Source of the DNA: an uncultured Hyphomicrobiales bacterium
Lineage (GTDB): Bacteria; Bacteroidota; Ignavibacteria; Kapaibacteriales; UBA2268
Length of the DNA: 64,000 bases
Assembly (NCBI GenBank): GCA_964637845.1
Contig: CAZWXI010000002.1
Location: 28,667 to 92,666 of the forward strand
Direction: 5' to 3'
Both the position numbers and the translations under genes were made by a program. The notes under the pieces were generated by a model. The model searched no databases, was not told the DNA's origin, and was given only the letters and a program-made list of their open reading frames with translations. Position 1 is the stretch's first letter, and each line of letters begins with the position of its first letter. Shown in pieces: positions 1 through 64,000 of this stretch.

Positions 1-1152
1 ACGTGTGGAACGAATCCCAACCTCTTCGACGATTCCTTCTATACCTTCAAAAATTATCCAATCTCCAACTTCAAAGGGTTGGTCAACAAATATAGTCACC
101 GAGCCAAACAAATTTCTGACGGTATCCTTTGCGGCAAGTGCCACAGCTAATCCGCCAATTGAAACTCCCGCCAAGAGTGGCGTGATATCAATTCCCAAAT
201 TCGTTAATACGTAAAACACACCAAGCACGAGAACGATGAATTTCATCGCTGTACGGACAAAAGGCACAAGATGGTTGTCAAGTTTTGTTTCAGTCTTATG
301 AGACATTCGCTCTAACAAATCCCCAACGAAATTTGTAAATCTTAATACCATTACGGTTAATATAATCGGTTGAATTGCTTTGACTGCCATTGATACGTAG
401 TATGCAAATCGAATAGGGAGTTGGAGCATTATTAAAAATACATCTACCAAGAATACAACAACAAATATGCTGAATGGTCCCGAAATCGGCTTTATGTATT
501 TTCGGAATACATCTTTTCGTTCGAATTTGTTGAATACCCTGTATAAAATGATACCAAAAAATACACGTAAAATGAAATATATCAATGTACCAATTACAAT
601 GAAGGACAAAATTCCAACCCATTGCCAAACTTTCAGTCCGATTAGTGTAATACTCCATGAGTCAGAAAGATTTTCAATAATCGGACCGATATCAACTATA
701 TGAGCGGCATCATACAACTTTGGTATTTTACTCACTGTTTCTTTAGAATATAGCCATTTATCACCCTTTTTAACCAAGTAAATATCCGGTAATTGCGGAA
801 AAGGGATAAATTTATGCTTACCGGTTGCGGGGTCGACATAGTTAGGGTCATCGGGTATGTCGCCAAGTTCGACCATTAGGTTTTGTGAATCATATATTTT
901 CAGCAACATCAAAGCGATTTCGTCCGCCTCGGTTATTGAACTGCTGCTGATATCGAAAGGTTCAGTTGCCAACTTCGGGTCATAAGTATCCTCCTGCAAG
1001 AATCTCAAATGTGTATTGATTGCATCATAAGGTGATTCTAAAGATATAGTTAGTTCATTTTTTGAACTGATGTCTTGTGAATGGGTTGCGATTGCAACTG
1101 TTATGATAAGAACTAATATAATGATAACTGCTTTATGATTTTGATATGTCAT
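1..1152 (-). CDS. Mechanosensitive ion channel, MscS family (partial; C-terminus lies beyond window start)
   Basis: Not in the ORF track because it runs off the edge. Hand translation of the minus strand from ATG (complement of 1150-1152) stays open for 384 codons down to position 1. N-terminal signal/TM segment (MTYQNHKAVIIILVLIITVAIA), several TM helices, and the MscS core LLAGVSIGGLAVALAAKDTVRNLFGSVTIFVDQPFEVGDWI. Track ORFs 5..214, 296..658 and 467..703 are other-frame artefacts inside it. Confidence 0.85.
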   Translation of the reverse strand, partial: MTYQNHKAVIIILVLIITVAIATHSQDISSKNELTISLESPYDAINTHLRFLQEDTYDPKLATEPFDISSSSITEADEIALMLLKIYDSQNLMVELGDIPDDPNYVDPATGKHKFIPFPQLPDIYLVKKGDKWLYSKETVSKIPKLYDAAHIVDIGPIIENLSDSWSITLIGLKVWQWVGILSFIVIGTLIYFILRVFFGIILYRVFNKFERKDVFRKYIKPISGPFSIFVVVFLVDVFLIMLQLPIRFAYYVSMAVKAIQPIILTVMVLRFTNFVGDLLERMSHKTETKLDNHLVPFVRTAMKFIVLVLGVFYVLTNLGIDITPLLAGVSIGGLAVALAAKDTVRNLFGSVTIFVDQPFEVGDWIIFEGIEGIVEEVGIRSTR

Positions 1153-1279
1153 ATTTTTCTACTGAAATGATATTAAACTTATTTGAGCTTAGATAAACAT
1201 TTTTTTTTATTATTTTGCGATATTATCTATGCAAATTTAAAAATTTATTTCTTGTAATTGTTATTAAACGGAAAACATT

Positions 1280-1813
1280 ATGGCTATCAACATTGATACT
1301 ATACTTAAAGTAGTAAATAATATCGCTCCCGAAGTCGAAACCTATATTCATCGCAATCAACTTTCATTGATAATACCACGCGAAAAAATCCTTGAAGTTG
1401 CCCAAGAACTTCGCGATAATCCGGGAACAGCTTTTGATATGCTTGTTGACGTAAGTGCTATTGATTGGCTAAGAAACAAGAATCCCCGTTTCGAAGTTGT
1501 CTATTTCTTGTACTCTTTAAAATATTCAGAACGCTTGAGACTAAAAGTACCATTATCCGAAAAGTCGCTGCATTGCCCGTCAGTTTATTCCGTTTGGGAG
1601 AGTGCAGATTGGTACGAGCGCGAGACCTACGATATGTATGGTATAATATTCGACAATCATCCCGATATGAGGCGGTTCTATATGCCCGAAGATTATGTTG
1701 ACCCCGAAACAGGAGAACCAATTTACCCACTTCTCAAAGACTTTCCGTTGATGGGCATACCCGAATCATTACCGCTTCCTCCGTATCCCGAAAGATACGG
1801 AGAAATACAATAA
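1280..1813 (+). CDS. nuoC: NADH-quinone oxidoreductase subunit C (complex I 30 kDa subunit) homolog, not in a nuo operon
   Basis: WESADWYERETYDMYGIIFDNHPDMRRFYMPEDY matches the NuoC/Nqo5 signature region. The 177-aa size fits a stand-alone NuoC. Confidence 0.8.
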   Translation: MAINIDTILKVVNNIAPEVETYIHRNQLSLIIPREKILEVAQELRDNPGTAFDMLVDVSAIDWLRNKNPRFEVVYFLYSLKYSERLRLKVPLSEKSLHCPSVYSVWESADWYERETYDMYGIIFDNHPDMRRFYMPEDYVDPETGEPIYPLLKDFPLMGIPESLPLPPYPERYGEIQ

Positions 1814-1946
1814 ATTAAAATTTTATCATTTTCGTTTTGAAAATTGGAATAAATATTGCATCTTTGTAATAAATGTTAAATTTGGTTATTGTATTTTGTT
1901 TGGGTTTCGGAAAATTGTTAAAATACCTTCATTTGTTTGATGAATA

Positions 1947-4166
1947 TTGATTAAATTAGCTACTATACTATTACTTTTCTTTATATCATACTTTGTTTAT
2001 TCAGGGCAAAGTAGTCTTGATAGTTTGAATAAAGTCGTAGAAAACTCAATATCATCAGAAAAATTTGATGACAATCTTTACCAAACAATAGACTACATCG
2101 CAAACTATTACGAACTCTATAACCCCAAGGCAGGTGTTGACTTTATCGAAAAACTCATTAACCATGGTGGTTTTTCCGGCAAAAGCCGCTTCTACGGTCT
2201 GATGTACTCTTGGTTGGGGAAATACCATAGGGTTTTGTTCTCGCCTGAAAACTCTCTGAAATTTTTACTTTTGAGCGAAAAATTCTTCTCAGATGCTGGT
2301 GATAAACTTTCTTTATATTATAACTATTCCGATATTGGACATATATATTTTGACTACAGACAATTCAACAAATCCATAAATTATTACATTCAATCTTATC
2401 ATGGATTTAATACTGACATCAACGATACAAGTGAGGCGAATCAACCTTACATTCGAGGGCTTTCGCAATCCCTAATTTATATGGGGCTTGCAAACGAAAA
2501 GCTTGGTAATTATCAAAAAGCTATCGAAGAACTGGAACTTAGTCTCGAATTACGTAAAAAGCTCAGGGAACGTAAAGAAATTCCTGTCATTTACAGGCAT
2601 TTGGCTCGGAATCACGGCTTGGCTAAGCGTTTTGGGAAAGCTTTTCAATATTATGATTCAGTCTTCGCATATCAAGTTCCTGATATTAAAAATGACCCGC
2701 TTCAACTTACTTCAATATCAATGGTGAAAGCTGAAGCATTTACAGAAAGGGCATGGCTTTTTGTGCAAATGGATGATATCAATAAAGCGAATAGAGACAT
2801 CAATGAAGCCGAGTTAATATACTCGCAAACAGCTAATTATGTCGCATTGGTCAAGGCGTTTGACAGATTTGCACGAGCTTTGGCCGACAAAAAGCATACA
2901 ACACAAGCTTTTGAATACTTGCATAAAGCGAACAAAATCGCACTCAATAATTCTCTAAACTTCAATGCAATGCTAATTGCCCGAAAATTGAGCGAACTCT
3001 ATGAATCAAGCGGCAATCAGCAAATGGCTTTCAAATATTTAAGTCAGTACCGTGATATGAACGATTCATTGTTTAGGCATTATTTATCTCGTTCAATAGA
3101 AAATGCTGAATTAAATATACGAATGAGTGAGAAAGTCAGAACGATTGAAGAACTAGAAAAAGAAGCTCGGCTCATTTCCGCAGAATTATCTCGACGAAAC
3201 TTACAACTCTTGTTAGTTGTTCTTTTAGCGATTGTTTTTATTATTCTCACAGTATTTTATGTTCGCCAAAATTCCATGCGAAAGAATTTTGCTGAAGTCT
3301 TGAAAGACAAGAATCATCATCTCACAAAAGCCAATGACAAACTTGTTGTCTCTGAACAGCAATTAGAATTAAAAAACAAAGAGCTTATCAAAAAGAATAT
3401 GCAACTTGAAAACTTGAACAATACCAAAGACAAGTTGTTCTCAATTCTTTCGCACGATTTAAAGAATGCAGTCGGCTCATTTAAAAATTTATCGGATTTG
3501 TTGCATGATAATTATGAGGACCTTACTGAAACAGAAAAACGTGATTTTGTGCTGATGATACAGGATTCCTCTAAGAAGTTGTTCATGCTATTAGAAAACC
3601 TGCTTACTTGGTCTCGCAGCCAAAGAGGGTTAATTCAATTCTCGCCTGCTCCTCATGAGATTCATAAGCTAATCCAGAAAAACATTAATTTAATTCGAGA
3701 ACAACTCAAAACAAAAAAAATCACTCTCATAAATGAAGTAGATGGGGATTTAATAGCTTATTTTGATTATTCGATGATTGATACGGTTGTGAGGAATTTG
3801 TTGTCCAATGCAGTTAAATTCACAGACCTTGAGGGAATGATTATAATCTCGACAGGTTCTGTGAACGGACAAGATGACCGCATCAGAATTTCTATCGAAG
3901 ATAGCGGGATAGGTATGGATAAACGCACTCTAAACCGCTTGTTCAGAATAACGCAACAGAAATCTAAAAAAGGTACCCAAGGTGAACAAGGTTCAGGACT
4001 TGGATTAATTATATGTCGTGAATTTGTTGAGAAAAATGGTGGCAGAATTTGGGCTGAAAGTAAACTATACGAAGGTACCAAATTCCATTTCACACTACCA
4101 CTACACAATGACCCACCAAAAAAGAGCCACCCCGTTGAGAGTGACACCTTAGAAATTGCCGGCTAA
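1947..4166 (+). CDS. Sensor histidine kinase with N-terminal TPR-like repeats, one internal TM helix, coiled coil, HisKA and HATPase_c
   Basis: H-box LFSILSHDLKNAVGSF, N-box VVRNLLSNAVKFT, G-boxes DSGIGM and GSGLGLIICREFVE; TM helix LLLVVLLAIVFIILTVFYV. The TTG start at 1947 is supported because an in-frame TGA sits at 1941-1943 and the first internal Met lies well downstream of the hydrophobic N-terminus. Confidence 0.8.
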   Translation: MIKLATILLLFFISYFVYSGQSSLDSLNKVVENSISSEKFDDNLYQTIDYIANYYELYNPKAGVDFIEKLINHGGFSGKSRFYGLMYSWLGKYHRVLFSPENSLKFLLLSEKFFSDAGDKLSLYYNYSDIGHIYFDYRQFNKSINYYIQSYHGFNTDINDTSEANQPYIRGLSQSLIYMGLANEKLGNYQKAIEELELSLELRKKLRERKEIPVIYRHLARNHGLAKRFGKAFQYYDSVFAYQVPDIKNDPLQLTSISMVKAEAFTERAWLFVQMDDINKANRDINEAELIYSQTANYVALVKAFDRFARALADKKHTTQAFEYLHKANKIALNNSLNFNAMLIARKLSELYESSGNQQMAFKYLSQYRDMNDSLFRHYLSRSIENAELNIRMSEKVRTIEELEKEARLISAELSRRNLQLLLVVLLAIVFIILTVFYVRQNSMRKNFAEVLKDKNHHLTKANDKLVVSEQQLELKNKELIKKNMQLENLNNTKDKLFSILSHDLKNAVGSFKNLSDLLHDNYEDLTETEKRDFVLMIQDSSKKLFMLLENLLTWSRSQRGLIQFSPAPHEIHKLIQKNINLIREQLKTKKITLINEVDGDLIAYFDYSMIDTVVRNLLSNAVKFTDLEGMIIISTGSVNGQDDRIRISIEDSGIGMDKRTLNRLFRITQQKSKKGTQGEQGSGLGLIICREFVEKNGGRIWAESKLYEGTKFHFTLPLHNDPPKKSHPVESDTLEIAG

Positions 4167-4178
4167 TCAAGTATCACA

Positions 4179-6434
4179 CTATCTTTCCTGAGCATCAACC
4201 ACCGTTAGTGCGACCATATCGAGTATTTGTGATACATCATCACCTCTTTGTAAAACGCAAATCGGTTTATCCAAACCCAAAAGGACAGGTCCAAGTACAT
4301 GGGCGCCACCTATACGGTTCAACAATTTATAAGCAATATTGCCTGCCGCTAAATTTGGAAATATCAATACGTTTGCTCCGCCTTTTAAATTCGAGAACGG
4401 AAAAGTTGTATTAATAATATTCGGGACAACGGCTGTATCGGCCTGCATCTCGCCGTCAATTATTAGCTCGGGAGATCTTTCTTTGGTTATTTTGAGTGCA
4501 TGTCGCATTTTTTCCGGGACTTCACCTTCAGCCGAGCCGAAGTTACTATAAGACAACAATGCTACTTTCGGTGTTATATCGAAATGTTTCACGAAATTTG
4601 ATGCTTGAATGGTTATATCGGATAAATGATGCCCCGTCGGCTCAATGTTAACTGTTGTATCGGCTAAAAAATATGTTCCTGTTTTGGTAGAAACGACATA
4701 TAAACCCGAAACGACAGAATAATCCTTTTTCTTCCCGACTACCTGTAAAGCGGGACGTATTGTCATTGGATAGTGTGTAGTTAAACCTGATACCATCCCG
4801 TCGGCATCTCCAAGTTTGACCATCATAGCTCCGAAATAATTCGGTTCATTACTCATGGTAATTTTGGATGAGGCTTTTGTGACCCCCTTTCTTTGCCTTA
4901 TTTCGTAAAACTTCTCAATGTATTCATCCATTTTATCAAATTTCTTCGGGTCAATGATTTCGATTCCTGAAAGGTCGTGCCCATGTTCTTCGGCAAATTC
5001 TTTAATTATGCTTTCATTTCCAATCAATATCGGATATGCAATTTTCATTTCATGGCTCATGATAGCAGTACTGATGATTTTGGGATTTTCGCCCTCAGGA
5101 AAAACAATTTTCTTAGGTGATTGCTTTGCCTTTTGATATATATTGTGCATTATCTCAAATGACCGACCCATTCTCACATCAAGACTTTGTATATATGCCT
5201 CGAAGTCAGTAATCGGATGCCTTGCCACACCTGTATCAATAGCGGCTTTGGCGACTGCCGGTGCAACCCTCGTTAAGACTCTCGGGTCGAATGGCTTAGG
5301 AATGATATACTCTCTACCGAATGACATATTCTCGACATTATAAGCTCTTTTAACACTATCGGGAACGTCCTCTCGAGCTAACTCGGCTAATGCGTAAGCA
5401 GCGGCTTTTTTCATCTCCTCGTTGATTGCTTTTGCATGTACGTCAAGAGCACCACGGAATATAAACGGGAAACCCAAAACATTGTTAACCTGATTAGGGT
5501 AATCTGAGCGTCCCGTTGCCATAATTACATCCTTACGAGTTGCTACGGCAACGTCATAGCCGATTTCCGGGTCTGGATTTGCCATAGCAAAAACTATCGG
5601 GTTATCATTCATTGTCACTAACATTTCAGGTGTTACGCAATCAGCTTGAGATAGACCTACAAATACATCAGCACCTTTCAAAGCATCTTCTAAAGTTCGA
5701 GCTTCGGTTTCAATGGCAAATTCTTCCTTATAAATATTCATACCGCTTGTTCTACCCTTATATAATACACCTTTTGTATCACACATAATGATATTTTTAG
5801 GGTCAACACCTAAACTTATGTGGAACTTAGCACATGCTATGCCCGATGCCCCTGCACCGTTATAAACTACTTTTAAATCTTTGAGCTTTTTGTTTACCAA
5901 TTCCGATGCATTTAGCAATGCCGCGCCACTGATAATTGCCGTGCCATGCTGGTCATCGTGAAACACTGGAATATCAAGACGTTTCTTGAGTTTTTCTTCA
6001 ATTACGAAACATTCCGGACCTTTGATATCTTCGAGGTTAATTCCTCCGAATGTTGGTGATATTAATTCAACAGTTCTTATTATATCTTCAACCTCTTTTG
6101 ATTCAATTTCGATGTCAAAAACATCAATATCTGCAAAAACTTTGAATAAAACCCCCTTCCCTTCCATCACGGGTTTTCCACCCAAAGCACCCAAATCGCC
6201 CAATCCCAATACTGCCGTCCCGTTTGAAATCACTGCAACCAAATTGCCTTTTGCAGTATATTTAAAAACATCTTCGGGATTATTGAATATTTCGCGGCAT
6301 GGCTCTGCTACTCCTGGCGAGTACGCTAACGAAAGATCTCTTTGTGTTGCTGTTGGCTTTGTCGTGACAACTTCGATTTTCCCCTTTCTACCAGTACTGT
6401 GATAATCCAGTGCCTCCTGACGTTGGATTTTCAT
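4179..6434 (-). CDS. maeB: NADP-dependent malic enzyme (malic enzyme domain fused to a phosphate acetyltransferase-like domain)
   Basis: 751 aa. N-terminus QEALDYHSTGRKGKIEV..TKP..TQRDLSLAYSPGVAEPC and VFHDDQHGTAII are typical of MaeB, and the C-terminal half is PTA-like. AGGAGA Shine-Dalgarno sequence on the minus strand just upstream (complement of about 6441-6447). Confidence 0.9.
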   Translation of the reverse strand: MKIQRQEALDYHSTGRKGKIEVVTTKPTATQRDLSLAYSPGVAEPCREIFNNPEDVFKYTAKGNLVAVISNGTAVLGLGDLGALGGKPVMEGKGVLFKVFADIDVFDIEIESKEVEDIIRTVELISPTFGGINLEDIKGPECFVIEEKLKKRLDIPVFHDDQHGTAIISGAALLNASELVNKKLKDLKVVYNGAGASGIACAKFHISLGVDPKNIIMCDTKGVLYKGRTSGMNIYKEEFAIETEARTLEDALKGADVFVGLSQADCVTPEMLVTMNDNPIVFAMANPDPEIGYDVAVATRKDVIMATGRSDYPNQVNNVLGFPFIFRGALDVHAKAINEEMKKAAAYALAELAREDVPDSVKRAYNVENMSFGREYIIPKPFDPRVLTRVAPAVAKAAIDTGVARHPITDFEAYIQSLDVRMGRSFEIMHNIYQKAKQSPKKIVFPEGENPKIISTAIMSHEMKIAYPILIGNESIIKEFAEEHGHDLSGIEIIDPKKFDKMDEYIEKFYEIRQRKGVTKASSKITMSNEPNYFGAMMVKLGDADGMVSGLTTHYPMTIRPALQVVGKKKDYSVVSGLYVVSTKTGTYFLADTTVNIEPTGHHLSDITIQASNFVKHFDITPKVALLSYSNFGSAEGEVPEKMRHALKITKERSPELIIDGEMQADTAVVPNIINTTFPFSNLKGGANVLIFPNLAAGNIAYKLLNRIGGAHVLGPVLLGLDKPICVLQRGDDVSQILDMVALTVVDAQER

Positions 6435-6574
6435 TTGAATTCTCCTCTAATTGATAAAATGTTGTTTTACAAAAACTAATACTAAATTATGTTCTTAAAT
6501 AATCATAAAGTAATAAAATTATGTGAATTTACACACTAAAATCAGTATTTTCTGAAAATTTTGTAATTTTTCGC

Positions 6575-7405
6575 TTATTGGAAGGACTCAATAGCAGAAA
6601 AGATAAACTCGCGAATGTCAAGCTTCGATTTAATTGCCAATTCGACGACTTCTTGATGTGATACAACTTGCGGAATTTCTTTAGATTTATTAGTAATCAA
6701 CGAACACGCGATAGTCTGAAATCCAAGCAATTCAGCGGTGTGCGCCTCTAAAACTGTTGACATTCCGACAGCATCTGCTCCTAACCTTCTAAACATTCTA
6801 ATTTCTGAACGAGTCTCGTAATTGGGTCCAATCACTCCTGCATAAGTGCCGTATTTCAGGTGTATTCCCTTGGGAGTTAATGATGTATAAATTCTTCTGA
6901 ATAAATTATAATTATTTTGATAATCAGATTTTGAGTTCCTATGACGAAAGCCATCAAAGACTCCCGACAGGTCTTTATATGTGAAATTGATATAATCTCC
7001 GATATACATTAAGTCGCCCGGGATATAAGTATCATTCAATCCGCCCGCAGCATTTGTGAGTATAATTCTGCGTATTCCCAGCAAATAAGATAATATGATA
7101 GGCGAGACTACAGTACTAACGTCCAATCCTTCATACAAATGAAAGCGTCCCGAGAAAACCATCACTTTCTTATGCTTGTGATTTATCAATAGTAAATTCC
7201 CATCGTGACCGGTAACACCCGTTGAATGAAAGTTCGGGATTTCTGTGTAAGAGATGGAGTAAGCAATATCTGAGGATATAAATGATTGTGATACGCCCGA
7301 ACCTGCTATTAATGCTATTTCTGCCTCATCAAACAGTGTGGACTGTAAATACCTCTTTGCTTTATTATAGTGTTCAATTATATCATTTTTCAATTTAGGT
7401 TTCAT
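6575..7405 (-). CDS. Purine nucleoside phosphorylase (PNP/MTAP family, PunA-type)
   Basis: Motifs GSGVS, HSTGVTGHDG, FSGRFHLYEG, TNAAGGL, GPNYETRSEIRMFRRLGADAVGMSTVLE. The start ATG overlaps the upstream gene stop (ATGA at 7402-7405). Confidence 0.85.
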   Translation of the reverse strand: MKPKLKNDIIEHYNKAKRYLQSTLFDEAEIALIAGSGVSQSFISSDIAYSISYTEIPNFHSTGVTGHDGNLLLINHKHKKVMVFSGRFHLYEGLDVSTVVSPIILSYLLGIRRIILTNAAGGLNDTYIPGDLMYIGDYINFTYKDLSGVFDGFRHRNSKSDYQNNYNLFRRIYTSLTPKGIHLKYGTYAGVIGPNYETRSEIRMFRRLGADAVGMSTVLEAHTAELLGFQTIACSLITNKSKEIPQVVSHQEVVELAIKSKLDIREFIFSAIESFQ

Positions 7406-8619
7406 AATACAACAGATATACTTTTGTTGATAGGTGTTTGAATATTTCCAGAATAAATTTCTTCAGTTCCTTCATCTTTCAAAAGTAATATCTTTTCTAC
7501 AATAATTGGTAATGACATGATGTAGTTTATGAAATTCATTACATTATCAGGTAAATTGTATTTGACTTCCGGCTCATACGATTTTAAATTTCCGGATATA
7601 GTCATGTCGTATAAATATTCGTAAACATCAAAATAACCAGATGAATCTATTTTTAAGCGTATCTTTGTCTTTTCTTGTAAATTCAGGCTTTTCACTCTAC
7701 AAGTGAACAAAAGTACTTTGAATTCATTTTTATAAATGAACGGTGCAATAAATTGAAAAATATACTGCTGATGGTAAAATAAAGTGTTTTGGATGAACAT
7801 ACTTAGTAGAAATTCTTGGACTTTCTTAGATGCATTAACTAATGATTCGTCATTTTGATAAAATTTGATAAATGATTCTTGTAATCCATTTAAAAATAAT
7901 TTAATTATAAAAATTAATCTTTTGAAATACTTCTGAATAGATGACTCAGTAAAACCTTCATTCGGTATTTTAAAATCTTCAACGAAGTTACTTCTTTCGA
8001 ATAAAATTTTTAGGTCATACAATATATGCTCAAATCTTGCTGCAAAAGGCAAAGTATTCAAAAATAGTTCTTCATCAAAATCAATTCCTGAAATTTTAAA
8101 TTTCCATAGTTGCTCAAATATTGATTGTAAATTGTAATTGGCAAGCTCAACTTTAGATAGAGAAGCATATTGTCTCAAGATTGTCAAAATCTCATCTCTT
8201 ACAATTGTGTTTTCAAATAGAATTGCTATCTTTACTGCTTCTAAAAATTCTTTACTATCGGGTAAATCAAGTATCCTAATAATATCATTAACTTCTCTTA
8301 GTTCTTTATTCTTGACAGCGCTAACAGAATAAACTCTTAATATTAAATTTGGTGTTATAGCGACCACAAGTAAGAATAGTTCATCTCCCGGGACCAACTT
8401 TCCGTGTATTTCAGCATGAAAATTACCTATCGGCAAATGCACAAGTACGCTTTGATAGCCCGTTACTTTGATAATTCTTCCTTGCACGATTTCACCTTGT
8501 CTTAATTTGCTGAATTGAGGTTTTGGTTGCTTTTGTCTGGAAGAATAGTATCTTTTGGCAGGTGCCTGATGCTGACCGCCGACATTACTAATTTGTCCGG
8601 TTTTAAATGTTTCTTCCAT
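7402..8619 (-). CDS. Hypothetical protein (405 aa), basic Gln/Lys/Pro-rich N-terminus then a beta-rich segment and a long helical Phe/Ile/Lys-rich region
   Basis: Long ORF with the same codon style as its neighbours, translationally coupled to the PNP gene. I recognise no catalytic motif. Confidence 0.5.
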   Translation of the reverse strand: MEETFKTGQISNVGGQHQAPAKRYYSSRQKQPKPQFSKLRQGEIVQGRIIKVTGYQSVLVHLPIGNFHAEIHGKLVPGDELFLLVVAITPNLILRVYSVSAVKNKELREVNDIIRILDLPDSKEFLEAVKIAILFENTIVRDEILTILRQYASLSKVELANYNLQSIFEQLWKFKISGIDFDEELFLNTLPFAARFEHILYDLKILFERSNFVEDFKIPNEGFTESSIQKYFKRLIFIIKLFLNGLQESFIKFYQNDESLVNASKKVQEFLLSMFIQNTLFYHQQYIFQFIAPFIYKNEFKVLLFTCRVKSLNLQEKTKIRLKIDSSGYFDVYEYLYDMTISGNLKSYEPEVKYNLPDNVMNFINYIMSLPIIVEKILLLKDEGTEEIYSGNIQTPINKSISVVL

Positions 8620-8744
8620 TTTCGCTTTTCATTAATTAATCGGCACAGAAATCTAAAAATTAATCTTTAATCTAAGATACATTTATAGATTTTTTATTTT
8701 TTGAAATTAGAAGTATATTTGATAATTGCAAAAATGAAATTTGA

Positions 8745-9896
8745 TTGATGAAAGCATTAATTACGGGAATTACGGGGCAAGATGGTTCCTATTTAGCAGA
8801 ATACTTGCTCTCAAAAGGGTATGAAGTTCACGGAATTATCCGTAGAGCAAGTACATTCAACACTCACAGGATTGACCATATATATACTGACCCTCACGAA
8901 ATTCAGCCCAAACTATACCTACATTACGGTGATTTATCTGACTCAGGCATCATTAATCATGTTATCAACAATACCAAACCTGATGAAATATATCACTTCG
9001 GAGCTCAAAGCCATGTTCGAGTTTCATTTGATATGCCCGAATATACAGCCGATATAACTGGATTAGGAACCTTAAGACTTTTAGAAGCAATCCGAAATTC
9101 CGACAAAAAAATTAAGTTCTATCAAGCATCATCATCTGAACTCTTTGGAGCGGCTCTACCACCTCAGAGTGAAAATACCATTTTTATACCACAATCTCCC
9201 TATGCTGCCGCAAAACTATACGCCTATTGGATTACTGATAATTACCGTTCAGCTTACAATTTATTTGCTTGCAACGGAATATTGTTTAATCATGAAAGCC
9301 CCCGCCGAGGAGAGACTTTTGTGACTCGCAAAATCTCGCGAGCAGTTAGTTCGATTCTAGCAGGAAAACAAAAGAAATTTTATCTCGGCAACCTCGATTC
9401 AAGGCGAGACTGGGGTTTTGCTCCCGAATTTATAATGATGACTTGGCTTATGTTACAACTTGATACTCCCGAAGATTTCGTAGTCGGTACGGGAGAGAGC
9501 CACTCAGTTCGGGATTTCGTTGAAAAAACTTTCGATTATTGTGGAGTAGAAATCGAATGGCGCGGAGAAGGCATAAATGAAAAAGCAATTATAAAAAGCC
9601 ACGTTTCAAAATGGAATTCTATCAAAATTGGAGATATTATGATTGAAATTGACCCGAAATATTTCAGACCAACCGAGGTTCATCATTTACTTGCTGATAT
9701 TTCTAAAGCAAAAAAAATACTAAATTGGCAACCAAAAGTTAAATTCAACGAAATTGTAAAAATAATGCTCGACCACGACCTTCTGCAAAACGGCTTAGAA
9801 CCTATAGGTGATGGAGCAAAAATCATGGCAGAGAACAATTTATTTTGGACTAAAAGCACATTTCCTACAACTTCACTTGCTCTCGATGAAAGATAA
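8745..9896 (+). CDS. gmd: GDP-mannose 4,6-dehydratase
   Basis: [51 protein letters not shown] (YxxxK) and [17 protein letters not shown] are textbook Gmd. Confidence 0.95.
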
Positions 9897-10935
9897 AAAC
9901 AGCAAAATATTTGTTGCGGGAAGCACTGGAATGGTCGGCTCCGAATTATTAAAGCAACTGAACAGCGGGGATTACCGCAAAATTACCGGACAGAGTTTTC
10001 AGCAGTTGGACCTCCGAAATCAATCGGCAACAAATCAATATTTCTCAGCTACCAAACCTGAATATGTTTTTCTAACTGCCGCAAAAGTTGGAGGCATACT
10101 AGCCAACAACACATACAAAGCAGAGTTTATCTATGATAATCTTATGATTGCTGCCAATGTCATCAATGCCTCAAAAGAATTTGGCATCAATAAATTGCTT
10201 AATCTTGGTTCTTCGTGCATATATCCAAAATTTGCACCGCAACCCATAAAAGAAGAACACTTGCTGACAGGGATGCTTGAACCCACAAATGAACCATACG
10301 CCATAGCAAAAATTTCGGCTATTAAACTTTGTAGATATTATAACGAACAATACGGTACTGACTTTATTTCGGTTATACCCACTAATCTTTACGGACCAAA
10401 CGATAATTTCGACCTTAAAAAATCTCACGTTCTGCCCGCTTTATTGAGAAAAATGCTTCTTGCAAATGCAATAAAACAAGGTAACGATTCCTTCCTTTTA
10501 TCGGATGTTAACAAACATCCTCTCAATAGTAACTCTAAACTGAACACGATTGATGAAATTATTATTGAATTAAAACAGTTTGGTGTTTCGGGCGAACAAG
10601 TAGAAATTTGGGGAAGTGGAAATGCTCTCAGAGAATTTATGCATGTCAGTGATCTAGCATCTGCATGCATATATCTAATGCAACATTTTTCTTATTCAGA
10701 AATCGGAGAATTCATTAATATAGGAACAGGCGAGGAAATTTCAATAAAAGAACTTTCTTATTTAGTTAAAGACATTGTCGGATTCAAAGGTCAATTAATA
10801 TTCGATGCCACTAAACCTGACGGTACACCTCGTAAATTGCTCGATTGCAGCAAGCTCCACTCTATGGGTTGGAAAAGCAAAATTTCTCTTCATGACGGAA
10901 TAACAGAGTTGAAAAATGATTATTTAAGTTTGTAA
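9886..10935 (+). CDS. fcl: GDP-L-fucose synthase (GDP-4-keto-6-deoxymannose 3,5-epimerase/4-reductase)
   Basis: [72 protein letters not shown] place the start at ATG 9886 ([12 protein letters not shown]), an 11-nt overlap with gmd. The track start at 9808 lies inside gmd and is unlikely. Confidence 0.9.
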
Positions 10936-10998
10936 CTTTTTTTTACTTTTATGTGTTTTAGTTAATTATAACTTAACAAATTTAGGAGATTTTCTTTA

Positions 10999-13900
10999 AT
11001 GCCTGCCTTTTTTAAAATACTTGCCACGCCGTTTATTTGGCTTTGTTCATTAGCTTTATCTTCCGGTGCTCCATCACCATTACCAATTGCTTCAACGCCA
11101 CTTAATGAGTTTAATCCGCTATCGTCTGCCTTAAACCCAAAACCTATTGACCAGAAATATTACATGCCTTATAGTTTGCATATAAAAACAAAATTTCATC
11201 TTGGTGAATTTACAATGCAGAAAGACATGGAATCCTTGCTCGGATATGATATCATGCAATTAATAGGCGATTTCAAAATAGATGCACCATTTGCACAATA
11301 TGTCTATAGCGACCTACTATCCATTGACCATTTTGGAGTTTCCCGCATATATGAATTACATTATTCGGGTACAATAAATCCCTTTTTGATTTGTGAAATG
11401 CTGAAACAAAATCCTTATATCGAAAGTGTTGACCCGATTTTTATTCGCTATCAAGATGAGTTTATCCCCAATGACCCGCGGTTAAGCGAGCAGTATGCCA
11501 TGACAGTTATGAAAGCAACTCAAGCATGGTCAATTTCCAAGGGCTCGGATAAAGTGATTATTGCTATAGTGGATTCCGGTACGGATTGGCAACATACAGA
11601 CTTGTCCGCTAATATTTGGATAAATCCAGGAGAAATTCCGGGAAACGGAATTGATGATGACGGTAACGGTAAAATTGACGACATTTATGGATGGGATTTC
11701 ATCGGTAACATTACAACTCAAGAGTACTTTCAAGGTGTTTTTAAGGAAAACAACGACCCTAAAAATCCTAACAATAATCACGGAACATTATCGGCTGGTT
11801 GTGCTTCAGCAGTTACAAATAACGGTATTGGAATTGCATCGTTGGGCTATTCTGCAAAAATCATGTCCATAAAATGTTCAGCCGATAATCCTCAATTAAG
11901 AGGCATCTTGCGTGGCTATCAGGCAATTTTATATGCCGCAGCTTCGGGTGCGCATATCATAAACTGCAGTTGGGGTGGTCCGGGTAGAAGTTCGGCTGAG
12001 CAGGATATTATAAACCAAGTTACGGCTATGGGGGTGCTTGTTGTGGCATCAGCAGGTAATGACGCTTCAAACAATGACATTCTTGACTACTATCCCTGTA
12101 ATTATGTAAATGTGTTATCAGTTGGGGCCAGTGCGTCAAATGATAGACCAGCCAATTTCAGTAACTATGGTCATAACGTTAATGTATTTGCCCCCGGTGC
12201 AAGCATATTGTCTACAACATTGAACAACGGATTTACTCGTGCTGACGGTACATCATTTTCAGCACCTATTGTAGCCGGACTCGCCTCTCTTGTGAAGTCA
12301 ATTCACCCCGAATGGTCACCGATGCAAATCGCTCGTCAAATTCGTAGCACGTCAGATAATATTCTTTCTCTTCAAAATCCTGTACTCAGACCACTTTTCT
12401 ATGGCAGAGCAAATGCCGAAAAAGCCATAAAGTACAATAATCCTGAATTCCCCGATTTAACTGTGCCGGGATTCTATTGCACTTCTTTCAAAGTTAATGG
12501 ACAAGTTGGAGCTATCATCAATTATGCTCTATCCAAAGTTGTTTTGAATGTCACGAATTTTCTGTCGCCGGCACAAAATACCAAAATCATACTATCACCC
12601 TATCGCGATTTCGTTGATATAAAGACAAATGAAATTGAAGCAGGCAATTTTGGCAATTTAGAAACAAAAGAAATTGAAGTTGAATTACAACTAAAAGCTA
12701 ATACCCCATGGTACGATGGCTTTATTGAATTGCTGGTTACTTACCAAAGCGGTGATTATGTTGATTATCAACTCATTTCTATTCCGGTACGATTACAATC
12801 GGCAAGCAAATACACAGTGACTCAAACATTTAGTCCCTCTAATTTCATTACTTGGTATGGAGCACATACTCCAAGCAAAAACATCTTTTGGGCAGTTGGA
12901 AATGTACCCGGGCAAGGTAGCGTATTTTATAAAGTTGGCGGACAAACTCGATTTAACTTATTTACAAGCGAACCCGCTTATTGCGTGTATGCTTTTAATG
13001 AAAATTTAGCATTTTTCGGAAGCGGGCCAACAAACGGAGCAGCAAAAATTTGGCGTACCACAGATGGAGGAGTGGGTTGGGCTTCGGTACCCGTGAACAC
13101 CATTACACCTTTTGTTAACTCAGTACATTTTTATGACAACGATAATGGTATCTTTCTCGGTGACCCTGCATCTAACCTATGGGGTATTGCGGCAACCAAC
13201 AACGGAGGTTCTGATTGGACAAGACTAACCAGTATACCGCCACCTTTGAGCAATGAAACAGGATATGTGGAATCAGTTGCTTATTATGCTAACTCAATTT
13301 GGTTTGGTACATCATCGGGGAGAGTGTTCCGTTCAACTGACAGAGGTCAAATCTGGGAGCTTTCTGATTTACACTTGGGAGGTTCTATCTCAAAAATGGA
13401 TTTCTTAAACAATAACATCGGTTTTGTTGTTTATCAGGAAGTACCAAACGGAACAGCGGGGGACCAATATTTAGCCACTACTAATGACGGTGGCAAGACA
13501 TGGACAAAGCGTGTATTCAATTTCACCGCTAATCAGATTTTGCCAATTTCGGTTTATGCGATCCGCGATGCCGACTTATTCGCAATTACCTCTGTAAACG
13601 GCTCGGTCTTCATCTCAGGCGATATGGGACTCACATTTAAGCCACAGTTAACAAGACAATCAACAAGTTTGAACGTCGGAACGGGCTTTTCACAAGGTTC
13701 TCAAGTAAGATTATGGAGTGCGGGGCGCGTTTCAGTCGGATTTCTTGATTTCGAAGTTACACCTATAAATATTCGAAAAGAGATTACTGTGGTTAACGAA
13801 ACACCGGTAAACTTCGGGCGCCTTGATACAAATCAAAACCTAATTAAACGAATTGACTTCCGAAATGACGGCAATGTACGACTTACGTTCGAATCATTCG

Positions 13901-14373
13901 ACATAATACCCGGACTGAATGTTTCCCCCGATGAGTTCAGAATTATCTTCAATCGTCCTACTGAACTTATACCGGGCGAATCCGCAGGTCTTACGGTTCG
14001 TTTTCAACCCAAAGTATATGGTTCGAGAAGTGCCGTATTAATAGTGAAATCGGATTCGGAGCCTGCCGAATTAACTGTTGAATTAGTCGGAGAAGGAACC
14101 GACGATATTTCATCTGTTTATGAAGATGCTTCCAATTTGATTTATATCAGTCCTAATCCAGCAGGTGAGTTGATTCAAATAATACACAATATCCCTGGTA
14201 TAAGTGAATTGAAAATTTTTGACCTTTCGGGTAAGGAAATGTTGAATTATTCTTATCCGGGCGATACTTTGCGTTATGAAATCAATATAACGGAATTACC
14301 CGTAGGTGCCTATTACATAGTCATTACAAACAAGAATGGACAAAAGTATTCTAAGCAATTTATAAAAAATTAA
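10999..14373 (+). CDS. Secreted subtilisin-like (S8) serine peptidase fused to a BNR/Asp-box propeller-like region, a PapD/ASH-like beta-sandwich and a T9SS C-terminal sorting domain
   Basis: Catalytic triad contexts VDSGTDWQHTDL (Asp), HGTLSAGCASA (His), GTSFSAPIVAG (Ser). Asp-box repeats TTDGGVGW, TNNGGSDW, STDRGQIW, TNDGGKTW. C-terminus ISPNPAGELIQI...LPVGAYYIVITNKNGQKYSKQFIKN is Por_Secre_tail-like. Signal peptide present. Confidence 0.85.
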   Translation: MPAFFKILATPFIWLCSLALSSGAPSPLPIASTPLNEFNPLSSALNPKPIDQKYYMPYSLHIKTKFHLGEFTMQKDMESLLGYDIMQLIGDFKIDAPFAQYVYSDLLSIDHFGVSRIYELHYSGTINPFLICEMLKQNPYIESVDPIFIRYQDEFIPNDPRLSEQYAMTVMKATQAWSISKGSDKVIIAIVDSGTDWQHTDLSANIWINPGEIPGNGIDDDGNGKIDDIYGWDFIGNITTQEYFQGVFKENNDPKNPNNNHGTLSAGCASAVTNNGIGIASLGYSAKIMSIKCSADNPQLRGILRGYQAILYAAASGAHIINCSWGGPGRSSAEQDIINQVTAMGVLVVASAGNDASNNDILDYYPCNYVNVLSVGASASNDRPANFSNYGHNVNVFAPGASILSTTLNNGFTRADGTSFSAPIVAGLASLVKSIHPEWSPMQIARQIRSTSDNILSLQNPVLRPLFYGRANAEKAIKYNNPEFPDLTVPGFYCTSFKVNGQVGAIINYALSKVVLNVTNFLSPAQNTKIILSPYRDFVDIKTNEIEAGNFGNLETKEIEVELQLKANTPWYDGFIELLVTYQSGDYVDYQLISIPVRLQSASKYTVTQTFSPSNFITWYGAHTPSKNIFWAVGNVPGQGSVFYKVGGQTRFNLFTSEPAYCVYAFNENLAFFGSGPTNGAAKIWRTTDGGVGWASVPVNTITPFVNSVHFYDNDNGIFLGDPASNLWGIAATNNGGSDWTRLTSIPPPLSNETGYVESVAYYANSIWFGTSSGRVFRSTDRGQIWELSDLHLGGSISKMDFLNNNIGFVVYQEVPNGTAGDQYLATTNDGGKTWTKRVFNFTANQILPISVYAIRDADLFAITSVNGSVFISGDMGLTFKPQLTRQSTSLNVGTGFSQGSQVRLWSAGRVSVGFLDFEVTPINIRKEITVVNETPVNFGRLDTNQNLIKRIDFRNDGNVRLTFESFDIIPGLNVSPDEFRIIFNRPTELIPGESAGLTVRFQPKVYGSRSAVLIVKSDSEPAELTVELVGEGTDDISSVYEDASNLIYISPNPAGELIQIIHNIPGISELKIFDLSGKEMLNYSYPGDTLRYEINITELPVGAYYIVITNKNGQKYSKQFIKN

Positions 14374-14621
14374 CTATTGATAGTACTATCGCCGGAGTCA
14401 TTATTTCGTAAATAATAGCATTTATAATGAATCTAAAATCGTAATACACTCCGGCAATGTAAAAAAAATAATTTTGTAGTTAAATTATAATTTGTTAGTT
14501 TCGTCATTATCGAAAAAACCAAGGAAGATTATTGATTTTTTCTACAGATTTAGTTTGATGTATGAGGATGGTGTAACAAATCGAGAGTTCGATTGTTATT
14601 ATATTATTTAGCAAACTAATT

Positions 14622-17600
14622 ATGGGAAAAATCATGATAGATAAATTTAGAAATATTATTTTCTTACTACTTGGTTGTTTAACCACAGTAGTTCTTCATT
14701 CGCAAACCGTCATATTAGATGGCAATAGTGCTTATGTAAAATACATTCCGAAGTTGACTACTCAAAAAATTATAACTTCGTCCGCCGGAGATGTATTTCT
14801 ATATCCTGACTATCATTCAACAGTAGTGAATTCTCTACAAGAAGGTGAGCCGTTTGTGCAATACCTACCTGTAAATTTCATTGTTCCCGGTCCTGATTTA
14901 TTCTCAGCCGAACTTATCAAATACTATTATACCGAAGTCAATGCTTATCGCATTATCCCGTTTGATTACGAAATGATGTCACAACAAAACTTTTCTGATA
15001 TAGAACTATCAGAACGCTATTTCGAATATAGTTTCCCCGAAAGATTTTTCGAGATGAATTATTTAGGTATTTCTACTGACCACCATTTAGCTCAATTGAG
15101 AGTTTATCCCTACAAAATTGAAAACGGTAGTCTTTTTATGCTTGACTCTATTGAAATTAAAGTTAATTTTAGACCATATTATGAGCAACAAGGTGCGCCG
15201 ATTCTCAACACTGTCACTACAGCTGTCAACCTTGAACAGGCAAGATTTTGGGGGATTAGCACTAAATCTCAAACAAAAGACATACCTAACTTACTTGAAA
15301 ACGATATCATCCGTGACCTAAGGGAAGTTTCATCGGGAAATTGGCTCAAAATCAGTCTGAATGAAGAGGGAATATACAGAATAGATGCTTCACAACTGAG
15401 TTCTTCGGGTGCGAATATTGCATCAATTAATCCCGCAACTATTAAACTCTTTGGTAAAGGCGGACGTGAACTTTCTGAGCTTGTAAGCGATGCCCTAAAT
15501 AATGACTTAGACGAACAAGCTATTTACGTTTTCACGAAGCCCGACGGCACACTTGATTATATTGTATTCTATGGCGCTCCTACGGTCGGTTTCGAGAAAT
15601 TCGGAAGCAGGATTCGGCATTTTAAAAATAATTATACAAACGAAACACATTATTTGCTCACATGGGGGGGGAGAAACGGGAAAAGAGCAATATTTGCAAA
15701 TGATGTTAACAAGGAAATAATTAACCGACCCACAAATTATGTACACAGAGTATTGTTTGACGAAGATTTATTAAGTCCGTATGTTCCTCCTGCAGGACGG
15801 ATTTGGTTTGGTCGAACTTTCTTCTCAAATCCGTTCAATCCGATAATGCTCCACAACCTTGATAGGACAGGAACAATTTTTTATAGATTAGGATTGGCAC
15901 ACAACTCTGATTCCGGGGGAAATTTCAATATTTTCGAAGGTAGCGAGCAAATTGGTACGTTAAATTTAAGACCAATATCAAGATATATTTTTGCAATCAG
16001 AGGTTTTGGTGAATACACGCTACCTGCAAATAAAATCGGCAACGACAACCGAAGCATGATAAACCTAAAATATAATAATCCAAATTTAAGTAGCTCCATA
16101 GCATATTTTGATTTTTTCGAGATCCACTATCCCCGCAGTTTTTATGCAATTGACAATGAATTATCCTTTCTTGCTGATACAAATCTAAACGGAGTAACTG
16201 AATTTACGATTAATGGATTTTCAGGTCAAACAATTTTCGGATTTGAAGTATCAAATCCTGCTAATCCCCAAGCAATTAAAAATACTGCCGTTACAGGTGG
16301 TATGTTTAAATTTGTTCAAGAACTCGAAAGAGGAGACTATAAAAAATACTATATTTCCGCGAAAGTCAAAAGCCCCAAAATATTACCTACCGAACTTGCT
16401 AACTTACGCGGTAATAAATACAATGCCGATGTAATTGTTCTTACGCATCCCGATTTATTGGCATCAGCCAATGAATTCAAGGATTATCGCGAAAGCACAT
16501 CAAATTTAAAAATTCAGATAGTGTTAACAAATCATGTTTACAACGAGTTTTCATGTGGGGCACCTGATGTGGCGGCTCTTCGAGATTATGTTGCATACGC
16601 TTGGCATAATTGGGATGTAAAACCACGTTACCTCGTATTGTGGGGGGATGGACATTACGATATGAAAAATTTAGCTACTTCAAAAACAAACCATATTCCT
16701 GCACACCAGTCCTTTGTGTATTATCTCGAAAGTTTCGACGAGATCCACAGCGCTTGGTCCTCGGACGATTTTTACGGATTGATTGTTGGTAATGATGATC
16801 TATTAGACATCAGTATTGGCAGAATTACAATAGAAAGTAATGAAGAAGGTAGAACTTTTTTAAATAAATTAAAGCATTACGAGAATAATTCATCTTTAGA
16901 CCAGTGGCGTACAAATATAATTTTACTTGCCGATGATGGTCCAACACAAGGTAAAGCCTACGAAGGTACATTACACACAGGGCAGTCGGAAGTTTTGGCA
17001 AACGATGTAATTAATATTTACGGTAAAGACATGCAGTATGATAAATTGTATCTTGTCGAATACCCTACAGAAAATATTCCCAACGGTCGTCTAAAACCCA
17101 AAGTAAATCAGGACTTACTCAGCAAAGTTAACACTACGGGTGGATTATTATTGAATTGGGTTGGTCACGGTAATCCGCGGATTTGGGCACATGAGCAAAT
17201 ATTGGAACGAGATGTTACCATACCGCAAATGACCAATTATGATAAATTGTTTTTCTTGATTGCTGCTACTTGTGATTTCGGTCGATTTGATAATCCCGAA
17301 ACAAGATCCGGAGCGGAGGAAATGGTTTTGAGTAGAAGAGGAGCTGCAATTGCATCATTCTCGGCTACCCGAATCGTGTATTCGCAATTTAACGCTGAGC
17401 TAGCATATCAGTTATACAGACTCATGTTAAGCCGAAATTCAGATAATAATGAGTATTATCCCTTAGGAGATATTATTCGATTACTGAAGCAGGATTTCAC
17501 GGGCGTTAATGACAAAAAATATTTTTTACTTGGCGACCCGACGATGAAATTGCTTTTACCCGAAAACCGAGTACATATTGATATTATAAACGGCATAAAT

Positions 17601-18656
17601 TTAAATGAAACAGCTAATGAAACTATCGAAATTCCTGCTCTGTCAGAAGTCACGATACAAGGTCGTATAACATATCCCGATGGCATTACTCCCAAACATG
17701 ATTTCAACGGAACAATTCTGATAACACTAAGAGACGGCGACATCGAATATCGAATCACGGAATATTTCTTGGGTATTCCGCGGGACCAATTCTATTTCCG
17801 GAAACTCGGTCCTGCCTTGAATCGCAGTTCATATGTTGTTGAAAACGGCATGTTTACAGCAAATTTTATTATTCCAAAAGACATCAGCTTTAGTCCGAAT
17901 CGAGGCAGACTTTTTGTTTATGCCTATTCCAATGATGGACAATTTGCGAAAGGTTCATACCATAATCTAAGAATCGATGGATATGACGCTACGAGCATCG
18001 AAGACCGAGATGGTCCGAAAATTGATTTATATTTAGATTCGAGGAATTTCATTGCAGGCGATATTGTGACATCAAAACCGAAATTGATTGTTGATTTATT
18101 TGACGACTCCGGTATAAACACCACAGGATTGGGTATCGGTCATAAAATAGAGGCATGGATTGACAATTCTCCAATTTCGATAGATTTAACAAATAGATTT
18201 ACTACATCTTTAGTTGATTCGCGTAGTGGAGCTGCCGAAACTTTTCTTTTCGGTTTAACACCCGGAAGACACACTGTCAGAGTCAGAGCTTGGGATGTTT
18301 TCAATAACTTCTCTGTGGCTGAAACCTATTTCTTTATATCGTCCGCCGGAGACGGTTCGCTTGCAAACATCAAATACAATTATCCCAATCCGTTCTCTGA
18401 TGACACCAAATTCATAATGAATCACAACATGCCGCCTCCATTTGAAGCTCGATTAAAAGTTTTTTCTACCGATGGTGTACTCGTTCGTGACATTAAAACG
18501 TCTGTAAATACGTATCATACATCTGAAATTACTTGGGATGGGAAAGATAATTTAGGCAATGCGGTTTCACAAGGTGTGTACATAATTCAGATTGAAATAC
18601 CAACTGAAAATGGCGATTGGACTATTGTATTATCCAAAGCCGTAAAATTAAATTAG
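14622..18656 (+). CDS. porU: Type IX secretion system sortase PorU (C25 gingipain-like cysteine peptidase)
   Basis: 1344 aa. Contains SGNWLKISLNEEGIYRIDASQL, a C25-like core (VIVLTHPDLL...FKDYRE), a His context (WVGHGNP) and a Cys context (LIAATCDFGRFD). FlgD-Ig-like C-terminus YNYPNPFSDDTKF...GVYIIQIE. Lies immediately upstream of porV. Confidence 0.85.
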   Translation: MGKIMIDKFRNIIFLLLGCLTTVVLHSQTVILDGNSAYVKYIPKLTTQKIITSSAGDVFLYPDYHSTVVNSLQEGEPFVQYLPVNFIVPGPDLFSAELIKYYYTEVNAYRIIPFDYEMMSQQNFSDIELSERYFEYSFPERFFEMNYLGISTDHHLAQLRVYPYKIENGSLFMLDSIEIKVNFRPYYEQQGAPILNTVTTAVNLEQARFWGISTKSQTKDIPNLLENDIIRDLREVSSGNWLKISLNEEGIYRIDASQLSSSGANIASINPATIKLFGKGGRELSELVSDALNNDLDEQAIYVFTKPDGTLDYIVFYGAPTVGFEKFGSRIRHFKNNYTNETHYLLTWGGRNGKRAIFANDVNKEIINRPTNYVHRVLFDEDLLSPYVPPAGRIWFGRTFFSNPFNPIMLHNLDRTGTIFYRLGLAHNSDSGGNFNIFEGSEQIGTLNLRPISRYIFAIRGFGEYTLPANKIGNDNRSMINLKYNNPNLSSSIAYFDFFEIHYPRSFYAIDNELSFLADTNLNGVTEFTINGFSGQTIFGFEVSNPANPQAIKNTAVTGGMFKFVQELERGDYKKYYISAKVKSPKILPTELANLRGNKYNADVIVLTHPDLLASANEFKDYRESTSNLKIQIVLTNHVYNEFSCGAPDVAALRDYVAYAWHNWDVKPRYLVLWGDGHYDMKNLATSKTNHIPAHQSFVYYLESFDEIHSAWSSDDFYGLIVGNDDLLDISIGRITIESNEEGRTFLNKLKHYENNSSLDQWRTNIILLADDGPTQGKAYEGTLHTGQSEVLANDVINIYGKDMQYDKLYLVEYPTENIPNGRLKPKVNQDLLSKVNTTGGLLLNWVGHGNPRIWAHEQILERDVTIPQMTNYDKLFFLIAATCDFGRFDNPETRSGAEEMVLSRRGAAIASFSATRIVYSQFNAELAYQLYRLMLSRNSDNNEYYPLGDIIRLLKQDFTGVNDKKYFLLGDPTMKLLLPENRVHIDIINGINLNETANETIEIPALSEVTIQGRITYPDGITPKHDFNGTILITLRDGDIEYRITEYFLGIPRDQFYFRKLGPALNRSSYVVENGMFTANFIIPKDISFSPNRGRLFVYAYSNDGQFAKGSYHNLRIDGYDATSIEDRDGPKIDLYLDSRNFIAGDIVTSKPKLIVDLFDDSGINTTGLGIGHKIEAWIDNSPISIDLTNRFTTSLVDSRSGAAETFLFGLTPGRHTVRVRAWDVFNNFSVAETYFFISSAGDGSLANIKYNYPNPFSDDTKFIMNHNMPPPFEARLKVFSTDGVLVRDIKTSVNTYHTSEITWDGKDNLGNAVSQGVYIIQIEIPTENGDWTIVLSKAVKLN

Positions 18657-18704
18657 ATAATAAAATATTAGAAATATGAATAAAGTTTTTGGAGGTTTAA
18701 TCTC

Positions 18705-19814
18705 ATGAAATCATCATTGAAAATGGCTTTGATGGCTGTGTTTATTTTGACAACTACTGTACCCATAGAAGTTTTCTCGCAAGCAGGTGGTTCGGCAGTA
18801 CCTTTCTTACTTATATCGCCTGATGCCCGTTCAAGTGGACGCGGAGAAACAGGTACAGCTATCGCCGACGATATCAATGCCATTTACTGGAACCCCGCAG
18901 GTTTGGGCTTCTTGGACTATTTCGATAACTACGATCAAAGCTTCGGCGTCCACGAAGATATTCCTTTCAGACAAGTTGCTCTTTCTTTTTCGCCTTGGTT
19001 GCCGCAATTCAATGCAGATTTATTCTATAGCTACGGCACAATTGGCCAATACTTCGAAGACCTCGACGGTACAGTTGCTTTCAATTTCATCTTTATGAAT
19101 CTCGGTGAGTTTACGCGTACAGCATTTAACGGCGATGTTTTAGGCAAATTTATTTCGAATGAATTTTCTTTTGGTATATCATACGGTACTATTGTCGCCC
19201 CCGATTTGGGTGTAGGTTTCCAATTGCGGTATATACATTCCAATCTAACCCCTACATCTATTCAGACAGGGGGCGAAGCCGGTACGGGGATAAGTGCATC
19301 ATTCGATTTAGGTGTACTTTGGAAACCACAGAATATAGAATTCCTCGGTATCGGCGATAGACTATCGCTTGGAATAAATCTCAAGAATGTTGGGCCTAAA
19401 ATCACATATATTCGTGAATCCGACCCAATCCCGACCACATTAAGACTTGGAACTGCCTACAAAGCTTACAGTGATGATTTTAACGAATTAACTCTTGCAT
19501 TCGATATGGCAAAAATGCTTGTCAAAAGAGATAGCCTTGGTTCTGATGCGCTTCCAAAGTCACTCGTTTCAGGATGGGATAACCCGGGTGCTGAATGGGC
19601 ATTTGGTGCAGAATACTGGTACCAAAAAGTTGTAGCTTTCCGACTTGGTTACTTCCTCGAACCCGCCGCTCAAGGCAATCGTAAATATTGGAACTTTGGA
19701 GCCGGTGTTCGTTATGATATTTTTAAACTTGATTTCAGCTTTATTAATACAATTGAGGAAAATCACCCTCTCGCCAATACAATGCGATTCTCTATGCTTG
19801 TTGACTGGCGCTGA
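18705..19814 (+). CDS. porV: Type IX secretion system outer-membrane shuttle protein PorV (LptO)
   Basis: Signal peptide followed by AVPFLLISPDARSSGRGETGTAIADDINAIYWNPAGLGFL, the conserved PorV/PorQ N-terminal block. Alternating beta-barrel-like sequence with a terminal aromatic context (LVDWR). Confidence 0.85.
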   Translation: MKSSLKMALMAVFILTTTVPIEVFSQAGGSAVPFLLISPDARSSGRGETGTAIADDINAIYWNPAGLGFLDYFDNYDQSFGVHEDIPFRQVALSFSPWLPQFNADLFYSYGTIGQYFEDLDGTVAFNFIFMNLGEFTRTAFNGDVLGKFISNEFSFGISYGTIVAPDLGVGFQLRYIHSNLTPTSIQTGGEAGTGISASFDLGVLWKPQNIEFLGIGDRLSLGINLKNVGPKITYIRESDPIPTTLRLGTAYKAYSDDFNELTLAFDMAKMLVKRDSLGSDALPKSLVSGWDNPGAEWAFGAEYWYQKVVAFRLGYFLEPAAQGNRKYWNFGAGVRYDIFKLDFSFINTIEENHPLANTMRFSMLVDWR

Positions 19815-19876
19815 TAAGGAATAATAGCAGATTTTTTCCTGCAATTTTGGTATGTCTTTGGCTTCTGATATCAAAT

Positions 19877-20392
19877 TCAATCAGCCAAATTCTCCTTTTG
19901 GAAATATAGCTTCGGAAATAGGAAGAATCTCAATTTGCCGTTTTCATTTGTTATTTTAGCCCACGTATCAATTTCGAAATCTATACAAACAACCCCACAA
20001 GTAGGCACATTATCAAAATATTCTCCCGTGAAATAACTTGATAATGAAGTTATGTCAGGGTTGTGACCGAACAGTAATGCTATATTGTGATTATCATCGA
20101 AAGTAGATAAGATTTTTTTAACATAAGCCATACCTTTCTCATATACACCTAAATCAAATTTGATGTTTTTGCTATCATAATCTAATTGTTGTGCAAAATA
20201 CAATGCAGTACTTTTAGCTCTGACAGCAGGGGAGGACAATATAAAATCGGGGACTATTCCCTTTGATCTAATGACTTCTGCCATAAATGGTGCATCGCGA
20301 TTACCCCTTTTATTCAAAGGTCGCTCAAAATCACTCCAATCGGGATTATCCCAACTTGATTTTGCATGTCTTACTAGTACAATGGTTTTCAT
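19877..20392 (-). CDS. Histidine phosphatase family protein (SixA-like phosphohistidine phosphatase)
   Basis: N-terminal MKTIVLVRHAKSSW (RHA catalytic motif) and GHNPD later on; the 171-aa size fits SixA-type proteins. Confidence 0.7.
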   Translation of the reverse strand: MKTIVLVRHAKSSWDNPDWSDFERPLNKRGNRDAPFMAEVIRSKGIVPDFILSSPAVRAKSTALYFAQQLDYDSKNIKFDLGVYEKGMAYVKKILSTFDDNHNIALLFGHNPDITSLSSYFTGEYFDNVPTCGVVCIDFEIDTWAKITNENGKLRFFLFPKLYFQKENLAD

Positions 20393-20394
20393 AA

Positions 20395-21786
20395 TTAATT
20401 TTTTAAGTTAAATAATTCATCTTCTACTTTGATAGCCGTAAGCACAGCATTTGCTTTGGCTGAATCACGCTTCATCAAATATGCTTGATAAAGATTATCG
20501 GCGATTCGAGTTCTAATCTGGTGACGCATAGAACTGTCGTTAACCTGAAACCATGCTTTTTGCTCAAAATATATTGCCAATCCGTTGATTACAAGAGTCG
20601 GATTAGTGATTGTATCTCCGACAATCTTATCCAATCTTTTTTGAAGTAATTTATAAATATATTCAGAATGGTCACTCGGTTGTGTTTCAGCACTATCCTC
20701 CCTTGATTTTGCAAATGTTGCGTCAATTTGGGAACTTAAATATAATACTGTAGCAGGGTCGCTAAAATCATAAACTTTATATTCAAGCGGAAATGGTGGT
20801 CTGATTTTAATTTCAATATCATCAGGTCTGTTGCCAAATCCATTAGCTCTGAGATTCCTAATAAATTCATGAATTTTTGACGCACTTAAATTAGTTTCGG
20901 CTAACGCTATTGCTCCTCTGATTATTACCTCACCCGGTAAACCACTGATTCTATCAAAATTATTCAAAATCATTTGTTTCATGAATTGCGCTTGATTGTA
21001 AACTCTCTGAAAATCGTCTCCGCCTAAAGCTTGTCGAGAGCGTAACACTCTCAGGGTTGATTTCGGATTCTCGTGTCCAAACCATTCTATAAATCCCATA
21101 GCTTGCGAAAATCCGAATTCTACCCAAAAATGAATCTTATCTAAGCCGGCAATCGACGCTAATTCGCTCAGATAGTAATCCCTGCCTTTTGCGCCGCGTA
21201 CATTAGATAATTTATTGAATCCCGTTGTGTCATCATATCCCGCATCAGCATAGGTATCTCGAGGAATTGAAAAAATCTCGATTTTACCATTATCAATTAA
21301 AATTGAGATAACGTGATTTGCATCTGCATGCTTATAGCGTTCTCCAAGTCTTGAGTCAACCCCGGTTACGGCAATGTTAATTCTTCGTCCGGCGTAAACC
21401 TTTTTAACGTATTTGCCCGCATCAACATCGAATTCAATTTCTAGTTTATAGCCGGGGTCATAGCTTAAATTAATAATTTTAATGTTTGAATCTATTTCGG
21501 GTATGATTGATTTGATAAAAGCTGTGTCTAATATTTTGAGCGTATCCGTGATGGCGTCGCTCGAATCAAATGTTAATTTTGAATAAATTGAACGCAGGTC
21601 GCTTGCTTTTGCAAATTTATCACCAAACGTCAGATAAAACATAAGGGATAGGCTACCGACTGTTGCTACAATTAGAAACAATGCAAGCAAAAGCATCCAT
21701 TTTATTTTGATTTTTTTACCCAATTCAATAGTTACTATTGCAAAAAATTTACAAACTTTGCAAATTATTAACAAATTTAGCTTCAA
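20395..21786 (-). CDS. LytR-CpsA-Psr (LCP) family protein, membrane anchored
   Basis: INIAVTGVDSRLGERYKHADANHVISILIDNGKIEIFSIPRDTYA matches the LCP core (G.D.R...D..i....ipRD). One N-terminal TM helix (LLLALFLIVATVGSLSLMFYL). The track start is TTG at 21786; ATG at 21696 or an internal TTG is equally plausible. Confidence 0.65.
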   Translation of the reverse strand: MKLNLLIICKVCKFFAIVTIELGKKIKIKWMLLLALFLIVATVGSLSLMFYLTFGDKFAKASDLRSIYSKLTFDSSDAITDTLKILDTAFIKSIIPEIDSNIKIINLSYDPGYKLEIEFDVDAGKYVKKVYAGRRINIAVTGVDSRLGERYKHADANHVISILIDNGKIEIFSIPRDTYADAGYDDTTGFNKLSNVRGAKGRDYYLSELASIAGLDKIHFWVEFGFSQAMGFIEWFGHENPKSTLRVLRSRQALGGDDFQRVYNQAQFMKQMILNNFDRISGLPGEVIIRGAIALAETNLSASKIHEFIRNLRANGFGNRPDDIEIKIRPPFPLEYKVYDFSDPATVLYLSSQIDATFAKSREDSAETQPSDHSEYIYKLLQKRLDKIVGDTITNPTLVINGLAIYFEQKAWFQVNDSSMRHQIRTRIADNLYQAYLMKRDSAKANAVLTAIKVEDELFNLKN

Positions 21787-21890
21787 ATATAATCAATTTT
21801 ATTTTTTTAGCTTTATTTACAAATTTTGGTAATAAATTTGCATTCATTTTTCTAAGCGATTGTTAATCTTTGCAACAATGAGGATCATTT

Positions 21891-22697
21891 ATGGGGAAAA
21901 ATAAAAAAAACCATAAAAACACTCGAATGGATCAAAGTATCTATGAAAAAGAACTTGAAAGACTTCAACTCGAGTTAGTGAAATTACAATATTGGATTAA
22001 AAAAGAAGGATTGAAAGTTTGTATCTTATTCGAAGGGCGTGATGCTGCTGGAAAAGGCGGAATAATAAAAAGAATTCATGAACCGCTTAATCCGCGTGGT
22101 GCAAAAATAGTTGCTTTACCAAAACCTACCGAAAGAGAGCAAACTCAATGGTATTTCCAACGCTATATAGAACATCTTCCCGCAGGAGGTGAAATAGTAA
22201 TATTCGACAGAAGCTGGTATAATCGGGCAGGCGTGGAGCATGTAATGAGATTTTGCTCAAAGGAAGAATATGATGAATTCATTAGGTCATGCCCCGAATT
22301 CGAAAAAATGCTCGTCAGGTCCGGTATCATTTTACTAAAATATTGGATTACTGTCGATGAAGACGAGCAGGAGAAACGCTTTCGCGAACGAGCGACCGAT
22401 CCCTCGAAGAGATGGAAACTTTCCGAGATTGATATAGCTTCCTGGGGTAAGTGGGAAGCTTATTCTCGTGCGAAAGACATAATGATTCGTATGACCGACA
22501 TACCTGAGTCACCTTGGTACAATGTTGATTGTAATGATAAACGCCGCGGTAAACTGAATTGTATCGTTCACCTGCTTGGTCAAATTCCATATCGAGATGT
22601 TACTCCGCCTTCTTTGGAATTGCCGGCAAGAACAATTGATAACACTTATGTCCGTCCGCCAAAGCAAGAAATTAGATATGTCCCGGAGATATATTAA
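21891..22697 (+). CDS. ppk2: Polyphosphate kinase 2 (single-domain PPK2)
   Basis: ILFEGRDAAGKGG Walker A, FDRSWYNRAGVE, and the lid region KRWKLSEIDI. Confidence 0.9.
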   Translation: MGKNKKNHKNTRMDQSIYEKELERLQLELVKLQYWIKKEGLKVCILFEGRDAAGKGGIIKRIHEPLNPRGAKIVALPKPTEREQTQWYFQRYIEHLPAGGEIVIFDRSWYNRAGVEHVMRFCSKEEYDEFIRSCPEFEKMLVRSGIILLKYWITVDEDEQEKRFRERATDPSKRWKLSEIDIASWGKWEAYSRAKDIMIRMTDIPESPWYNVDCNDKRRGKLNCIVHLLGQIPYRDVTPPSLELPARTIDNTYVRPPKQEIRYVPEIY

Positions 22698-22698
22698 C

Positions 22699-22724
22699 GA
22701 AAAAAAGGGGCTTACGCCCCTTAT
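22699..22724. terminator. Bidirectional intrinsic terminator between ppk2 and tRNA-fMet
   Basis: 7-bp stem AAGGGGC (22705-22711) / GCCCCTT (22716-22722) with a TTAC loop. On the minus strand the GC stem is followed by a run of seven T (strong, serves the tRNA). On the plus strand it is followed by TTATTT (weaker, serves ppk2). Confidence 0.65.
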
Positions 22725-22727
22725 TTG

Positions 22728-22799
<72 letters not shown>

Positions 22800-22875
22800 A
22801 TGTTTGAACTACAAAAATAGTATTTTTTTGTGAATTTACCAAATCTTATTTAATAGTTTGTTAACAATTAATCCG

Positions 22876-25800
22876 ATGACTACATTTACCGAAGAACAAA
22901 ACTCGGCATTTAACTATAAAATGCATATTTCCGTAAATGCTAACGCAGGTTCGGGTAAAACTCAAGTACTTACCGAAAGGTATTTGAGAATTATTCTGAA
23001 AGAATTTGCATCAGACAACAAAAATATACATTCCGTCGTAGCAATCACTTTCACCCGACTTGCCGCTCAGGAAATGAAGACTCGTATCATTAAAAGAATA
23101 GAAAATTTAATAAATGATTTTAATGATGAAATCAAAGAATATTACCAAACTGAATTAAATTCTCTCAAAAGCATTCGCGAAAAAATCAGTGCTGCACCGA
23201 TTCTGACAATACACAGCTTTTGCAATATATTGCTCCGAGAATTTCCTATAGAAGCCGGCATATCGCCAAATTATACCGAGCTTGACGAATACGATAGCTA
23301 CATACTTAAGCAAAATATTATTGATGAAGTCATAGAGGATGTTTATTTCGATATAAGCAGCCATAAACGCTCTTACGAATTTATTTCAAAATATGGTGTC
23401 AATCCAACTAAGGAATACCTTAAATCTTTGACCGACTCTAAAGAAAAATTTAATGAGATATTCTCAATTTACTGCCAAGAATCAGAGTTGCTTTGTAACC
23501 AAGTTGACGACTTCTTCCTAAACCTTTTGTATGATTACTTCGGTAAACTCAAATTATTCAGGGGATCACCAGGCTTAGAACAAGTCAAACCGGAAGATGA
23601 TGCTGTTATCATCAGCATTATAAACCAACTCGAAGAGCAAAAATTAGGGATTGATGATTTTATAAATTTTTTCCAATTAATTGATAAATTCAAGATTTCA
23701 CGAAAAAACTTTACGAATGCATTTGATAGTTACGTGTCGAATAATTTTCCAAAGTTTGCTCGACATAAAATCAAAGACTTAATTAGAGATGTTCTTCCAA
23801 ATCGAAAGTATCAGAATCAATATTTTGAGGACGTCAAAGTACTTGTTAATTTAGGAAAATCTGTTCTTGATAAAATGCTCGAATATCAGCATGATGAATC
23901 AAAATATGATTTTGACGATTCGATGATATTGACCCTCGAAATGCTTGAGCGAAATGATTTTGACGTCAGGAGTAAGATTGCTTCGCGAATTAAATATTTG
24001 ATGGTTGACGAATTTCAAGATACCAATGAACTACAGTACAGAATAATTCGAAACATTATTTCCGCTCTGAACGAAAATTCCGATAAAAATTCTATATCAG
24101 ACAATAACCTATTCATTGTTGGTGACCCTAAACAAAGCATATATGGCTTTCGCTCGGCAGATGTAAAAGTCTTCGGTAAAGCAACTGATAATATCGTTGA
24201 ATTCAATAAATCAGCTACGAATGAACCTTCAGGCGATATTAATCTTTCAGTTACCTTTAGATTACGTCCGATACTTATCGCGTTTATCAACACTATTTTT
24301 GGTAAACTAATGAGTTGCGAACGTGACTCAGAATACGATGTTAATTATTCTCCCTTCATTTGCGGCAGAATGATAGATGAAATGCACGAACATTTAACAA
24401 ATACTGACTTCCTCGATGAACGCTTTGGTTCAATACACTATTTATTCGCTCTTAAAGAGAATGAAAATGAACTAAATGAAATTGAGAATCAACTTACATC
24501 AAAGGAAGACCGATTAATCATCAATTTCATAACCAAAGTAGCAAACGGCGAGATTAATTTAACGGTAAAAGGCGATGACGGCACAGAAAGAACTCCAAAT
24601 TTAGCTGATATTGCCATACTTTGCAGGAAAAAGAAGAGCATCACAAAATTAGCCCAAAGTTTCAATCAGGCACAAATTCCTTATATCATTACATCTGGTC
24701 AAGGTTTTTACGAAACTGAAGAAGTTTTGGATATCATAACTTTTCTTGCATTTATTAATAATCAGGCCGACGATTTGCTATTAGCTTCATTATTGAGGTC
24801 ACCCATGTTTGGACTTCCTGATTCAACCATTTTAAGAATTTCGAGAGTTTCCAGAGAGCAAAATCTTTTCAAAAAACTCTTAATTGCATCTGAATCAGAA
24901 GAATTTTCAGAAAAATTTAAAATTCATCGTGCTGTTAACATCTTAAATTCATTTTTGCAAAGTACCATTGAAGTGCCAATTCCACGATTAATTAATAGGA
25001 TAGTTGCTGAAACTGCATATTTGGGGGTTTGGCACAACAAGCAACTTTACAACAAAGTGAAAGCAAATTTAAACCAACTTGTAAGCTTTGCCGTAAATTT
25101 TGAAAAGAAAGGTTTCAATGGCTTATATGATTTCATAGTACAATTTGAATTACTGTCACAAATATCTCGCGAAAAAGAAGCATCGTTCAATACTGATGCA
25201 GAAGCAGTCAAGTTAATGACATGTCATGCATCAAAGGGTCTGGAATTTCCAATTGTCATAATTTATGAGATGAACTCACAAACAGGCGGAAATAACACAA
25301 TCCAAATCAATAAAGACTATGGAATCAGCATACCATTCAAAGCAGTAACGGATGAAAACACCACTATTCCTTACAAGATAGATGTGCCGCCTCGCAAATA
25401 TGTATCTATCATGAATAATTATGCTGAATATGCCGAATCCAAAAGACTTTTGTATGTAGCAACAACTCGTGCCAAAGACCACTTAGTTTTATCAGGTTTA
25501 TTTAAACTTAATAATGACAAAAGCTTTTCAGCAAAAGGATTTGCCGAACTTTTTCAAATTACTGACGAAGCATTTACACCGGCTGAATTATTACGCATGC
25601 ACGAGAGCGGTGCGCCGCTTGTCAAGAAAATTTTTTCTGCCGAGCAAAGAGTATATCACAACGGACAAACCAGTCCCACACCTGTAAAATTTGACTACGA
25701 AGTCAATTTCAGGTTTGAATCAGATGTTCCTCTTAACCAGTCATTAATTTATCAGAAAAAAAATGAGGCAATAAGCAAAGAGCTTATGCTTGAGCATTTA

Positions 25801-26544
25801 ATACCCGATGATGAACAAATTGTGTTTATCTCCGCTTCTAAATATGCACTATTCAAAAAGTCACCACAATCATATATAGATAAATACATACTTGGTTTAG
25901 AGGAAGACCCCGAAACTCTTGAATTGCCTGATACAAATTTTATTGACGAGAGAAACGACACTCCGGGAAACATTGTTGGGTTAGTTCTACACCATGTTTT
26001 TGAACATTTGCATAATTGGCTCAATGAACAAGGGGTAAATAGAGATAAACTATATGAACAATGCAATGAATCAGCCCGAAAATTTTATATCAAAAACAGC
26101 TATATCATCAATGAAATCTTCGAGCAAATGATTTCAGTTACAATGCAAGATATATTCAAAAACAATTTGAATAAAATCTTGCATGCAAAACGCGAATTAG
26201 TCCTCAATATGCCATATAGAGCAGGATTTTTGACAGGTGTTGTTGATTTGCTTATTGTCAATGAAAATGGCGAAATTGAAATTTGGGATTGGAAGTCTAA
26301 TTTGGTAAACGATGATGAGATTGATGAACTAATATCAAGTTATATGCCTCAACTTGATTTCTACTCCTACTTGATTTCTCGCCTCTATCCCGATACTCAA
26401 TCAATAACATGTCGTCTTATTTTCACAAATCTTTCCATGAAAAACGATCCAAAATGGCACTACGCTCATAAAATAAAAAGACAAGAGATAGAAAGTATCT
26501 TGGAATCAATAGAAATGGAGTTTGACGAAATTTTATTACTTTAA
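22876..26544 (+). CDS. UvrD/AddA-type ATP-dependent helicase with C-terminal PD-(D/E)XK nuclease domain
   Basis: Walker A NANAGSGKTQVL, motif II MVDEFQDTN, VGDPKQSIYGFR, CHASKGLEF, YVATTRAKDHL. C-terminal nuclease-like GVVDLLIV...EIWDWKSN. Start placed at ATG 22876 (MTTFTEEQ) rather than the track TTG at 22858. Confidence 0.8.
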   Translation: MTTFTEEQNSAFNYKMHISVNANAGSGKTQVLTERYLRIILKEFASDNKNIHSVVAITFTRLAAQEMKTRIIKRIENLINDFNDEIKEYYQTELNSLKSIREKISAAPILTIHSFCNILLREFPIEAGISPNYTELDEYDSYILKQNIIDEVIEDVYFDISSHKRSYEFISKYGVNPTKEYLKSLTDSKEKFNEIFSIYCQESELLCNQVDDFFLNLLYDYFGKLKLFRGSPGLEQVKPEDDAVIISIINQLEEQKLGIDDFINFFQLIDKFKISRKNFTNAFDSYVSNNFPKFARHKIKDLIRDVLPNRKYQNQYFEDVKVLVNLGKSVLDKMLEYQHDESKYDFDDSMILTLEMLERNDFDVRSKIASRIKYLMVDEFQDTNELQYRIIRNIISALNENSDKNSISDNNLFIVGDPKQSIYGFRSADVKVFGKATDNIVEFNKSATNEPSGDINLSVTFRLRPILIAFINTIFGKLMSCERDSEYDVNYSPFICGRMIDEMHEHLTNTDFLDERFGSIHYLFALKENENELNEIENQLTSKEDRLIINFITKVANGEINLTVKGDDGTERTPNLADIAILCRKKKSITKLAQSFNQAQIPYIITSGQGFYETEEVLDIITFLAFINNQADDLLLASLLRSPMFGLPDSTILRISRVSREQNLFKKLLIASESEEFSEKFKIHRAVNILNSFLQSTIEVPIPRLINRIVAETAYLGVWHNKQLYNKVKANLNQLVSFAVNFEKKGFNGLYDFIVQFELLSQISREKEASFNTDAEAVKLMTCHASKGLEFPIVIIYEMNSQTGGNNTIQINKDYGISIPFKAVTDENTTIPYKIDVPPRKYVSIMNNYAEYAESKRLLYVATTRAKDHLVLSGLFKLNNDKSFSAKGFAELFQITDEAFTPAELLRMHESGAPLVKKIFSAEQRVYHNGQTSPTPVKFDYEVNFRFESDVPLNQSLIYQKKNEAISKELMLEHLIPDDEQIVFISASKYALFKKSPQSYIDKYILGLEEDPETLELPDTNFIDERNDTPGNIVGLVLHHVFEHLHNWLNEQGVNRDKLYEQCNESARKFYIKNSYIINEIFEQMISVTMQDIFKNNLNKILHAKRELVLNMPYRAGFLTGVVDLLIVNENGEIEIWDWKSNLVNDDEIDELISSYMPQLDFYSYLISRLYPDTQSITCRLIFTNLSMKNDPKWHYAHKIKRQEIESILESIEMEFDEILLL

Positions 26545-26583
26545 TATTTATAATTTTTGCAAAATCAAAACTTCGGAGAAACA

Positions 26584-27978
26584 ATGCCAACTCGAATCGA
26601 AAAAGACTCTATGGGCGAAATTGAGGTACCGTCAAATGTATATTGGGGTGCTCAATCAGCTCGCTCTCTAATTCATTTCAATATTGGATTAGAAAAAATG
26701 CCTCGTGAAATTATTCGTGCAATGGGTATATTGAAAAAAGCCGCCGCACACACAAATAATGAACTCGGCATTTTAAGCGATGAAAAGTTAGCTCTTATAA
26801 CCCAAGCTGCCGATGAAGTAATCTCGGGAGAACTTGATGCTCATTTCCCTCTCTCAATTTGGCAAACCGGCTCGGGCACTCAGTCCAATATGAACACCAA
26901 TGAAGTTATAGCTAACAGAGCTATCGAAATTGCAGGTGGCGAGATGGGGAGCAAAAAGCCGATTCACCCGAACGATGACGTTAATAAATCTCAAAGTTCA
27001 AATGATACATTCCCAACGGCAATGCACATAGCTGCTGCTGAGATTATTCATGAAAAATTACTTCCTGCAGTAAAATTGCTTAGAGACACTCTATCTGAAA
27101 AAGCTGAGGAATTTGCTGATATAATAAAAGTTGGCAGGACTCATCTCATGGACGCAGTTCCACTTACACTTGGGCAGGAATTTTCCGGATATGTAAAGCA
27201 ACTTGATAATGCTCTTATTCGTATAAATTCCGTTTTACCCGGGTTGTACGAACTTGCACTTGGCGGTACGGCAGTTGGCACAGGGCTGAACGCACATCCA
27301 GATTTTGCAGTGAAATCAGCCTCAAAAATTGCAATTATTACGGGATTGCCTTTCGTGACCGCCCCTAATAAATTTGAAGCTTTAGCCGCGCATGACGCAC
27401 TTGTCTTCGCACATGGTGCATTAAAAACACTTGCGGCTTCACTCATGAAGATAGCTAACGACATTCGCTGGCTTGCTTCGGGTCCACGTTGCGGTCTCGG
27501 TGAATTGACAATTCCCGAAAATGAACCCGGCTCATCAATCATGCCCGGCAAAGTCAACCCAACTCAGTCAGAAGCCATGACAATGGTTGTTGCGCAGGTT
27601 ATGGGCAATGATGCAACCATCAATTTTGCTGGTACCCAAGGTAATTTCGAACTCAATGTATTCAAACCTGTGATAATATATAATTTCCTGCAAAGTGCCC
27701 GGCTGCTCGCTGATACTTGCATAATGTTCAGTGACCACTGCGCAGTTGGCATTCAACCAAACAAAAATCAAATTAAATATTTTGTTGATAATACTTTAAT
27801 GTTGGTTACTGCTCTCAATCCGCATATTGGCTATGATAATGCTGCAAAAATTGCTAAACACGCTCATAAAAACGGAACGACTCTCAAGCAATCCGCTGTA
27901 GAGTTGGGGATATTGTCAGCCGATGAATTTGATAAATTGATAAACCCCGCAGACATGTTAGGCCCAAATATTAAATAA
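26584..27978 (+). CDS. fumC: Class II fumarate hydratase
   Basis: [28 protein letters not shown] aligns with the E. coli FumC N-terminus. Contains the [16 protein letters not shown] signature. Start at ATG 26584 preceded by GGAGAAACA; the track TTG at 26557 is unlikely. Confidence 0.95.
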
Positions 27979-28022
27979 TTTGATGAAATACTTATAACTT
28001 CCCAACATGAGCACTGATATTT

Positions 28023-29042
28023 ATGCAAGTTTTCAAAAACATATCGCTCAAAGATTATAACACTCTTGCAATAGATTCAATTGCAAGAGAATTTTTTATT
28101 ATCGAAGCTGCTGATGAATTGCGAGAACTTCACAATAGCGGATTTTTCAGGGATTCTTATGTCAAAATTTTAGGTGAGGGTTCAAACATTTTGATTAAAG
28201 ATGCCATTGTTGAATCACCAATTTTAAAAATAAGCAACAAAGGCATCACTTGGAAGGAGATTCATGGGGAAGTATTTGTTACGGCTCAAGCAGGGGAGAA
28301 CTGGCACAACTTTCTCGAGTTTTGTCTCGATAAAGGTTTTCATGGTCTTGAGAATCTCGCATTAATTCCCGGGACAGTTGGTGCAGCACCAATTCAGAAC
28401 ATAGGCGCTTATGGTGTTGAACAATCAGAATGTTTCAATTCTTTAGAAGCATTTTCACTTGAAACAGGTGAGTTCCAAATATATGATTTTGAACATTGTC
28501 ACTTTGGCTATCGTGACTCTTTTTTTAAGAAATATATGGGTAAATTCATCATTACATCGGTAACATATCGCCTTAACACAGTATTCAATCCAGTCATAAA
28601 ATATACAGATATTGTCAAAACTTTTGAAAATGTTGAATCCGAAGCGATAATGCCAAGAGCGTTATTTGACACCATTTGCAGTATTCGCAGAAATAAACTT
28701 CCATATCCCGACAAATTGCCAAATGCCGGAAGTTTTTTCAAAAATCCCCAAATTTCTTATCGACATTATAATAATCTATTGGAAAAATACCCTGATTTGA
28801 GTGGCTTTCAAACTTCAGACGGAATTAAACTACACGCAGGAAAATTGATAGATTTGGTTGGGCTCAAGGGATTTAGGAATCCCAAAAACACTGATGCCGC
28901 AGTTTCGGATAAACACGCTTTGGTGCTTGTGAATTTTGGTAATTCGAGCGGTGAAGATATTCTTGAATTATCCGAGATTATTCGTAGCAAGGTATTGGCA
29001 ATATTCGATATTCATTTAGAGCGGGAAGTCAATTTACTGTAA
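28023..29042 (+). CDS. murB: UDP-N-acetylenolpyruvoylglucosamine reductase
   Basis: LKDYNTLAIDS, ILGEGSNIL, IPGTVGAAPIQNIGAYG, AGSFFKNP, AGKLID; E. coli-type (type I) length. Confidence 0.9.
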   Translation: MQVFKNISLKDYNTLAIDSIAREFFIIEAADELRELHNSGFFRDSYVKILGEGSNILIKDAIVESPILKISNKGITWKEIHGEVFVTAQAGENWHNFLEFCLDKGFHGLENLALIPGTVGAAPIQNIGAYGVEQSECFNSLEAFSLETGEFQIYDFEHCHFGYRDSFFKKYMGKFIITSVTYRLNTVFNPVIKYTDIVKTFENVESEAIMPRALFDTICSIRRNKLPYPDKLPNAGSFFKNPQISYRHYNNLLEKYPDLSGFQTSDGIKLHAGKLIDLVGLKGFRNPKNTDAAVSDKHALVLVNFGNSSGEDILELSEIIRSKVLAIFDIHLEREVNLL

Positions 29043-30039
29043 AAATGTCTCTATTTAATGAGTTAGTCAATATCAAATTAAGAAAAACGGGCATCCATAG
29101 TCTGAGTTCTATCAAATATCCCCCAACAAAGCATACTAAGAAATAGGGCAAAGAAAACAGTAAACTATAAATCGCTATATTTGTTTGCATTTGAGAATTG
29201 AGCCTTGAAATCAACAAAAAACAAACTCCTACAAGAAATGTCAAACCAGCATAATTATATATACTGAATAGATTTGATACTACCGTTACTTCTTGAATGG
29301 TGGATTGTTCGAAACCAAGTATGAGTCTTAGTAGAAAATAAGTAATCAACCAAACGCATATACTTATTATTAAATCTCGTTGAGTATTTCTATCATGAAA
29401 TTTTCCACTTGCGATTATTATCGCACCGTGTACAGCTAATATCAATGCGGAGGATTCGCGATTAGTAGTAGCGATAATCAGTATGATTAAATAGGTAAAA
29501 AAGGAATGGTTATTAGCTTTCTTTAAATGTCGAATCAAAAAATTAACAGCAAGTATGTGCAAAAAATAAGATATGTTGTCGTATGGTACCACTACGAATT
29601 GCGTGATAGCTAATAATGAGTTATAAATCAAGATTTCATTGACTGGGTGTGAGTTATCGCGACTATCATTAGTTTTAGAAATGAAATACAATAAACCTAT
29701 TGATGAAAGCACCGTAAAAATAGTATTAAGCATGAAGTATGACATATATACATGCGATTCAGCTTCGAAAGTATTTGTTATTACGTGGATTTTTTGGACG
29801 GTGTCAAAATCAGCCCTAAAATCTCTCAGCAATTCAAACAAAAATATCATTAAGTATTTGCTCAAAATACGATACTTGTATATGCCTGATTCATACTGCT
29901 CGATATAGCCTGCTTCCGTGAAGCTTCCACTTGTATATGCAGTTGTAAAATAAAAACTGATAATTATTTGAAAAATCAACGGTATGACAATACATAAAGT
30001 CGCAAAAATCAGAATTTTTCTGATTATGTGCATCTTCAT
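29029..30039 (-). CDS. Polytopic integral membrane protein of unknown function (336 aa)
   Basis: About nine hydrophobic helices by eye. The start overlaps the stop of the upstream S8 peptidase gene (ATGA at 30036-30039). No motif recognised. Confidence 0.5.
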   Translation of the reverse strand: MKMHIIRKILIFATLCIVIPLIFQIIISFYFTTAYTSGSFTEAGYIEQYESGIYKYRILSKYLMIFLFELLRDFRADFDTVQKIHVITNTFEAESHVYMSYFMLNTIFTVLSSIGLLYFISKTNDSRDNSHPVNEILIYNSLLAITQFVVVPYDNISYFLHILAVNFLIRHLKKANNHSFFTYLIILIIATTNRESSALILAVHGAIIIASGKFHDRNTQRDLIISICVWLITYFLLRLILGFEQSTIQEVTVVSNLFSIYNYAGLTFLVGVCFLLISRLNSQMQTNIAIYSLLFSLPYFLVCFVGGYLIELRLWMPVFLNLILTNSLNRDIFTVN

Positions 30040-33000
30040 GGTAACACAACAAATTTGTTTTTTCGTGTGAAAACTTCACGCCCGTCTGAGTTGGCTCCAC
30101 TGACTTCATAAGTATAAATACCCGGTGGTACCAAATTACCTATTTTGTCTCTGCCATCCCATTCCACACCTCCATTGCCGTTATTTTCCTGCAAACTAAT
30201 TATTTCAACTCCGTCTAAACTCATGATTTTCACAGTCGCGTAATTCGTAAGATTTGCAAAAAAGATTTTTGGCTCCTCGGATAACACAATTGGATGTGGA
30301 AATACGTAAGTATCTCTGAGGTCATCAGCCGATATAACAAAGCCCAAAGTATTGCCGGCGCCTTTTGTTATCGGTTTCCCTTCGGATGAAATTACATTGT
30401 AAGCACTGATTGTATAATCAAATCCTCGAGCACCTTTTTCACGCAAACTTTGACTAATGTTAAGGAGTACTTTGGTTGAGTCTGTTATACTCCTTTCTGC
30501 GTAAAGGACTTCACCGAAAGGTCTCATAACGTAATTATCCCTATTTGATGCAGTTCCGTTTTCGACTGGCTCTGAATACTCAAGCTCAAGTAATGTTGGG
30601 GCAAGGAATTGCAATTTAACGAGGAAAATTTCATCTGGTAGAACGCCTTCAGAGAATCTGAAATTTGCCGAATCCTTAGATACTAAGTTCCCGAATCTAT
30701 CACGGAAACTGTTTATAACTAATTTATATTCTACATCAATTTCAAAATCTTCGGAGAATGTTATAATTACAGTTGAATCATATTGCGTAATTGAACTCGA
30801 ACTCGTAGCGATGTAATTATTATTGTCATAAAGTAAAAATACACCCGCCGGGATATAATTATGAGGTAAAAATCCGCTAAATGCGACTTTCAGAGAATTA
30901 CTTGCTACATTAATGATACTGATGAATTTTGCAGGAGCAACCGTAATTATACTCGTAATATCAGTAAAATCACTAAAGTTGTCCTTTAATTTTGAATTAT
31001 AACTTCGCATGACGAATTCATATTCGCTGTTCGGTGTCATGTCATCAATTATTAGTTCATTACTGTCGGATTCAGCGATTAATATTGCGTCAATCCCGTT
31101 GTCAGTACGAACTAATTGATATATCAAGTACTCTTCGGCATCCGGCATCTTATCCCATGTGAGTTTTCCTCGGGTGTCAGTAACAGCCTCTCCGCGGAAA
31201 TTAGTTGGTACTCGAGGTCCTGCAAAATCTTTCCTGTATTCGAAAAAGCGCATTGAATTGAAAGTGGAAAAACCCAATTCATTCATCCCGTTACCATCAA
31301 TATCGGCAATGAGAGCAGAATTAGATAAGGTTGCGGGGTACCACCAAAATTTGTCAAAAGTCTTCGTTTTTTTATTGTATTTATAAACATACAAGTTCGG
31401 GAATGGCGAAAAGACAATTTCATCTCCGGGATCACCGTCCAAATCACCTGCTGCAACGCCGTTTCTATATCCGAATAATGTCCTGACGAAACCTTGTTTG
31501 ACGCCATAAAAGTGTTCTTTCCAAATCTCTTTGTAATTATTAAATCCATCTGATTTTAATACTCTCGCTGTCCAAATATTTGACGGAGCTTCATTGTTGG
31601 AGAATAAAACTTCGGATTCGGCAAACATGTGTATTATTTCTTTAACACCGTCACCCTCAATGTCTGCCGAGGTCAAAAACTGATTTGAATTGGAACGTTT
31701 CGAGGAATCTGCCCATTCAAGGGTGAATTTACCGTCTCTATACTCATAAATCATGACGTTGCTATTCGTGTTCACTATACACAGTTCAGTGTTGCCGTCA
31801 CCGTCTAAATCACCAATTGCCGAACCACGTGTTATCGGAACATTAAATAAATTATTCGGTAATTCGGCTGTGGTTTTTACTCTGTATTCGCCATTAGCGT
31901 ATTCGTATGCGATATAGTGTCTGTTCTGAACTTCATATCTATAGCCGATTAGATTAGCTTTACCGGTACCGTCTAAATCAAATATTTGTTCACCCCAAAG
32001 TGTTGTTCCGGGCTGATTTCTGAAAATTTGTTTTGCAAACGGGCTGTCTCCTCGAAAGTTACCTTGCTCGGCGACAGAATTGAATTGCGCAGTGGCAAAG
32101 ATTTCAGGTATTCCATCACCATTTGAATCACCCATACCAACGGGGATCCATGCCGCTGCGGATGTATCACGTAATTTCAATTCACCGTTCTGATATTGAT
32201 ATACCTTTGTGGTGCCGATATTCAAACTTGACAAATCATTTACTACAAATACCGGCTTACCGTCGCCATATAAATCATGATAATTGTTATTGATATAAGC
32301 ACGATGAATTGCGTACGGTTTGGGGTCAAAATTCGATGTTGTCCATACATCATTTTCAATCTCGAATGAAAATCTATGACTTACTAAATCTCCACCGTTA
32401 GTCATGACAGTTGCTATTCCCGCATATTTCAGCCCGGGACGGACATCTGTTATTTCTACGATATGGAATTGGCTTTTGTGACGCGATTGTTTTAGAAAAT
32501 GATAATCTTCATCGACCTCAGACTTATATTTTACAGTCATTGTCCCTTTTTTATTGGTCTTAGCGGCCATTAATATGATTCTTTTATCATTTGAAAATGC
32601 ATGTACGATATTGAAATATTCAAACCTTGCTGAATCTGCTTCATTACTAATATTTATAGTTATTCTTCGCTCGATAGTTTTTTTATTTTTTAATGTCACT
32701 TCCAGTGAGATGATATATTTTCCGCTTGTTAATTCGGAAATATCAACTGTTCCTAACTTGGCGTTAATCACTTGATTTTGATAAACATCGCTTTCTAACC
32801 AACTTTCGGGCAATACTCCTTTGCCGATTTTAAGTTTATAGCTATCAAATAATGGCGTGGCTACCGACCCCAAAATATCAATACTTGGAGTTCTTCTGAC
32901 GAAGAATTCTGCTTCATTCAGTGGTTGCGAAATGCTGAAAACAGATGCTCCGGCATAATTTACTGCTTCGTAAGCATCTAATATTCCCGCTCCATAGAAA

Positions 33001-34385
33001 ACATCCCATCCCTCTGCACCTGTATCTGTTGCGGTTGCTGTCAATATTCCATGAATCTCTTCAGGTTTGAGAGTGGGGTCGATTTCAAATAGCATTGCTA
33101 CTACTGCGGAAACATGAGGTGCGGCTATTGATGTACCTGAAACCAAAGCGTATTTAGCACCTGTTACTGTTGTCATTACTTGCTCTCCGGGAGCAGTCAA
33201 ATCAGTAAATGATCCGTAATTGCTTCTGCCGTATCTGCCTCCGCTCGAATTCGTTCCGCCAATATTAATTACCTCGGGATATATTGAAGGGTAATGTTCT
33301 CCGAACCAACCCGTATTCCCAGCTGATGTAATCATAACGCACCCAGCCGCATAAGCGAACTTTATTGCGTCGTACATAATTGGTGATTCATATCTTTCAC
33401 CAAAACTAAAATTCAATACTTTTGCTCCATTCATAACTGCATAGACTATCGCTTTGGCTATATCATCGGCTTCGGCGTTTCCCGATATGTCAAATGCTTT
33501 TGATGTCAACACCTTTGCCCCCGGTGCTACTGATGCAATACCGATATTATTGTTTGTTGTGGCTGAAATCACGCCCGATACACTAGTTCCATGGTCACCT
33601 TCGTCCTCTGGAATAGGGTCGGGGTCACGATAATCACCAAAGTTGACCACGTCTTGGTCAACGAAATCAAATCCGATTACATCGTCAATAAATCCGTTAC
33701 CATCATTGTCAATGCCGTCCAAATCTCCCGAAACGCCGTTTCTGATTTCTTTGGCGTTCCAAGCGTCAAACCTACCGTTACCGTTGATGTCTTCGGCTGT
33801 ATTTATCCACAATCCGCCGATTAGGTCTGGATGCTCGAAATCAATTCCGGTGTCAATTACACCTACTATGACTCCCTTGCCTGTGGCTTTTTCCCATGCT
33901 TTTAATGCGTTTACCTGCTTCAAATTCCATTGTGTATCAAATAATGAGTCATTCGTGCGGTTGCTTCTATTAATTTTATATATGTGATTTGGTGTTATGT
34001 TGACAAATGATATATCGTTTTCAAACAATTTTTGAAGACTGTCAATCTCTAAATCTGATTTTATTTCGTAATAATTTCCAAGCATATCCAAACGTATAAG
34101 TGCATCACGGCTTAAAAACTGCGATGAGGATTTGTTTGTGCTAAGTGTGCTCTCTGAAAATACATTATGGACTTGAATATTCAATTCGTTTATGAAAGTC
34201 TTTTGCTTTAAATCGCCCATGTACTTGAGAATGTAGCTTTTATTAGCTTGGGAGTAAGCACTTATCGAGAAAAAAGACGAAATCAAATGTGCGGATAAAA
34301 TTAATACTATACTTTTATTCAGTTGACTTAACATCATTACCTTTAAAATAATTGAGTGCCAATACATAGACGTAATGGCACTCAA
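30036..34385 (-). CDS. Secreted subtilisin-like (S8) serine peptidase with FG-GAP/VCBS calcium-loop repeats, Fn3-like and Ig-like domains and a T9SS C-terminal sorting domain
   Basis: Triad contexts VGVIDTGIDFEHPDL, HGTSVSGVISA, GTSIAAPHVSA. Six D.DGDG-type loops (GDSNGDGIPEI, FDLDGTGKANL, GDLDGDGNTEL, ADIEGDGVKEI, GDLDGDPGDEI, ADIDGNGMNEL). FlgD-Ig-like tail VEWDGRDKIGNLVPPGIYTYEV. The likely true start is an internal Met before the signal peptide MLSQLNKSIVLILSAHLISSFFSISAYSQA (about 34334). Confidence 0.85.
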   Translation of the reverse strand: MSAITSMYWHSIILKVMMLSQLNKSIVLILSAHLISSFFSISAYSQANKSYILKYMGDLKQKTFINELNIQVHNVFSESTLSTNKSSSQFLSRDALIRLDMLGNYYEIKSDLEIDSLQKLFENDISFVNITPNHIYKINRSNRTNDSLFDTQWNLKQVNALKAWEKATGKGVIVGVIDTGIDFEHPDLIGGLWINTAEDINGNGRFDAWNAKEIRNGVSGDLDGIDNDGNGFIDDVIGFDFVDQDVVNFGDYRDPDPIPEDEGDHGTSVSGVISATTNNNIGIASVAPGAKVLTSKAFDISGNAEADDIAKAIVYAVMNGAKVLNFSFGERYESPIMYDAIKFAYAAGCVMITSAGNTGWFGEHYPSIYPEVINIGGTNSSGGRYGRSNYGSFTDLTAPGEQVMTTVTGAKYALVSGTSIAAPHVSAVVAMLFEIDPTLKPEEIHGILTATATDTGAEGWDVFYGAGILDAYEAVNYAGASVFSISQPLNEAEFFVRRTPSIDILGSVATPLFDSYKLKIGKGVLPESWLESDVYQNQVINAKLGTVDISELTSGKYIISLEVTLKNKKTIERRITINISNEADSARFEYFNIVHAFSNDKRIILMAAKTNKKGTMTVKYKSEVDEDYHFLKQSRHKSQFHIVEITDVRPGLKYAGIATVMTNGGDLVSHRFSFEIENDVWTTSNFDPKPYAIHRAYINNNYHDLYGDGKPVFVVNDLSSLNIGTTKVYQYQNGELKLRDTSAAAWIPVGMGDSNGDGIPEIFATAQFNSVAEQGNFRGDSPFAKQIFRNQPGTTLWGEQIFDLDGTGKANLIGYRYEVQNRHYIAYEYANGEYRVKTTAELPNNLFNVPITRGSAIGDLDGDGNTELCIVNTNSNVMIYEYRDGKFTLEWADSSKRSNSNQFLTSADIEGDGVKEIIHMFAESEVLFSNNEAPSNIWTARVLKSDGFNNYKEIWKEHFYGVKQGFVRTLFGYRNGVAAGDLDGDPGDEIVFSPFPNLYVYKYNKKTKTFDKFWWYPATLSNSALIADIDGNGMNELGFSTFNSMRFFEYRKDFAGPRVPTNFRGEAVTDTRGKLTWDKMPDAEEYLIYQLVRTDNGIDAILIAESDSNELIIDDMTPNSEYEFVMRSYNSKLKDNFSDFTDITSIITVAPAKFISIINVASNSLKVAFSGFLPHNYIPAGVFLLYDNNNYIATSSSSITQYDSTVIITFSEDFEIDVEYKLVINSFRDRFGNLVSKDSANFRFSEGVLPDEIFLVKLQFLAPTLLELEYSEPVENGTASNRDNYVMRPFGEVLYAERSITDSTKVLLNISQSLREKGARGFDYTISAYNVISSEGKPITKGAGNTLGFVISADDLRDTYVFPHPIVLSEEPKIFFANLTNYATVKIMSLDGVEIISLQENNGNGGVEWDGRDKIGNLVPPGIYTYEVSGANSDGREVFTRKNKFVVLP

Positions 34386-34437
34386 ATCTTATATTGAACT
34401 TTTAGAATTTATTGATTCTAAGTTTAGTATTTAAACT

Positions 34438-36432
34438 TTATTTACTGTATAATGTTTTACTAATCGTTATATTTTCGGCACAATCAAGTTCTTGTACGAA
34501 TTCAATTGTTTTCAAGCCGGATTTACTGACGACTATTACATATTCACCCTTACAGATTTTTTCCCCAGTTGAAACTTTGCCCGACTTAGTCTCATACTGG
34601 TAAATAACTTTACCGTTTCGTCTCATTTGAATTTTTGCTCCATGTACCTCAGAACCATTTCCATCCAAAATTTCAAAGTTAATATTATTATCGCAGCACG
34701 GTTCCGTCGTTTTCTTGGGTTCTAATTTGAATTCACGAGCAACGGGTTTGTCGCAATTTTCAATGTAAACATAATCTTCTAGAACATTAAACTCACCATG
34801 AGCTATGCGGACCCAGTATTTGCGGAGGCATAATTTCTCGAAAACTACTTCGCCCGAACTGTTTGTTTTTAGCATGTTTGTATATTGATTGTCGGCTCTT
34901 GTGATTTTTACTTCGGCATTGGCAATTGGATTATTTGTTGATTTATCAGTAACGATAATCTGCAATTCTCCGCAGCAGTCGCCGCTTTGCTCTTTAGACA
35001 AAGTTTTAGTATAGCTGATGTTCTCTTTACAATCGAAAGATTGTTGAAACTCAATTGCTTTGTAGCCCTCTTTTTTAACCACAACGCCGTATTTTCCTTT
35101 ACAAATCTCTTCAAATTTTACCTTACCATCGGCATTTGTTTTACCTTCCTTTACAACTTTTCCATTCAAATAAAGCAGTACGATTGCATCTTTGATGGGA
35201 TTTTTATCATCATCTTGAATAATCAATTCTAACGAATTATCGCAGCAGTCGCCGCTTTGCTCTTTAGACAAAGTTTTAGTATAGCTGATGTTCTCTTTAC
35301 AATCGAAAGATTGTTGAAACTCAATTGCTTTGTAGCCCTCTTTTTTAACCACAACGCCGTATTTTCCTTTACAAATCTCTTCAAATTTTACCTTACCATC
35401 GGCATTTGTTTTACCTTCCTTTACAACTTTTCCATTCAAATAAAGCAGTACGATTGCATCTTTGATGGGATTTTTATCATCATCTTGAACAATCAATTCT
35501 AACGAATTATCGCAGCAGTCGCCGCTTTGCTCTTTAACTAATACTTTTTCGTGAGAGACGACTTCTTCGCATTCGAATGTGACGGTATATTCAATAATTT
35601 TGAACCCCTGCTTCTTGATGGCAACACCGTATTTGCCTTTGCATAGTTCGCTGAAAGATACTTTTCCGTCATTATTAGTATATCCGTCGTGGACTAATTT
35701 ACCATCACGATATAAAAGTACTTTTGTTTCGGCAATCGGTTTATTATCTTCATCCATTACCAATAAATTCAGAGTATTGTTACAACATTCTTCCGCTTCT
35801 TTTTTCTTTAATTTGATAGTCAAGTCTTTTGGGTCACAATTTTCCACGTAAAAATAATCCTCTTTGACTTGGTAACCTTCAAGAGCAACTCTCAGCCAAT
35901 ATTTACCTTTGCATAATTCCTCAAATTTCACACTACCATTGGCATTTGTATGCTTGATTTCAGAGAATTCATCGTTCTTGGTTATTTTAACTTCTACATT
36001 TTCTAATGGTTCATCGGATTCGTAATCAAGAACCGTGATATTTATAATGCCGCAACAACTGTCTTTTTCCATTAATTTGAAAACAACGGGACTTTTGCCT
36101 TTTTCAGCTTTGTGATTCTCATAAAATTCGGCAAAATTGCCTGTTTGTGTTGCAAAAATTTCGTGAGTAACACGATATCTAAGACCCTCCTTGTTGATTG
36201 GAATTGACTTCAACGTGAACATGCCTTTGTCGTTGGTGATATCTGAGGTAATTAGCTCTGTCTTGGCATCAAACAATTCAACTTTGGCATCTTTGACGGG
36301 CTTTTCCGCAGAATCAAAAACATATCCCGTAAAATCTTCTGTGGTTGCGGGGCTTGTCGAATTATCACTACATGATGATACGACAAAAATTGCTAATAAT
36401 GATAGTAAAAAAGTATATCTTAAAGTTTTCAT
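34438..36432 (-). CDS. Lipoprotein: N-terminal CarboxypepD_reg-like domain plus six ~90-aa Cys-Cys-initiated beta-sandwich-like modules
   Basis: Lipobox LLAIFVVSSC. Repeated blocks CC..(L/I)...(V/I).D......P(I/L)..A.V.......NG.V.F..(L/I)CKGKY...(V/I)...G(Y/F)........(F/E)(D/N)C. Confidence 0.7.
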   Translation of the reverse strand: MKTLRYTFLLSLLAIFVVSSCSDNSTSPATTEDFTGYVFDSAEKPVKDAKVELFDAKTELITSDITNDKGMFTLKSIPINKEGLRYRVTHEIFATQTGNFAEFYENHKAEKGKSPVVFKLMEKDSCCGIINITVLDYESDEPLENVEVKITKNDEFSEIKHTNANGSVKFEELCKGKYWLRVALEGYQVKEDYFYVENCDPKDLTIKLKKKEAEECCNNTLNLLVMDEDNKPIAETKVLLYRDGKLVHDGYTNNDGKVSFSELCKGKYGVAIKKQGFKIIEYTVTFECEEVVSHEKVLVKEQSGDCCDNSLELIVQDDDKNPIKDAIVLLYLNGKVVKEGKTNADGKVKFEEICKGKYGVVVKKEGYKAIEFQQSFDCKENISYTKTLSKEQSGDCCDNSLELIIQDDDKNPIKDAIVLLYLNGKVVKEGKTNADGKVKFEEICKGKYGVVVKKEGYKAIEFQQSFDCKENISYTKTLSKEQSGDCCGELQIIVTDKSTNNPIANAEVKITRADNQYTNMLKTNSSGEVVFEKLCLRKYWVRIAHGEFNVLEDYVYIENCDKPVAREFKLEPKKTTEPCCDNNINFEILDGNGSEVHGAKIQMRRNGKVIYQYETKSGKVSTGEKICKGEYVIVVSKSGLKTIEFVQELDCAENITISKTLYSK
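34971..35536. repeat. Near-perfect 270-bp in-frame tandem duplication (2 full copies plus 26 nt) inside the lipoprotein gene
   Basis: 34971-35240 and 35241-35510 are identical except T at 35220 versus C at 35490. 35511-35536 repeats the first 26 nt again. The antisense track ORFs 34987..35232 and 35257..35502 translate identically. Confidence 0.95.
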
Positions 36433-36520
36433 CTAAAACTCCCAAAAAAAGTGTAAATATTTGTTTCTTTATTAACACAATAATTGAAAAAAGATTACAC
36501 ATTATGAGTAAAAATTAATT

Positions 36521-38407
36521 TTACTCCTCAATAACTTCATAAATTTCTTCCAAAATAATCTCTTCAAGCATATCGTCGGTTACTTCCGGTCTGTTTGTAA
36601 TAGCCATCAAATTGAGTTGCTCGGGATTTTCATATAACTCGGGATTAAAAAATGCTTTCAACAGTTTGGCTGCAATCGGTGCTGCTATAGCTCCTCCAAA
36701 ACCCGCATTTTCGACAAACACACACATGGCGATTTGAGGGTCATTTTTAGGGGCGAAACAAACGAACCAAGCATGGTCTTTCCCCTGAGGATTCTGAGCA
36801 GTGCCGGTTTTTCCGCAAACTTCAACATCCGATATTCGTACTGATGCTGCTGTACCACCGGAGACATTGACGACATCAGACATACCATTTTTAATTACGT
36901 TTAAAATCCGCTCGTCGATAGGTATTTTTGTAGCATAATTCTCGAGTGGTTCGAGTTTGTTTGTTAAATTATTTCGAATATGTGTTACTACTCGTGGTCT
37001 GTAATAATATCCACCGTTAGCTATAGATGCTGTATAAGCTGCCATTTGCAATGGTGTTATCAAAATTTCACCTTGCCCGATGCCGTAATTTATCATGCGT
37101 CCCGTGAACGGAATTTTTCCGAACCGTTTCGTCAACCAATCTCGAGTCGGGATTAAACCAGATCTCTCATGCGGTAAATCAATACCTGTCTTGTAGCCAA
37201 AATTGAAGAGATTAGTATATTTTTCAAACAAATCAATTCCGAGTTTCATGCCCAATGTGTAAAAATACGTGTTGCAGGATGTTTGTATAGCTCTTCGGGC
37301 GTTTATATTACCGTGAGTTCCGTGACATTTCCAGAATCTACCACCGTAATTTAAGCCGCCGCTACAATGAATCGTAGTGTTTTCATCTATGATACCTTCC
37401 TGCAAAGCGGCGATTGCTATCAACATCTTCCATGTCGAACCCGGTGGATATTGCGATTGTATCGCCCGGTTGAGCATAGGCGATGCCGGGTCATTCATTA
37501 AACTGTTATAAAGACTTGCGGAAATTTTCCCGCTGAAATCTCTCGGGTCATAATCTGGTTTACTGACCATAGCCAGTACTGAACCATTGCCCGGGTCAAG
37601 TGCTACAATTGCTCCACGTCTATCTTTAAGGAGTTTTTCTGCATGTTCTTGCAGACGAATGTCAATACCTAAATATACATCAAAACCATTTTTAGAAGAA
37701 ATATCGCTTCTTCCGTTATCGAAACTCGAAACTTTTTGACCGAATTTATTCACGGTAACAAACTGCAAACCCTCTCTACCACGCAGATCGTCGTCATAAG
37801 TTAGCTCTATTCCCGATTGACCAATTTGGTCTCCTTGATATAGGAACGGTGTTCTTGCCAATTGCTCTTTGGATATCTCACGAGTATATCCGAGTACATG
37901 AGCCATATTTCCTTCAAATTCATATAAACGTTTAGAGTCTATCATAATCTCAACACCAGACAAATGGTCGCTATACTCCTCTATCAATGAGACGATTCTA
38001 AAATCTGCATCGCGATGTATCTTGATAGGTACAAATTTGGAGAATCCTTTGTTGGCATCTAATAATTTAATTATTTCAAGAGAATCAATGCCCAAAATTG
38101 AGCATAATAATGGAATTGCATTACGATGAAAGTCATTAGGCGTTAGTATTACCGAAAAAGAGGGCTCATTATGGACAAGCATATTACCATTTCTGTCAAA
38201 TACATTTCCTCGGAAAGGTTCAATTCTTACTGTTTTAATGGCTTGAGCTTCACTGTCAGAACGATATTTGTGACCTTCAACGACTTGTAGTTGAGCAAGT
38301 CGTCCGACAAACACAAGGAATACAAAAACAACGATTATTTTGAGGATTCTTCCTTTTTTCTGAACTCCCGGCGATGTACTATCGCCAAATCTAATATCAA
38401 TTGCCAT
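36521..38407 (-). CDS. mrdA: Penicillin-binding protein 2 (elongasome transpeptidase)
   Basis: N-terminal TM then RLAQLQVVEGHKYRSDSEAQAIK..RIEPFRGNVFDRNG. Active-site motifs PGSTWK (SxxK), SCN (SxN) and KTGTAQ (KTG). Acidic C-terminal tail. Confidence 0.9.
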   Translation of the reverse strand: MAIDIRFGDSTSPGVQKKGRILKIIVVFVFLVFVGRLAQLQVVEGHKYRSDSEAQAIKTVRIEPFRGNVFDRNGNMLVHNEPSFSVILTPNDFHRNAIPLLCSILGIDSLEIIKLLDANKGFSKFVPIKIHRDADFRIVSLIEEYSDHLSGVEIMIDSKRLYEFEGNMAHVLGYTREISKEQLARTPFLYQGDQIGQSGIELTYDDDLRGREGLQFVTVNKFGQKVSSFDNGRSDISSKNGFDVYLGIDIRLQEHAEKLLKDRRGAIVALDPGNGSVLAMVSKPDYDPRDFSGKISASLYNSLMNDPASPMLNRAIQSQYPPGSTWKMLIAIAALQEGIIDENTTIHCSGGLNYGGRFWKCHGTHGNINARRAIQTSCNTYFYTLGMKLGIDLFEKYTNLFNFGYKTGIDLPHERSGLIPTRDWLTKRFGKIPFTGRMINYGIGQGEILITPLQMAAYTASIANGGYYYRPRVVTHIRNNLTNKLEPLENYATKIPIDERILNVIKNGMSDVVNVSGGTAASVRISDVEVCGKTGTAQNPQGKDHAWFVCFAPKNDPQIAMCVFVENAGFGGAIAAPIAAKLLKAFFNPELYENPEQLNLMAITNRPEVTDDMLEEIILEEIYEVIEE

Positions 38408-39815
38408 TTTTGGAGATAATGTTAGAGTTTATTAAATTTTCCAATATACAAATAAACGAAATTACCATCGCAGTTACAAATAAACCGTCCCGATAGAAGA
38501 AAATTGGACCTGTGGAGTTTGCCAATAGTAAAGTTAGAAACAAGCCTATCGCGGAAAATGAAACGGATTTATGTATGTCGCTTCTTGCCTTTGGTATCAA
38601 ATTAATGGCTTTGAAAAGATAAAAAAGAAGAAAACTAAAATAAAATAGCGATAAAGGTATTCCTATTCGAAAAATAATATGAAGATATCCATTGTGAACA
38701 ACAGAGGTATGTAGAGTTTTCAAAGTAATTGGGTCATAAAAATGAAATTTCTTTGCTAATCCATAACCACCAAGAGGATTTTCCAAAATTTTTTGATTAA
38801 TTAGTTCCCATTCGACTAATCTGGCGTAAAGCGACATATCCTTAGTTAGTTTTCCAGCCGAAAAAAGTCGTTTTTTTACAACCTCATATAGTATTGTTAC
38901 ATTGTCTTTAAGAAAAATAAATGAAACGATGCTCATAAAGCTAATTATAAATGACATATATACTGCCATTCTTATCTTCTTTTGCATGGGAATGATAATA
39001 AAAAATACAATAGTTGATAAGATTAGAATTAACCAGAATGTTCGTGAAAAAGTAGTAATCAGAAAAAAGATTGATGAAGCAGCGAATATTAAAGAAAAAA
39101 TCTTCAATTTTATATCGTTCGTCATAATCAAAAAAATTAAACCCACCACAGATGATGCAGTATATAAGGTCTGATTTGCATTCATTGTATGTGCCATCTC
39201 ATATGCGTAAACTATCCTGACTGTAATACGTATGTAATAATCATATAATTGATAAATCCCTACACATAATATCACAAATGCGGCAAACAACAGATACTGT
39301 TGAAAATCTTTTTCAGTTTTTATTATATCGCGAATCGGAAAATAAAGTAACATTATGAACATTATTGTATATTCACGTATCCACATTTCTGGTGCTGTAT
39401 CATTTAAAATTGCTATAAATAGATTAAAAGGTAACAACAAAAAAAATGTCAATAAAAGCCAATCACCTTTGTTCCTTACAACTTTTTCTTTCTTAACAAA
39501 CAATTTGTAGGCAAACCACAAAATAACGCTGCCAATCAAATAAACACCTAACATTAAATCCACCACAGTAACACCATCACTTGCTGTATGAAAAAATATA
39601 CCGGCAAATACATTAAGTAAATACAGCCATGCTTTTGGTTTTTTAATAACTAAGTAAGCTAATGGGAATGCTAACAAGATGGGTATCAGAAAAATGCTGA
39701 GTTCAAAATATACCAGCAATAATGTTACTCCTAAGAACAGTACTGATAACAATAATATCAAATAGTGATTTGATTTACTGCCAAATATATTGGTATATTG
39801 CAGGGATACCGACAT
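38397..39815 (-). CDS. O-antigen ligase / Wzy_C-family polytopic membrane protein
   Basis: About 11-12 TM helices. The periplasmic-loop block NPLGGYGLAKKFHFYD....LHTSVVHNGYLHIIFRIGIPL resembles the Wzy_C motif (G.G....aHN.yL..l.e.G). No SEDS (RodA/FtsW) motifs seen. Confidence 0.6.
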   Translation of the reverse strand: MSVSLQYTNIFGSKSNHYLILLLSVLFLGVTLLLVYFELSIFLIPILLAFPLAYLVIKKPKAWLYLLNVFAGIFFHTASDGVTVVDLMLGVYLIGSVILWFAYKLFVKKEKVVRNKGDWLLLTFFLLLPFNLFIAILNDTAPEMWIREYTIMFIMLLYFPIRDIIKTEKDFQQYLLFAAFVILCVGIYQLYDYYIRITVRIVYAYEMAHTMNANQTLYTASSVVGLIFLIMTNDIKLKIFSLIFAASSIFFLITTFSRTFWLILILSTIVFFIIIPMQKKIRMAVYMSFIISFMSIVSFIFLKDNVTILYEVVKKRLFSAGKLTKDMSLYARLVEWELINQKILENPLGGYGLAKKFHFYDPITLKTLHTSVVHNGYLHIIFRIGIPLSLFYFSFLLFYLFKAINLIPKARSDIHKSVSFSAIGLFLTLLLANSTGPIFFYRDGLFVTAMVISFICILENLINSNIISKNGN

Positions 39816-39818
39816 ATT

Positions 39819-40973
39819 CTAATCGAGTTGTTTCAAATGCTTTTTTAAATTGCCGAAACTATTTACCAAAACGAGTGTAAAAATAGCCAAAATAAATCCC
39901 CCAAAAGTAGCTCCTGCAACAATGGACATTCTTTTTGGTTTCTCCTTTCTATCAGCTGGGATAGCCTCATCTAAAACTAACAGCTTTTTTACTTTTTTGA
40001 TTTCATCAAGTCGGGCTCTTTCTATCATTGGTAACAAAAATACCTTAACTTTAGAATATGTTTCAAACTCAGTGAACAGACGCATAAATTCAATACCTTC
40101 TTCTGCTGCACTTTCAATAGTAAAATTACCCGCAAATCCCGGTTTATTCGTTATTTCGGCAACTTTGCTTTTAGTTTGGTCTTTTATTGTTTTAATTGAT
40201 TGGGTTATATGGTCAAATTCACCTAAGTATGATTTGTAGTATTCATATGCGATTTCGTTTTTAATCTCCTCAGCTTTTAAGTCCGATAATGCCTTGCTGA
40301 TTGAAGCCGCTTGGTCTGTGGGAGAGAAAATTAAAGTCCTTCTTGAGAACTTTTCTAAAGTATCTGCAATGAATCTAATTGTTGAGTCAATATTCTTTAT
40401 TTGCTTATTCATGTACTCCAAATTGAAAGCCGCTTCCTCATTAAATAATCTAGTAGCCAAATCATTTGTTATTTCACCGATTCTGTTTGCCATTTTTGCG
40501 GCTCTATGAGGGTCTTCATCAAGAACGCTTACTGTATAATTACCTTCTTTTTCGTAAGTAATATCCACATTTTTAGATAATCTTTTTCTTATTTTGGACA
40601 TCATCGTATCAGGGATATCGTAAACTTTTGCAAGTTCAAATTCTCGAATAATGCTGTCCAATACAGTCCGACTTTGCAAAACAACAATTAATGAATAGCC
40701 TTCTCCGGTTTGCCCTGAAAGTTTAGTTAAGCCAAAGTCTCGCAAGGTAGAAGATATCGTCCCCATTGCATTGCCCATCATGTTTTCATTAGACTGCGGA
40801 GGCACTAAATTTGCTGTTGACATATATTGATTTGGTATCAGTAAAGATATTCCTACAGAAGAAATCGAAACAGTAAAAGTAAAAATGATGATATACCATT
40901 TATGCTTTAGAAGAAATGCTAAAAACTTAACCGTAGAGAACTCGTCTTTATATGGACTAATATCATTTGACAT
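39819..40973 (-). CDS. Polysaccharide chain-length determinant (Wzz / PCP family) protein
   Basis: N-terminal FLAFLLKHKWYIIIFTFTVSISSVGISLLIPNQYMSTANLVPP (Wzz domain pattern), a long helical periplasmic region, and a C-terminal TM helix IVAGATFGGFILAIFTLVLV. Confidence 0.7.
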   Translation of the reverse strand: MSNDISPYKDEFSTVKFLAFLLKHKWYIIIFTFTVSISSVGISLLIPNQYMSTANLVPPQSNENMMGNAMGTISSTLRDFGLTKLSGQTGEGYSLIVVLQSRTVLDSIIREFELAKVYDIPDTMMSKIRKRLSKNVDITYEKEGNYTVSVLDEDPHRAAKMANRIGEITNDLATRLFNEEAAFNLEYMNKQIKNIDSTIRFIADTLEKFSRRTLIFSPTDQAASISKALSDLKAEEIKNEIAYEYYKSYLGEFDHITQSIKTIKDQTKSKVAEITNKPGFAGNFTIESAAEEGIEFMRLFTEFETYSKVKVFLLPMIERARLDEIKKVKKLLVLDEAIPADRKEKPKRMSIVAGATFGGFILAIFTLVLVNSFGNLKKHLKQLD

Positions 40974-41024
40974 AATTTTCGATTTTGTTGTTGATACAAA
41001 CCTCTAAAATATACTATTTGTCAC

Positions 41025-42794
41025 TTATTTTAAAGGACTTTTAATAATCGGTGGTTTTCTGTAGTCCCTATCGCTACTTCGTATTTCAATGTCTTCAAAC
41101 AATAAATCTCCCGATACTATCGAGACTCCGAGATATTGGTCCCCGCCACTTATAAACGGAGATATTACTGCCGGTGCCAAATGATTATGAACGTAGTAGT
41201 TATTGCCAACTAACAGAATGTCTTTAAATGACTGAACGGTTGCTCCCACCAAATCACCACCGCGAATGAGTTCTCTTTTACCATCCGGAAATACTTTATA
41301 TGCTTCAACTATGGTGATTGAATTTTGGCTCATTGATGGTTGATATACTCCATATGCTATCCTGAATAATCCGGTAAACAAAATATTTTGGTTTAACAAC
41401 TTTGTAATCACTACTCCGTATGGTAATTCGCGTGCTTTACATAATTCCATCATGCGGTTAATCAGCGAATCAGTAGTGACTTTGTGGGTCGCCTCAGATT
41501 TCAAAATTAAATTTGAAAGCATTGCCGAGCCACCTCGTTTGTGACCATTTGATTGTTTAACTCTGCGGGTCGGTATCCGTTCGGATAAAAGATTTTTCAA
41601 ATATCCCTTCTCAACAAGATTTACTACCTGTGATTTTAATCCGTCGCCATCGAATTCAAATGAACCAATGAGAGGTGTGTTGTGGAGTTTCGGGATTGTC
41701 GGGTCAGCTTGAATACTTAGGAATTCAGGTAAAACTCTTCCACCGATTTTATTCTGAAAAGATCCGAATCTGTCATTAAATGCAGTTCCGCCTTCAGCTA
41801 ATGGGGCCCTTTGCGTAACGAAATTTGGTGCAAAAACCTGAGCAATCAATTCCCATGCTGCTTGTCCAGAAAACAACACAGGACCAGAATAAGAATCATC
41901 TAATGAAGTTATTTTGGTTAAATCATCTAATACTTTTGCTGTATTTTTGACAGCACTGATTAGTGAGTCCTCTTCGGGGAAATCATTCGGAGATTTTACT
42001 AAGGATGTATAAAAATTTGTCAGATGCATTCCGTCGGGAGCTTGTGCAAAGGCGACTACCTCCAGTCCAGCATATATATCATTTCTTACGTATTCTGTCC
42101 CTTCACTGTTTACGTAAAAGATCTTTTCCGGTAAATATTCAATTCCTACTGTAGAATTAATTATGTTCGAATATTCTCTGAAGATGCTGGATAATTTTTT
42201 GGACAAATTTTCAAATTTAACTTTATCAAAATTGGGTATTTCAATATATGAAGCATTCTTCGTCGGTGGAACTTCAATAAAATCTGGAATTGTATCGCGG
42301 CGCATTAAATTCTTTAGGATTGCTTCCTTTTTTGAGTAAAGTTCTGCGGCTTGCTTGTATGCGGCATCAGTAGCAAGCCAAAGCTCGCGTCTTAATGTCG
42401 CATAATCTAATTCAACCGGTATTTGCCGATTGCGGAAATTTTCTTCGTCGTCACTACTTCCGAAAAAGCTTAATCCTACATCAAAAAAATTTGTGTTGTC
42501 GAATTGATAGCTGCCGACTCTAACTCCGACGTTTAAAAGCGCATATCGAATATAATTAGATTCTGATAGCAAGCCGTAATCGGATTTGATATTATAAACA
42601 TCTCTTATCCTTAACGTGTATTCGATGTAGTATGGCTCTCGGACAGATTCAAGCCTTAGTTTATTCATCGAGCGGTTCAACTCATCTCGTAAAGCTTCGA
42701 GAATTCGAGTGTCCTTGTCGTGCTTGTTAATAATTGCAAACGAATTAATAATATTTACAGCAAAAACCATCAATATTAATATGTTTCTGAGCAT
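41025..42794 (-). CDS. TldD/PmbA-family protein with signal peptide, lacking the HExxxH site (TldE/PmbA-like partner)
   Basis: Collinear with the neighbouring 572-aa paralog (shared blocks YY(I/F)(E/S)Y, (R/V)(V/L)G.YQFDNT, (F/Y).FD(G/D)(D/E)G(L/I)K, SNGH.R). At the position of the metal site it has AQVFAPNFVTQRAP instead. N-terminal signal MLRNILILMVFAVNIINSFA. Confidence 0.7.
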   Translation of the reverse strand: MLRNILILMVFAVNIINSFAIINKHDKDTRILEALRDELNRSMNKLRLESVREPYYIEYTLRIRDVYNIKSDYGLLSESNYIRYALLNVGVRVGSYQFDNTNFFDVGLSFFGSSDDEENFRNRQIPVELDYATLRRELWLATDAAYKQAAELYSKKEAILKNLMRRDTIPDFIEVPPTKNASYIEIPNFDKVKFENLSKKLSSIFREYSNIINSTVGIEYLPEKIFYVNSEGTEYVRNDIYAGLEVVAFAQAPDGMHLTNFYTSLVKSPNDFPEEDSLISAVKNTAKVLDDLTKITSLDDSYSGPVLFSGQAAWELIAQVFAPNFVTQRAPLAEGGTAFNDRFGSFQNKIGGRVLPEFLSIQADPTIPKLHNTPLIGSFEFDGDGLKSQVVNLVEKGYLKNLLSERIPTRRVKQSNGHKRGGSAMLSNLILKSEATHKVTTDSLINRMMELCKARELPYGVVITKLLNQNILFTGLFRIAYGVYQPSMSQNSITIVEAYKVFPDGKRELIRGGDLVGATVQSFKDILLVGNNYYVHNHLAPAVISPFISGGDQYLGVSIVSGDLLFEDIEIRSSDRDYRKPPIIKSPLK

Positions 42795-42811
42795 TAATTT
42801 TTCCGTATTTG

Positions 42812-44530
42812 TTAATTAGCTTTGGTTGATAAAACAGGGGATTCCAAAATCGGCGGTTTTGCTTGAGACTTCTGTTTTTTTTGAACTTCTATCGTGCTTA
42901 CAAGCAAGCTCGGAGAGCATGCAGATACAGGGACGCCACCTGATTCCGCACCACAAATACCATTGAAAATGCTCATGTCATCTGCGGTCGCCAATATGTT
43001 AGAAAATGTAGTAAGTGGTGTGCCGATTAAATCTACTCCGCGTACAAGCTCATCGGGTCTGCCGTCTGCATAAACTTTATATACTACAAGTGGCGTAACG
43101 TTGAATGCGTTCGGTATTGTTCTCGCCGTAAATGTAAATCCACCCGATACTTCACCGAACAATAAACCATACTCTTTGTCTTGCTTTTTGATTTCTTCCC
43201 GCAACATTTCTCGCAACTTTGCTTGCGATACAGTTTTTGTCGAAGCTACAATCATGTTAGATTGTCTTGAAACAACCTGGAAACCTTGCTGTCTCCTTCC
43301 GTGGCCATTCGAGTTTGCGAAACCCTCAATCGGCGAACGCGACATCAAAAAGTTACTGAAAACACCGTTTGCAACAGTTACAACTCTTTCGCCTTTTATT
43401 CCTTCGTCATCAAATTTGTAATATCCTGAGAGAGGTACACCGTTTAGTACATTTTTTGTAGGGTCGAATGTTACACTTATGAAATCTGGAAGAATCTTTC
43501 TGCCAACTGAACGCTTAAAAGTTTGGCTCGAATTGGGATCCTTTTCACGATGACCTTCAACACGGTGCCCGAATATTTCATGGAAAAAGACACCTGCGGC
43601 TTCTCCCGTCAAAATTGCTGGACCGGTAAAAGTTTCTGCCATTGGCGCATTGCGTAGTTCATTCAGCAAACGCATCATCTCATCAATATCAGCTAAAATT
43701 TGATTTCTACTTGGCAGTTCATCGGCAGTGAAAGCAAAATAGCTCCGATATAAAGGCAATGTCATACCGTCGTCAGCTTTTGTATAGGCATTTACAAAAA
43801 TTCTGGCAGATGTCTCCGACCAATTTAATTTGCTGCCTTCGGTATTTACAAAATACTTATGCTTTATTTCAGTATTTAATCTTACAGATGAGCCGTAAAT
43901 ATATGGATGACTGCTAAATGCTGAGGATAATTCCCTAATTACGTTAGCCCATTTTGCGGTATCTAATTCAAATGACTGTTTCGGCCCCGAGTAAATTATA
44001 GGTTTTTCTCTCGAAAAATCAGCCGATGTATCCTCTTCGGCAACTTTTACCGCTTTATTGGTAATAGCTTTCTCGTATCTTTCGCTTGCGGCTTTGTATC
44101 TTCGATCGGTTGCGAACCATATCATTTTTCTAAGAGCTTCTTCGTCACTTTCTAGCGGCAGTGAAACTAAACCTCCGCCGCTACCGAAATTGAGCGGATT
44201 TCCGCGAATTATATGTGTATTGTCGAATTGATAATCACCCACGCGTAAATCTATATCTAAAACTCTCGTACGGTTTCGAGCATTAGTCAATATTTTGCCG
44301 AAAACCGCTACTATTGTATGATTATCAACATCAGTCACATTATATGAAATGAAGTAAGGAGGAAATTCCTGGTACTTCAGTTCATTCATGCTTCTTACTA
44401 ATTCTGTTTGCATAGCTTTGAATAGGGTGTCATCGGCATAACTTACATTAGCTGCCATGCTCATAAAAGCTATTAATGAAAGAATTTTCTTCATTTTGAA
44501 ATCCAAATTATTTAATTTAATTTTGTTCAT
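42812..44530 (-). CDS. TldD-like zinc metallopeptidase with signal peptide
   Basis: FFHEIFGHRVEGHRE (HExxxH plus downstream His, as in TldD). Signal peptide MKKILSLIAFMSMAANVSYA if the start is ATG 44494; the track start at 44530 would overlap the upstream gene by 14 nt. Confidence 0.8.
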   Translation of the reverse strand: MNKIKLNNLDFKMKKILSLIAFMSMAANVSYADDTLFKAMQTELVRSMNELKYQEFPPYFISYNVTDVDNHTIVAVFGKILTNARNRTRVLDIDLRVGDYQFDNTHIIRGNPLNFGSGGGLVSLPLESDEEALRKMIWFATDRRYKAASERYEKAITNKAVKVAEEDTSADFSREKPIIYSGPKQSFELDTAKWANVIRELSSAFSSHPYIYGSSVRLNTEIKHKYFVNTEGSKLNWSETSARIFVNAYTKADDGMTLPLYRSYFAFTADELPSRNQILADIDEMMRLLNELRNAPMAETFTGPAILTGEAAGVFFHEIFGHRVEGHREKDPNSSQTFKRSVGRKILPDFISVTFDPTKNVLNGVPLSGYYKFDDEGIKGERVVTVANGVFSNFLMSRSPIEGFANSNGHGRRQQGFQVVSRQSNMIVASTKTVSQAKLREMLREEIKKQDKEYGLLFGEVSGGFTFTARTIPNAFNVTPLVVYKVYADGRPDELVRGVDLIGTPLTTFSNILATADDMSIFNGICGAESGGVPVSACSPSLLVSTIEVQKKQKSQAKPPILESPVLSTKAN

Positions 44531-46610
44531 TTTTTGTTACTCGCTGAACGAACATTTCTGTTATTGCCATCAGTAATGCAAGTATTAAGAATAGCTGCCA
44601 AAGTTCAGTTCCTATTCTTGCTTTATATAGTCCTTCGCTTAAATTATCAATATCATCAATTATCGATAAACGATTCTCGGCAAATCTTGCTGATACTTTC
44701 TCTTTGATTTTATTGACTTCAGCGCCGCCTATTTCAGATTCGGTGCTATTATGATTGACGGATAATTGTGTAATAAAGTTACCTTTCTCATCAAAAATCT
44801 GATATAAACCCTTTAGGGTTAAATTATCCAGTGATACAAAACTCCCCGATGGCAGAATTACTGCTTCTCTGAAAAATTCATTATCCTGAGGGTCAATAAT
44901 TCTGAACCTGCTTGTACCTATAAACCGCTTAGGAATGATTATGTTGACAGGCTCTCCGATTGACGCTTCAATGGCTTTATCCGATGATGATGTCAGAAGT
45001 ATGGTTGCACGATGAATTAATGGGGGAAATATCCCGACATATGGGAAATCGCTCCATTGAGTATTTGGTGTAACCGAAAAATAAAAAAGTTTCCCATCGC
45101 CCAATTCATTTTCTACGAGAAATACCCCATCAGTAGATTTTATTATAGTTCTACCACCGTCAACTTTTACGGAGCGATATATTTTAGGTGATTCTATCGA
45201 GCGTGATAAGTCTTCGTCGCGTTTGAATACATTTTCGAAGATAGGGTGCTCGGTCTCAACGATGGTGAATTTGCCGGGTGCATTACTTTCGAACCTTATT
45301 TCATTTGCTGAGCCAAGTCCCAATTTATTTGTAAAGTAACTCATATCAGCTATTTCCGCGGTATTTACAGGGAAAATAATAGCAGTACCGCCATTCTCAA
45401 TATATTGAACCGTTCTATCCAGATTATTTCGTAAATAATCACCTCCCGCTAATATAACTAAATCATAAGATGGTAGGTTCTGCGATGCATATAGTTGAGG
45501 TGCTACAACAGTCAAATTAATTTCATTGTTTGCATCGGACGCTTTTATGACATTTTCAATAAAAAATACGTCAGATTGCTCGCCGGACAACAAAATTCTT
45601 GGTGATTCAGGGATGTTAAAACCGAAATAATATGAATTGTCAAAATCCAAGGCGTCATTTTCGGTAACAACAACACCTTTAACAGGTCCTCGCGACTGCG
45701 GGGGTGCGGCTATTGTGGCGTTAATCGAACTGTTTGCAGGGATATCAATTGCACGTTGAGCAACTCTTTGCTCGTTAAATAACATGCTGATTACGGCTCC
45801 TTTTATATCAGAGTTTGAACTGTTTCGTATAACGGCTTCTATTTCAATGGGGCGATTGGGAATGAAAATACTACTCAAAACATTTAGCGAGTCAATACTT
45901 AGATTATTTAATGAGACCTTAGAATTCGTGCCGATTGGTACCAAAAAAGCATTTATTGCAGGGTCTTTGATTTTTATTGAATCATATTCCGGGGTTTCAA
46001 ATACATTTGATTGAAAATCCGAAATAATAAAAATCTCTTTGTTAAGATTTTTTGCGTCGTCCATGATGATTTGAGCGAACTTCAAGCTATTATTTAAGTT
46101 TGCAGGCATAGAGCTAATCTGCATTCCGGATAATGTAGATTCGATAAGTTCGCGGCTTGTGGCAAATCTGTTTAACAAATCGAATTGATTCCCGGTCATT
46201 TCTATAAGTGCTATCTCGTCACCTTCGTTCAAATTGTCGAGTATTTTACGGACGGAATTTTTGGCTTGATTTAATCTGTTTCCGAACTCATCGGAAACTT
46301 CCATACTGTAGGAATTATCCACGATTATAACTATGCTGGACTTGGCATAAGATTCAAAAAATGGAAATGAACCTTGTATCGTAGGCCTAGCAAAAGCTAA
46401 GACCACAAATACTATCAGTAAAGTTCTCAGAATAAGCAATAGAATCTGCTTTAACTTTAATTTTCGAATTTTTGTCTTTTGAAGCTCTTTGATAAATTTA
46501 AGAGTAGAGAACTCAACGGTTTTAAGCTTTCTCAGGTTGAGCAGATGCAATAATACTGGGATCCCGGCGGCTACAAGTCCGATTAGTATTAAAGGATTTA
46601 AAAAATTCAT
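44517..46610 (-). CDS. BatA-type membrane protein: N-terminal double-TM domain, vWA domain, large extracytoplasmic region, C-terminal TM
   Basis: MNFLNPLILIGLVAAGIPVLLHLLNLRK is the characteristic aerotolerance-type N-terminal double-TM opening. vWA MIDAS context IVIIVDNSYSM. C-terminal helix LWQLFLILALLMAITEMFV. Confidence 0.7.
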   Translation of the reverse strand: MNFLNPLILIGLVAAGIPVLLHLLNLRKLKTVEFSTLKFIKELQKTKIRKLKLKQILLLILRTLLIVFVVLAFARPTIQGSFPFFESYAKSSIVIIVDNSYSMEVSDEFGNRLNQAKNSVRKILDNLNEGDEIALIEMTGNQFDLLNRFATSRELIESTLSGMQISSMPANLNNSLKFAQIIMDDAKNLNKEIFIISDFQSNVFETPEYDSIKIKDPAINAFLVPIGTNSKVSLNNLSIDSLNVLSSIFIPNRPIEIEAVIRNSSNSDIKGAVISMLFNEQRVAQRAIDIPANSSINATIAAPPQSRGPVKGVVVTENDALDFDNSYYFGFNIPESPRILLSGEQSDVFFIENVIKASDANNEINLTVVAPQLYASQNLPSYDLVILAGGDYLRNNLDRTVQYIENGGTAIIFPVNTAEIADMSYFTNKLGLGSANEIRFESNAPGKFTIVETEHPIFENVFKRDEDLSRSIESPKIYRSVKVDGGRTIIKSTDGVFLVENELGDGKLFYFSVTPNTQWSDFPYVGIFPPLIHRATILLTSSSDKAIEASIGEPVNIIIPKRFIGTSRFRIIDPQDNEFFREAVILPSGSFVSLDNLTLKGLYQIFDEKGNFITQLSVNHNSTESEIGGAEVNKIKEKVSARFAENRLSIIDDIDNLSEGLYKARIGTELWQLFLILALLMAITEMFVQRVTKNEQN

Positions 46611-46695
46611 CTATTCTTTTGTGTTCGTTCTATCATTAATTTCTAATAGACGAATTATTTAGCTGAAATTATAAAATGGATATAGATATACATGA

Positions 46696-47826
46696 CTAAA
46701 TTATTGTTCGTTCGTAGACACGGTACCTTTTATAAATTTTACCGTTCATTGACATTGTTAGTCCTTTGTTCATCATGTCATTGTCTTCCAAAATCCACGA
46801 TGCCTCTGCATCCGGCATATTTAATTGATTGGCTCGTTCGCCGGATTCGTAATATAATACTGCGTCTAAGCCATGTCTTTGATATTCCGGCAAAATACCC
46901 AAAACAATTATTCGTAAGCGATTGATTTGCTTTTTCTTTGTTAAAAGATGCCAAACGGCTCCGAGCATACCACCGTTCTTATTATGCTTGAATACTTGGT
47001 TCAAGTCCGGCAATGCCAAATGAAATCCAACTGGAACCCCATTTGATTCGATTATAAATACTAACTTAGGATTAGCCACGGGTTTTAAATCTGTAGCGAG
47101 AAAATCAAACTCCTCATCGGTCATCCTGACATAACCCCAGTTGGGTTCCCATGCTCTATTATAAATTTCCTTTAAAGTATTGATGTCTTCACGGAACTGA
47201 ACTTTATCTTTAAAATTCACATCTCTGACATTTACTTTATAACGCTCTCTTATTAACCATTGTAACTTTTTAAGCTTCTCGGTAGCATAATCTTGATATC
47301 GCAGCTTGTATGCATATAAATCTTTAGCTTTTACGAAACCGGCTTTTTCTATCAATTCAGGGTAGTACCGCGGATTGTATGCCATCAGCACTTGTGGACT
47401 GTCATCGAAACCGTCTATTAATGTTCCGATTTCATCATTTACGGAAGGATTAAGTGGCCCTCTGATATGAGTCAAACCTCTTGATTTGAGCCATGCTGAT
47501 GCTTCATTGAATAAAACGTTCGCTATCTCGACATCATCCACACATTCAAAAAAGCCGAAAAATCCAACCTTGTCTTTATGTATAATATTATGATTATCGT
47601 TTTTAATAGAGGCTATCCTACCGAGAATTTCACCATTACTTTCAACCATCAACATCTCGATTTCAGCATGTTTGAAAAATGGATTACGATTTGTACTCAA
47701 CAACTTAATTCTATCTGCAATGATTGGTGGTACGAAATACGGGTCATTTTTATAGAAGTTCCATTGAGATTTGACAAATTTGACCAAACTTACTTTCGAG
47801 TCTACTCTTATGACATTCACATTCAT
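46696..47826 (-). CDS. GNAT-superfamily N-acetyltransferase-like protein (about 375-aa FCB-group family)
   Basis: N-terminal pattern FVKSQWNFYKNDPYFVPPI...NPFFKHAEIEMLMVESNGEILGRIA and HIRGPLNPSVNDEIGTLIDGFD recalls the family annotated as GNAT N-acetyltransferase in Bacteroidota. Recognition is from memory only. Confidence 0.55.
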   Translation of the reverse strand: MNVNVIRVDSKVSLVKFVKSQWNFYKNDPYFVPPIIADRIKLLSTNRNPFFKHAEIEMLMVESNGEILGRIASIKNDNHNIIHKDKVGFFGFFECVDDVEIANVLFNEASAWLKSRGLTHIRGPLNPSVNDEIGTLIDGFDDSPQVLMAYNPRYYPELIEKAGFVKAKDLYAYKLRYQDYATEKLKKLQWLIRERYKVNVRDVNFKDKVQFREDINTLKEIYNRAWEPNWGYVRMTDEEFDFLATDLKPVANPKLVFIIESNGVPVGFHLALPDLNQVFKHNKNGGMLGAVWHLLTKKKQINRLRIIVLGILPEYQRHGLDAVLYYESGERANQLNMPDAEASWILEDNDMMNKGLTMSMNGKIYKRYRVYERTII

Positions 47827-47853
47827 GATTTAACGATTTATCTCTTTAAAAAA

Positions 47854-50634
47854 TTATCTTCCGAAGAATGGTCTGCCATCAGTGATCCAACTTGGTGCGG
47901 GTTTGCTTAATACGTAATGGTCGAACCATTCTTTCATTTTTATTTGCCAATCAAGTCTGTTTTGATACTTACGTGGATGATGCATCTCTTTTGTATATTC
48001 TACCAATACGCAGGGTTTTTCTAATCGGCGTAATGCCAAATACAACTCCACACCTTGCGAGAAAGGTATTGCTTCATCCTCAGCGCCATGCAGTATAAGT
48101 AGTGGTGTGTTAATGTTTCGAGCCAAAAAAACGGGAGAATTATTCAAATAATTATCGAGCGAATCCCACAAGTTTCCTCCTATCCGGCTTTGAAACTTTT
48201 CATATTGGAACTGACGTGCCAGACCGGTTTCAGTACGGATTTGACTGTATGCACTTGTCATATTACCGACAGGCGCCCCCGCCGCAGCGGCTTTGAAAAT
48301 ATCTGTCTGAGTAACCACGAAAGCAGTTTGATAGCCCGCCCAAGAATGACCTTGCAGGCACAACCTATCCGGATCAGCAATTCCACGGTCGAGCAATACT
48401 TTTAACCCTGATAATATGGCATCTACTGCGTCATATCCTGGGCGCCCTGTTTTATAAACTACATCAGGCACAAATACTAAATAATCATCTGACAAATAGA
48501 GTTGGTAAATTGGTCGGTGATTAATACGTGGCTGATAGAATGTAAAAGTCCGATGTGAAAAACGCTCATAATAATAGACCAAAACAGGATACTTTTTCTT
48601 CGGGTTAAAGTTATCAGGTTTTATGATGTAACCGTCCAAAGAATCCCCCAGCGGTGTTACCCATCTTACTATTTCAGTCGTACCCCATTTCATTTCTCGC
48701 ATTTCGGGGTTAATATCTGTAATTTTTATGGGGTTGGCAAACAAGACATTATCGGTAAACCACAAATCCGGAAATTCTTCAAAACTTTCCCGAGTATATA
48801 TAAATTTGTTATTTTTAGACCTACCGATTAATTGAAATGTTTTGCCTTCTATAAGTCCACCACCGCTTTCCGTAAAAACGTTCAGTCCGCCGGCTATTTG
48901 CTCTTCGAAAAATAAAATGTTAGTGCACTTGAGAGAGTCTGAGTACACATGAACATAAAAGGTATCCTTAAGCATTATTACCTTCTTGTCACGCTCAACA
49001 TTTGCATACCGGAACTGCAATTTATTTCTGCGCCCAACCGTAGCCGACATATTAATAAATGAGCCGGGGTCATTAGGAAAAAACTTATAAAAATCATATT
49101 TTTCGTTAATCAGCACATACATATCATTCTCAAACCAAGCCCCAATTCCATAACTTCCGGACTCAGCAGGAATATCGTTATCAACATCATAAAAAGGGAT
49201 AGGTATATTTTGCGTCATATTACCCGTCGTGCCTTTTTGTGTGTCATAAACGTACCAATGCTTTTCCTGGAAGAACAGCACATATTTACCTTGTGGTGAT
49301 AAATTTGCTCCTTCAGCTAACTTGGTAGCTATTTGCTTTTTTTGTCCCGTAGTCAAGTCAAATACGTATAAATCGTTATACCAACCATCATAGGTCATTA
49401 ACTTGAGATAAGGTGTGTTGTCATATCCAATCGTAAATCTTGAATTATCCGAAGCAATGACATTATTGCATGTAGAATCAGCTAATTGGAAGAATCTCTT
49501 TGTACGTATATTATACATTGATGCGAAGGTGCGGTCTTTGTTTTTATTCCACCAATTGATTTGATTGGAACTTATCAGAGGGTCGTTCCAGTGCCAAATT
49601 ACATCATCTGATTTTTCCAAAATTGTATCAATATTGTAGAAATTATCTTCCTTGAATGTAATCGTAGGAGCTTCGCTCGTGTCTTTTTCGCCGATAGGTT
49701 TTAATCCGAAAAATAAAATAGTTCCATCTTCTGTCCATTTTGTATCGTTTTTATAAGGTATAAACCAACCGCGGGGTGCTGTCTGTGGCGTTAAGGCAAT
49801 TTGAGTTTGTGCGGCTCGAACTTCCTCCCAAATCATCAAAGTACCATCGTTCGGAACACCCTCCTTTGTCATTGTGGAAGATACATACCCGAGTGTACGC
49901 GAGTTTGGACTCCACGCAATTGCTGAATACAAAGTTTTCTCTACTTTATTTATGGCGAACTCCGGTGCAAATGCTTCCCAAAGTTTTCTTGCATAAAGTC
50001 CATCTCTTTCCCCGTCAGGCGATGAAATCGAATAAAATACATATCGGGATGCACTATCCAAAGCATATTCAAGCACATAGTCTATTCTAATTTCAGTCTG
50101 TGAAAATAAGTGCCTAATGACCAATTCGGAGCCAATGGGTTTCTTCTGCATTTTTTCGGCTTTTTCGTCATCTTTTCCGAATTTATGATACACAAGCCAC
50201 TTCGAGTCTTCAGAAAAGACAAACTCTTTGACATCTTTTCTGCGGTCAATGTCGCCCGTAGTGGTTTTAACAATGACCAAACCCGATTTAGGTCTATCCT
50301 TGGGTGTCTTGGCATTTTCTACTTCAATTGAGGGCGGCGCCCAAGTGAAAGCGCAATAAACTCCGTCACGCGAAAATTTCGGACGCATTCCGCGTTCAAT
50401 TTCATACTTTGTTGAATCATCGGTTGATATAATATATCCAACCCCATCACCTCTGTCCGGAATAGCACTATAAGCTACCCAATTGCCGTCATCACTAATT
50501 ACGGCACCCTGTATAGAGCGGAATTTCATAGCATCAACTAGTGTAAACGGTCGTTTGGAATAAGATAATTGGGTTGATAATAAAATAACCAGCAAGTATA
50601 ATGCAATTTTCTGCGAGATGTTAAATTTTGCCAT
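47854..50634 (-). CDS. S9-family serine peptidase (prolyl oligopeptidase / DPP-type) with N-terminal beta-propeller
   Basis: Nucleophile elbow LQGHSWAGYQTA, LILHGAEDEAIP (Asp region), EMHHP (His region). Start placed at ATG 50634 (MAKFNISQKIALYLLVILL signal) rather than the track TTG at 50664. Confidence 0.85.
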   Translation of the reverse strand: MAKFNISQKIALYLLVILLSTQLSYSKRPFTLVDAMKFRSIQGAVISDDGNWVAYSAIPDRGDGVGYIISTDDSTKYEIERGMRPKFSRDGVYCAFTWAPPSIEVENAKTPKDRPKSGLVIVKTTTGDIDRRKDVKEFVFSEDSKWLVYHKFGKDDEKAEKMQKKPIGSELVIRHLFSQTEIRIDYVLEYALDSASRYVFYSISSPDGERDGLYARKLWEAFAPEFAINKVEKTLYSAIAWSPNSRTLGYVSSTMTKEGVPNDGTLMIWEEVRAAQTQIALTPQTAPRGWFIPYKNDTKWTEDGTILFFGLKPIGEKDTSEAPTITFKEDNFYNIDTILEKSDDVIWHWNDPLISSNQINWWNKNKDRTFASMYNIRTKRFFQLADSTCNNVIASDNSRFTIGYDNTPYLKLMTYDGWYNDLYVFDLTTGQKKQIATKLAEGANLSPQGKYVLFFQEKHWYVYDTQKGTTGNMTQNIPIPFYDVDNDIPAESGSYGIGAWFENDMYVLINEKYDFYKFFPNDPGSFINMSATVGRRNKLQFRYANVERDKKVIMLKDTFYVHVYSDSLKCTNILFFEEQIAGGLNVFTESGGGLIEGKTFQLIGRSKNNKFIYTRESFEEFPDLWFTDNVLFANPIKITDINPEMREMKWGTTEIVRWVTPLGDSLDGYIIKPDNFNPKKKYPVLVYYYERFSHRTFTFYQPRINHRPIYQLYLSDDYLVFVPDVVYKTGRPGYDAVDAILSGLKVLLDRGIADPDRLCLQGHSWAGYQTAFVVTQTDIFKAAAAGAPVGNMTSAYSQIRTETGLARQFQYEKFQSRIGGNLWDSLDNYLNNSPVFLARNINTPLLILHGAEDEAIPFSQGVELYLALRRLEKPCVLVEYTKEMHHPRKYQNRLDWQIKMKEWFDHYVLSKPAPSWITDGRPFFGR

Positions 50635-50743
50635 ATCAAAACCAAAAAATATATAATAAATCAAAATTCGTTACAAAACAAACTTTAAAGTAAGAGCAAA
50701 TCAAAAGATTTCCAAATTTTAATAGATAATTCGTTTAAAAATT

Positions 50744-50778
50744 TTTGATAAAATAATTAGATTTTTTTATTACTTTTG
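50744..50778 (+). promoter_or_regulatory. Candidate Bacteroidota-style promoter (-33 TTTG, -7 TAnnTTTG) for the riboswitch operon
   Basis: TTTG at 50744-50747 and TACTTTTG at 50771-50778, just upstream of the riboswitch. The 23-nt spacer is longer than the 19-21 nt described for Bacteroides, so the call is tentative. Confidence 0.25.
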
Positions 50779-50789
50779 TATTGTTATTG

Positions 50790-50955
50790 GATTGATAGTA
50801 TTTGATACTGCGGAAACAGGTGCGATTCCTGTGCGGTTACGCCGCTGTAACGGAGGACGATGCAGCCATAGTCAACAGACAGTCACTGCTTTAAGCGGGA
50901 AGGCAGGTTGCAAAGGATGATTCCGAAGCCAGAAGACGGGTCCGATAATGCTCAT
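50790..50955 (+). promoter_or_regulatory. Cobalamin (B12) riboswitch aptamer; boundaries approximate
   Basis: GGAAACAGGTGCGATTCCTGTGCGGTTACGCCGCTGTAACGG (50812-50853) parallels E. coli btuB leader AGGGAAUCCAGUGCGAAUCUGGAGCUGACGCGCAGCGGUAAGG. AGTCACTGCTTTAAGCGGGAAGGCAGG (50881-50907) parallels ACACUGCC...GGUGGGAAGUC. The B12-box-like GAAGCCAGAAGACGGG (50925-50940) parallels AAGCCCGAAGACCUGCC. It is a GC-rich island in an AT-rich 410-nt gap, upstream of a TonB-dependent receptor operon. Confidence 0.85.
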
Positions 50956-51074
50956 TGAAGTGAATTTAAGCACAGCGTTTGCGTCAACAAACGTAATGAG
51001 AAATTGGTCTAAAGCTCCAAGTTGCCTGCCAATTCCTCATACAAAAGTTTTTATAATATTTCATAGGAGATACT

Positions 51075-53435
51075 ATGCATAGAATATCTTACTTAATAAC
51101 GAGTGCTATACTTTTCGTATTTGTCACTCTCCCTCTTGATGCTCAACAGTACTTACCCCATGACTCGCTGTATGTCGGTAACACTCCAGTCCACATCGTC
51201 AAATCGCCAAATGATGGTACGCTCCACGTATTTTGTGCCGGATTTGATGAGAATTACAACGGGCAATTTGATGAAGGCGACGAATATCCTTCATGGTGGG
51301 TTATCAATAAAACTGAGCAATTCGGCGAGTTTCTTTTTGAAACTGAAAAGAAGCTTAGCTTCGATAAATTTTTCAGATTTCCGTCAGGTGTGGAAGTTTT
51401 TCGTCCTGGATTCAATTGGCGAGATAATGTCATATATATTCCTTTCCAAGGTCATATCAGAGCGTATGACCTTATGAAATTTGAATTAATTGACGAAGAA
51501 GTAGCTCGTATTGATGCTACTTCAATTGACTTTGCAGGGGGTCACTTACTTATTACGGTTTCACCCGGCGCCAATGAAAAAGGTAGGTTAGACGTGCTCA
51601 ATGTTAGTTCAGGGCAAATTTTACAAACTATACCTGCTGATATAAATGTGATGCAATGTGTATATTATCCTTCACCCAAAGGCATCTCGATTGCTTTACT
51701 TTCGAATGGCGAATATGGTGAATCAAACGGTAAAGTACAATACGGAGCCATTAACCATATGTCAGATTTTACTCTTGACTACGAAGTCATTGTAGGCTCA
51801 AATCCAAACCACATGATTTTCAAAAACGGAAAATTATACGTGTCGGTAAATGGGGACCACAAAGTTGTCGAAATAGACGTCGAGACTCATGAAATAAGAA
51901 CTTTCTACCTTGGTACCGTTGCTTTTAATGGTCCAAGAGAATTATATGTTGATGGGAATTACCTTTATGTGGCAACATACACCGGCGATTTCCGCAAAAT
52001 TAACCTTGAAACAGGTTGTATTGATATGATTGCAAGCTTTTCAGATTATAAAGCCGAAAGCATTTTGACTTATGACAATTATCTTATTGGACTTTATTCT
52101 TATGACGCTATGTATGGTGCTTCCAATACAGTTGTAGTTTTTGAATATACTGATGAAGATGTTTTTGAAGGTGCTTTGCGCTCCGTAGCAGTTGGTGCAC
52201 GCCCGATTAGTTCTTACTTTGATGAAATCTCTTCACTATACCATGTGTTTTGTTTGGGACATGACACAGAACAACCCTCATGGTGGACTATTGATATGGA
52301 AGGTAAATCAACCCAAAGATTCAATTTTCCCGCAGATGAACTGAAATATCCTTTAAAACCCGCTTTTGATTGGCAAAACAGAACAATATACATTCCACAC
52401 AGAAATAAAATTACATCGTATAATCTTGATGATTTTACAACTGACGACCCGAGCGTTGCTAATATTGATGCCGTAGCTCTTGACTTTGCGGGTAGCCATT
52501 TACTAGTTGCGACTCGTAAGGATGGTGCGGATTCAATCATTGTTTTAAATACTCAGTCAGGAGGTGTTCTCCAAAGAGTTTATGCAGGTATGCACGTAAG
52601 AGATTTAAAATACTACTCAATGCTTGTTGAGGATAATCCGCAGCCGGTAATCAGTTTGGCAATTCTTACAGATAAAGACGAAACAAGCGGTGAAACCCAA
52701 TTACTTTACGGCCCCATAAAGCATATGAAAGATTTCACACTTGACTTTTCTGTTGACGCCGGTAGAGATGCAAGTCATTTGGTACATTCATTCTTGAATA
52801 ACTCACTTTTCACGGTGTCCGAAACTGACCATGATTTATACCATATTTTACTTCATGATAATTCAGTTCAAGTGACACCAACAGGTACTTATGGTAATAT
52901 TTATCCGAAAAAATTATTCAGTCTTTTTGATGTTTTGTTGCTACCTACTTATAACGGTGACATTCGCAGCTATTCTATAGATGAAGTATTTGGGCAGTTT
53001 TTCTTGGAGGATATTGTATTATTGCCATATAAAATTGAAGAAGTGCATATGGCTGCAATTAATATGATGCCCATTGCTGCTTTATTTACTACACCATATC
53101 ATGCTGATGGCTCTATATCAAACGAGGTTTTGTTTTTGAACATGTCTGGTATGTCGGTTCATGAAAAATCTACAACGTCAAAGGATTTGATATATCCTAA
53201 CCCGACAAGCGGCAACTTTACTATAGTGTTAAAAGACAATAAATATAATTTGTCGAATTTGAGAATAGATGTTTTCAATCAATTCGGACAATTCATATTC
53301 ACTGAATTTTACTCCGTGAGCAATAATGTTATTAATATACAACTACCAGCTGACAAGATTCCAACAGGTGTGTATTATTTGACTATATCAGACGGAAACA
53401 CCAGTAGAACACAAACGCTGAACGTGATTAAATAG
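51075..53435 (+). CDS. Secreted protein with two tandem ~340-aa propeller-like modules and a T9SS C-terminal sorting domain (first gene of the B12-riboswitch operon)
   Basis: AGGAGA RBS at 51065-51070. Signal peptide ILFVFVTLPLDAQQ. Internal duplication (see findings). C-terminus LIYPNPTSGNFTIVL...IPTGVYYLTISDGNTSRTQTLNVIK is Por_Secre_tail-like. Confidence 0.7.
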   Translation: MHRISYLITSAILFVFVTLPLDAQQYLPHDSLYVGNTPVHIVKSPNDGTLHVFCAGFDENYNGQFDEGDEYPSWWVINKTEQFGEFLFETEKKLSFDKFFRFPSGVEVFRPGFNWRDNVIYIPFQGHIRAYDLMKFELIDEEVARIDATSIDFAGGHLLITVSPGANEKGRLDVLNVSSGQILQTIPADINVMQCVYYPSPKGISIALLSNGEYGESNGKVQYGAINHMSDFTLDYEVIVGSNPNHMIFKNGKLYVSVNGDHKVVEIDVETHEIRTFYLGTVAFNGPRELYVDGNYLYVATYTGDFRKINLETGCIDMIASFSDYKAESILTYDNYLIGLYSYDAMYGASNTVVVFEYTDEDVFEGALRSVAVGARPISSYFDEISSLYHVFCLGHDTEQPSWWTIDMEGKSTQRFNFPADELKYPLKPAFDWQNRTIYIPHRNKITSYNLDDFTTDDPSVANIDAVALDFAGSHLLVATRKDGADSIIVLNTQSGGVLQRVYAGMHVRDLKYYSMLVEDNPQPVISLAILTDKDETSGETQLLYGPIKHMKDFTLDFSVDAGRDASHLVHSFLNNSLFTVSETDHDLYHILLHDNSVQVTPTGTYGNIYPKKLFSLFDVLLLPTYNGDIRSYSIDEVFGQFFLEDIVLLPYKIEEVHMAAINMMPIAALFTTPYHADGSISNEVLFLNMSGMSVHEKSTTSKDLIYPNPTSGNFTIVLKDNKYNLSNLRIDVFNQFGQFIFTEFYSVSNNVINIQLPADKIPTGVYYLTISDGNTSRTQTLNVIK

Positions 53436-53436
53436 G

Positions 53437-55425
53437 TTGAAGTATATGAACTGCATCGCAGCATCTCAAAACAAATTTGAGGAACTCATAGCCATCATGA
53501 TTTTTGCGTCTATGCAGTTTGCATTTACAAATATATCTCTTTCCTTTAACGAAGCCGATAGTGCGTATTTTAGACTGCCGGAGCTAACAGTTACTGCCGG
53601 AAAAAAGCTTTCTATGCCAGAAATGAACTACACCGGCAATACAATTATTGATAAATCAAAAATTGAAGCTATAAACCCTATCACATGGGATGAACTCTTT
53701 CGCTTAAGTCCGACTGCTGTAATCAAGGACTACGGTGGTATGGTGGGCATGAAAACTATTTCTTTGCGGGGTAGTTTAGCGGCGCAAACTCTCATAACTC
53801 TTAACGGAACGAGAATTAACTCATCACAAAATGGAATAATTGACTTAACTTCATTGCCCATTGCCCTGCTAAGCGAAATTCAAATTGTTCGCGGCGGATT
53901 ATCCGCAATCCACGGAAGCAGCGCTCTTGGTGGTGTAGTCAATATAATTACTGATAGAAAGTTATCGGGGGTAAAGTTGACTCCCAACATCGGAAGTTAT
54001 GGAGACAAAGTTGTCAGCTTGGCGGGAGCATTAGTCGAAAATAATTACAATGTATCAACATTTTTTGAATATAAAGCATCGGACGGCAGTTATCCAATTA
54101 ATGTTAGCCAATATGGCGATCGTTACACCTATAAGCGGGAAAATGCAGACTTCAAAATACTGTCATTTGGAGCAAATGCTCAATACTATGCTTCGACAAA
54201 AGATATATTTCACTTAAACTTTATATCCACATTTACTGAAAAAGGAGTTCCGGGTGCAGTTTTACAGGGCAATCTCGAATCCCTGACTGCACGAAGTAAC
54301 GATATGTATTCATTATTGAAATTTGATTATTTCAAGGTAATGTCATCAAAATCATCTTTCAAAACATCTCTACATTATCGCTATAGCGAAAACCATTATG
54401 TTGATAAAGTTTACGTTCCGATTAATTATGCAGGGGATTCACATTTTTACTCGAATGATTTTAATGTTACAAATCATTTTGATTTCAGTCTTAAAGATTT
54501 TCATTTTCGTCTTTCAAACGAGCTATTTTACTCAATGTTAACGGGTGACATGCTTGATAAATCTCTTGGAGGAATAGTATCTCGCTACGGGGCTTCATTT
54601 TCTGTTTCGGCTGATACCCGTCAAATATTTGATAAATTTGATTTCTTCATCGCTTCTCGAATTGATTTTTTCAATAAGCACGAAAGTTCCGTTTCCCCCT
54701 ATTTAGGGTTCAATTATTCAGTTTTCGAGGGCATACTTGAATTTCCGGCCAGCATATCCTACAATTTCCGCATACCTTCATTTAATGAGTTGTATTATCT
54801 GAACTACGGCAATTCAAATCTCAAGCCCGAGAAATCTATTTCATTCAATGTCGGAATGAATTTTTTGCCGGTTTCAAATCTTAGTGCCAAAGTGAATCTA
54901 TTTATGATTCAAACCCAAGATTTGATTTTGTCTGTACCTAAAACACCGTTGTTGTGGAGTGCACAAAATGTAGGAATTGCCCAATCTTGCGGGTTTGAGT
55001 TTGAAGCCGGCGGTTCTTTTTGGGAAGATGAATTGAACTTATCAATAGCATATACACGTATGGATGTTAGAGATAAGGAATTAAACTCTCCCAATTACAA
55101 CAAACTTCTGCCTTATTTTCCACAAGAGACTATAGGTATATTCATATTGTTCAAGCTATACGATTTCAATTTCATTCAGAAACTTAACTATAATTCTTTT
55201 ACATATTCTCTCAGGAGCAATGACATCAATTCAGTGGTTGCCCCTTACTCAACATTTGATGTTGCTGTTTCAAAGGTATTCAAATTCGGAAGTTTTACTT
55301 TATATCCGCGATTTGATATTATCAATTTATTTGATGAAAGATTCGCAATTATCAAAAACTATCCAATGCCCGGAAGAATGTTTAGATTTTCGGTTAATGT
55401 GATTTACGGAGAAATGACAAAATGA
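53437..55425 (+). CDS. TonB-dependent outer-membrane receptor, BtuB-like
   Basis: TonB-box-like LPELTVTAGKK (compare E. coli BtuB DTLVVTA). Plug domain ISLRGSLAAQTLITLNGTRIN...IQIVRGGLSAIHGSSALGGVVNIIT. Beta-barrel with terminal RMFRFSVNVIY. Riboswitch upstream. Start uncertain (TTG 53437, ATG 53446 or a later Met). Confidence 0.85.
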   Translation: MKYMNCIAASQNKFEELIAIMIFASMQFAFTNISLSFNEADSAYFRLPELTVTAGKKLSMPEMNYTGNTIIDKSKIEAINPITWDELFRLSPTAVIKDYGGMVGMKTISLRGSLAAQTLITLNGTRINSSQNGIIDLTSLPIALLSEIQIVRGGLSAIHGSSALGGVVNIITDRKLSGVKLTPNIGSYGDKVVSLAGALVENNYNVSTFFEYKASDGSYPINVSQYGDRYTYKRENADFKILSFGANAQYYASTKDIFHLNFISTFTEKGVPGAVLQGNLESLTARSNDMYSLLKFDYFKVMSSKSSFKTSLHYRYSENHYVDKVYVPINYAGDSHFYSNDFNVTNHFDFSLKDFHFRLSNELFYSMLTGDMLDKSLGGIVSRYGASFSVSADTRQIFDKFDFFIASRIDFFNKHESSVSPYLGFNYSVFEGILEFPASISYNFRIPSFNELYYLNYGNSNLKPEKSISFNVGMNFLPVSNLSAKVNLFMIQTQDLILSVPKTPLLWSAQNVGIAQSCGFEFEAGGSFWEDELNLSIAYTRMDVRDKELNSPNYNKLLPYFPQETIGIFILFKLYDFNFIQKLNYNSFTYSLRSNDINSVVAPYSTFDVAVSKVFKFGSFTLYPRFDIINLFDERFAIIKNYPMPGRMFRFSVNVIYGEMTK

Positions 55426-56324
55426 GACTTGTCGTAATATTTCTGCTTTTTTCATTTTCGATTTATGCAAATGAATATCAACAAGGGTTTATAGATACTG
55501 TTTATAGCTTTACGCCCGGAAAATATATTGATAATCCTAATTACAACGATTATTATCCACAGAATATCTTCGGACCACCATCAATCAAAGCAACATTACA
55601 AGTACCGGCTTCTTCGATGGCAGATGTGTTGCCAATCGGATTTGAAGGTGAAATCATTGTCGGTTTCAAGGGCAAGGCACTCATGAATGGTCACGGATAC
55701 GATTTTATTATATTCGAAAATCCATTCATTAATCCAATAAATAAAGGTATTTTTGCTGAACCAGGTATAGTCTCTGTCAGTCAAGACGGTATAAATTTTA
55801 TTGAATTTCCATACGCTCCTAATACTTTGGAAGGCTTGGCAGGTTTAACTCCCGTGAATGGTAGCCGAGACCCTTTCGTTCATCCTGCTTGCGGTGGAGA
55901 TGCTTTTGATTTGGAAATTCTGGGATTATCATTTGTTACACATATCAAAATTAAAGATACTACAAAAATTGTTTTATCTTTACACAAAGACAATAAATAT
56001 TATAATCCTGAGCATATTCTTTCGGGTTTTGATTTAGATGCTGTATCGGCAAGATATTTAGTGGATATTTCAAGTGTGGGTGCCGGAAGTAATGAATCTA
56101 AATTACAAATTCGGCAATTTACAGATAATCTACAAATTGTTTCAAGTTGTAGTGACTGCAATTACCAGATTTCAATATATAATATTTGCGGGGTAGAAGT
56201 ATTCGATGATTTTATTCGAACCAATCAATTTATCAACTTGAATAAATTTCCTAAAGGAACATATTTCTACAAAGCCCTTGATAGTTTCGGTAAAATTGTC
56301 CTAACGGATAAGTTCATAAAATGA
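55422..56324 (+). CDS. Secreted protein of unknown function with T9SS C-terminal sorting domain
   Basis: Signal peptide MRLVVIFLLFSFSIYA, a ~200-aa beta-rich domain (YSFTPGKY...IFGPP, GYDFIIFENPF, VSVSQDGINFIEFPY, GGDAFDLE), and a C-terminal ~70 aa sorting-domain-like tail (ISIYNICGVEVF...FPKGTYFYKALDSFGKIVLTDKFIK). ATGA overlaps on both sides. Confidence 0.6.
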   Translation: MRLVVIFLLFSFSIYANEYQQGFIDTVYSFTPGKYIDNPNYNDYYPQNIFGPPSIKATLQVPASSMADVLPIGFEGEIIVGFKGKALMNGHGYDFIIFENPFINPINKGIFAEPGIVSVSQDGINFIEFPYAPNTLEGLAGLTPVNGSRDPFVHPACGGDAFDLEILGLSFVTHIKIKDTTKIVLSLHKDNKYYNPEHILSGFDLDAVSARYLVDISSVGAGSNESKLQIRQFTDNLQIVSSCSDCNYQISIYNICGVEVFDDFIRTNQFINLNKFPKGTYFYKALDSFGKIVLTDKFIK

Positions 56325-57412
56325 AATTCCGTTTATTAAACATATCGATATTGATTGTATGCTTGGGCTGCATACGTACTCCAAACGAACCCGAGAGAAT
56401 TTATGCAATCAACATCAAAATTGGCGATATCTTGATATTATGCGAGGGATTGCAAGGATATGACAATTCAGCAATTTCTTATATTAATTCTGCAACGGGG
56501 AAGTGCATAACCGAAGCATACAGCCATGTTAACAAGGGCATAAGATTAGGCGATACTGCTAACGACATGGTGCCGTTCAATGATACGCTTTACGTTTGTT
56601 CAACAATTGGAAATTTTATTGAGATTATTGATATCAAATCACTTAGAACTATACGTCGAATCGAACTATCTCCAAATTCTGCTCCAAGAAATTTAGTTGT
56701 TGACAGTAGTTTTATATATTGTACTTTACTCTACGAAAGCTCTCTTTTAGTCATAAATAAATTTACCAATGAACTAAAGCTCATCCCAACCGGACCTCAA
56801 CCCGAGGGACTTGCTCTATTGCCGGAGAACATTGTCATTACGGCTAATTCGGCTTATGGCGATTTCAATGCTCATCATCTCTATGCAGGTACAATATCGA
56901 TTATTGATTTGCAATATTATTCAGAAATCAAGAAAATTTACATAGGTCCAAATGTTTGTGAAGTTCTATTTAATCCAAAGAATAATAGAGTTTATGCCGT
57001 ATATTACAATCTGCCATCAAAACCGAATTCATTAGGTGGAATTGTTGAACTATCGTATCCGGATTTTACAATATTAAGAAAATGGTACTGCCAACCATTT
57101 AGGGTGAATCTTTCATTTAATGGTGATTCTCTGTATTTCATATCACAAAAGCGAAGCGATTTGAAAAATACTGAAGCAGCAATATCATTTATTGATTTAC
57201 AATCCGGGACGCATGGCGTTTACCAATTATTCAAGGAAAACGACATATATTATGCTTTAACTGTCTCACCATTCGATGGAAGTATCTGGGTCGGAAATGC
57301 TCTAAACCATCAAACTAACGGATATATTTTCAAAGTTAACCCCAATGGTCCTTCTGTTGAAATCAAATTCGATGTATCGCTAAATCCTAACAGGATTGTT
57401 TTTGTCAGGTGA
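56321..57412 (+). CDS. YncE-like beta-propeller lipoprotein (candidate surface corrinoid-binding partner of the receptor)
   Basis: Lipobox ILIVCLGC. Repeated blade-like units (LYVCSTIGNFIEIIDI, IYCTLLYESSLLVINK, PEGLALL..NIVITANS, GTISIIDL, NRVYAVYY, SLYFISQ, SIWVGNA). Last gene of the riboswitch operon. Confidence 0.6.
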   Translation: MKFRLLNISILIVCLGCIRTPNEPERIYAINIKIGDILILCEGLQGYDNSAISYINSATGKCITEAYSHVNKGIRLGDTANDMVPFNDTLYVCSTIGNFIEIIDIKSLRTIRRIELSPNSAPRNLVVDSSFIYCTLLYESSLLVINKFTNELKLIPTGPQPEGLALLPENIVITANSAYGDFNAHHLYAGTISIIDLQYYSEIKKIYIGPNVCEVLFNPKNNRVYAVYYNLPSKPNSLGGIVELSYPDFTILRKWYCQPFRVNLSFNGDSLYFISQKRSDLKNTEAAISFIDLQSGTHGVYQLFKENDIYYALTVSPFDGSIWVGNALNHQTNGYIFKVNPNGPSVEIKFDVSLNPNRIVFVR

Positions 57413-58141
57413 TTTGCGAACGATTACGAATTTGAAGCTTTTATATATCAAAAATATTGATATCACCAATAATACAACAGCCCAAAACCAGTGGGGTAGA
57501 AGTAAGTATTGAGCCATTACCTGAGTATCGGATAAATTTCTATTTCCGTCAACAATTGCTCCCTTTGAAAATAAATAATCTATACTCTGGTACATACTTG
57601 CAAATGCCTGTACGGCGAGGATTTGTAATGTTATAGACTTCAGAGTGTCTTTTCCTTTATAAGCAATAAATGTCATGACAACTGAAAAGAGCAATATCAT
57701 TATGAAGCCGAAACCAAACCATGGACGAACCCACAAAATTGTTGAAAGTATAAGAAAAAAACTTAAAATATATAATACGATTACTGTGCTTCTCTTATTA
57801 GCAGATGCTACCAAAAAAAGAGAACCTGCTATTGTTGGTCCTATTGGTCCTGCCGCTGCAATGATGGCATTACCCAATCCCCCAAGAAATAATGATGTAT
57901 AGCTAAATTGTGCATATCCCGAGCCGTCAGGAGCCAAATACAAAACTTTAAAATCCGCACCTAATAATACTGCGGTTAGCCCATGAGCAAGTTCGTGAAA
58001 CCAAGTTCCGAGAATCGTAAACGGGTATAATATCATATTCCCGAATGGTACGTTCCAAAGTATGATAGTCAACAATCCGAACCCCATAACCATAAATAAG
58101 GGCGTATTTGTGTTAACGTTGCTGATTTCTTTATTTGTCAT
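57380..58141 (-). CDS. M50B-like integral membrane metallopeptidase family protein
   Basis: WFHELAHGLTAVLLGADF (HExxH inside a TM helix) plus about six TM helices. Confidence 0.7.
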   Translation of the reverse strand: MTNKEISNVNTNTPLFMVMGFGLLTIILWNVPFGNMILYPFTILGTWFHELAHGLTAVLLGADFKVLYLAPDGSGYAQFSYTSLFLGGLGNAIIAAAGPIGPTIAGSLFLVASANKRSTVIVLYILSFFLILSTILWVRPWFGFGFIMILLFSVVMTFIAYKGKDTLKSITLQILAVQAFASMYQSIDYLFSKGAIVDGNRNLSDTQVMAQYLLLPHWFWAVVLLVISIFLIYKSFKFVIVRKSPDKNNPVRI

Positions 58142-58209
58142 TTATAATTATTCCTTATTTTTATAAGTTTTGACGTATAAATATCATAAAATTTGTTAAT
58201 GTTATCAAT

Positions 58210-60249
58210 ATGAATAGATTTGCCTTAAAATCGAATTATAAACCTGCGGGCGACCAGCCGAAAGCGATACATGAGTTAATTGAAGGATTAAATCGAGGAG
58301 ACAAATACCAGACTTTATTGGGTGTGACGGGTTCAGGCAAGACATTCACAATGTCAAATGTTATTGAACAAGTTCAAAAGCCTACTTTGGTAATCTCACC
58401 AAACAAAACTTTAGCAGCACAGCTTTATGGAGAATTTAAAGCATTTTTCCCCGACAACGCCGTTGAATATTTTATTTCATATTACGATTACTATCAACCA
58501 GAAGCATACATTGCCAAATCCGACACATACATCGAGAAAGATTTTTCCATTAATGATGAAATTGATAGGCTGCGACTCAAAGCCACAAGTAATTTGGTTG
58601 AGGGCAGAAGAGATATAATTATAGTTGCATCCGTTAGTTGCATTTACAGCATCGGTAGGAAAGAAGATTTTGAGCAATTCATGTATGTTATAAGACGCGG
58701 AATGTTCGTGTCTCGCCAAAAAATGCTTTATAAATTATCCGAATTGCACTACGAACGTAATGATTATGACTTTCGGCGTGGAAATTTCAGGGTACGAGGC
58801 GATATTATTGATATTGTTCCTGCATATGAGGATAAATTCGCCTACAGAATTGAATTTTTTGGAGACGAAATTGATAGAATTTCAACTATTGATGTTAAGT
58901 CCGGTAAAGTAGTCGAAGAAAACGATGAAATTATTCTGCATCCCGCTAAGTTATTTGTCACCCCCGAAGATAGACTCACTATTGCAATGCAATATATCAG
59001 AGATGAATTACATGAAAGAACTAAGGAACTTCGCAATCAAGAAAAATACATCGAAGCTCAACGACTCGAACAACGTACTCTTTTCGACCTTGAAATGATG
59101 AAAGAGGTTGGTTACTGCTCGGGCATTGAAAATTATTCCATGCATCTCACAGGAAGAACTTTTGGAGAAAGACCGCATTGTATTTTCGATTTCTTTCCTG
59201 AAGATTATCTCCTGATAATTGACGAAAGTCACGTTTCAGTACCACAAATAAGAGGTATGTACAACGGTGACAGGTCCCGTAAAATAAGTTTAGTCGAACA
59301 TGGTTTCCGACTCCCCTCAGCGTTGGAAAACAGACCACTTCGCTTTGATGAATTCGAATCACTAATTAATCAAGCAGTGTTCGTCAGTGCTACACCCGGC
59401 CATTATGAGCTTGAAAAGTGCGATGGCGTTTTCGTTGAACAAGTTATTAGACCAACAGGTTTGCTTGACCCTAAAATCTCGGTTCGCCCAATCAAAACTC
59501 AAATTGATGACCTGCTTGCTGAAATTAGAACACGAGTAGAAAAAAAGGAAAGAACTCTTGTGACGACACTAACAAAACGTATGGCTGAGGATTTAGCAGA
59601 TTATTTGAAAAATTTAAACATCTATGTTGCCTATATTCATTCAGATGTTGATTCTCTTGAGCGAGTCGAGATTATTCGGAATTTAAGGCTTGGAACTTAT
59701 GATGTCCTTGTAGGCGTGAATTTATTGAGGGAAGGGCTGGATTTGCCAGAAGTTTCATTAGTTGCAGTCTTGGATGCTGATAAAGAAGGATTTCTTAGGA
59801 GTGAAACCTCTTTGCTTCAGATAGCAGGGAGAACTGCTCGAAATGTCGATGGATTAGTGATCCTTTACGCCGATAAATTAACCAAATCTATCAATAATTT
59901 AATTGATGAAACTAATCGCAGAAGGCAATTACAAATCGAATATAATAATGCTAACGGTATTAATCCGACAACTATTTATAAATCACTCGAAGAGATTTTA
60001 TCTTCAACATCTATTGCAGATATTCACCATCCGCAAGTGACTAAAGTACGCAAATTACTGCCTCAAGAAATCAAAATTGTCGCTGAACCCGTTGTGAAAT
60101 ATATGTCCGAAAAACAAAAACGAGAAATTCTCAGGCAAATGTTTGACGAGATGAAAATAGCCGCTAAAAATCTTGACTTTGAGCTTGCCGCTGAACTGAG
60201 AGATAAAATCAATTCGCTAAAGATAGAATGGAATTTAACCTCTAATTGA
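58210..60249 (+). CDS. uvrB: Excinuclease ABC subunit B
   Basis: FALKSNYKPAGDQPKAI, GVTGSGKTFTM, DESHV, and the C-terminal UVR domain LDFELAAELRDKI. Confidence 0.95.
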   Translation: MNRFALKSNYKPAGDQPKAIHELIEGLNRGDKYQTLLGVTGSGKTFTMSNVIEQVQKPTLVISPNKTLAAQLYGEFKAFFPDNAVEYFISYYDYYQPEAYIAKSDTYIEKDFSINDEIDRLRLKATSNLVEGRRDIIIVASVSCIYSIGRKEDFEQFMYVIRRGMFVSRQKMLYKLSELHYERNDYDFRRGNFRVRGDIIDIVPAYEDKFAYRIEFFGDEIDRISTIDVKSGKVVEENDEIILHPAKLFVTPEDRLTIAMQYIRDELHERTKELRNQEKYIEAQRLEQRTLFDLEMMKEVGYCSGIENYSMHLTGRTFGERPHCIFDFFPEDYLLIIDESHVSVPQIRGMYNGDRSRKISLVEHGFRLPSALENRPLRFDEFESLINQAVFVSATPGHYELEKCDGVFVEQVIRPTGLLDPKISVRPIKTQIDDLLAEIRTRVEKKERTLVTTLTKRMAEDLADYLKNLNIYVAYIHSDVDSLERVEIIRNLRLGTYDVLVGVNLLREGLDLPEVSLVAVLDADKEGFLRSETSLLQIAGRTARNVDGLVILYADKLTKSINNLIDETNRRRQLQIEYNNANGINPTTIYKSLEEILSSTSIADIHHPQVTKVRKLLPQEIKIVAEPVVKYMSEKQKREILRQMFDEMKIAAKNLDFELAAELRDKINSLKIEWNLTSN

Positions 60250-62199
60250 ATCGGCTAATTTTGAGAATACATCTAACGACTTAGGATTGGCAATTGATGC
60301 CTTATTTTTGACTTCCAGACCCAAAAGTGTTTGAAGAACAGCTAATTCTACTTTTTTCCCATTTAGTGTTACGGGAACTTCATGTATCTGGAATATCATC
60401 TTTGGAACATGGCGTGGAGTTAAGCTCTTACGGATTTCGTTCCTTATATTCTCAATATGCCCATCGTTCAATTTGTCTTGATTTTTTAGTACAACAAATA
60501 AAATCACATCTTCATCTCCACTCCTAGGATATCCAACAACAATGGAATCGGCGACGTAGTCAATTGCCTCGACAATCCTGTATATTTCCGCTGTACCAAT
60601 TCTTACACCACCCGGGTTAAGTGTTGCATCTGAACGCCCGTGTACAATTACTCCACCGTTCTTAGTAATTGTTATAAAATCTCCGTGTCTCCAAATGCCC
60701 GGATAAACATCAAAGTATGCTGATTCATACCTTTCGTCATCAGGGTCATTCCAAAAATAAATGGGCATGGAGGGGAAGGGGGCCGTACAAACGAGTTCCC
60801 CTTTCTGCTCGGTAACTGGTTCCCCGGTATCGTCCCATGATTCGACTTTCATACCTAAACCTCTGCATTGAATTTCTTCTGAATAAACAGGTAAATTAGG
60901 ATTTCCCAGCATAAAACATGAAATAATATCGGTCCCACCCGATATTGACGATAACCGTAAGTCGCTTTTCACATTTCTGTAAACCCATTCAAAATTATCT
61001 TTTGATAAGGGGGAGCCTGTGGAAAGAATAACTTTTAAATCATATAAATTGTACTCCTCCTTTGGCTCAAGACCGGCTTTTTGGCATGTGGTCAGGAATT
61101 TCGGACTTGTGCCAAATACCGTGATGCCCTCGTCTTGAACTATTTTCCATAAAATACCCAAATCCGGATATGATGGACTTCCGTCGTATAAAACTACTGT
61201 TGCACCCACACTCAATGAACTAACGAGCCAGTTCCACATCATCCAACCGCAAGTGGTAAAATAGAATATCTTATCCATGTCGGTTAAATTTGTATGCAGA
61301 ACAAGTTCTTTCATGTGCTGAAGTATTGTTCCGCCAGCACCATGAACGATACATTTGGGTACACCTGTTGTACCTGATGAGTACATGATATAAACAGGAT
61401 GGTCGAAATCGCTCATTACAAAATCAATTTCATCGGCATCATTTGAAAGTAAGCTTTCCCATGAAATATAATCAATACCATTTAAATCGCTACTTATTTG
61501 GTTTATAATAATGAGATGTTCAATTTTGTTCAATTGATTAATTATTTCAACTAAATTGTCTTTCATTATAATTTCTTTGCCATTATAAGTGTAACCATCA
61601 ACAGCAATGAGCACTTTCGGTTCAACTTGCGCAAATCTGTCAACTACACCGTTTACTCCGAAATCGGGTGATGTAGATGTCCAAATTGCACCTAAGGATG
61701 TCGTAGCAAGCATAGCTATTATCGCCTGTGGGTTATTGCTTATATATCCGGCAACTCTATCGCCTTGGGATACTCCTAATGCTTTCAAACCCGCGGCACA
61801 CTTGATTGTCTGAAGGAATAATTCACTAAAAGTCATGTAAGTTGGCTTGCCAATTTCAGTATAATATGCGATTGCAAGCTCTTCATCCCTGAAACGAAGC
61901 AGATTCTCGGCGAAATTTAATTTTGCTCCTTTGAACCATTGATAATTCCTGATATCTTCAGTTTTGCTTCCTGTCTTGATTCTCGTTAAAATCTTCTGTG
62001 CAGGTCTATAATATATAATATCCATAAACTCTGAGATATCTTCCCAAAAGTTGGCTATGTAATTTATTGACCAATCATAAAGCTCATCATAGGAGGAAAT
62101 CTTTAGTGAATACTTCAAGTTTATGAAATTTATAAATTGGGTCATGTTGGATTCACGTATCGCATCATCCGACGGCACCCATAATTGTGCTTGATTCAT
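60235..62199 (-). CDS. Acetoacetate-CoA ligase (acetoacetyl-CoA synthetase)
   Basis: 654 aa. The N-terminus LWVPSDDAIRESNMTQFINFIN is typical of acetoacetyl-CoA synthetases. AMP-binding motif YSSGTTGVPKCIVH, plus GRSDATLNPGGVRIGTAEIY. Confidence 0.85.
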   Translation of the reverse strand: MNQAQLWVPSDDAIRESNMTQFINFINLKYSLKISSYDELYDWSINYIANFWEDISEFMDIIYYRPAQKILTRIKTGSKTEDIRNYQWFKGAKLNFAENLLRFRDEELAIAYYTEIGKPTYMTFSELFLQTIKCAAGLKALGVSQGDRVAGYISNNPQAIIAMLATTSLGAIWTSTSPDFGVNGVVDRFAQVEPKVLIAVDGYTYNGKEIIMKDNLVEIINQLNKIEHLIIINQISSDLNGIDYISWESLLSNDADEIDFVMSDFDHPVYIMYSSGTTGVPKCIVHGAGGTILQHMKELVLHTNLTDMDKIFYFTTCGWMMWNWLVSSLSVGATVVLYDGSPSYPDLGILWKIVQDEGITVFGTSPKFLTTCQKAGLEPKEEYNLYDLKVILSTGSPLSKDNFEWVYRNVKSDLRLSSISGGTDIISCFMLGNPNLPVYSEEIQCRGLGMKVESWDDTGEPVTEQKGELVCTAPFPSMPIYFWNDPDDERYESAYFDVYPGIWRHGDFITITKNGGVIVHGRSDATLNPGGVRIGTAEIYRIVEAIDYVADSIVVGYPRSGDEDVILFVVLKNQDKLNDGHIENIRNEIRKSLTPRHVPKMIFQIHEVPVTLNGKKVELAVLQTLLGLEVKNKASIANPKSLDVFSKLADSIRG

Positions 62200-62273
62200 T
62201 GAGAGCCTTAATTGTGAAAATTATTCTGACGTGAGAGACTTGGGCGTATTGAGTTATATTAATAATTGGTTGT

Positions 62274-64000
62274 TTATATGCGTTGGATTGGTTTTGAGGG
62301 GATTTTTATTGTAACTTCTGTACCTTCACCAATGGCACTTTTCGCTTCGATTAAACCGTTATTCATATCCATGAACTCTTTGCACAAAATTAGTCCCAAT
62401 CCGGTGCCTTTCTCTCTTGAAGTTCCAAATGTAGAATAATGTACATCTATTCGGAAAAGCTTTTTCATGTCTTCTTCGCTAATGCCAACACCTGTATCTT
62501 TAACTTTCAATTCCACATATTCAGAGTTCAGCTTTGTTGATACTGCTACTTTGCCGTCACGGGATGTAAATTTTATCGCATTTGAAATTAAATTTCTTAT
62601 TACGGTGTTCACCATGTTTGGGTCTCCGTAAGCAAGGACGGGACCACCGTTATTGTTGAATATTTCGATACCCTTGTTCTTTGCCGCTTCTGATAATAAT
62701 TTAACATTTTCCGAAATCAGATACGACAAATCTATCATTTGCCTTTCAGCTTTTAGCGAACCGCTTTGTGTCTTTGACCAATAAAGCAAATTCTCAAGCA
62801 GATTGGACAAATGAACTCCTGCTTTGTGTATTTGAGAAACAAGCTCCACAAGTTGGCTTTCTGACATTACATGAGATTTACTCCTTATTGTATCTGCCGA
62901 TAGCACTATTGCATGAAGCGGATTTTTCAGGTCATGAGCAATTATCGAGAAAAACTTATCTTTGGTTGAGTTGGCTTCTGTCAGTTTTTTCTCATTCTCT
63001 ATTAATGTATCCAATATTTCTCGCATCTTGTCGGTCTGTGCGATGATTTTTATATTCTTCTCATTTAATATCTTATTAGTACGGACATTGTTTTTGTGCC
63101 GAAAATAAAACATAATCATCAACATAAACACTAAGAATGAGATTGCTATAAATGATGTCTTCTGTATGTTGTTCATGCGCCTTTGGTGTTCGTTCTGCTG
63201 CCGGAGTATTATATTTTCCTTGTCTTTTTTATCAACTGCGTACGTTATTTTAAGTTCAGCAATTTTTTTGTTCACTTCATCATTCATCAAATTATCTTTC
63301 GTACTCGTGTATAATTTATAATAATCAAGTGCCGTTTTGTAATTGCCCAAATCCCTGTACAATTCGTGATAAATCTCATATGCTGTCAGCATCTGTCTCT
63401 GCTCACCCTGAAGTCGTGCTATCTCGAATGCACGGTCAAGTTGTACTAATGCTTCATCGTAATTCTTTTTTTGCATATAAATCTGGGCGACTGTTGTCAG
63501 CGGGTGGAAAATGCTACTGCTGTCTTTTATGTCAAGTTGTGCTTGTATTGAACCCATGCAGTAGTTGAGTGCTTTGTCGTAGTTGCCTAATTGTTTGTGT
63601 ATCATACCCATATTGTTCATGGTTATACCAACACTTTGCAAATCATTAATGTCTTCAGCGATTTGCAACGCTTGCTCGTATGACTGCAATGCCTCCTTAA
63701 TTTTACCTGTCTCGAAATACACATTTCCCATATTGTTTAGCGCGCGGTTTACTTCTTTCGGTTGGTTTTCTTTTTGGCTTACTTCCAAAGCTCTTTTGAA
63801 ATGGATTAACGCTTCATCGTAAATTTTCGTTGAGTAATAAACGCTACCAATTTTATTTAAAACATCTGCTAAATCTTGAATTCTATTTATGGCTTCAACA
63901 ATTTTCAATGTTTCAAAATAGTATTCGAGAGCCTTTCCGTAATCGCCTGCGACATGACTTGCAATACCGAGATTATTATAAGATTTGAAAATTTCGTTTG
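62274..64000 (-). CDS. TPR-repeat sensor histidine kinase (partial; N-terminus beyond window end)
   Basis: H-box FFSIIAHDLKNPL, N-box VIRNLISNAIKFT, G-boxes DTGVGI and GTGLGLILCKEF; TM helix FIAISFLVFMLMIMFYF. The frame stays open upstream of the track start: hand translation of 63909-64000 gives NEIFKSYNNLGIASHVAGDYGKALEYYFET, which is more TPR sequence. Confidence 0.8.
   Translation of the reverse strand, partial: NEIFKSYNNLGIASHVAGDYGKALEYYFETLKIVEAINRIQDLADVLNKIGSVYYSTKIYDEALIHFKRALEVSQKENQPKEVNRALNNMGNVYFETGKIKEALQSYEQALQIAEDINDLQSVGITMNNMGMIHKQLGNYDKALNYCMGSIQAQLDIKDSSSIFHPLTTVAQIYMQKKNYDEALVQLDRAFEIARLQGEQRQMLTAYEIYHELYRDLGNYKTALDYYKLYTSTKDNLMNDEVNKKIAELKITYAVDKKDKENIILRQQNEHQRRMNNIQKTSFIAISFLVFMLMIMFYFRHKNNVRTNKILNEKNIKIIAQTDKMREILDTLIENEKKLTEANSTKDKFFSIIAHDLKNPLHAIVLSADTIRSKSHVMSESQLVELVSQIHKAGVHLSNLLENLLYWSKTQSGSLKAERQMIDLSYLISENVKLLSEAAKNKGIEIFNNNGGPVLAYGDPNMVNTVIRNLISNAIKFTSRDGKVAVSTKLNSEYVELKVKDTGVGISEEDMKKLFRIDVHYSTFGTSREKGTGLGLILCKEFMDMNNGLIEAKSAIGEGTEVTIKIPSKPIQRI

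Follow-up and report, generated by a model that had tools for sequence, protein, structure and literature searches.

A probable recent in-frame duplication of one β-sandwich module in a Kapabacteria envelope lipoprotein gene, likely seeded by a 26-nt linker homology

The window, a 64-kb stretch of DNA, comes from a genome bin of a Kapabacteria lineage (198 contigs, N50 of 27.7 kb, 38% GC, 12 runs of N). On its minus strand a lipoprotein gene, P0001, lies between a penicillin-binding protein gene and a peptidase gene, and an almost perfect tandem repeat occupies the middle of its coding sequence. The features of the locus are as follows.

30036–34367, minus strand: 1443-aa S8 peptidase with FG-GAP repeats (Pfam PF00082, PF13517), downstream neighbour
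34438–36432, minus strand: lipoprotein gene P0001, 664 aa, from the open reading frame and its translation
34971–35240, minus strand: repeat copy, second in gene order (module 4), residues 398–487, LELIIQ with Ile405, plus-strand T at 35220
35241–35510, minus strand: repeat copy, first in gene order (module 3), residues 308–397, LELIVQ with Val315, plus-strand C at 35490
35511–35536, minus strand: 26-nt linker homology at the end of module 2, encoding KEQSGDCC
36370–36432, minus strand: signal peptide and lipobox (MKTLRYTFLLSLLAIFVVSS-C21), read from the translation
36521–38407, minus strand: class B penicillin-binding protein (PBP2-like), upstream neighbour, with PBP_dimer and Transpeptidase Pfam domains on orthologous genes

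P0001 consists of an N-terminal domain (residues 1–125) followed by six modules of about 90 aa (86–93 residues). Each module opens with a Cys-Cys pair, at residues 126, 216, 306, 396, 486 and 579, and carries two further conserved cysteines, giving a CC...C...C pattern. The N-terminus has the features of a lipoprotein signal, with a positive n-region, a hydrophobic h-region and the lipobox Cys21, which is followed by SDNSTSP; the motif LFVSC(S/N)DNSSSP is kept in the orthologues P0002, P0003 and P0004. P0001 is thus probably lipidated at Cys21 and would reside in the envelope or at the surface, surface exposure being an assumption. Pfam CarboxypepD_reg (PF13620) matched P0001 at 179.9 bits against a cut-off of 32.3, over six stretches, and the prealbumin-like families SdrD_B, SpaA and bMG3 overlapped these stretches.

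An AlphaFold2 model built with 13 homologues showed seven separate β-sandwich domains (mean pLDDT 82, pTM 0.28). All seven are all-β, with pLDDT values of 80–95 within domains, and both repeat copies fold as separate β-sandwiches. Each repeat is therefore predicted to have the seven-stranded, prealbumin-like sandwich of CarboxypepD_reg proteins, and the architecture is modeled as beads on a flexible string. The best Foldseek matches were 6fwv (a TIE protein), 4oq1, 3kpt, 5a42 and SdrD, all from CnaB/MG-type arrays, with pilins and α-2-macroglobulins among the matches. A search of solved structures by sequence returned no match, and no NCBIfam model scored above any cut-off. P0001 shares the fold and the beads-on-a-string layout with CnaB, SdrD B, pilin and α-2-macroglobulin MG-type arrays, but its four cysteines per module are not common to those families.

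Two more specific identities were considered for P0001 and rejected. As an MSCRAMM it scored 30 bits against the 2500 of the NCBIfam SdrD model and 15.9 against the 1700 of SdrC. As a type IX secretion (T9SS) cargo it reached 16.4 bits against the 23 of TIGR04183, and the match was internal (residues 407–457), not C-terminal. An LPXTG motif was sought and is absent from the protein, the C-terminus of which reads ISKTLYSK, and neither Rib nor G5 is among the Pfam families listed for it. Our claim for P0001 goes no further than a rod-like envelope lipoprotein stabilised by disulfides, which could be either periplasmic or outward-facing.

The sequence-only reading had described a 270-bp tandem repeat with a single mismatch, and direct comparison confirmed this. 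The copies at 34971–35240 and 35241–35510 are the same at 269 of 270 positions, differing only in the T at 35220 and the C at 35490, which specify Ile and Val. At an offset of 270, identity runs through 34971–35219 (249 nt) and 35221–35266 (46 nt), so that 296 nt are repeated and the whole repeat amounts to two 270-nt units plus the 26 nt of 35511–35536. Tandem Repeats Finder reported a period of 270, 2.1 copies, 99% matches and a score of 1125; this is the only array within the whole window to score above 100. The junction between the units can be spelled ...GAATTAT / CGCAGCAG...TTTAGACAAAG or, alternatively, …CAATTCTAACGAATTAT / CGCAGCAGTCGCCGCTTTGCTCTTTAGACAAAG…, the slash marking the boundary between unit end and unit start.

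The 26-mer at 35511–35536 is identical to those at 35241–35266 and 34971–34996, and in gene orientation the linkers that close modules 2, 3 and 4 all read TAAAGAGCAAAGCGGCGACTGCTGCG (KEQSGDCC). Beyond this perfect run, identity to module 2 drops abruptly to 57%, a background against which a perfect 26-mer would arise at any one place with P of about 4e-7. The 26 nt had been taken as the start of a third, otherwise diverged unit; in a repeat search the third register (35511–35780) was only 60% identical overall. The claim that the other modules are far more diverged holds: modules 3 and 4 share 99.6% of their DNA, whereas every other pair of modules in the gene shares 50–63%. Each unit comprises exactly 90 codons, and the reading frame across 34438–36432 stays open. 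The proposal that each copy encodes exactly one module needs a correction of phase. A module's worth of sequence was indeed added in frame, but the unit as drawn starts just past one Cys-Cys and ends at the next, and so does not run from the first to the last residue of a module.

Two 81-aa open reading frames lie antisense to the repeat (34987–35232 and 35257–35502, plus strand). They are not evidence of genes: a single spurious frame was doubled along with the repeat, which is the only reason for their listing.

Relatives were drawn from three species representatives of the same genus and from an additional species to which the S8 neighbour led. Their orthologues (P0002, P0003, P0004 and the gene on contig L025; 750, 750, 747 and 750 aa), annotated only as 'hypothetical protein' or 'transthyretin-like', have seven CC modules and share with P0001 the N-terminal domain, the lipobox, the CC-module design and the site between PBP2 and the S8 peptidase. 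P0001 differs in lacking m7, in having one m2/m3-type module fewer and in having its m4-type module doubled. In a module tree, m1, m5 and m6 of the window gene pair with their counterparts and m7 is missing from P0001; the tree also marks the central modules m2–m4 as the unstable part of the gene. Module counts in the orthologues had been proposed as a check, and none of the four contains a near-identical pair; each has a single module at the position of the repeat. Their closest pair, m2/m3, is about 71% identical in DNA; in one species the closest pair, m2/m4, reaches 86%. As the genus orthologues lack the duplicate, the duplication is probably lineage-specific and young, or else its copies were homogenised very recently, in keeping with the earlier suggestion of a very recent duplication or conversion.

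Across the wider family, the number of CC modules ranges from 4 to 11. P0009 and P0010, relatives from ENA metagenomes, carry a tandem duplication of two modules (about 180 aa), with 90–92% aa identity for m2/m4 and 87% for m3/m5. Amino acid identity is 86% for m2/m4 of P0004 and 70% for m4/m5 of P0007. These comparisons show repeated gain, loss and replacement of modules, and by the same sequence evidence the duplication in P0001 is the most recent among such recurring events in the family. In the HGW-Ignavibacteriae-1 orthologue (L021:5010–7253), module 4 shows 85.6% DNA identity to module 2, to which it is not adjacent, and only 59% to module 4 of the sister species, and its likeness to module 2 is greater over the first 170 nt. 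The pattern resembles replacement of module 4 by module-2-like sequence through gene conversion.

Our preferred interpretation, to which we give a probability of about 0.8, is that module 3 was recently duplicated in tandem and in frame to yield the present modules 3 and 4, through slippage or unequal exchange between copies of the 26-nt linker. A simple tandem duplication yields exactly two copies of its unit; the 296 nt repeated at an offset of 270 thus imply that the ancestral unit was already flanked by the 26-mer. Pre-existing flanking repeats of this kind are characteristic of slippage or unequal exchange acting on short direct repeats, and 26 nt is near the lower length limit at which homologous recombination works efficiently in Escherichia coli. 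The ancestor would have carried the linker (KEQSGDCC) at the ends of modules 2 and 3, 270 nt apart, and replication slippage or unequal sister-strand exchange between the 26-mers would have inserted the second unit. One nonsynonymous substitution (Val/Ile) would have followed, unless gene conversion keeps the copies alike. The product would be a stalk longer by one β-sandwich, and the gene would now hold 296 nt of near-perfect homology, making expansion or contraction by one unit likely.

The sequence data are compatible with both a recent duplication and an older one homogenised by conversion. In the latter case, the two copies would predate the split from the closest relatives and would have been kept near-identical by concerted evolution. 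Some support comes from a contig of a lineage about 81% identical in DNA (L022, SRR20682006), which stops 30 nt past the first Cys codon of a module-3-like unit, as a k=31 graph would where a sequence has two upstream contexts. The overwritten module 4 of HGW-Ignavibacteriae-1 has the look of a conversion tract, and the 26-nt identity that reaches into the module 2 linker could mark the edge of such a tract in P0001. However, the L022 break can have other causes, and L023, of the same lineage, breaks elsewhere; moreover, each genus orthologue has only one module here, and no second copy was actually seen in any relative. For the L022 lineage we also looked for the remaining, downstream half of the gene. 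Searching with a fragment gave one distant match only, the S8 peptidase led to a 72% relative belonging to a sister species, and the clusters of MurB and of a 336-aa protein contained no other members. Concerted evolution of an old pair is thus an alternative that we consider unlikely, and recent duplication remains the preferred reading.

Whether the repeat is real or an artefact was approached through contigs of a second assembly, Logan, which are built from a k=31 graph. Two contigs of run SRR5011273 end within the repeat.

35000, unstranded: end of Logan contig L037 (SRR5011273), which covers 29267–35000 at 100% identity
35507, unstranded: end of Logan contig L036 (SRR5011273), which covers 35507–37293 at 100% identity

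A k=31 contig that enters a sequence with two contexts ends k−1, or 30, nt inside it. The end of L036 lies exactly this far in from the right edge of the repeat (35536), and the end of L037 equally far in from the left edge (34971). A single copy flanked by the 26-nt repeats contains no repeated 30-mer and would be assembled straight through at k=31; the breaks inside both edges therefore mean that the unit junction must be present in the reads of SRR5011273. The genome bin and these contigs may share a sequencing run, in which case the contigs are independent of the bin in algorithm only, not in data. The copy number of the 270-nt unit is at least two, and the same Logan graph is compatible with extra T-type units or with a mixture of one-copy and two-copy cells.

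A longer array, of which the assembly shows only the shortest, two-copy path through three or more units, has a small but real chance of being the true structure. Units that follow a junction would all be T-type and indistinguishable to short reads, assemblers walk a simple loop the minimum number of times, and the family reaches 11 modules. As indirect evidence against this, neighbouring species keep stable 750-aa genes in four samples. The four complete copies of the sister-species gene, one from each of four JGI samples, are identical, so no length variation is seen where the perfect repeat is absent.

An assembly artefact, with one genomic unit or a mis-joined contig and the T/C difference a strain polymorphism, could be argued from the sequence being part of a metagenome bin that is scaffolded (198 contigs with 12 N runs), from a 249-nt perfect stretch longer than usual short-read k-mers, which would have faced the assembler with a loop, and from the known association of tandem repeats with assembly error (PMC6868369), but we hold it to be highly improbable given that L036 and L037, from a different assembler, break k−1 nt inside both edges, that no Ns lie near the repeat, that the unit is exactly 90 codons with an intact reading frame and that the junction sits at a 26-nt homology, as that of a biological event would. 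The single copy against which the sequence-only reading had guarded is likewise made unlikely by these breaks, and a mis-join or scaffolding artefact at the repeat is very unlikely. The bin contains other resolved long repeats, which indicates that its assembler was able to resolve such structures, and no orphan contig carrying the repeat unit was found elsewhere in it. The Val and Ile forms of 98 aa and a piece of 82 aa, used to look for an internal collapsed repeat contig, matched nothing on record. The JGI metagenomes gave no conspecific contig by protein or by 25 nt of the 26-mer linker, the exact P0001 protein was found on no other contig and its 90% cluster has one member; accordingly, the JGI, exact-protein and cluster look-ups provided no conspecific contig crossing the repeat. 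The 90% cluster of the PBP2 neighbour includes members from Logan assemblies.

The annotated length of 664 aa is a minimum, and copy number matters before the protein is used in comparisons. The locus offers a clean, datable example of how a Kapabacteria lipoprotein family gains modules singly, probably through a 26-nt linker homology. In-frame domain duplication and instability in rod-like envelope proteins are already well established, and in this sense the event is ordinary and raises no new question. Identical tandem domains with strain-variable copy number are known from the Gram-positive proteins α C/Rib of group B streptococci, SasG/Aap with their G5-E domains, Esp and Bap. P0001 resembles α C/Rib and SasG/Aap in having near-identical in-frame DNA repeats that each encode one folded, β-rich domain of a rod-like envelope protein, and in an inter-unit homology that makes gain or loss of whole units likely. 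It differs in having only two identical units, in being anchored by a lipoprotein Cys in a diderm rather than by LPXTG, and in consisting of CarboxypepD_reg rather than Rib or G5-E domains. The likeness lies in repeat structure; strain-variable copy number is a feature of those systems. With 296 nt of homology in place, P0001 would be expected to gain or lose a unit much more often than before, an expectation drawn from tandem repeats in general (for example PMC3899988 and PMC6868369).

Within the genus, the gene order is Wzz, Wzy-like, PBP2, lipoprotein, S8 peptidase, membrane protein and MurB. The start of the S8 peptidase at 34367 agrees with the sequence on record. Adjacency of PBP2 and the lipoprotein is conserved in the genus and in three other genera, and adjacency of the lipoprotein and the S8 peptidase within the genus only. 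Identity to the genus orthologues is 50–54% for the lipoprotein, 82% for PBP2 and 71% for the S8 peptidase; by this measure the lipoprotein evolves markedly faster than its flanking genes. One reading of this neighbourhood would make the lipoprotein a length-setting envelope stalk that works with PBP2, with module gain and loss at the linkers retuning its length between lineages and perhaps between cells. It might be an outer-membrane-anchored partner spanning the periplasm, or a surface spacer. The linkage to PBP2 in four genera and the recurrent module turnover (4–11 modules) are observed; the proposed role and any variation within a population would be a long shot.

The stretch between the PBP2 and lipoprotein genes (36433–36520, minus strand), aligned with L022–L024, contains a block, GTGTAATCTTTTTTCA, unchanged across four lineages whose coding DNA is only 78–81% identical. 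The block may be the promoter or a regulatory site of the lipoprotein gene. A promoter and terminator scan of 34200–36700 gave nothing better than shuffled sequences.

At the other end of the gene, only about 50–70 nt (the 34386–34437 region) separate the P0001 stop from the S8 gene, and so no remnant of m7 is left. Several other sister-species contigs end within the last 150–365 nt before the S8 gene, in or just after the final module of the lipoprotein. On another contig (L028:258–322, JGI 3300034245), a 65-nt inverted segment splits the sister-species gene into calls of 111 and 273 aa; the inversion is probably an assembly chimera. A literature search on Kapabacteria lipoproteins and on the run identifier returned nothing usable.

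Outside the window, the same genome holds a second recent in-frame tandem duplication, on contig C98 (3439–6797; L038:940–4298). Its two copies of 1668 nt are 99.76% identical and lie 1692 nt apart from start to start, in an open reading frame of 1255 aa whose C-terminus carries a T9SS sorting domain (Por_Secre_tail, 31.3 bits).

Follow-up and report, generated by a model that had tools for sequence, protein, structure and literature searches.

What are the building blocks of a bacterial lipoprotein whose domains each open with two adjacent cysteines, and what do these cysteines do? The question is raised by a gene in the stretch of 64,000 nucleotides analysed here (the window), where a minus-strand open reading frame (34438..36432) specifies a lipoprotein of 664 aa. 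Its N-terminal domain is free of cysteine and is followed by six modules of 86-93 aa (90, 90, 90, 90, 93, and 86 aa in order; Table 1). The modules begin with CC dipeptides at residues 126, 216, 306, 396, 486, and 579, and each contains two further cysteines, C3 at about +48 and C4 at about +72 from the opening CC. Counted within the module, the four cysteines are found at positions 1, 2, 49, and 74 in module 1, at 1, 2, 49, and 73 in modules 2-4 and 6, and at 1, 2, 50, and 75 in module 5. The protein has 25 cysteines in total, none of them in the interval between C21 and C126, and only 17-19 residues separate a C4 from the following CC. The first-pass annotation of this DNA had read the same six modules of about 90 aa with two more cysteines each, and its opening strings, its cysteine positions for modules 3 and 4, and its motifs for two module subtypes, A and B, all proved exact.

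The two subtypes are supported by the pairwise identities of the modules: 45% between modules 1 and 5, 52-53% between module 2 and modules 3/4, and 42-43% between module 6 and modules 3/4 (that is, 42-53% within a subtype), compared with 18-35% between A and B. Modules 3 and 4 differ at a single position of 270 nt, a Val/Ile exchange, and such a near-perfect copy points to a recent duplication, as had been proposed. Module 5 shares 60% identity with module 5 of P0002.

Table 1. Features of the gene encoding the CC-module lipoprotein and of its two neighbours (positions are those of the window).
Feature	Position	Strand	Basis or remark
Signal peptide with lipobox, residues 1-21, ...FVVSS-C21	36370..36432	-	Sequence reading
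Cys-free CarboxypepD_reg N-terminal domain and short tail, residues 22-125	36058..36369	-	PF13620, E=4.1e-7
Module 1, residues 126-215, subtype A	35788..36057	-	PF13620, 39.0 bits
Module 2, residues 216-305, subtype B	35518..35787	-	PF13620, 34.6 bits
Module 3, residues 306-395, subtype B, first copy of the duplication	35248..35517	-	AF2; SdrD_B, 33.8 bits
Module 4, residues 396-485, subtype B, second copy of the duplication	34978..35247	-	1 mismatch/270 nt with module 3
Module 5, residues 486-578, subtype A	34699..34977	-	PF13620, 35.4 bits
Module 6, residues 579-664 and stop codon, divergent subtype B	34438..34698	-	Family module HMM, 119 bits
270-bp tandem duplication, 2.1 copies, 99% matches	34971..35536		Tandem Repeats Finder
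PBP2, class B penicillin-binding protein, recurrent neighbour	36521..38407	-	88 bp upstream; PBP_dimer and Transpeptidase in ortholog
S8 peptidase with FG-GAP repeats, 1449 aa (context only)	30036..34385	-	Downstream of the CC-module gene

The modules had been thought possibly to be a new repeat family, a view that did not survive comparison with known domains. The whole protein matches PF13620 (CarboxypepD_reg) with 179.9 bits over 6 stretches and Pfam SdrD_B with 119 bits, and no NCBIfam family scores above its cut-off. When searched singly, modules 1, 2, and 5 exceed the PF13620 gathering score of 32.3 bits, modules 3 and 4 fall just below it (30.8 bits) but reach 33.8 bits against SdrD_B, above the cut-off of 29.7 bits for that family, and module 6 alone has no Pfam match at E<=1e-4. 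The N-terminal domain, which had been correctly taken for a CarboxypepD_reg-like domain free of cysteines, reaches 30.7 bits against PF13620, just under the cut-off, and homologous N-termini match in 37 of 37 cases; hhalign relates it to the CC-module profile with a probability of 96.5%, and at the site of the modules' Leu/Ile-Cys (C3) it shows the canonical Leu/Ile-Pro. An AF2 model of module 3, built from an 80-module alignment, is a β-sandwich of seven strands (pLDDT 93.3, pTM 0.82). Foldseek searches with the single module and the di-module gave CnaB2, SlaB, TIE, SdrD B1-B2, pilin shafts, and the transthyretin-like domain of carboxypeptidase D; for the single module, 1QMU, 3MN8, 5AQ0, 2NSM, 8BDW, and 10PS matched with a probability of 1.00 and TMq of 0.6-0.78. 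The protein thus consists of seven transthyretin-like (CarboxypepD_reg) β-sandwich domains and no other part, and from the PF13620 scores, the AF2 fold, and the Foldseek matches it follows that the modules are a Cys-decorated subfamily of this known domain, divergent members of the CarboxypepD_reg/SdrD_B/SpaA type. A model of two consecutive modules had a pLDDT of 94.6 and a pTM of only 0.56, so the mutual orientation of the domains is not fixed.

Homologues of the protein form an uncharacterised family that is confined to Kapabacteria-type bacteria: 123 lipoproteins with 831 modules, 4-13 modules per member (7 in genomes of the same genus, 6 here). Of the 101 genomes sampled from the GTDB family, 78 carry the gene and 23 do not. 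Giant proteins of 2,000-7,800 aa appeared among the best profile matches; they are Cys-free generic repeats and were not counted as members. Family and literature searches returned no characterised family in which a role of these cysteines is established, and nothing was found in the literature on Cys-bearing CarboxypepD_reg repeats or Kapabacteria lipoproteins. The set of cysteines defines an undescribed subfamily.

The cysteines are conserved in homologues of 27-54% identity. In the 80-module alignment, with a mean column identity of 37%, the four cysteines (C6, C7, C54, and C78) are the only invariant columns, so the pattern lies far beyond chance; G56, Y58, and E71 are near-invariant. All four are present in 725 of the 831 modules. 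Of the 815 modules with any cysteine, 784 have an even count (4 in 691 modules, 2 in 84, and 6 in 9), while odd counts are rare (1 Cys in 1 module, 3 in 2, and 5 in 28). The two-Cys modules split the CC pair, retaining one of its members together with either C3 or C4. Besides the 725 complete modules, 38 retain C2 and C3, 33 retain C1 and C4, and 11 retain one cysteine of the CC pair and C4; CC alone or C3 and C4 alone occur solely in truncated end fragments. The retained pairs are conserved across orthologs and depend on the place in the chain: first modules without C1 are also without C4 (n=25, C2 and C3 retained), and last modules retain C1 and C4 (n=30). In seven first modules beginning with A-C-G, C2 and C4 are retained by position, so that the assignment of each CC member to its partner is not secure.

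These specific pairs, found in a survey of 831 modules, favour two disulphides within each domain. In the AF2 model the CC precedes strand A (residues 9-16), C3 (residue 54) lies in the D-E turn, and C4 (residue 78) in the F-G turn; in this strand topology, CC, C3, and C4 share one end of the sandwich. Judged from the co-variation and this modelled topology, one cysteine of the CC, which sits in the linker that leads into strand A, would bond to C3 and the other to C4, the simplest pairing being C1-C4 and C2-C3. Since all four share one pole, the two disulphides would fasten both sheets to the incoming linker. Domains locked in this way could presumably not be pulled open, and as a string of separately locked units with linkers of about 6-8 residues between them they may form a semi-flexible rod some 25-30 nm long, the length of which would shift between lineages through the duplication and loss of modules within the range of 4-13. 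We consider it reasonably probable that the protein is such a disulphide-stapled, lipid-anchored rod, most likely serving on the outer membrane as a stalk or spacer with a structural or adhesive function.

Such a protein would have to be oxidised, and, oddly, the usual enzymes for this are lacking in the lineage. Profiles for DsbA (PF01323), Thioredoxin_4 (PF13462), DsbB (PF02600), and VKOR (PF07884) found no match in the genome, which is 95.8% complete, and DsbB and VKOR were found in none of the 101 sampled genomes of the same GTDB family, while the control genomes named for these searches gave the expected matches. By these searches, the organism has no canonical DsbA/DsbB or DsbA/VKOR oxidation route. 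A search for an alternative oxidase found three exported thioredoxin-fold proteins, all TlpA/ResA-like. The exported proteins of the genome, as delimited by a crude signal-peptide heuristic, show no bias towards even cysteine numbers (232 odd versus 172 even). In two distant loci, MauE/DoxX genes occur at 6-8 kb from the CC-module gene, which we judged to be a coincidence. As the lineage has neither DsbB nor VKOR, the disulphide reading needs an assumption about the oxidant, either that pre-positioned thiols oxidise spontaneously or that an oxidase of a non-canonical kind is at work.

This gap in the oxidation machinery, together with the absence of general disulphide use in exported proteins, is also what speaks for a different role of the cysteines, in which each module would be a Cys4 site for structural Zn, Fe, or another thiophilic metal and the rod would be metal-stabilised. 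Metal-thiolate proteins often contain CC motifs, and the four cysteines meet at one domain pole in the AF2 model. However, the 84 two-Cys modules hold specific pairs that are conserved across orthologs, a loss of ligands that a metal site leaves unexplained, modules with three cysteines are almost absent (2 of 831), and G56, Y58, and E71 being the only other near-invariant residues, there is no conserved His or Asp to act as a co-ligand; we therefore regard a metal site as unlikely. The position of a CC at every module boundary, 17-19 residues past the preceding C4, might in turn suggest a strained vicinal disulphide within the CC, or a bond between C4 and the CC that opens the following module, which would brace the chain covalently. 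A vicinal bond predicts that CC on the one hand and C3/C4 on the other are kept or lost as units, but it is precisely the CC that the two-Cys modules split; with a bond between modules, C4 should persist in first modules and disappear from last ones, and the opposite is observed, which excludes a link from C4 of one module to C1 of the next. Either bond thus seems extremely improbable. The co-variation therefore stands against all three roles, vicinal disulphide, inter-module disulphide, and metal binding, that had been offered for the cysteines from the sequence of the window. An electron-transfer 'wire' of Cys clusters was rejected too: with one cluster per domain of about 90 aa, neighbouring clusters would be separated by about 4 nm, beyond the reach of electron hopping.

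The stalk reading places the protein at the cell envelope, and its N-terminus is in keeping with this. Residues 1-21, MKTLRYTFLLSLLAIFVVSS-C, satisfy the lipobox pattern [LVI][ASTVI][GAS]-C (here VSS-C21), the equivalent cysteine is present in 115 of the 123 family members, and 108 have S, A, or G at position -1; as had been claimed, the protein is a predicted bacterial lipoprotein and putative Lgt/LspA substrate. An acidic residue (D/E) occupies position +3 in 76% of the family and in 30% of the predicted lipoproteins of its own genome. In Bacteroidetes, the signal for surface export is K-(D/E)2 or Q-A-(D/E)2 directly after Cys+1 (PMC5080379). The acidic +3 residue of the family resembles the K-(D/E)2 signal, a rule whose validation does not extend to Kapabacteria; in the window protein the lipobox cysteine is followed by S-D-N-S, with one acidic residue, and the full export motif occurs in only some members. 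The protein would probably be exposed on the surface of the outer membrane.

The gene neighbourhood offers further candidates for the role of the protein. PBP2, the CC-module gene, and the S8 peptidase gene all lie on one strand in the window, but an envelope block that includes the S8 peptidase, as had been described, is not supported by the related loci. Adjacency to PBP2 is more widespread: PBP2 lies directly upstream of the CC-module gene, on the same strand and at a gap of roughly 90-290 bp, in 10 of 26 loci, which revised an earlier view, drawn from the first four distant loci with their unrelated neighbours, that there was no synteny. The adjacency is found with CC-module proteins of about 30-55% identity from at least four subclades, and no terminator-like site was found in the 88-bp spacer of the window. 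The protein might, then, be a partner of PBP2, a lipid-anchored strut or regulator of the cell-elongation machinery that follows the logic of the Lpo proteins, activators of class A PBPs at the outer membrane. On the other hand, neighbours are unrelated in 16 of the 26 loci and the gene is missing from 23 of the 101 family genomes; a module number that varies three-fold is hard to square with a fixed periplasmic span, and the gene tree is poorly resolved, which leaves room for simple inherited adjacency. All this makes a PBP2 partnership unlikely in our opinion. In a bolder version, for which we see slightly less chance still, the family would have been born as a gene just downstream of PBP2, a place it would still have in many genera. 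Its product would be a covalently stiffened, lipid-anchored strut that touches or positions the elongation transpeptidase, an Lpo-like connector from the outer membrane to the class B PBP, in a lineage whose PBP2 is coupled not to RodA but to Wzy/Wzz-like genes. The staples would be made by a novel oxidative pathway, DsbB and VKOR being absent. The S8 peptidase might likewise be thought to take the CC-module protein as a substrate, anchor, or cofactor, as their genes stand side by side in the same orientation in the window and at locus L001 (a 53% ortholog) and an S8 gene follows the CC-module gene in L032. Outside the window, S8 adjacency is limited to 2 of the 25 related loci examined, and no S8 gene lies near the CC-module gene in the other 23 loci, which makes such a relationship very unlikely; judged from these loci, the S8 peptidase is not a conserved partner of the protein.

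We return to the disulphide-stapled stalk. Gram-positive bacteria solve the problem of an inextensible stalk with isopeptide bonds or calcium; if the cysteine pairs are disulphides, a Gram-negative lineage solves it with two disulphides per transthyretin-like domain. Conserved and rich in cysteine, the exported protein would then belong to a clade without the canonical disulphide-forming enzymes, and the family would for this reason be a practical probe of whether and how Kapabacteria oxidise their envelope proteins, single 90-aa modules being convenient for expression and mapping. For protein engineering, the module could supply a compact scaffold with covalent locks. Apart from this, the gene encodes an ordinary, if uncharacterised, envelope repeat protein.

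Among known systems, canonical PF13620 domains (those of carboxypeptidase D/N, PDB ID: 1QMU and 5AQ0, and the NTE domains of SusC-type transporters, 9HFJ) have the same seven-strand prealbumin-like sandwich and share with the modules the signature T-[ND]-x-x-G-x-[VF]-x-F...L-x-G-x-Y (Foldseek TM 0.6-0.78). They have no cysteine at the module positions, with Pro or Leu in place of C3, whereas the modules add four invariant cysteines and are the sole building block of their protein, which has no catalytic or transporter part. The best structural matches to the module and the di-module are CnaB/SpaA-type domains and TIE of B. anthracis (8BDW, 6FWV, 3PHS, and 5F44), which also form tandem β-sandwich stalks on the cell surface, each domain with an intramolecular covalent lock from the first-strand region to the domain end. 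That lock is a Lys-Asn/Asp isopeptide bond (or an ester or thioester) formed with catalysis by a buried Glu/Asp, while the lock of the modules would be two disulphides, and the 80-module alignment contains no invariant or near-invariant Lys or Asn for a CnaB-type isopeptide; by analogy, the module would work like a CnaB-type isopeptide domain, but it is not a member of that group. The anchors differ as well, an N-terminal lipid in a diderm here and sortase/LPXTG in the CnaB/SpaA systems. The B-repeats of SdrD and SdrC from Staphylococcus aureus (PF17210; 4JDZ and 10PS) are, like the modules, tandem rigidifying spacers, of a kind that holds a surface protein out from the cell. Each SdrD B-repeat has three Ca2+-binding EF-hand-like loops, and the T-N-x-D-G-K loop of the modules gives weak EF-hand Pfam matches with E of about 5e-4, below the cut-off. 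SdrD is stiffened by bound Ca2+ and bears a ligand-binding head, the A domain; the CC-module protein has no head domain and has cysteines instead. It may accordingly be viewed, by analogy, as a disulphide counterpart of the isopeptide- or Ca2+-stabilised stalks of the CnaB and SdrD-B types.

The product of the ORF under study, hereafter the CC lipoprotein, has a signal peptide ending in the lipobox FVVSS-C21, after which the sequence is free of cysteine up to residue 126, where the first of six modules (m1-m6) begins. Each module opens with a Cys-Cys pair (C1, C2), and its remaining two cysteines (C3, C4) are found at module positions 49/50 and 73-75. All the strings and motifs that the first-pass annotation had quoted for the six modules were found exactly in the sequence, and its division into two subtypes is backed by pairwise identities: 45% between m1 and m5 (subtype A), 42-53% among m2, m3, m4 and the more distant m6 (subtype B), and 18-35% between A and B modules. 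Modules m3 and m4 are the two copies of a tandem 270-bp duplication; they differ at one nucleotide (G/A), which gives a Val/Ile exchange.

Coordinates of the CC lipoprotein, its modules and other features discussed in the text.
Feature	Location	Length or remark
CC lipoprotein ORF	window 34438-36432 (-)	664 aa
Module m1	opening CC at residue 126	90 aa
Module m2	opening CC at residue 216	90 aa
Module m3	opening CC at residue 306	90 aa
Module m4	opening CC at residue 396	90 aa
Module m5	opening CC at residue 486	93 aa
Module m6	opening CC at residue 579	86 aa
TldD/PmbA-like, Wzz, Wzy_C-like, PBP2 block	window 36521-42794 (-)	
S8 peptidase, locus L032	11320-15525	41% identical to that of the window
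Variant last module, homolog P0014	655-746	
Variant last module, homolog P0015	574-664	
MauE/DoxX-family gene, locus L003/L004	3254-3733	
MauE/DoxX-family gene, locus L007	1-251	
Multihaem c-type cytochrome, source genome	C12:17160-18507	
Multihaem c-type cytochrome, source genome	C109:1275-2523	
Multihaem c-type cytochrome, source genome	C93:8730-9813	
Multihaem c-type cytochrome, source genome	C1:39982-40555	

The Pfam model PF13620 (CarboxypepD_reg) matched the whole CC lipoprotein with 179.9 bits over six stretches; matches to the related models SdrD_B, SpaA and CarbopepD_reg_2 were obtained too. When searched alone, m1, m2 and m5 each exceeded the PF13620 cut-off, m3/m4 fell slightly under it (30.8 bits) and passed that of SdrD_B, and m6 gave no Pfam match; no NCBIfam model names the protein. 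The AlphaFold2 (AF2) model of module 3, obtained from an alignment of 80 modules, is a seven-strand sandwich (pLDDT 93.3, pTM 0.82), its closest structural neighbours being a CnaB2 domain, the Sulfolobus S-layer protein SlaB and B. anthracis TIE, with SdrD B domains, pilin shafts and the transthyretin-like domains of carboxypeptidases D and N also among the top ones. The positions that align with the module cysteines carry no Cys in any of the solved relatives. The PF13620 score and the predicted sandwich place the modules in the CarboxypepD_reg type, so that neither the fold nor the repeat family is new, although the first-pass annotation had raised a new repeat family as a possibility; by membership, the CC lipoprotein counts as both a lipoprotein and a repeat protein of the CarboxypepD_reg/transthyretin clan. 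The Cys-free first domain was correctly described as CarboxypepD_reg-like: it is of the same domain kind as the modules (PF13620, 30.7 bits; hhalign probability against the module profile 96.5%), all 37 homologous N-termini tested match PF13620, and the canonical Leu/Ile-Pro stands in it in place of the Leu/Ile-Cys of the modules.

A word-indexed search returned 17 homologs of the same build at 27-54% identity, mostly labelled as Kapabacteria/Ignavibacteria metagenome bins; those with a name at source are called "hypothetical" or named only for the transthyretin-like fold. The module profile, run against 1.84 billion representative proteins, gave 871 matches at E<=1e-30; among the best 150 of these, about 105 were CC-pattern lipoproteins of 410-1260 aa. 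Giant matches (2,000-7,800 aa) were rejected as family members, being Cys-free generic repeats. The gene is present as a single copy in the source genome, in 78 of 101 genomes and 45 of 55 genera of the same GTDB family, and in 9 genomes of a 401-genome phylum sample, only two of them from outside the family. Members carry 4 to 13 modules, and genomes of the same genus have seven versus the six of the window protein. Our literature search found no account of a Cys-bearing CarboxypepD_reg subfamily.

To the 831 modules from 123 proteins in which cysteines were counted, those with four contribute 691, with two 84, with five 28, with six 9, with three 2 and with one 1; the pattern CCCC occupies the four reference columns in 725. 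Two-Cys modules retain either C2 and C3 (38 modules), C1 and C4 (33), or C4 and one member of the CC pair (11, where the alignment of the lone Cys is ambiguous by one residue), and modules with only CC or only C3 and C4 are confined to truncated fragments at sequence ends. In addition, 25 first modules lack C1 and C4 while the CC of the following module is intact, and 30 last modules retain both C1 and C4. These patterns and chain positions bear directly on the three roles suggested earlier for the cysteines. The CC pair is not a unit, hence it does not form a vicinal disulphide; C4 forms no bond with the following module, which removes the inter-module bridge; and a four-ligand metal site fails to explain the conserved two-Cys modules. 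Two intradomain disulphides per module, each taking one member of the CC pair, would fit instead, C1-C4 and C2-C3 being the simplest assignment from the sequence patterns, with the choice of partner between C1 and C2 not fully secure because of seven two-Cys first modules of the form A-C-G. The AF2 strand map agrees with such a geometry: CC lies three residues ahead of strand A, the D-E and F-G hairpin turns carry C3 and C4, respectively, and the up-down topology would place all of them at one pole of the sandwich.

Apart from the four Cys, G56 and Y58, a Glu at residue 71 (I-E-F, strand F; module-3 numbering) is kept in at least 90% of the aligned modules. Many homologs end, on the membrane-distal side, in a distinct variant module, C-[NTY]-T-A...L-x-A-P-x-x-Y...K-E-C, which has the C1-C4 pair only, with AP where C3-G stands, and might act as a specialised tip; this variant is missing from the window protein, whose final module has four Cys.

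The source genome (completeness 95.8%) gave no match to DsbA (PF01323), Thioredoxin_4 (PF13462), DsbB (PF02600) or VKOR (PF07884), and neither DsbB nor VKOR was found in any of the 101 sampled family genomes, while the named control genomes matched as expected. A crude parity test revealed no preference for even Cys numbers in the predicted exported proteins (232 odd versus 172 even) or lipoproteins (72 versus 60) of the source genome, and the only exported thioredoxin-fold proteins found there were TlpA/ResA-like, a usually reductive type. Canonical oxidative folding seems to be missing from the lineage, which nevertheless retains an exported protein with 24 Cys; the missing machinery and the absent parity bias make the CC lipoprotein an outlier where envelope disulphides are not generally relied on. 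This somewhat lowers confidence in the disulphides, but the pairwise Cys co-variation is still hard to explain otherwise. Pre-positioned thiols might oxidise spontaneously, especially at the cell surface, or a non-canonical oxidase might act on them. At two unrelated loci, small membrane proteins of the MauE/DoxX family are encoded 6-8 kb away from the CC-lipoprotein gene; MauE-type proteins are linked to disulphide formation in other systems, and the proximity is probably a coincidence. An exported-CxxC scan of the source genome also listed several multihaem c-type cytochromes, exported or lipid-anchored, with 5-14 CxxCH motifs each.

The order TldD-like, Wzz, Wzy_C, PBP2, CC lipoprotein, S8 peptidase is fully kept beside a 53% ortholog, and four distant homologs have unrelated neighbours. 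The placement of the gene between PBP2 and an S8 peptidase in a co-directional block recurs only in part: PBP2 is directly upstream on the same strand at 10 of 26 loci, whereas an S8 peptidase follows at only three. In the gene tree, which is poorly resolved, the 10 loci belong to four or more subclades, and the adjacency label changes 5 times versus 8.2 expected from shuffling (5 of 500 shuffles as low). The 88-bp spacer between PBP2 and the lipoprotein gene in the window contains a GGGAG motif ahead of the ATG and no terminator-like site. Adjacency to PBP2 may be an ancestral trait and could have a functional basis, but it is lost in most genera. The TldD/PmbA-like-to-PBP2 block is found in the same order and strand at five related loci (L001, L017, L029, L033, L034), spanning genera with PBP2 only about 50% identical, and no RodA-like gene adjoins PBP2 there or in the window. 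In one genus (L032) an S8 peptidase lies 3' of the CC-lipoprotein gene and PBP2 is not upstream, hence the two adjacencies are separable.

A fixed periplasmic ruler is argued against by the three-fold length variation. In the two-module AF2 model the confidence is high inside each domain (pLDDT 94.6), the pTM is 0.56 and the confidence dips at the linker, suggesting beads on short linkers and not a fixed rod. The structural matches to this pair are tandem domains from the stalks of Gram-positive surface proteins, and the CC lipoprotein has neither a catalytic domain nor a recognisable one for binding. An acidic residue at +3 after the lipobox Cys occurs in 76% of the family versus 30% of the predicted lipoproteins of the source genome, recalling the Bacteroidetes surface-export signal (PMC5080379), of which the C-S-D-N-S of the window protein is a weak example. 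The reading we favour is therefore that of an outer-membrane stalk or spacer with covalent staples, probably exposed on the cell surface, the length of which would shift quickly through module duplication. Of greatest interest are the oxidase that is missing and the repeated occurrence of PBP2 next to the gene. In mechanism the CC lipoprotein resembles CnaB and SdrD-B stalks, but the Lys/Asn isopeptide set of CnaB is not conserved across the 80 aligned modules, and the Ca2+ sites that define SdrD-B have no demonstrated equivalent.

Follow-up and report, generated by a model that had tools for sequence, protein, structure and literature searches.

Which uptake system does a cobalamin riboswitch control when the TonB-dependent receptor gene behind it is packed together with genes for secreted proteins, two of which end in T9SS sorting domains? 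We addressed this question computationally for positions 50744-57412 of a 64,000-nucleotide stretch of DNA (hereafter the window), which a first-pass annotation had put forward as a candidate undescribed corrinoid-capture system. Our best explanation, to which we give a probability of about 75%, is that the region encodes a B12-repressed operon of the BtuBG type for taking up corrinoids across the outer membrane, and that its extra binders, the products P1 and P3, are T9SS cargo.

A complete cobalamin riboswitch precedes four tightly packed genes

Scanning the window against Rfam with cmscan, we found a single riboswitch, a cobalamin aptamer (RF00174) on the + strand at 50772-50959; the hit (75.1 bits, gathering score 31.5, E=1.1e-16) spans the whole model, positions 1-189 of 189. 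The match contains a B12 box (~50925-50943) and encloses the aptamer core segments and B12 box (50925-50940) that had previously been marked by eye, and homologous aptamers occupy the same position at 34 related loci. The 410-nt gap in which it lies (50665-51074) had been called the only long non-coding gap; it is among the longest and is not strictly the sole one, with ~704-1279 of the window likewise lacking any ORF of 60 aa or more.

The expression platform (50960-51074, + strand) carries an SD-like AGGAG at 51065-51069. A terminator search found no intrinsic-terminator-like site in this leader, where an A/U-rich tract lies 3' of a hairpin at ~51007-51043. By inspection, most of 35 related leaders have a purine-rich, SD-like tract just 5' of the ATG, and terminator-like hairpins occur in 9 of the 35, i.e., they are not conserved. 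Control probably acts on translational initiation at P1, the first gene. A simple scan picked up a sigma-70-like site, TTGCCA-18-TATAAT (50628-50657, + strand), with 11 of its 12 positions agreeing with the consensus; because promoter-like sites are no more common in the region than in shuffled sequence, we treat it as a candidate promoter only.

Four genes follow 3' of the riboswitch, separated by one 1-nt gap and joined by two ATGA overlaps, at the coordinates given in the first-pass annotation. P1 ends in a TAG stop, after which a single base leads to the TTG at 53437, the first possible start and putative start of P2; the overlaps lie at 55422-55425 (P2/P3) and 56321-56324 (P3/P4), and P4 ends at 57412. 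Elsewhere in the window (14622-19814, + strand) are a PorU sortase (NF033707, 839.6 bits versus 420) and a PorV-family shuttle (NF033709, 269.4 bits versus 90), T9SS components expected to act in trans on P1 and P3; their earlier assignment is borne out by family-model scores well over cutoff. None of the window's ORFs of 200 aa or more is a btuFCD, cob or cbi gene, and the previously reported absence of these genes holds over that size range. The ORF at 44517-46610, considered as a cob gene on a weak "cobaltochelatase" match, is a BatA/vWA protein.

The receptor and its lipoprotein partner belong with BtuB and BtuG

P2 (53437-55425, + strand) is a BtuB-type TonB-dependent transporter with a TonB-box-like ELTVTAG at aa 49-55, a plug (PF07715, 50.5 bits) and a barrel (TonB_dep_Rec_b-barrel, PF00593, 101.7 bits), in agreement with its first description as a BtuB-like receptor with TonB box and plug. 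Its ten best PDB matches are all BtuB, with B. thetaiotaomicron BtuB1 aligning over aa 45-658 (E=1.3e-32), and its best-scoring NCBIfam models are also BtuB models, TonB-B12 first (144 bits). These scores lie far under the BtuB equivalog cutoffs (TIGR01779, 144.4 versus 599.7 bits; NF007926, 115.9 versus 836), which would suit a receptor that imports a non-corrinoid (e.g., cobalt, nickel or another tetrapyrrole) and a riboswitch that merely couples its expression to B12 status, and B12 riboswitches do also govern cobalt transporters in some bacteria. We consider such a substrate highly improbable, given the exclusively BtuB top-ten structures, the full-length BtuB1 match, and a partner, P4, that is homologous to BtuG, a family known only for corrinoid binding.

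P4 (56321-57412, + strand) is a seven-bladed propeller lipoprotein of the BtuG (DUF5074) family, and its alignments with BtuG1, BtuG2 and BtuG3 are full-length. Full-length matches were obtained to BtuG1 (8blw_B, E=3.3e-20, aa 35-361; 8ptf, E=3e-20), to BtuG2 (8bmx_D and 8bn0, E=1.5e-11) and to 3dsm, and DUF5074 (PF16819) scores 36.8 bits versus 27.2. The lipoprotein-type signal, LIVCLGC(17)IRTP, has Cys17 as its predicted lipidated residue; by inspection, nearly all 39 operon homologues of P4 have a signal of this type ending in Cys, and 32 of the 39 match the lipobox pattern. The AdoCbl contacts of BtuG2 listed in PMC13616437 (section 3.4) are E55, F58, Q93, N107, S131, S195, Y196, Q219, Y239, Y316 and Y335, and mapping these 11 positions onto P4 by hand gave 3 identical residues (E42, Y188, Y311), 3 conservative replacements (N81, N211, H330) and 5 differences. 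The first-pass annotation had named P4 a YncE-like lipoprotein, and of this the lipoprotein signal stands and the YncE assignment does not (NF052280, 14.6 bits versus 400; PDB 3vgz_A, E=1.7), P4 being a BtuG homologue. In the PDB, BtuG entries have been deposited under the name "YncE family protein".

P1 is a secreted tandem propeller with a T9SS sorting domain

P1 (51075-53435, + strand) opens with a signal peptide, continues with two seven-bladed beta-propellers related to BtuG (~aa 25-360 and ~368-690), and closes with a T9SS type-A CTD (aa 706-781; PF18962, 40.2 bits versus 27; TIGR04183, 35.3 bits). With an SPI-type signal and this C-terminal domain, it is not lipoprotein-anchored. Its reading as a secreted tandem propeller with a T9SS sorting domain, made earlier by eye, is upheld by the PF18962 match and by a pronounced internal duplication (31% identity, E=6e-41). 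An AF2 model (pLDDT 84) has 28 predicted strands per half, and the top Foldseek matches of the whole chain are generic tandem (double) propellers. The P1 family profile finds the BtuG1, BtuG2 and BtuG3 structures (E=5e-15 to 1e-10; 8ptf, 8blw_B, 8bmy and 3dsm at E=5e-15 to 3e-12), and hhalign aligns the P1 family with the operon's own BtuG family at 98% probability (E=3e-13, 303 columns), its alternative registers covering both P1 halves. As judged from these profile comparisons, each half of P1 is homologous to a BtuG propeller.

The two halves differ in the motifs of the BtuG face. The first repeat retains N211, Y214, N245, N259 and GPR 286-288, and N245, H262, G286 and P287 are near-invariant in the family; the second propeller lacks these motifs and may be non-binding, as is BtuK2. 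Such degeneration would also fit an explanation in which P1 and P3 bind no corrinoid at all and are co-regulated T9SS surface proteins (structural, shielding or other), with uptake carried out by P2 and P4 only. BtuK2, a DUF5074-type propeller of a Bacteroides B12 operon, provides a parallel, as it does not bind B12 according to PMC13616437. The conserved face of the first P1 repeat argues against this explanation, on which P3 and the synteny data also bear.

P3 may be a distant relative of BtuH

P3 (55422-56324, + strand) comprises an SPI signal (..SIYA/NEY), a ~205-aa beta-sandwich domain and a T9SS sorting domain (~aa 230-300), and like P1 is not a lipoprotein. Taken alone its T9SS tail is borderline (TIGR04183, 23.8 bits versus 23; PF18962, 25.3 versus 27). 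At the family level, PF18962 is matched by 59 of 81 members and the family profile finds the CTD structure 8glk_D (E=2e-6), and the AF2 model of P3 (pLDDT 92.7) has a seven-strand sandwich at aa 228-299. The earlier description of P3 as an unknown secreted protein with a T9SS domain thus keeps its secretion and its domain on family-level support, and "unknown" gives way to a distant relationship with BtuH.

This relationship concerns the N-terminal domain. The P3 family profile matches both solved BtuH-domain proteins, the only two, namely the BtuG1 H-domain (8blw_B aa 433-497, E=1.9e-4) and BtuH2 (7biz_A, E=0.43). Among 231 six-frame ORFs of a Bacteroides B12 locus it picks exactly BtuH1 and BtuG1-H, and hhalign places P3 with these two at 92.6% probability (E=4.5e-7), over 48 columns only and with approximate target sequences, stitched from frameshifted ORFs of a Bacteroides contig (L005). 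A protein database search with the 65-aa BtuG1 H-domain piece returned six short fragments and no fuller BtuH sequences. Whole-chain Foldseek gave 8blw_B at probability 1.0 (TMq 0.33), with generic jelly-roll-plus-Ig (GH2-type) proteins at the same E-values. Six motifs are collinear between P3 and BtuH (PxxGQ; slG-gG-I-V-f; G-DF-I-x-N-x-F; EPGiV-VS-D; YYP; FDLD). Metal- and corrin-site residues of BtuH2 given in PMC13616437 are N399, F401, E406, Q333/F334, Y475/H476, Y510, D522 and S582/E584; the first three sit in a GN-x-F...EPG motif to which P3 N100, F102 and E113 correspond, and within the P3 family N100 and E113 are invariant and F102 is invariant or nearly so. [quoted passage not shown]

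The P3 family as a whole is not B12-specific. A BtuB-like gene is not adjacent at 27 of 84 loci, and an Rfam scan of nine P3-family loci of the non-riboswitch kind detected no cobalamin riboswitch; because paralogues occur outside B12 operons, the domain family is not exclusively B12-linked. We also considered P3 as a BtuJ (DUF4465) protein and rejected this, PF14717 being absent from all four operon proteins and, even at E<=1, from the 81 P3-family members. P3 aa 76-129, which covers the same core motif, also matches weakly (E=2.7e-10) the NCBIfam model for the Leptospira LIC_13355 family lipoprotein. Members outside B12 operons, together with the limited extent of the P3-BtuH similarity, speak for P1 and P3 as proteins that bind no corrinoid; the invariance of N100 and E113 in the BtuH-site motif speaks against it.

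The gene order is conserved across environmental genomes

The first-pass annotation had left open whether these genes co-occur next to RF00174-type riboswitches in related genomes. We found the order riboswitch, propeller-CTD, BtuB, BtuH-like-CTD, BtuG-lipoprotein in ~37 other species-level genomes, which are uncultured Kapaibacteria, Ignavibacteria, Chlorobiota and Bacteroidota MAGs. Within a synteny set of 48 loci with a BtuB-like gene directly 5' of a P3 homologue, a P1-like gene is present at 37 of 40 loci with upstream room and a BtuG-like gene at 35 of 43 with downstream room. The CTD tracks gene identity (39 of 41 P1-like genes, 0 of 39 BtuG-like genes), and a riboswitch is found at every locus with enough upstream sequence (35/35). 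Three loci (L070, L077, L082) have a duplicated P1-like gene, giving four propellers.

This strict synteny of P1- and P3-like genes with btuB under a B12 riboswitch, across ~37 species, stands against the reading in which neither protein binds a corrinoid, and in view of it we hold that reading to be unlikely. Beyond these loci, the P3-type family of ~300-aa "hypothetical T9SS proteins" occurs in at least 221 species genomes, and the ~450/790-aa propeller-CTD family forms ~200 clusters at 50% identity.

A proposed mechanism for corrinoid acquisition

For the favored B12-repressed BtuBG-type operon, we propose that low intracellular cobalamin would cause the riboswitch to leave the leader open, allowing the four genes to be expressed. 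P2 (BtuB) would form the TonB-powered channel, and the P4 (BtuG) lipoprotein would act as its lid, capturing corrinoids with very high affinity and releasing them into the barrel on closing. P1, with its two BtuG-like propellers, and the BtuH-like P3 would pass through Sec and then the T9SS, be cut by PorU at the CTD, and then remain on the cell surface or leave the cell. In either case they would bind additional corrinoid on the outside and hand it to the BtuG-BtuB core. This scheme builds on the observed riboswitch, operon structure, homologies, sorting signals and syntenic gene order; corrinoid binding by P1 and P3, the lid role of P4, dependence on the T9SS and transfer from protein to protein are inferences. 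The central claim of the first-pass annotation, that the receptor is served by three extracytoplasmic partners, holds at the level of predicted signals, two of the partners being T9SS-tailed (P1, P3) and one a lipoprotein (P4).

A variant of this scheme places P1 and/or P3 in the medium. Freed after PorU cleavage, they would be soluble, very-high-affinity "cobalaminophores" that dock back onto BtuG-BtuB. Both proteins carry type-A CTDs (TIGR04183), and many Flavobacterium type-A cargo proteins are set free in soluble form; P1 is moreover encoded first after the riboswitch and is at times duplicated, up to the four propellers noted above. Porphyromonas type-A cargo, on the other hand, is typically bound to anionic LPS, anchored and released cargo are indistinguishable by sequence, and there is no known docking interface. 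Remote capture has a precedent: in Bacteroides, Btu binders travel away from the cell on vesicles (PMC13616437). We rate release as possible though rather doubtful; it would make P1 and P3 a protein-based B12 counterpart of hemophores in environmental Ignavibacteriota, Kapaibacteria and Chlorobiota, a tentative proposal that we would put on the same footing.

Comparison with known systems

Among known systems, the closest counterpart to the preferred BtuBG-type reading is found in B. thetaiotaomicron, where BtuG sits on BtuB as a stable lid and B12 is bound by BtuH at the cell surface (PMC10404256; PMC13616437). The BtuB-BtuG loci 1-3 of this species (8BLW, 8BM0, 8P97/8P98) likewise place a BtuB and a DUF5074 propeller lipoprotein behind a riboswitch; P2 is closest to BtuB1 and P4 to the BtuG1 G-domain, and the same pedal-bin lid mechanism would be expected. 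Unlike those loci, the present operon lacks btuFCD and its other accessory binders are T9SS-tailed rather than lipoprotein-signalled, and it belongs to environmental MAGs of an Ignavibacteriota/Kapaibacteria-like kind, not to gut Bacteroides.

The additional partners show the same mixture of likeness and difference. P3 resembles the BtuH family (BtuH1, BT1488; BtuH2, BT1956, PDB 7BIZ; the H-domain of BtuG1, BT1490) in being encoded in an operon with btuB and in its collinear N-domain motifs, whereas its domain is ~50-70 aa shorter (~205 versus ~250-270 aa), it has an SPI signal and T9SS CTD in place of a lipoprotein anchor, it lacks a PKD stalk, and the similarity is solid over ~50-60 residues only; P3-family paralogues also occur outside B12 loci. 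P1 parallels BtuK1 and BtuK2 (BT1486/BT1487), tandem genes of B12 locus 1 that encode PKD and DUF5074-type propellers, in adding BtuG-like propellers to the BtuG that forms the lid. Only one of the two BtuK proteins binds B12, and the P1 propellers are likewise unequal in motif conservation; however, P1 carries both propellers on a single polypeptide that has no PKD and terminates in a T9SS CTD, and BtuK1 (9S6C) is absent from the best 60 PDB matches of the P1 profile. The role that we assign to P1 and P3, that of catchers, is the one proposed for the BtuH, BtuJ and BtuK lipoproteins of B. thetaiotaomicron.

Outside the Btu systems, Porphyromonas uses surface or secreted heme catchers (HBP35, the gingipain HA2 domains, HmuY), some of them T9SS cargo, to feed TonB receptors, although those systems bind heme through unrelated folds and are not under riboswitch control. 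E. coli YncD/YncE shares the juxtaposition of a TonB receptor gene and a seven-bladed propeller gene; YncE is periplasmic and, to our knowledge, is not known to bind B12.

Because the partner folds are known ones, BtuG for P4 and P1 and a putative distant BtuH relative for P3, the suggestion that the system is undescribed applies to its export route and architecture and not to its binding modules. Our literature search found no paper tying Btu accessory proteins to the T9SS, and as far as we know a multi-protein extracellular B12 relay has so far been worked out in gut Bacteroides alone, with lipoproteins throughout and no T9SS. Corrinoid competition shapes microbial communities. If our reading is correct, the BtuBG paradigm also applies outside the gut and outside Bacteroidota sensu stricto, vitamin capture is added to the T9SS as a nutrient function, and it becomes a sensible question whether soluble proteins that scavenge B12 are secreted by bacteria; the ~300-aa "hypothetical T9SS protein" and propeller-CTD families would in addition acquire a concrete functional hypothesis. 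Free-living relatives would employ the same BtuG and BtuH relay modules with two of them sent out by the T9SS; on this reading the locus is a T9SS-cargo version of the Bacteroides BtuBG/BtuH relay.

A cobalamin riboswitch heads a compact receptor operon

The best-supported reading of this locus is a B12-repressed, BtuBG-type uptake system. The sole riboswitch that Rfam cmscan found in the 64-kb window is a cobalamin aptamer (RF00174) on the + strand; the match covers the whole model, spans 50772-50959 and, at 75.1 bits (E=1.1e-16), exceeds the gathering score of 31.5. The aptamer core segments and B12 box picked out in the first-pass annotation all fall within this match. The aptamer sits in a 410-nt gap, with a divergent S9-peptidase gene (47854-50664, - strand) on one side and four + strand ORFs on the other: P1 (51075-53435), P2 (53437-55425), P3 (55422-56324) and P4 (56321-57412). 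The tight gene packing described earlier was likewise found, as the TAG stop of P1 is followed by one base and a TTG that is only the first possible start of P2, and ATGA overlaps join P2 to P3 (55422-55425) and P3 to P4 (56321-56324). Downstream lie a convergent M50B-peptidase gene, whose 3' end overlaps that of P4 by 33 nt (57380-57412), and uvrB, with no terminator-like site found between P4 and the peptidase gene. We also agree with the earlier statement that btuFCD, cob and cbi genes are absent, having found none among the window's remaining ORFs of 200 aa or more.

No canonical terminator was found in the window leader, nor is a terminator conserved across the homologous leaders (9/35), in which inspection showed that a Shine-Dalgarno-like purine-rich tract closely 5' of the ATG is common. 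Together these observations favor, though do not prove, regulation of the operon at translation.

P2 and P4 resemble BtuB and BtuG

P2 combines Plug and barrel domains with a TonB-box-like ELTVTAG (aa 49-55). Its top ten matches among all solved structures were BtuB proteins, led by B. thetaiotaomicron BtuB1 (8blw_A, E=1.3e-32, aa 45-658) and followed by BtuB2/BtuB3 and then E. coli BtuB, but it scores under the NCBIfam BtuB equivalog cutoffs, a combination that marks P2 as a predicted divergent BtuB-type receptor. P4 has a Pfam DUF5074 match, and its alignments to BtuG1 (8blw_B, 8ptf; E=3e-20), BtuG2 (8bmx, 8bn0; E=1.5e-11), 3dsm and BtuG3 run the full length. Its signal peptide ends in Cys17; inspection showed a corresponding Cys, in most cases with [VI]xxP after it, in nearly all 39 P4 homologues of related operons, 32 of which satisfied a lipobox pattern. 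Of the earlier description of P4 as a YncE-like lipoprotein, the lipoprotein part stands, while the resemblance is to BtuG/DUF5074; identity with YncE itself was rejected because P4 has no match to it. When the 11 residues through which BtuG2 contacts AdoCbl (PMC13616437) were mapped onto P4 by hand from the alignment, 3 were kept, 3 conservatively changed and 5 different.

P1 and P3 carry T9SS sorting domains

P1 begins with a signal peptide, and PF18962 (40.2 bits) clearly identifies a T9SS type-A sorting domain. Its chain is internally duplicated, with aa 31-312 matching 375-647 (31% identity, E=6e-41). A profile built from 20 P1 homologues matched structures of BtuG1, BtuG2 and BtuG3, with E-values between 5e-15 and 1e-10, and when profiles were compared, the operons' own BtuG-like proteins matched P1 with 98% probability (E=3e-13, 303 columns), alternative registers spanning both halves. 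The AlphaFold model of P1 (pLDDT 84), with 28 strands per half, predicts a seven-bladed propeller in each half and the sorting domain after them, and Foldseek with this model returned tandem-propeller proteins. The best full-length BtuG alignment falls on P1 at about aa 198-524, crossing the boundary of the internal duplication. This suggests either a circular permutation of the blades compared with BtuG or a slip in register from one blade to the next. Motifs of the BtuG face are kept in the first repeat (N211, Y214, N245, N259 and G286-P287-R288, several nearly invariant across the family) and not in the second.

P3 belongs to a family of about 300-aa proteins, 231 of which were found by word-indexed search, with relatives in at least 221 species-representative genomes. 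No Pfam domain covers its N-terminal 205 aa, and its model (pLDDT 92.7) consists of a beta-sandwich domain and a seven-strand sorting domain. Searched against the PDB, the family profile matched the H-domain of BtuG1 (8blw_B aa 433-497, E=1.9e-4) and BtuH2 (7biz_A, E=0.43); these were its only matches outside the sorting domain with E<0.1 or biological sense, and they are the two solved proteins with a BtuH B12-binding domain. Among 231 six-frame ORFs of a Bacteroides B12 locus (L005), the profile picked exactly the BtuG1 H-domain and BtuH1, and hhalign of P3 against the BtuH ORFs of that locus, stitched by joining frameshifts, gave 92.6% probability (E=4.5e-7) restricted to a 48-column core, with additional motifs collinear. 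P3 residues N100, F102 and E113, which vary little or not at all across the family, fall in a GN-x-F...EPG motif that contains the BtuH2 metal/corrin-site residues N399, F401 and E406. Foldseek with the P3 model returned 8blw_B with probability 1.0 and the top query TM-score of the list (0.33), with generic jelly-roll proteins at similar E-values. We conclude that P3 is probably homologous to BtuH, which refines its initial description as a 300-aa unknown secreted protein; B12 binding by P3 is plausible and unproven. The core motif (aa 76-129) also matches NCBIfam NF033170, the 'LIC_13355 family lipoprotein' of Leptospira, at E=2.7e-10, below the cutoff, a match that hints at BtuH-like domains in spirochaetes.

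The operon recurs beside B12 riboswitches

We assembled 84 loci (80 retrieved with the P3 profile, three exact look-ups and the window) and annotated them with purpose-built profiles and a covariance model from four aptamers. The gene combination had been expected to recur beside B12 riboswitches in related genomes, and it does. A BtuB-like gene lies directly 5' of the P3 homologue in 48 of the 84 loci; among these, a P1-like gene lies 5' of btuB in 37 of the 40 with upstream room and a BtuG-like gene lies 3' of the P3 homologue in 35 of the 43 with downstream room. All 35 P1-like/BtuB/P3-like loci with enough upstream sequence have a riboswitch on the same strand just 5' of the first gene, and the four without a match are cut at a contig end. 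The sorting domain is present on 39/41 P1-like ORFs and 0/39 BtuG-like ORFs. P1-like genes encode one propeller (about 450 aa) or two (about 790 aa), and an exhaustive search (E<=1e-30) found the same two size classes in about 201 clusters at 50% identity. Two double-propeller genes are present in three loci (L070, 2-4599; L077, 150-5023; L082, 319-5080), where two consecutive ~790-aa genes with sorting domains precede btuB, giving four BtuG-like propellers besides the BtuG lipoprotein.

All 80 profile-retrieved loci come from MAGs. The carriers bear the labels Kapaibacteria, Ignavibacteria, Chlorobiota (Chloroherpeton among them) and Bacteroidota, along with several 'Hyphomicrobiales' labels that evidently arose from pipeline errors. 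Ignavibacteriae HGW-1 and Kapaibacteria are the closest to the window. At one locus (L003), a TPP riboswitch (2317-2411, - strand, 75.6 bits) lies 5' of a TonB-dependent receptor divergent from the B12 operon, which points to a vitamin-uptake neighborhood where B1 and B12 receptor genes stand side by side in divergent orientation.

An adjacent BtuB-like gene is absent in 27 of the 84 loci, where the P3 homologue either sits in another receptor cluster or stands alone. In the former (L062, 6983-12361; L050, 7001-12403; also L058, L061, L066 and L073), the P3-family paralogues form a monophyletic group and occupy the first position of a conserved cluster, ahead of a 406-aa unrelated propeller (PF13570-like), a TonB receptor of ~770 aa with CarboxypepD_reg and Plug domains, and a DUF4249 protein. 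Scans of four of these paralogue-cluster loci with Rfam found no cobalamin riboswitch. For the non-riboswitch loci as a whole, the nine scanned with Rfam likewise gave none. A small sub-clade (L013, 4143-7891; L016; L022) has BtuB-like and P3-like genes only, with neither a propeller gene bearing a sorting domain nor BtuG; in L013, the member scanned, no riboswitch was found, and a 304-aa ORF without a Pfam match is preceded by just 54 nt. The P3 domain family is thus broader than B12 uptake, with the riboswitch operon tied to certain clades only. A fluoride riboswitch about 1.2 kb downstream of one stand-alone P3-family gene (L027, 9093-9153, + strand) is probably unrelated to it.

Proposed mechanism and comparison with the Bacteroides relay

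In B. thetaiotaomicron, BtuG acts as a lid on BtuB that captures corrinoid and frees it into the barrel on closing, and BtuH, BtuJ and BtuK serve as further binders on the surface (PMC10404256; PMC13616437). By homology, P2 and P4 would form the BtuB-BtuG core, with P1 and P3 as additional binders reaching the outside via T9SS. As the first-pass annotation reported, PorU and a PorV-family protein are encoded in the same window (14622-19814; 840 and 269 bits), and these may process P1 and P3, which would afterwards be surface-attached or released. We consider it unlikely that either or both serve as released, soluble corrinoid scavengers, a protein 'cobalaminophore'. The window also encodes two very large subtilisin-like proteases (10999-14373, + strand, 1124 aa; 30036-34385, - strand, 1449 aa), the first of which, bearing a T9SS sorting domain, is encoded immediately 5' of porU/porV.

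In the full texts searched, a collection that lacks many subscription papers, we found no description of a T9SS-linked BtuG/BtuB/cobalamin system, and T9SS is not mentioned in the DUF4465 survey. Each of the four proteins is a member of, or similar to, a family described for the Bacteroides B12 relay. The system differs from that relay, however, in that two of its partners have a T9SS sorting domain rather than a lipoprotein signal, P1 fuses two BtuG-like propellers in one chain, and the BtuH-like domain of P3 is compact.
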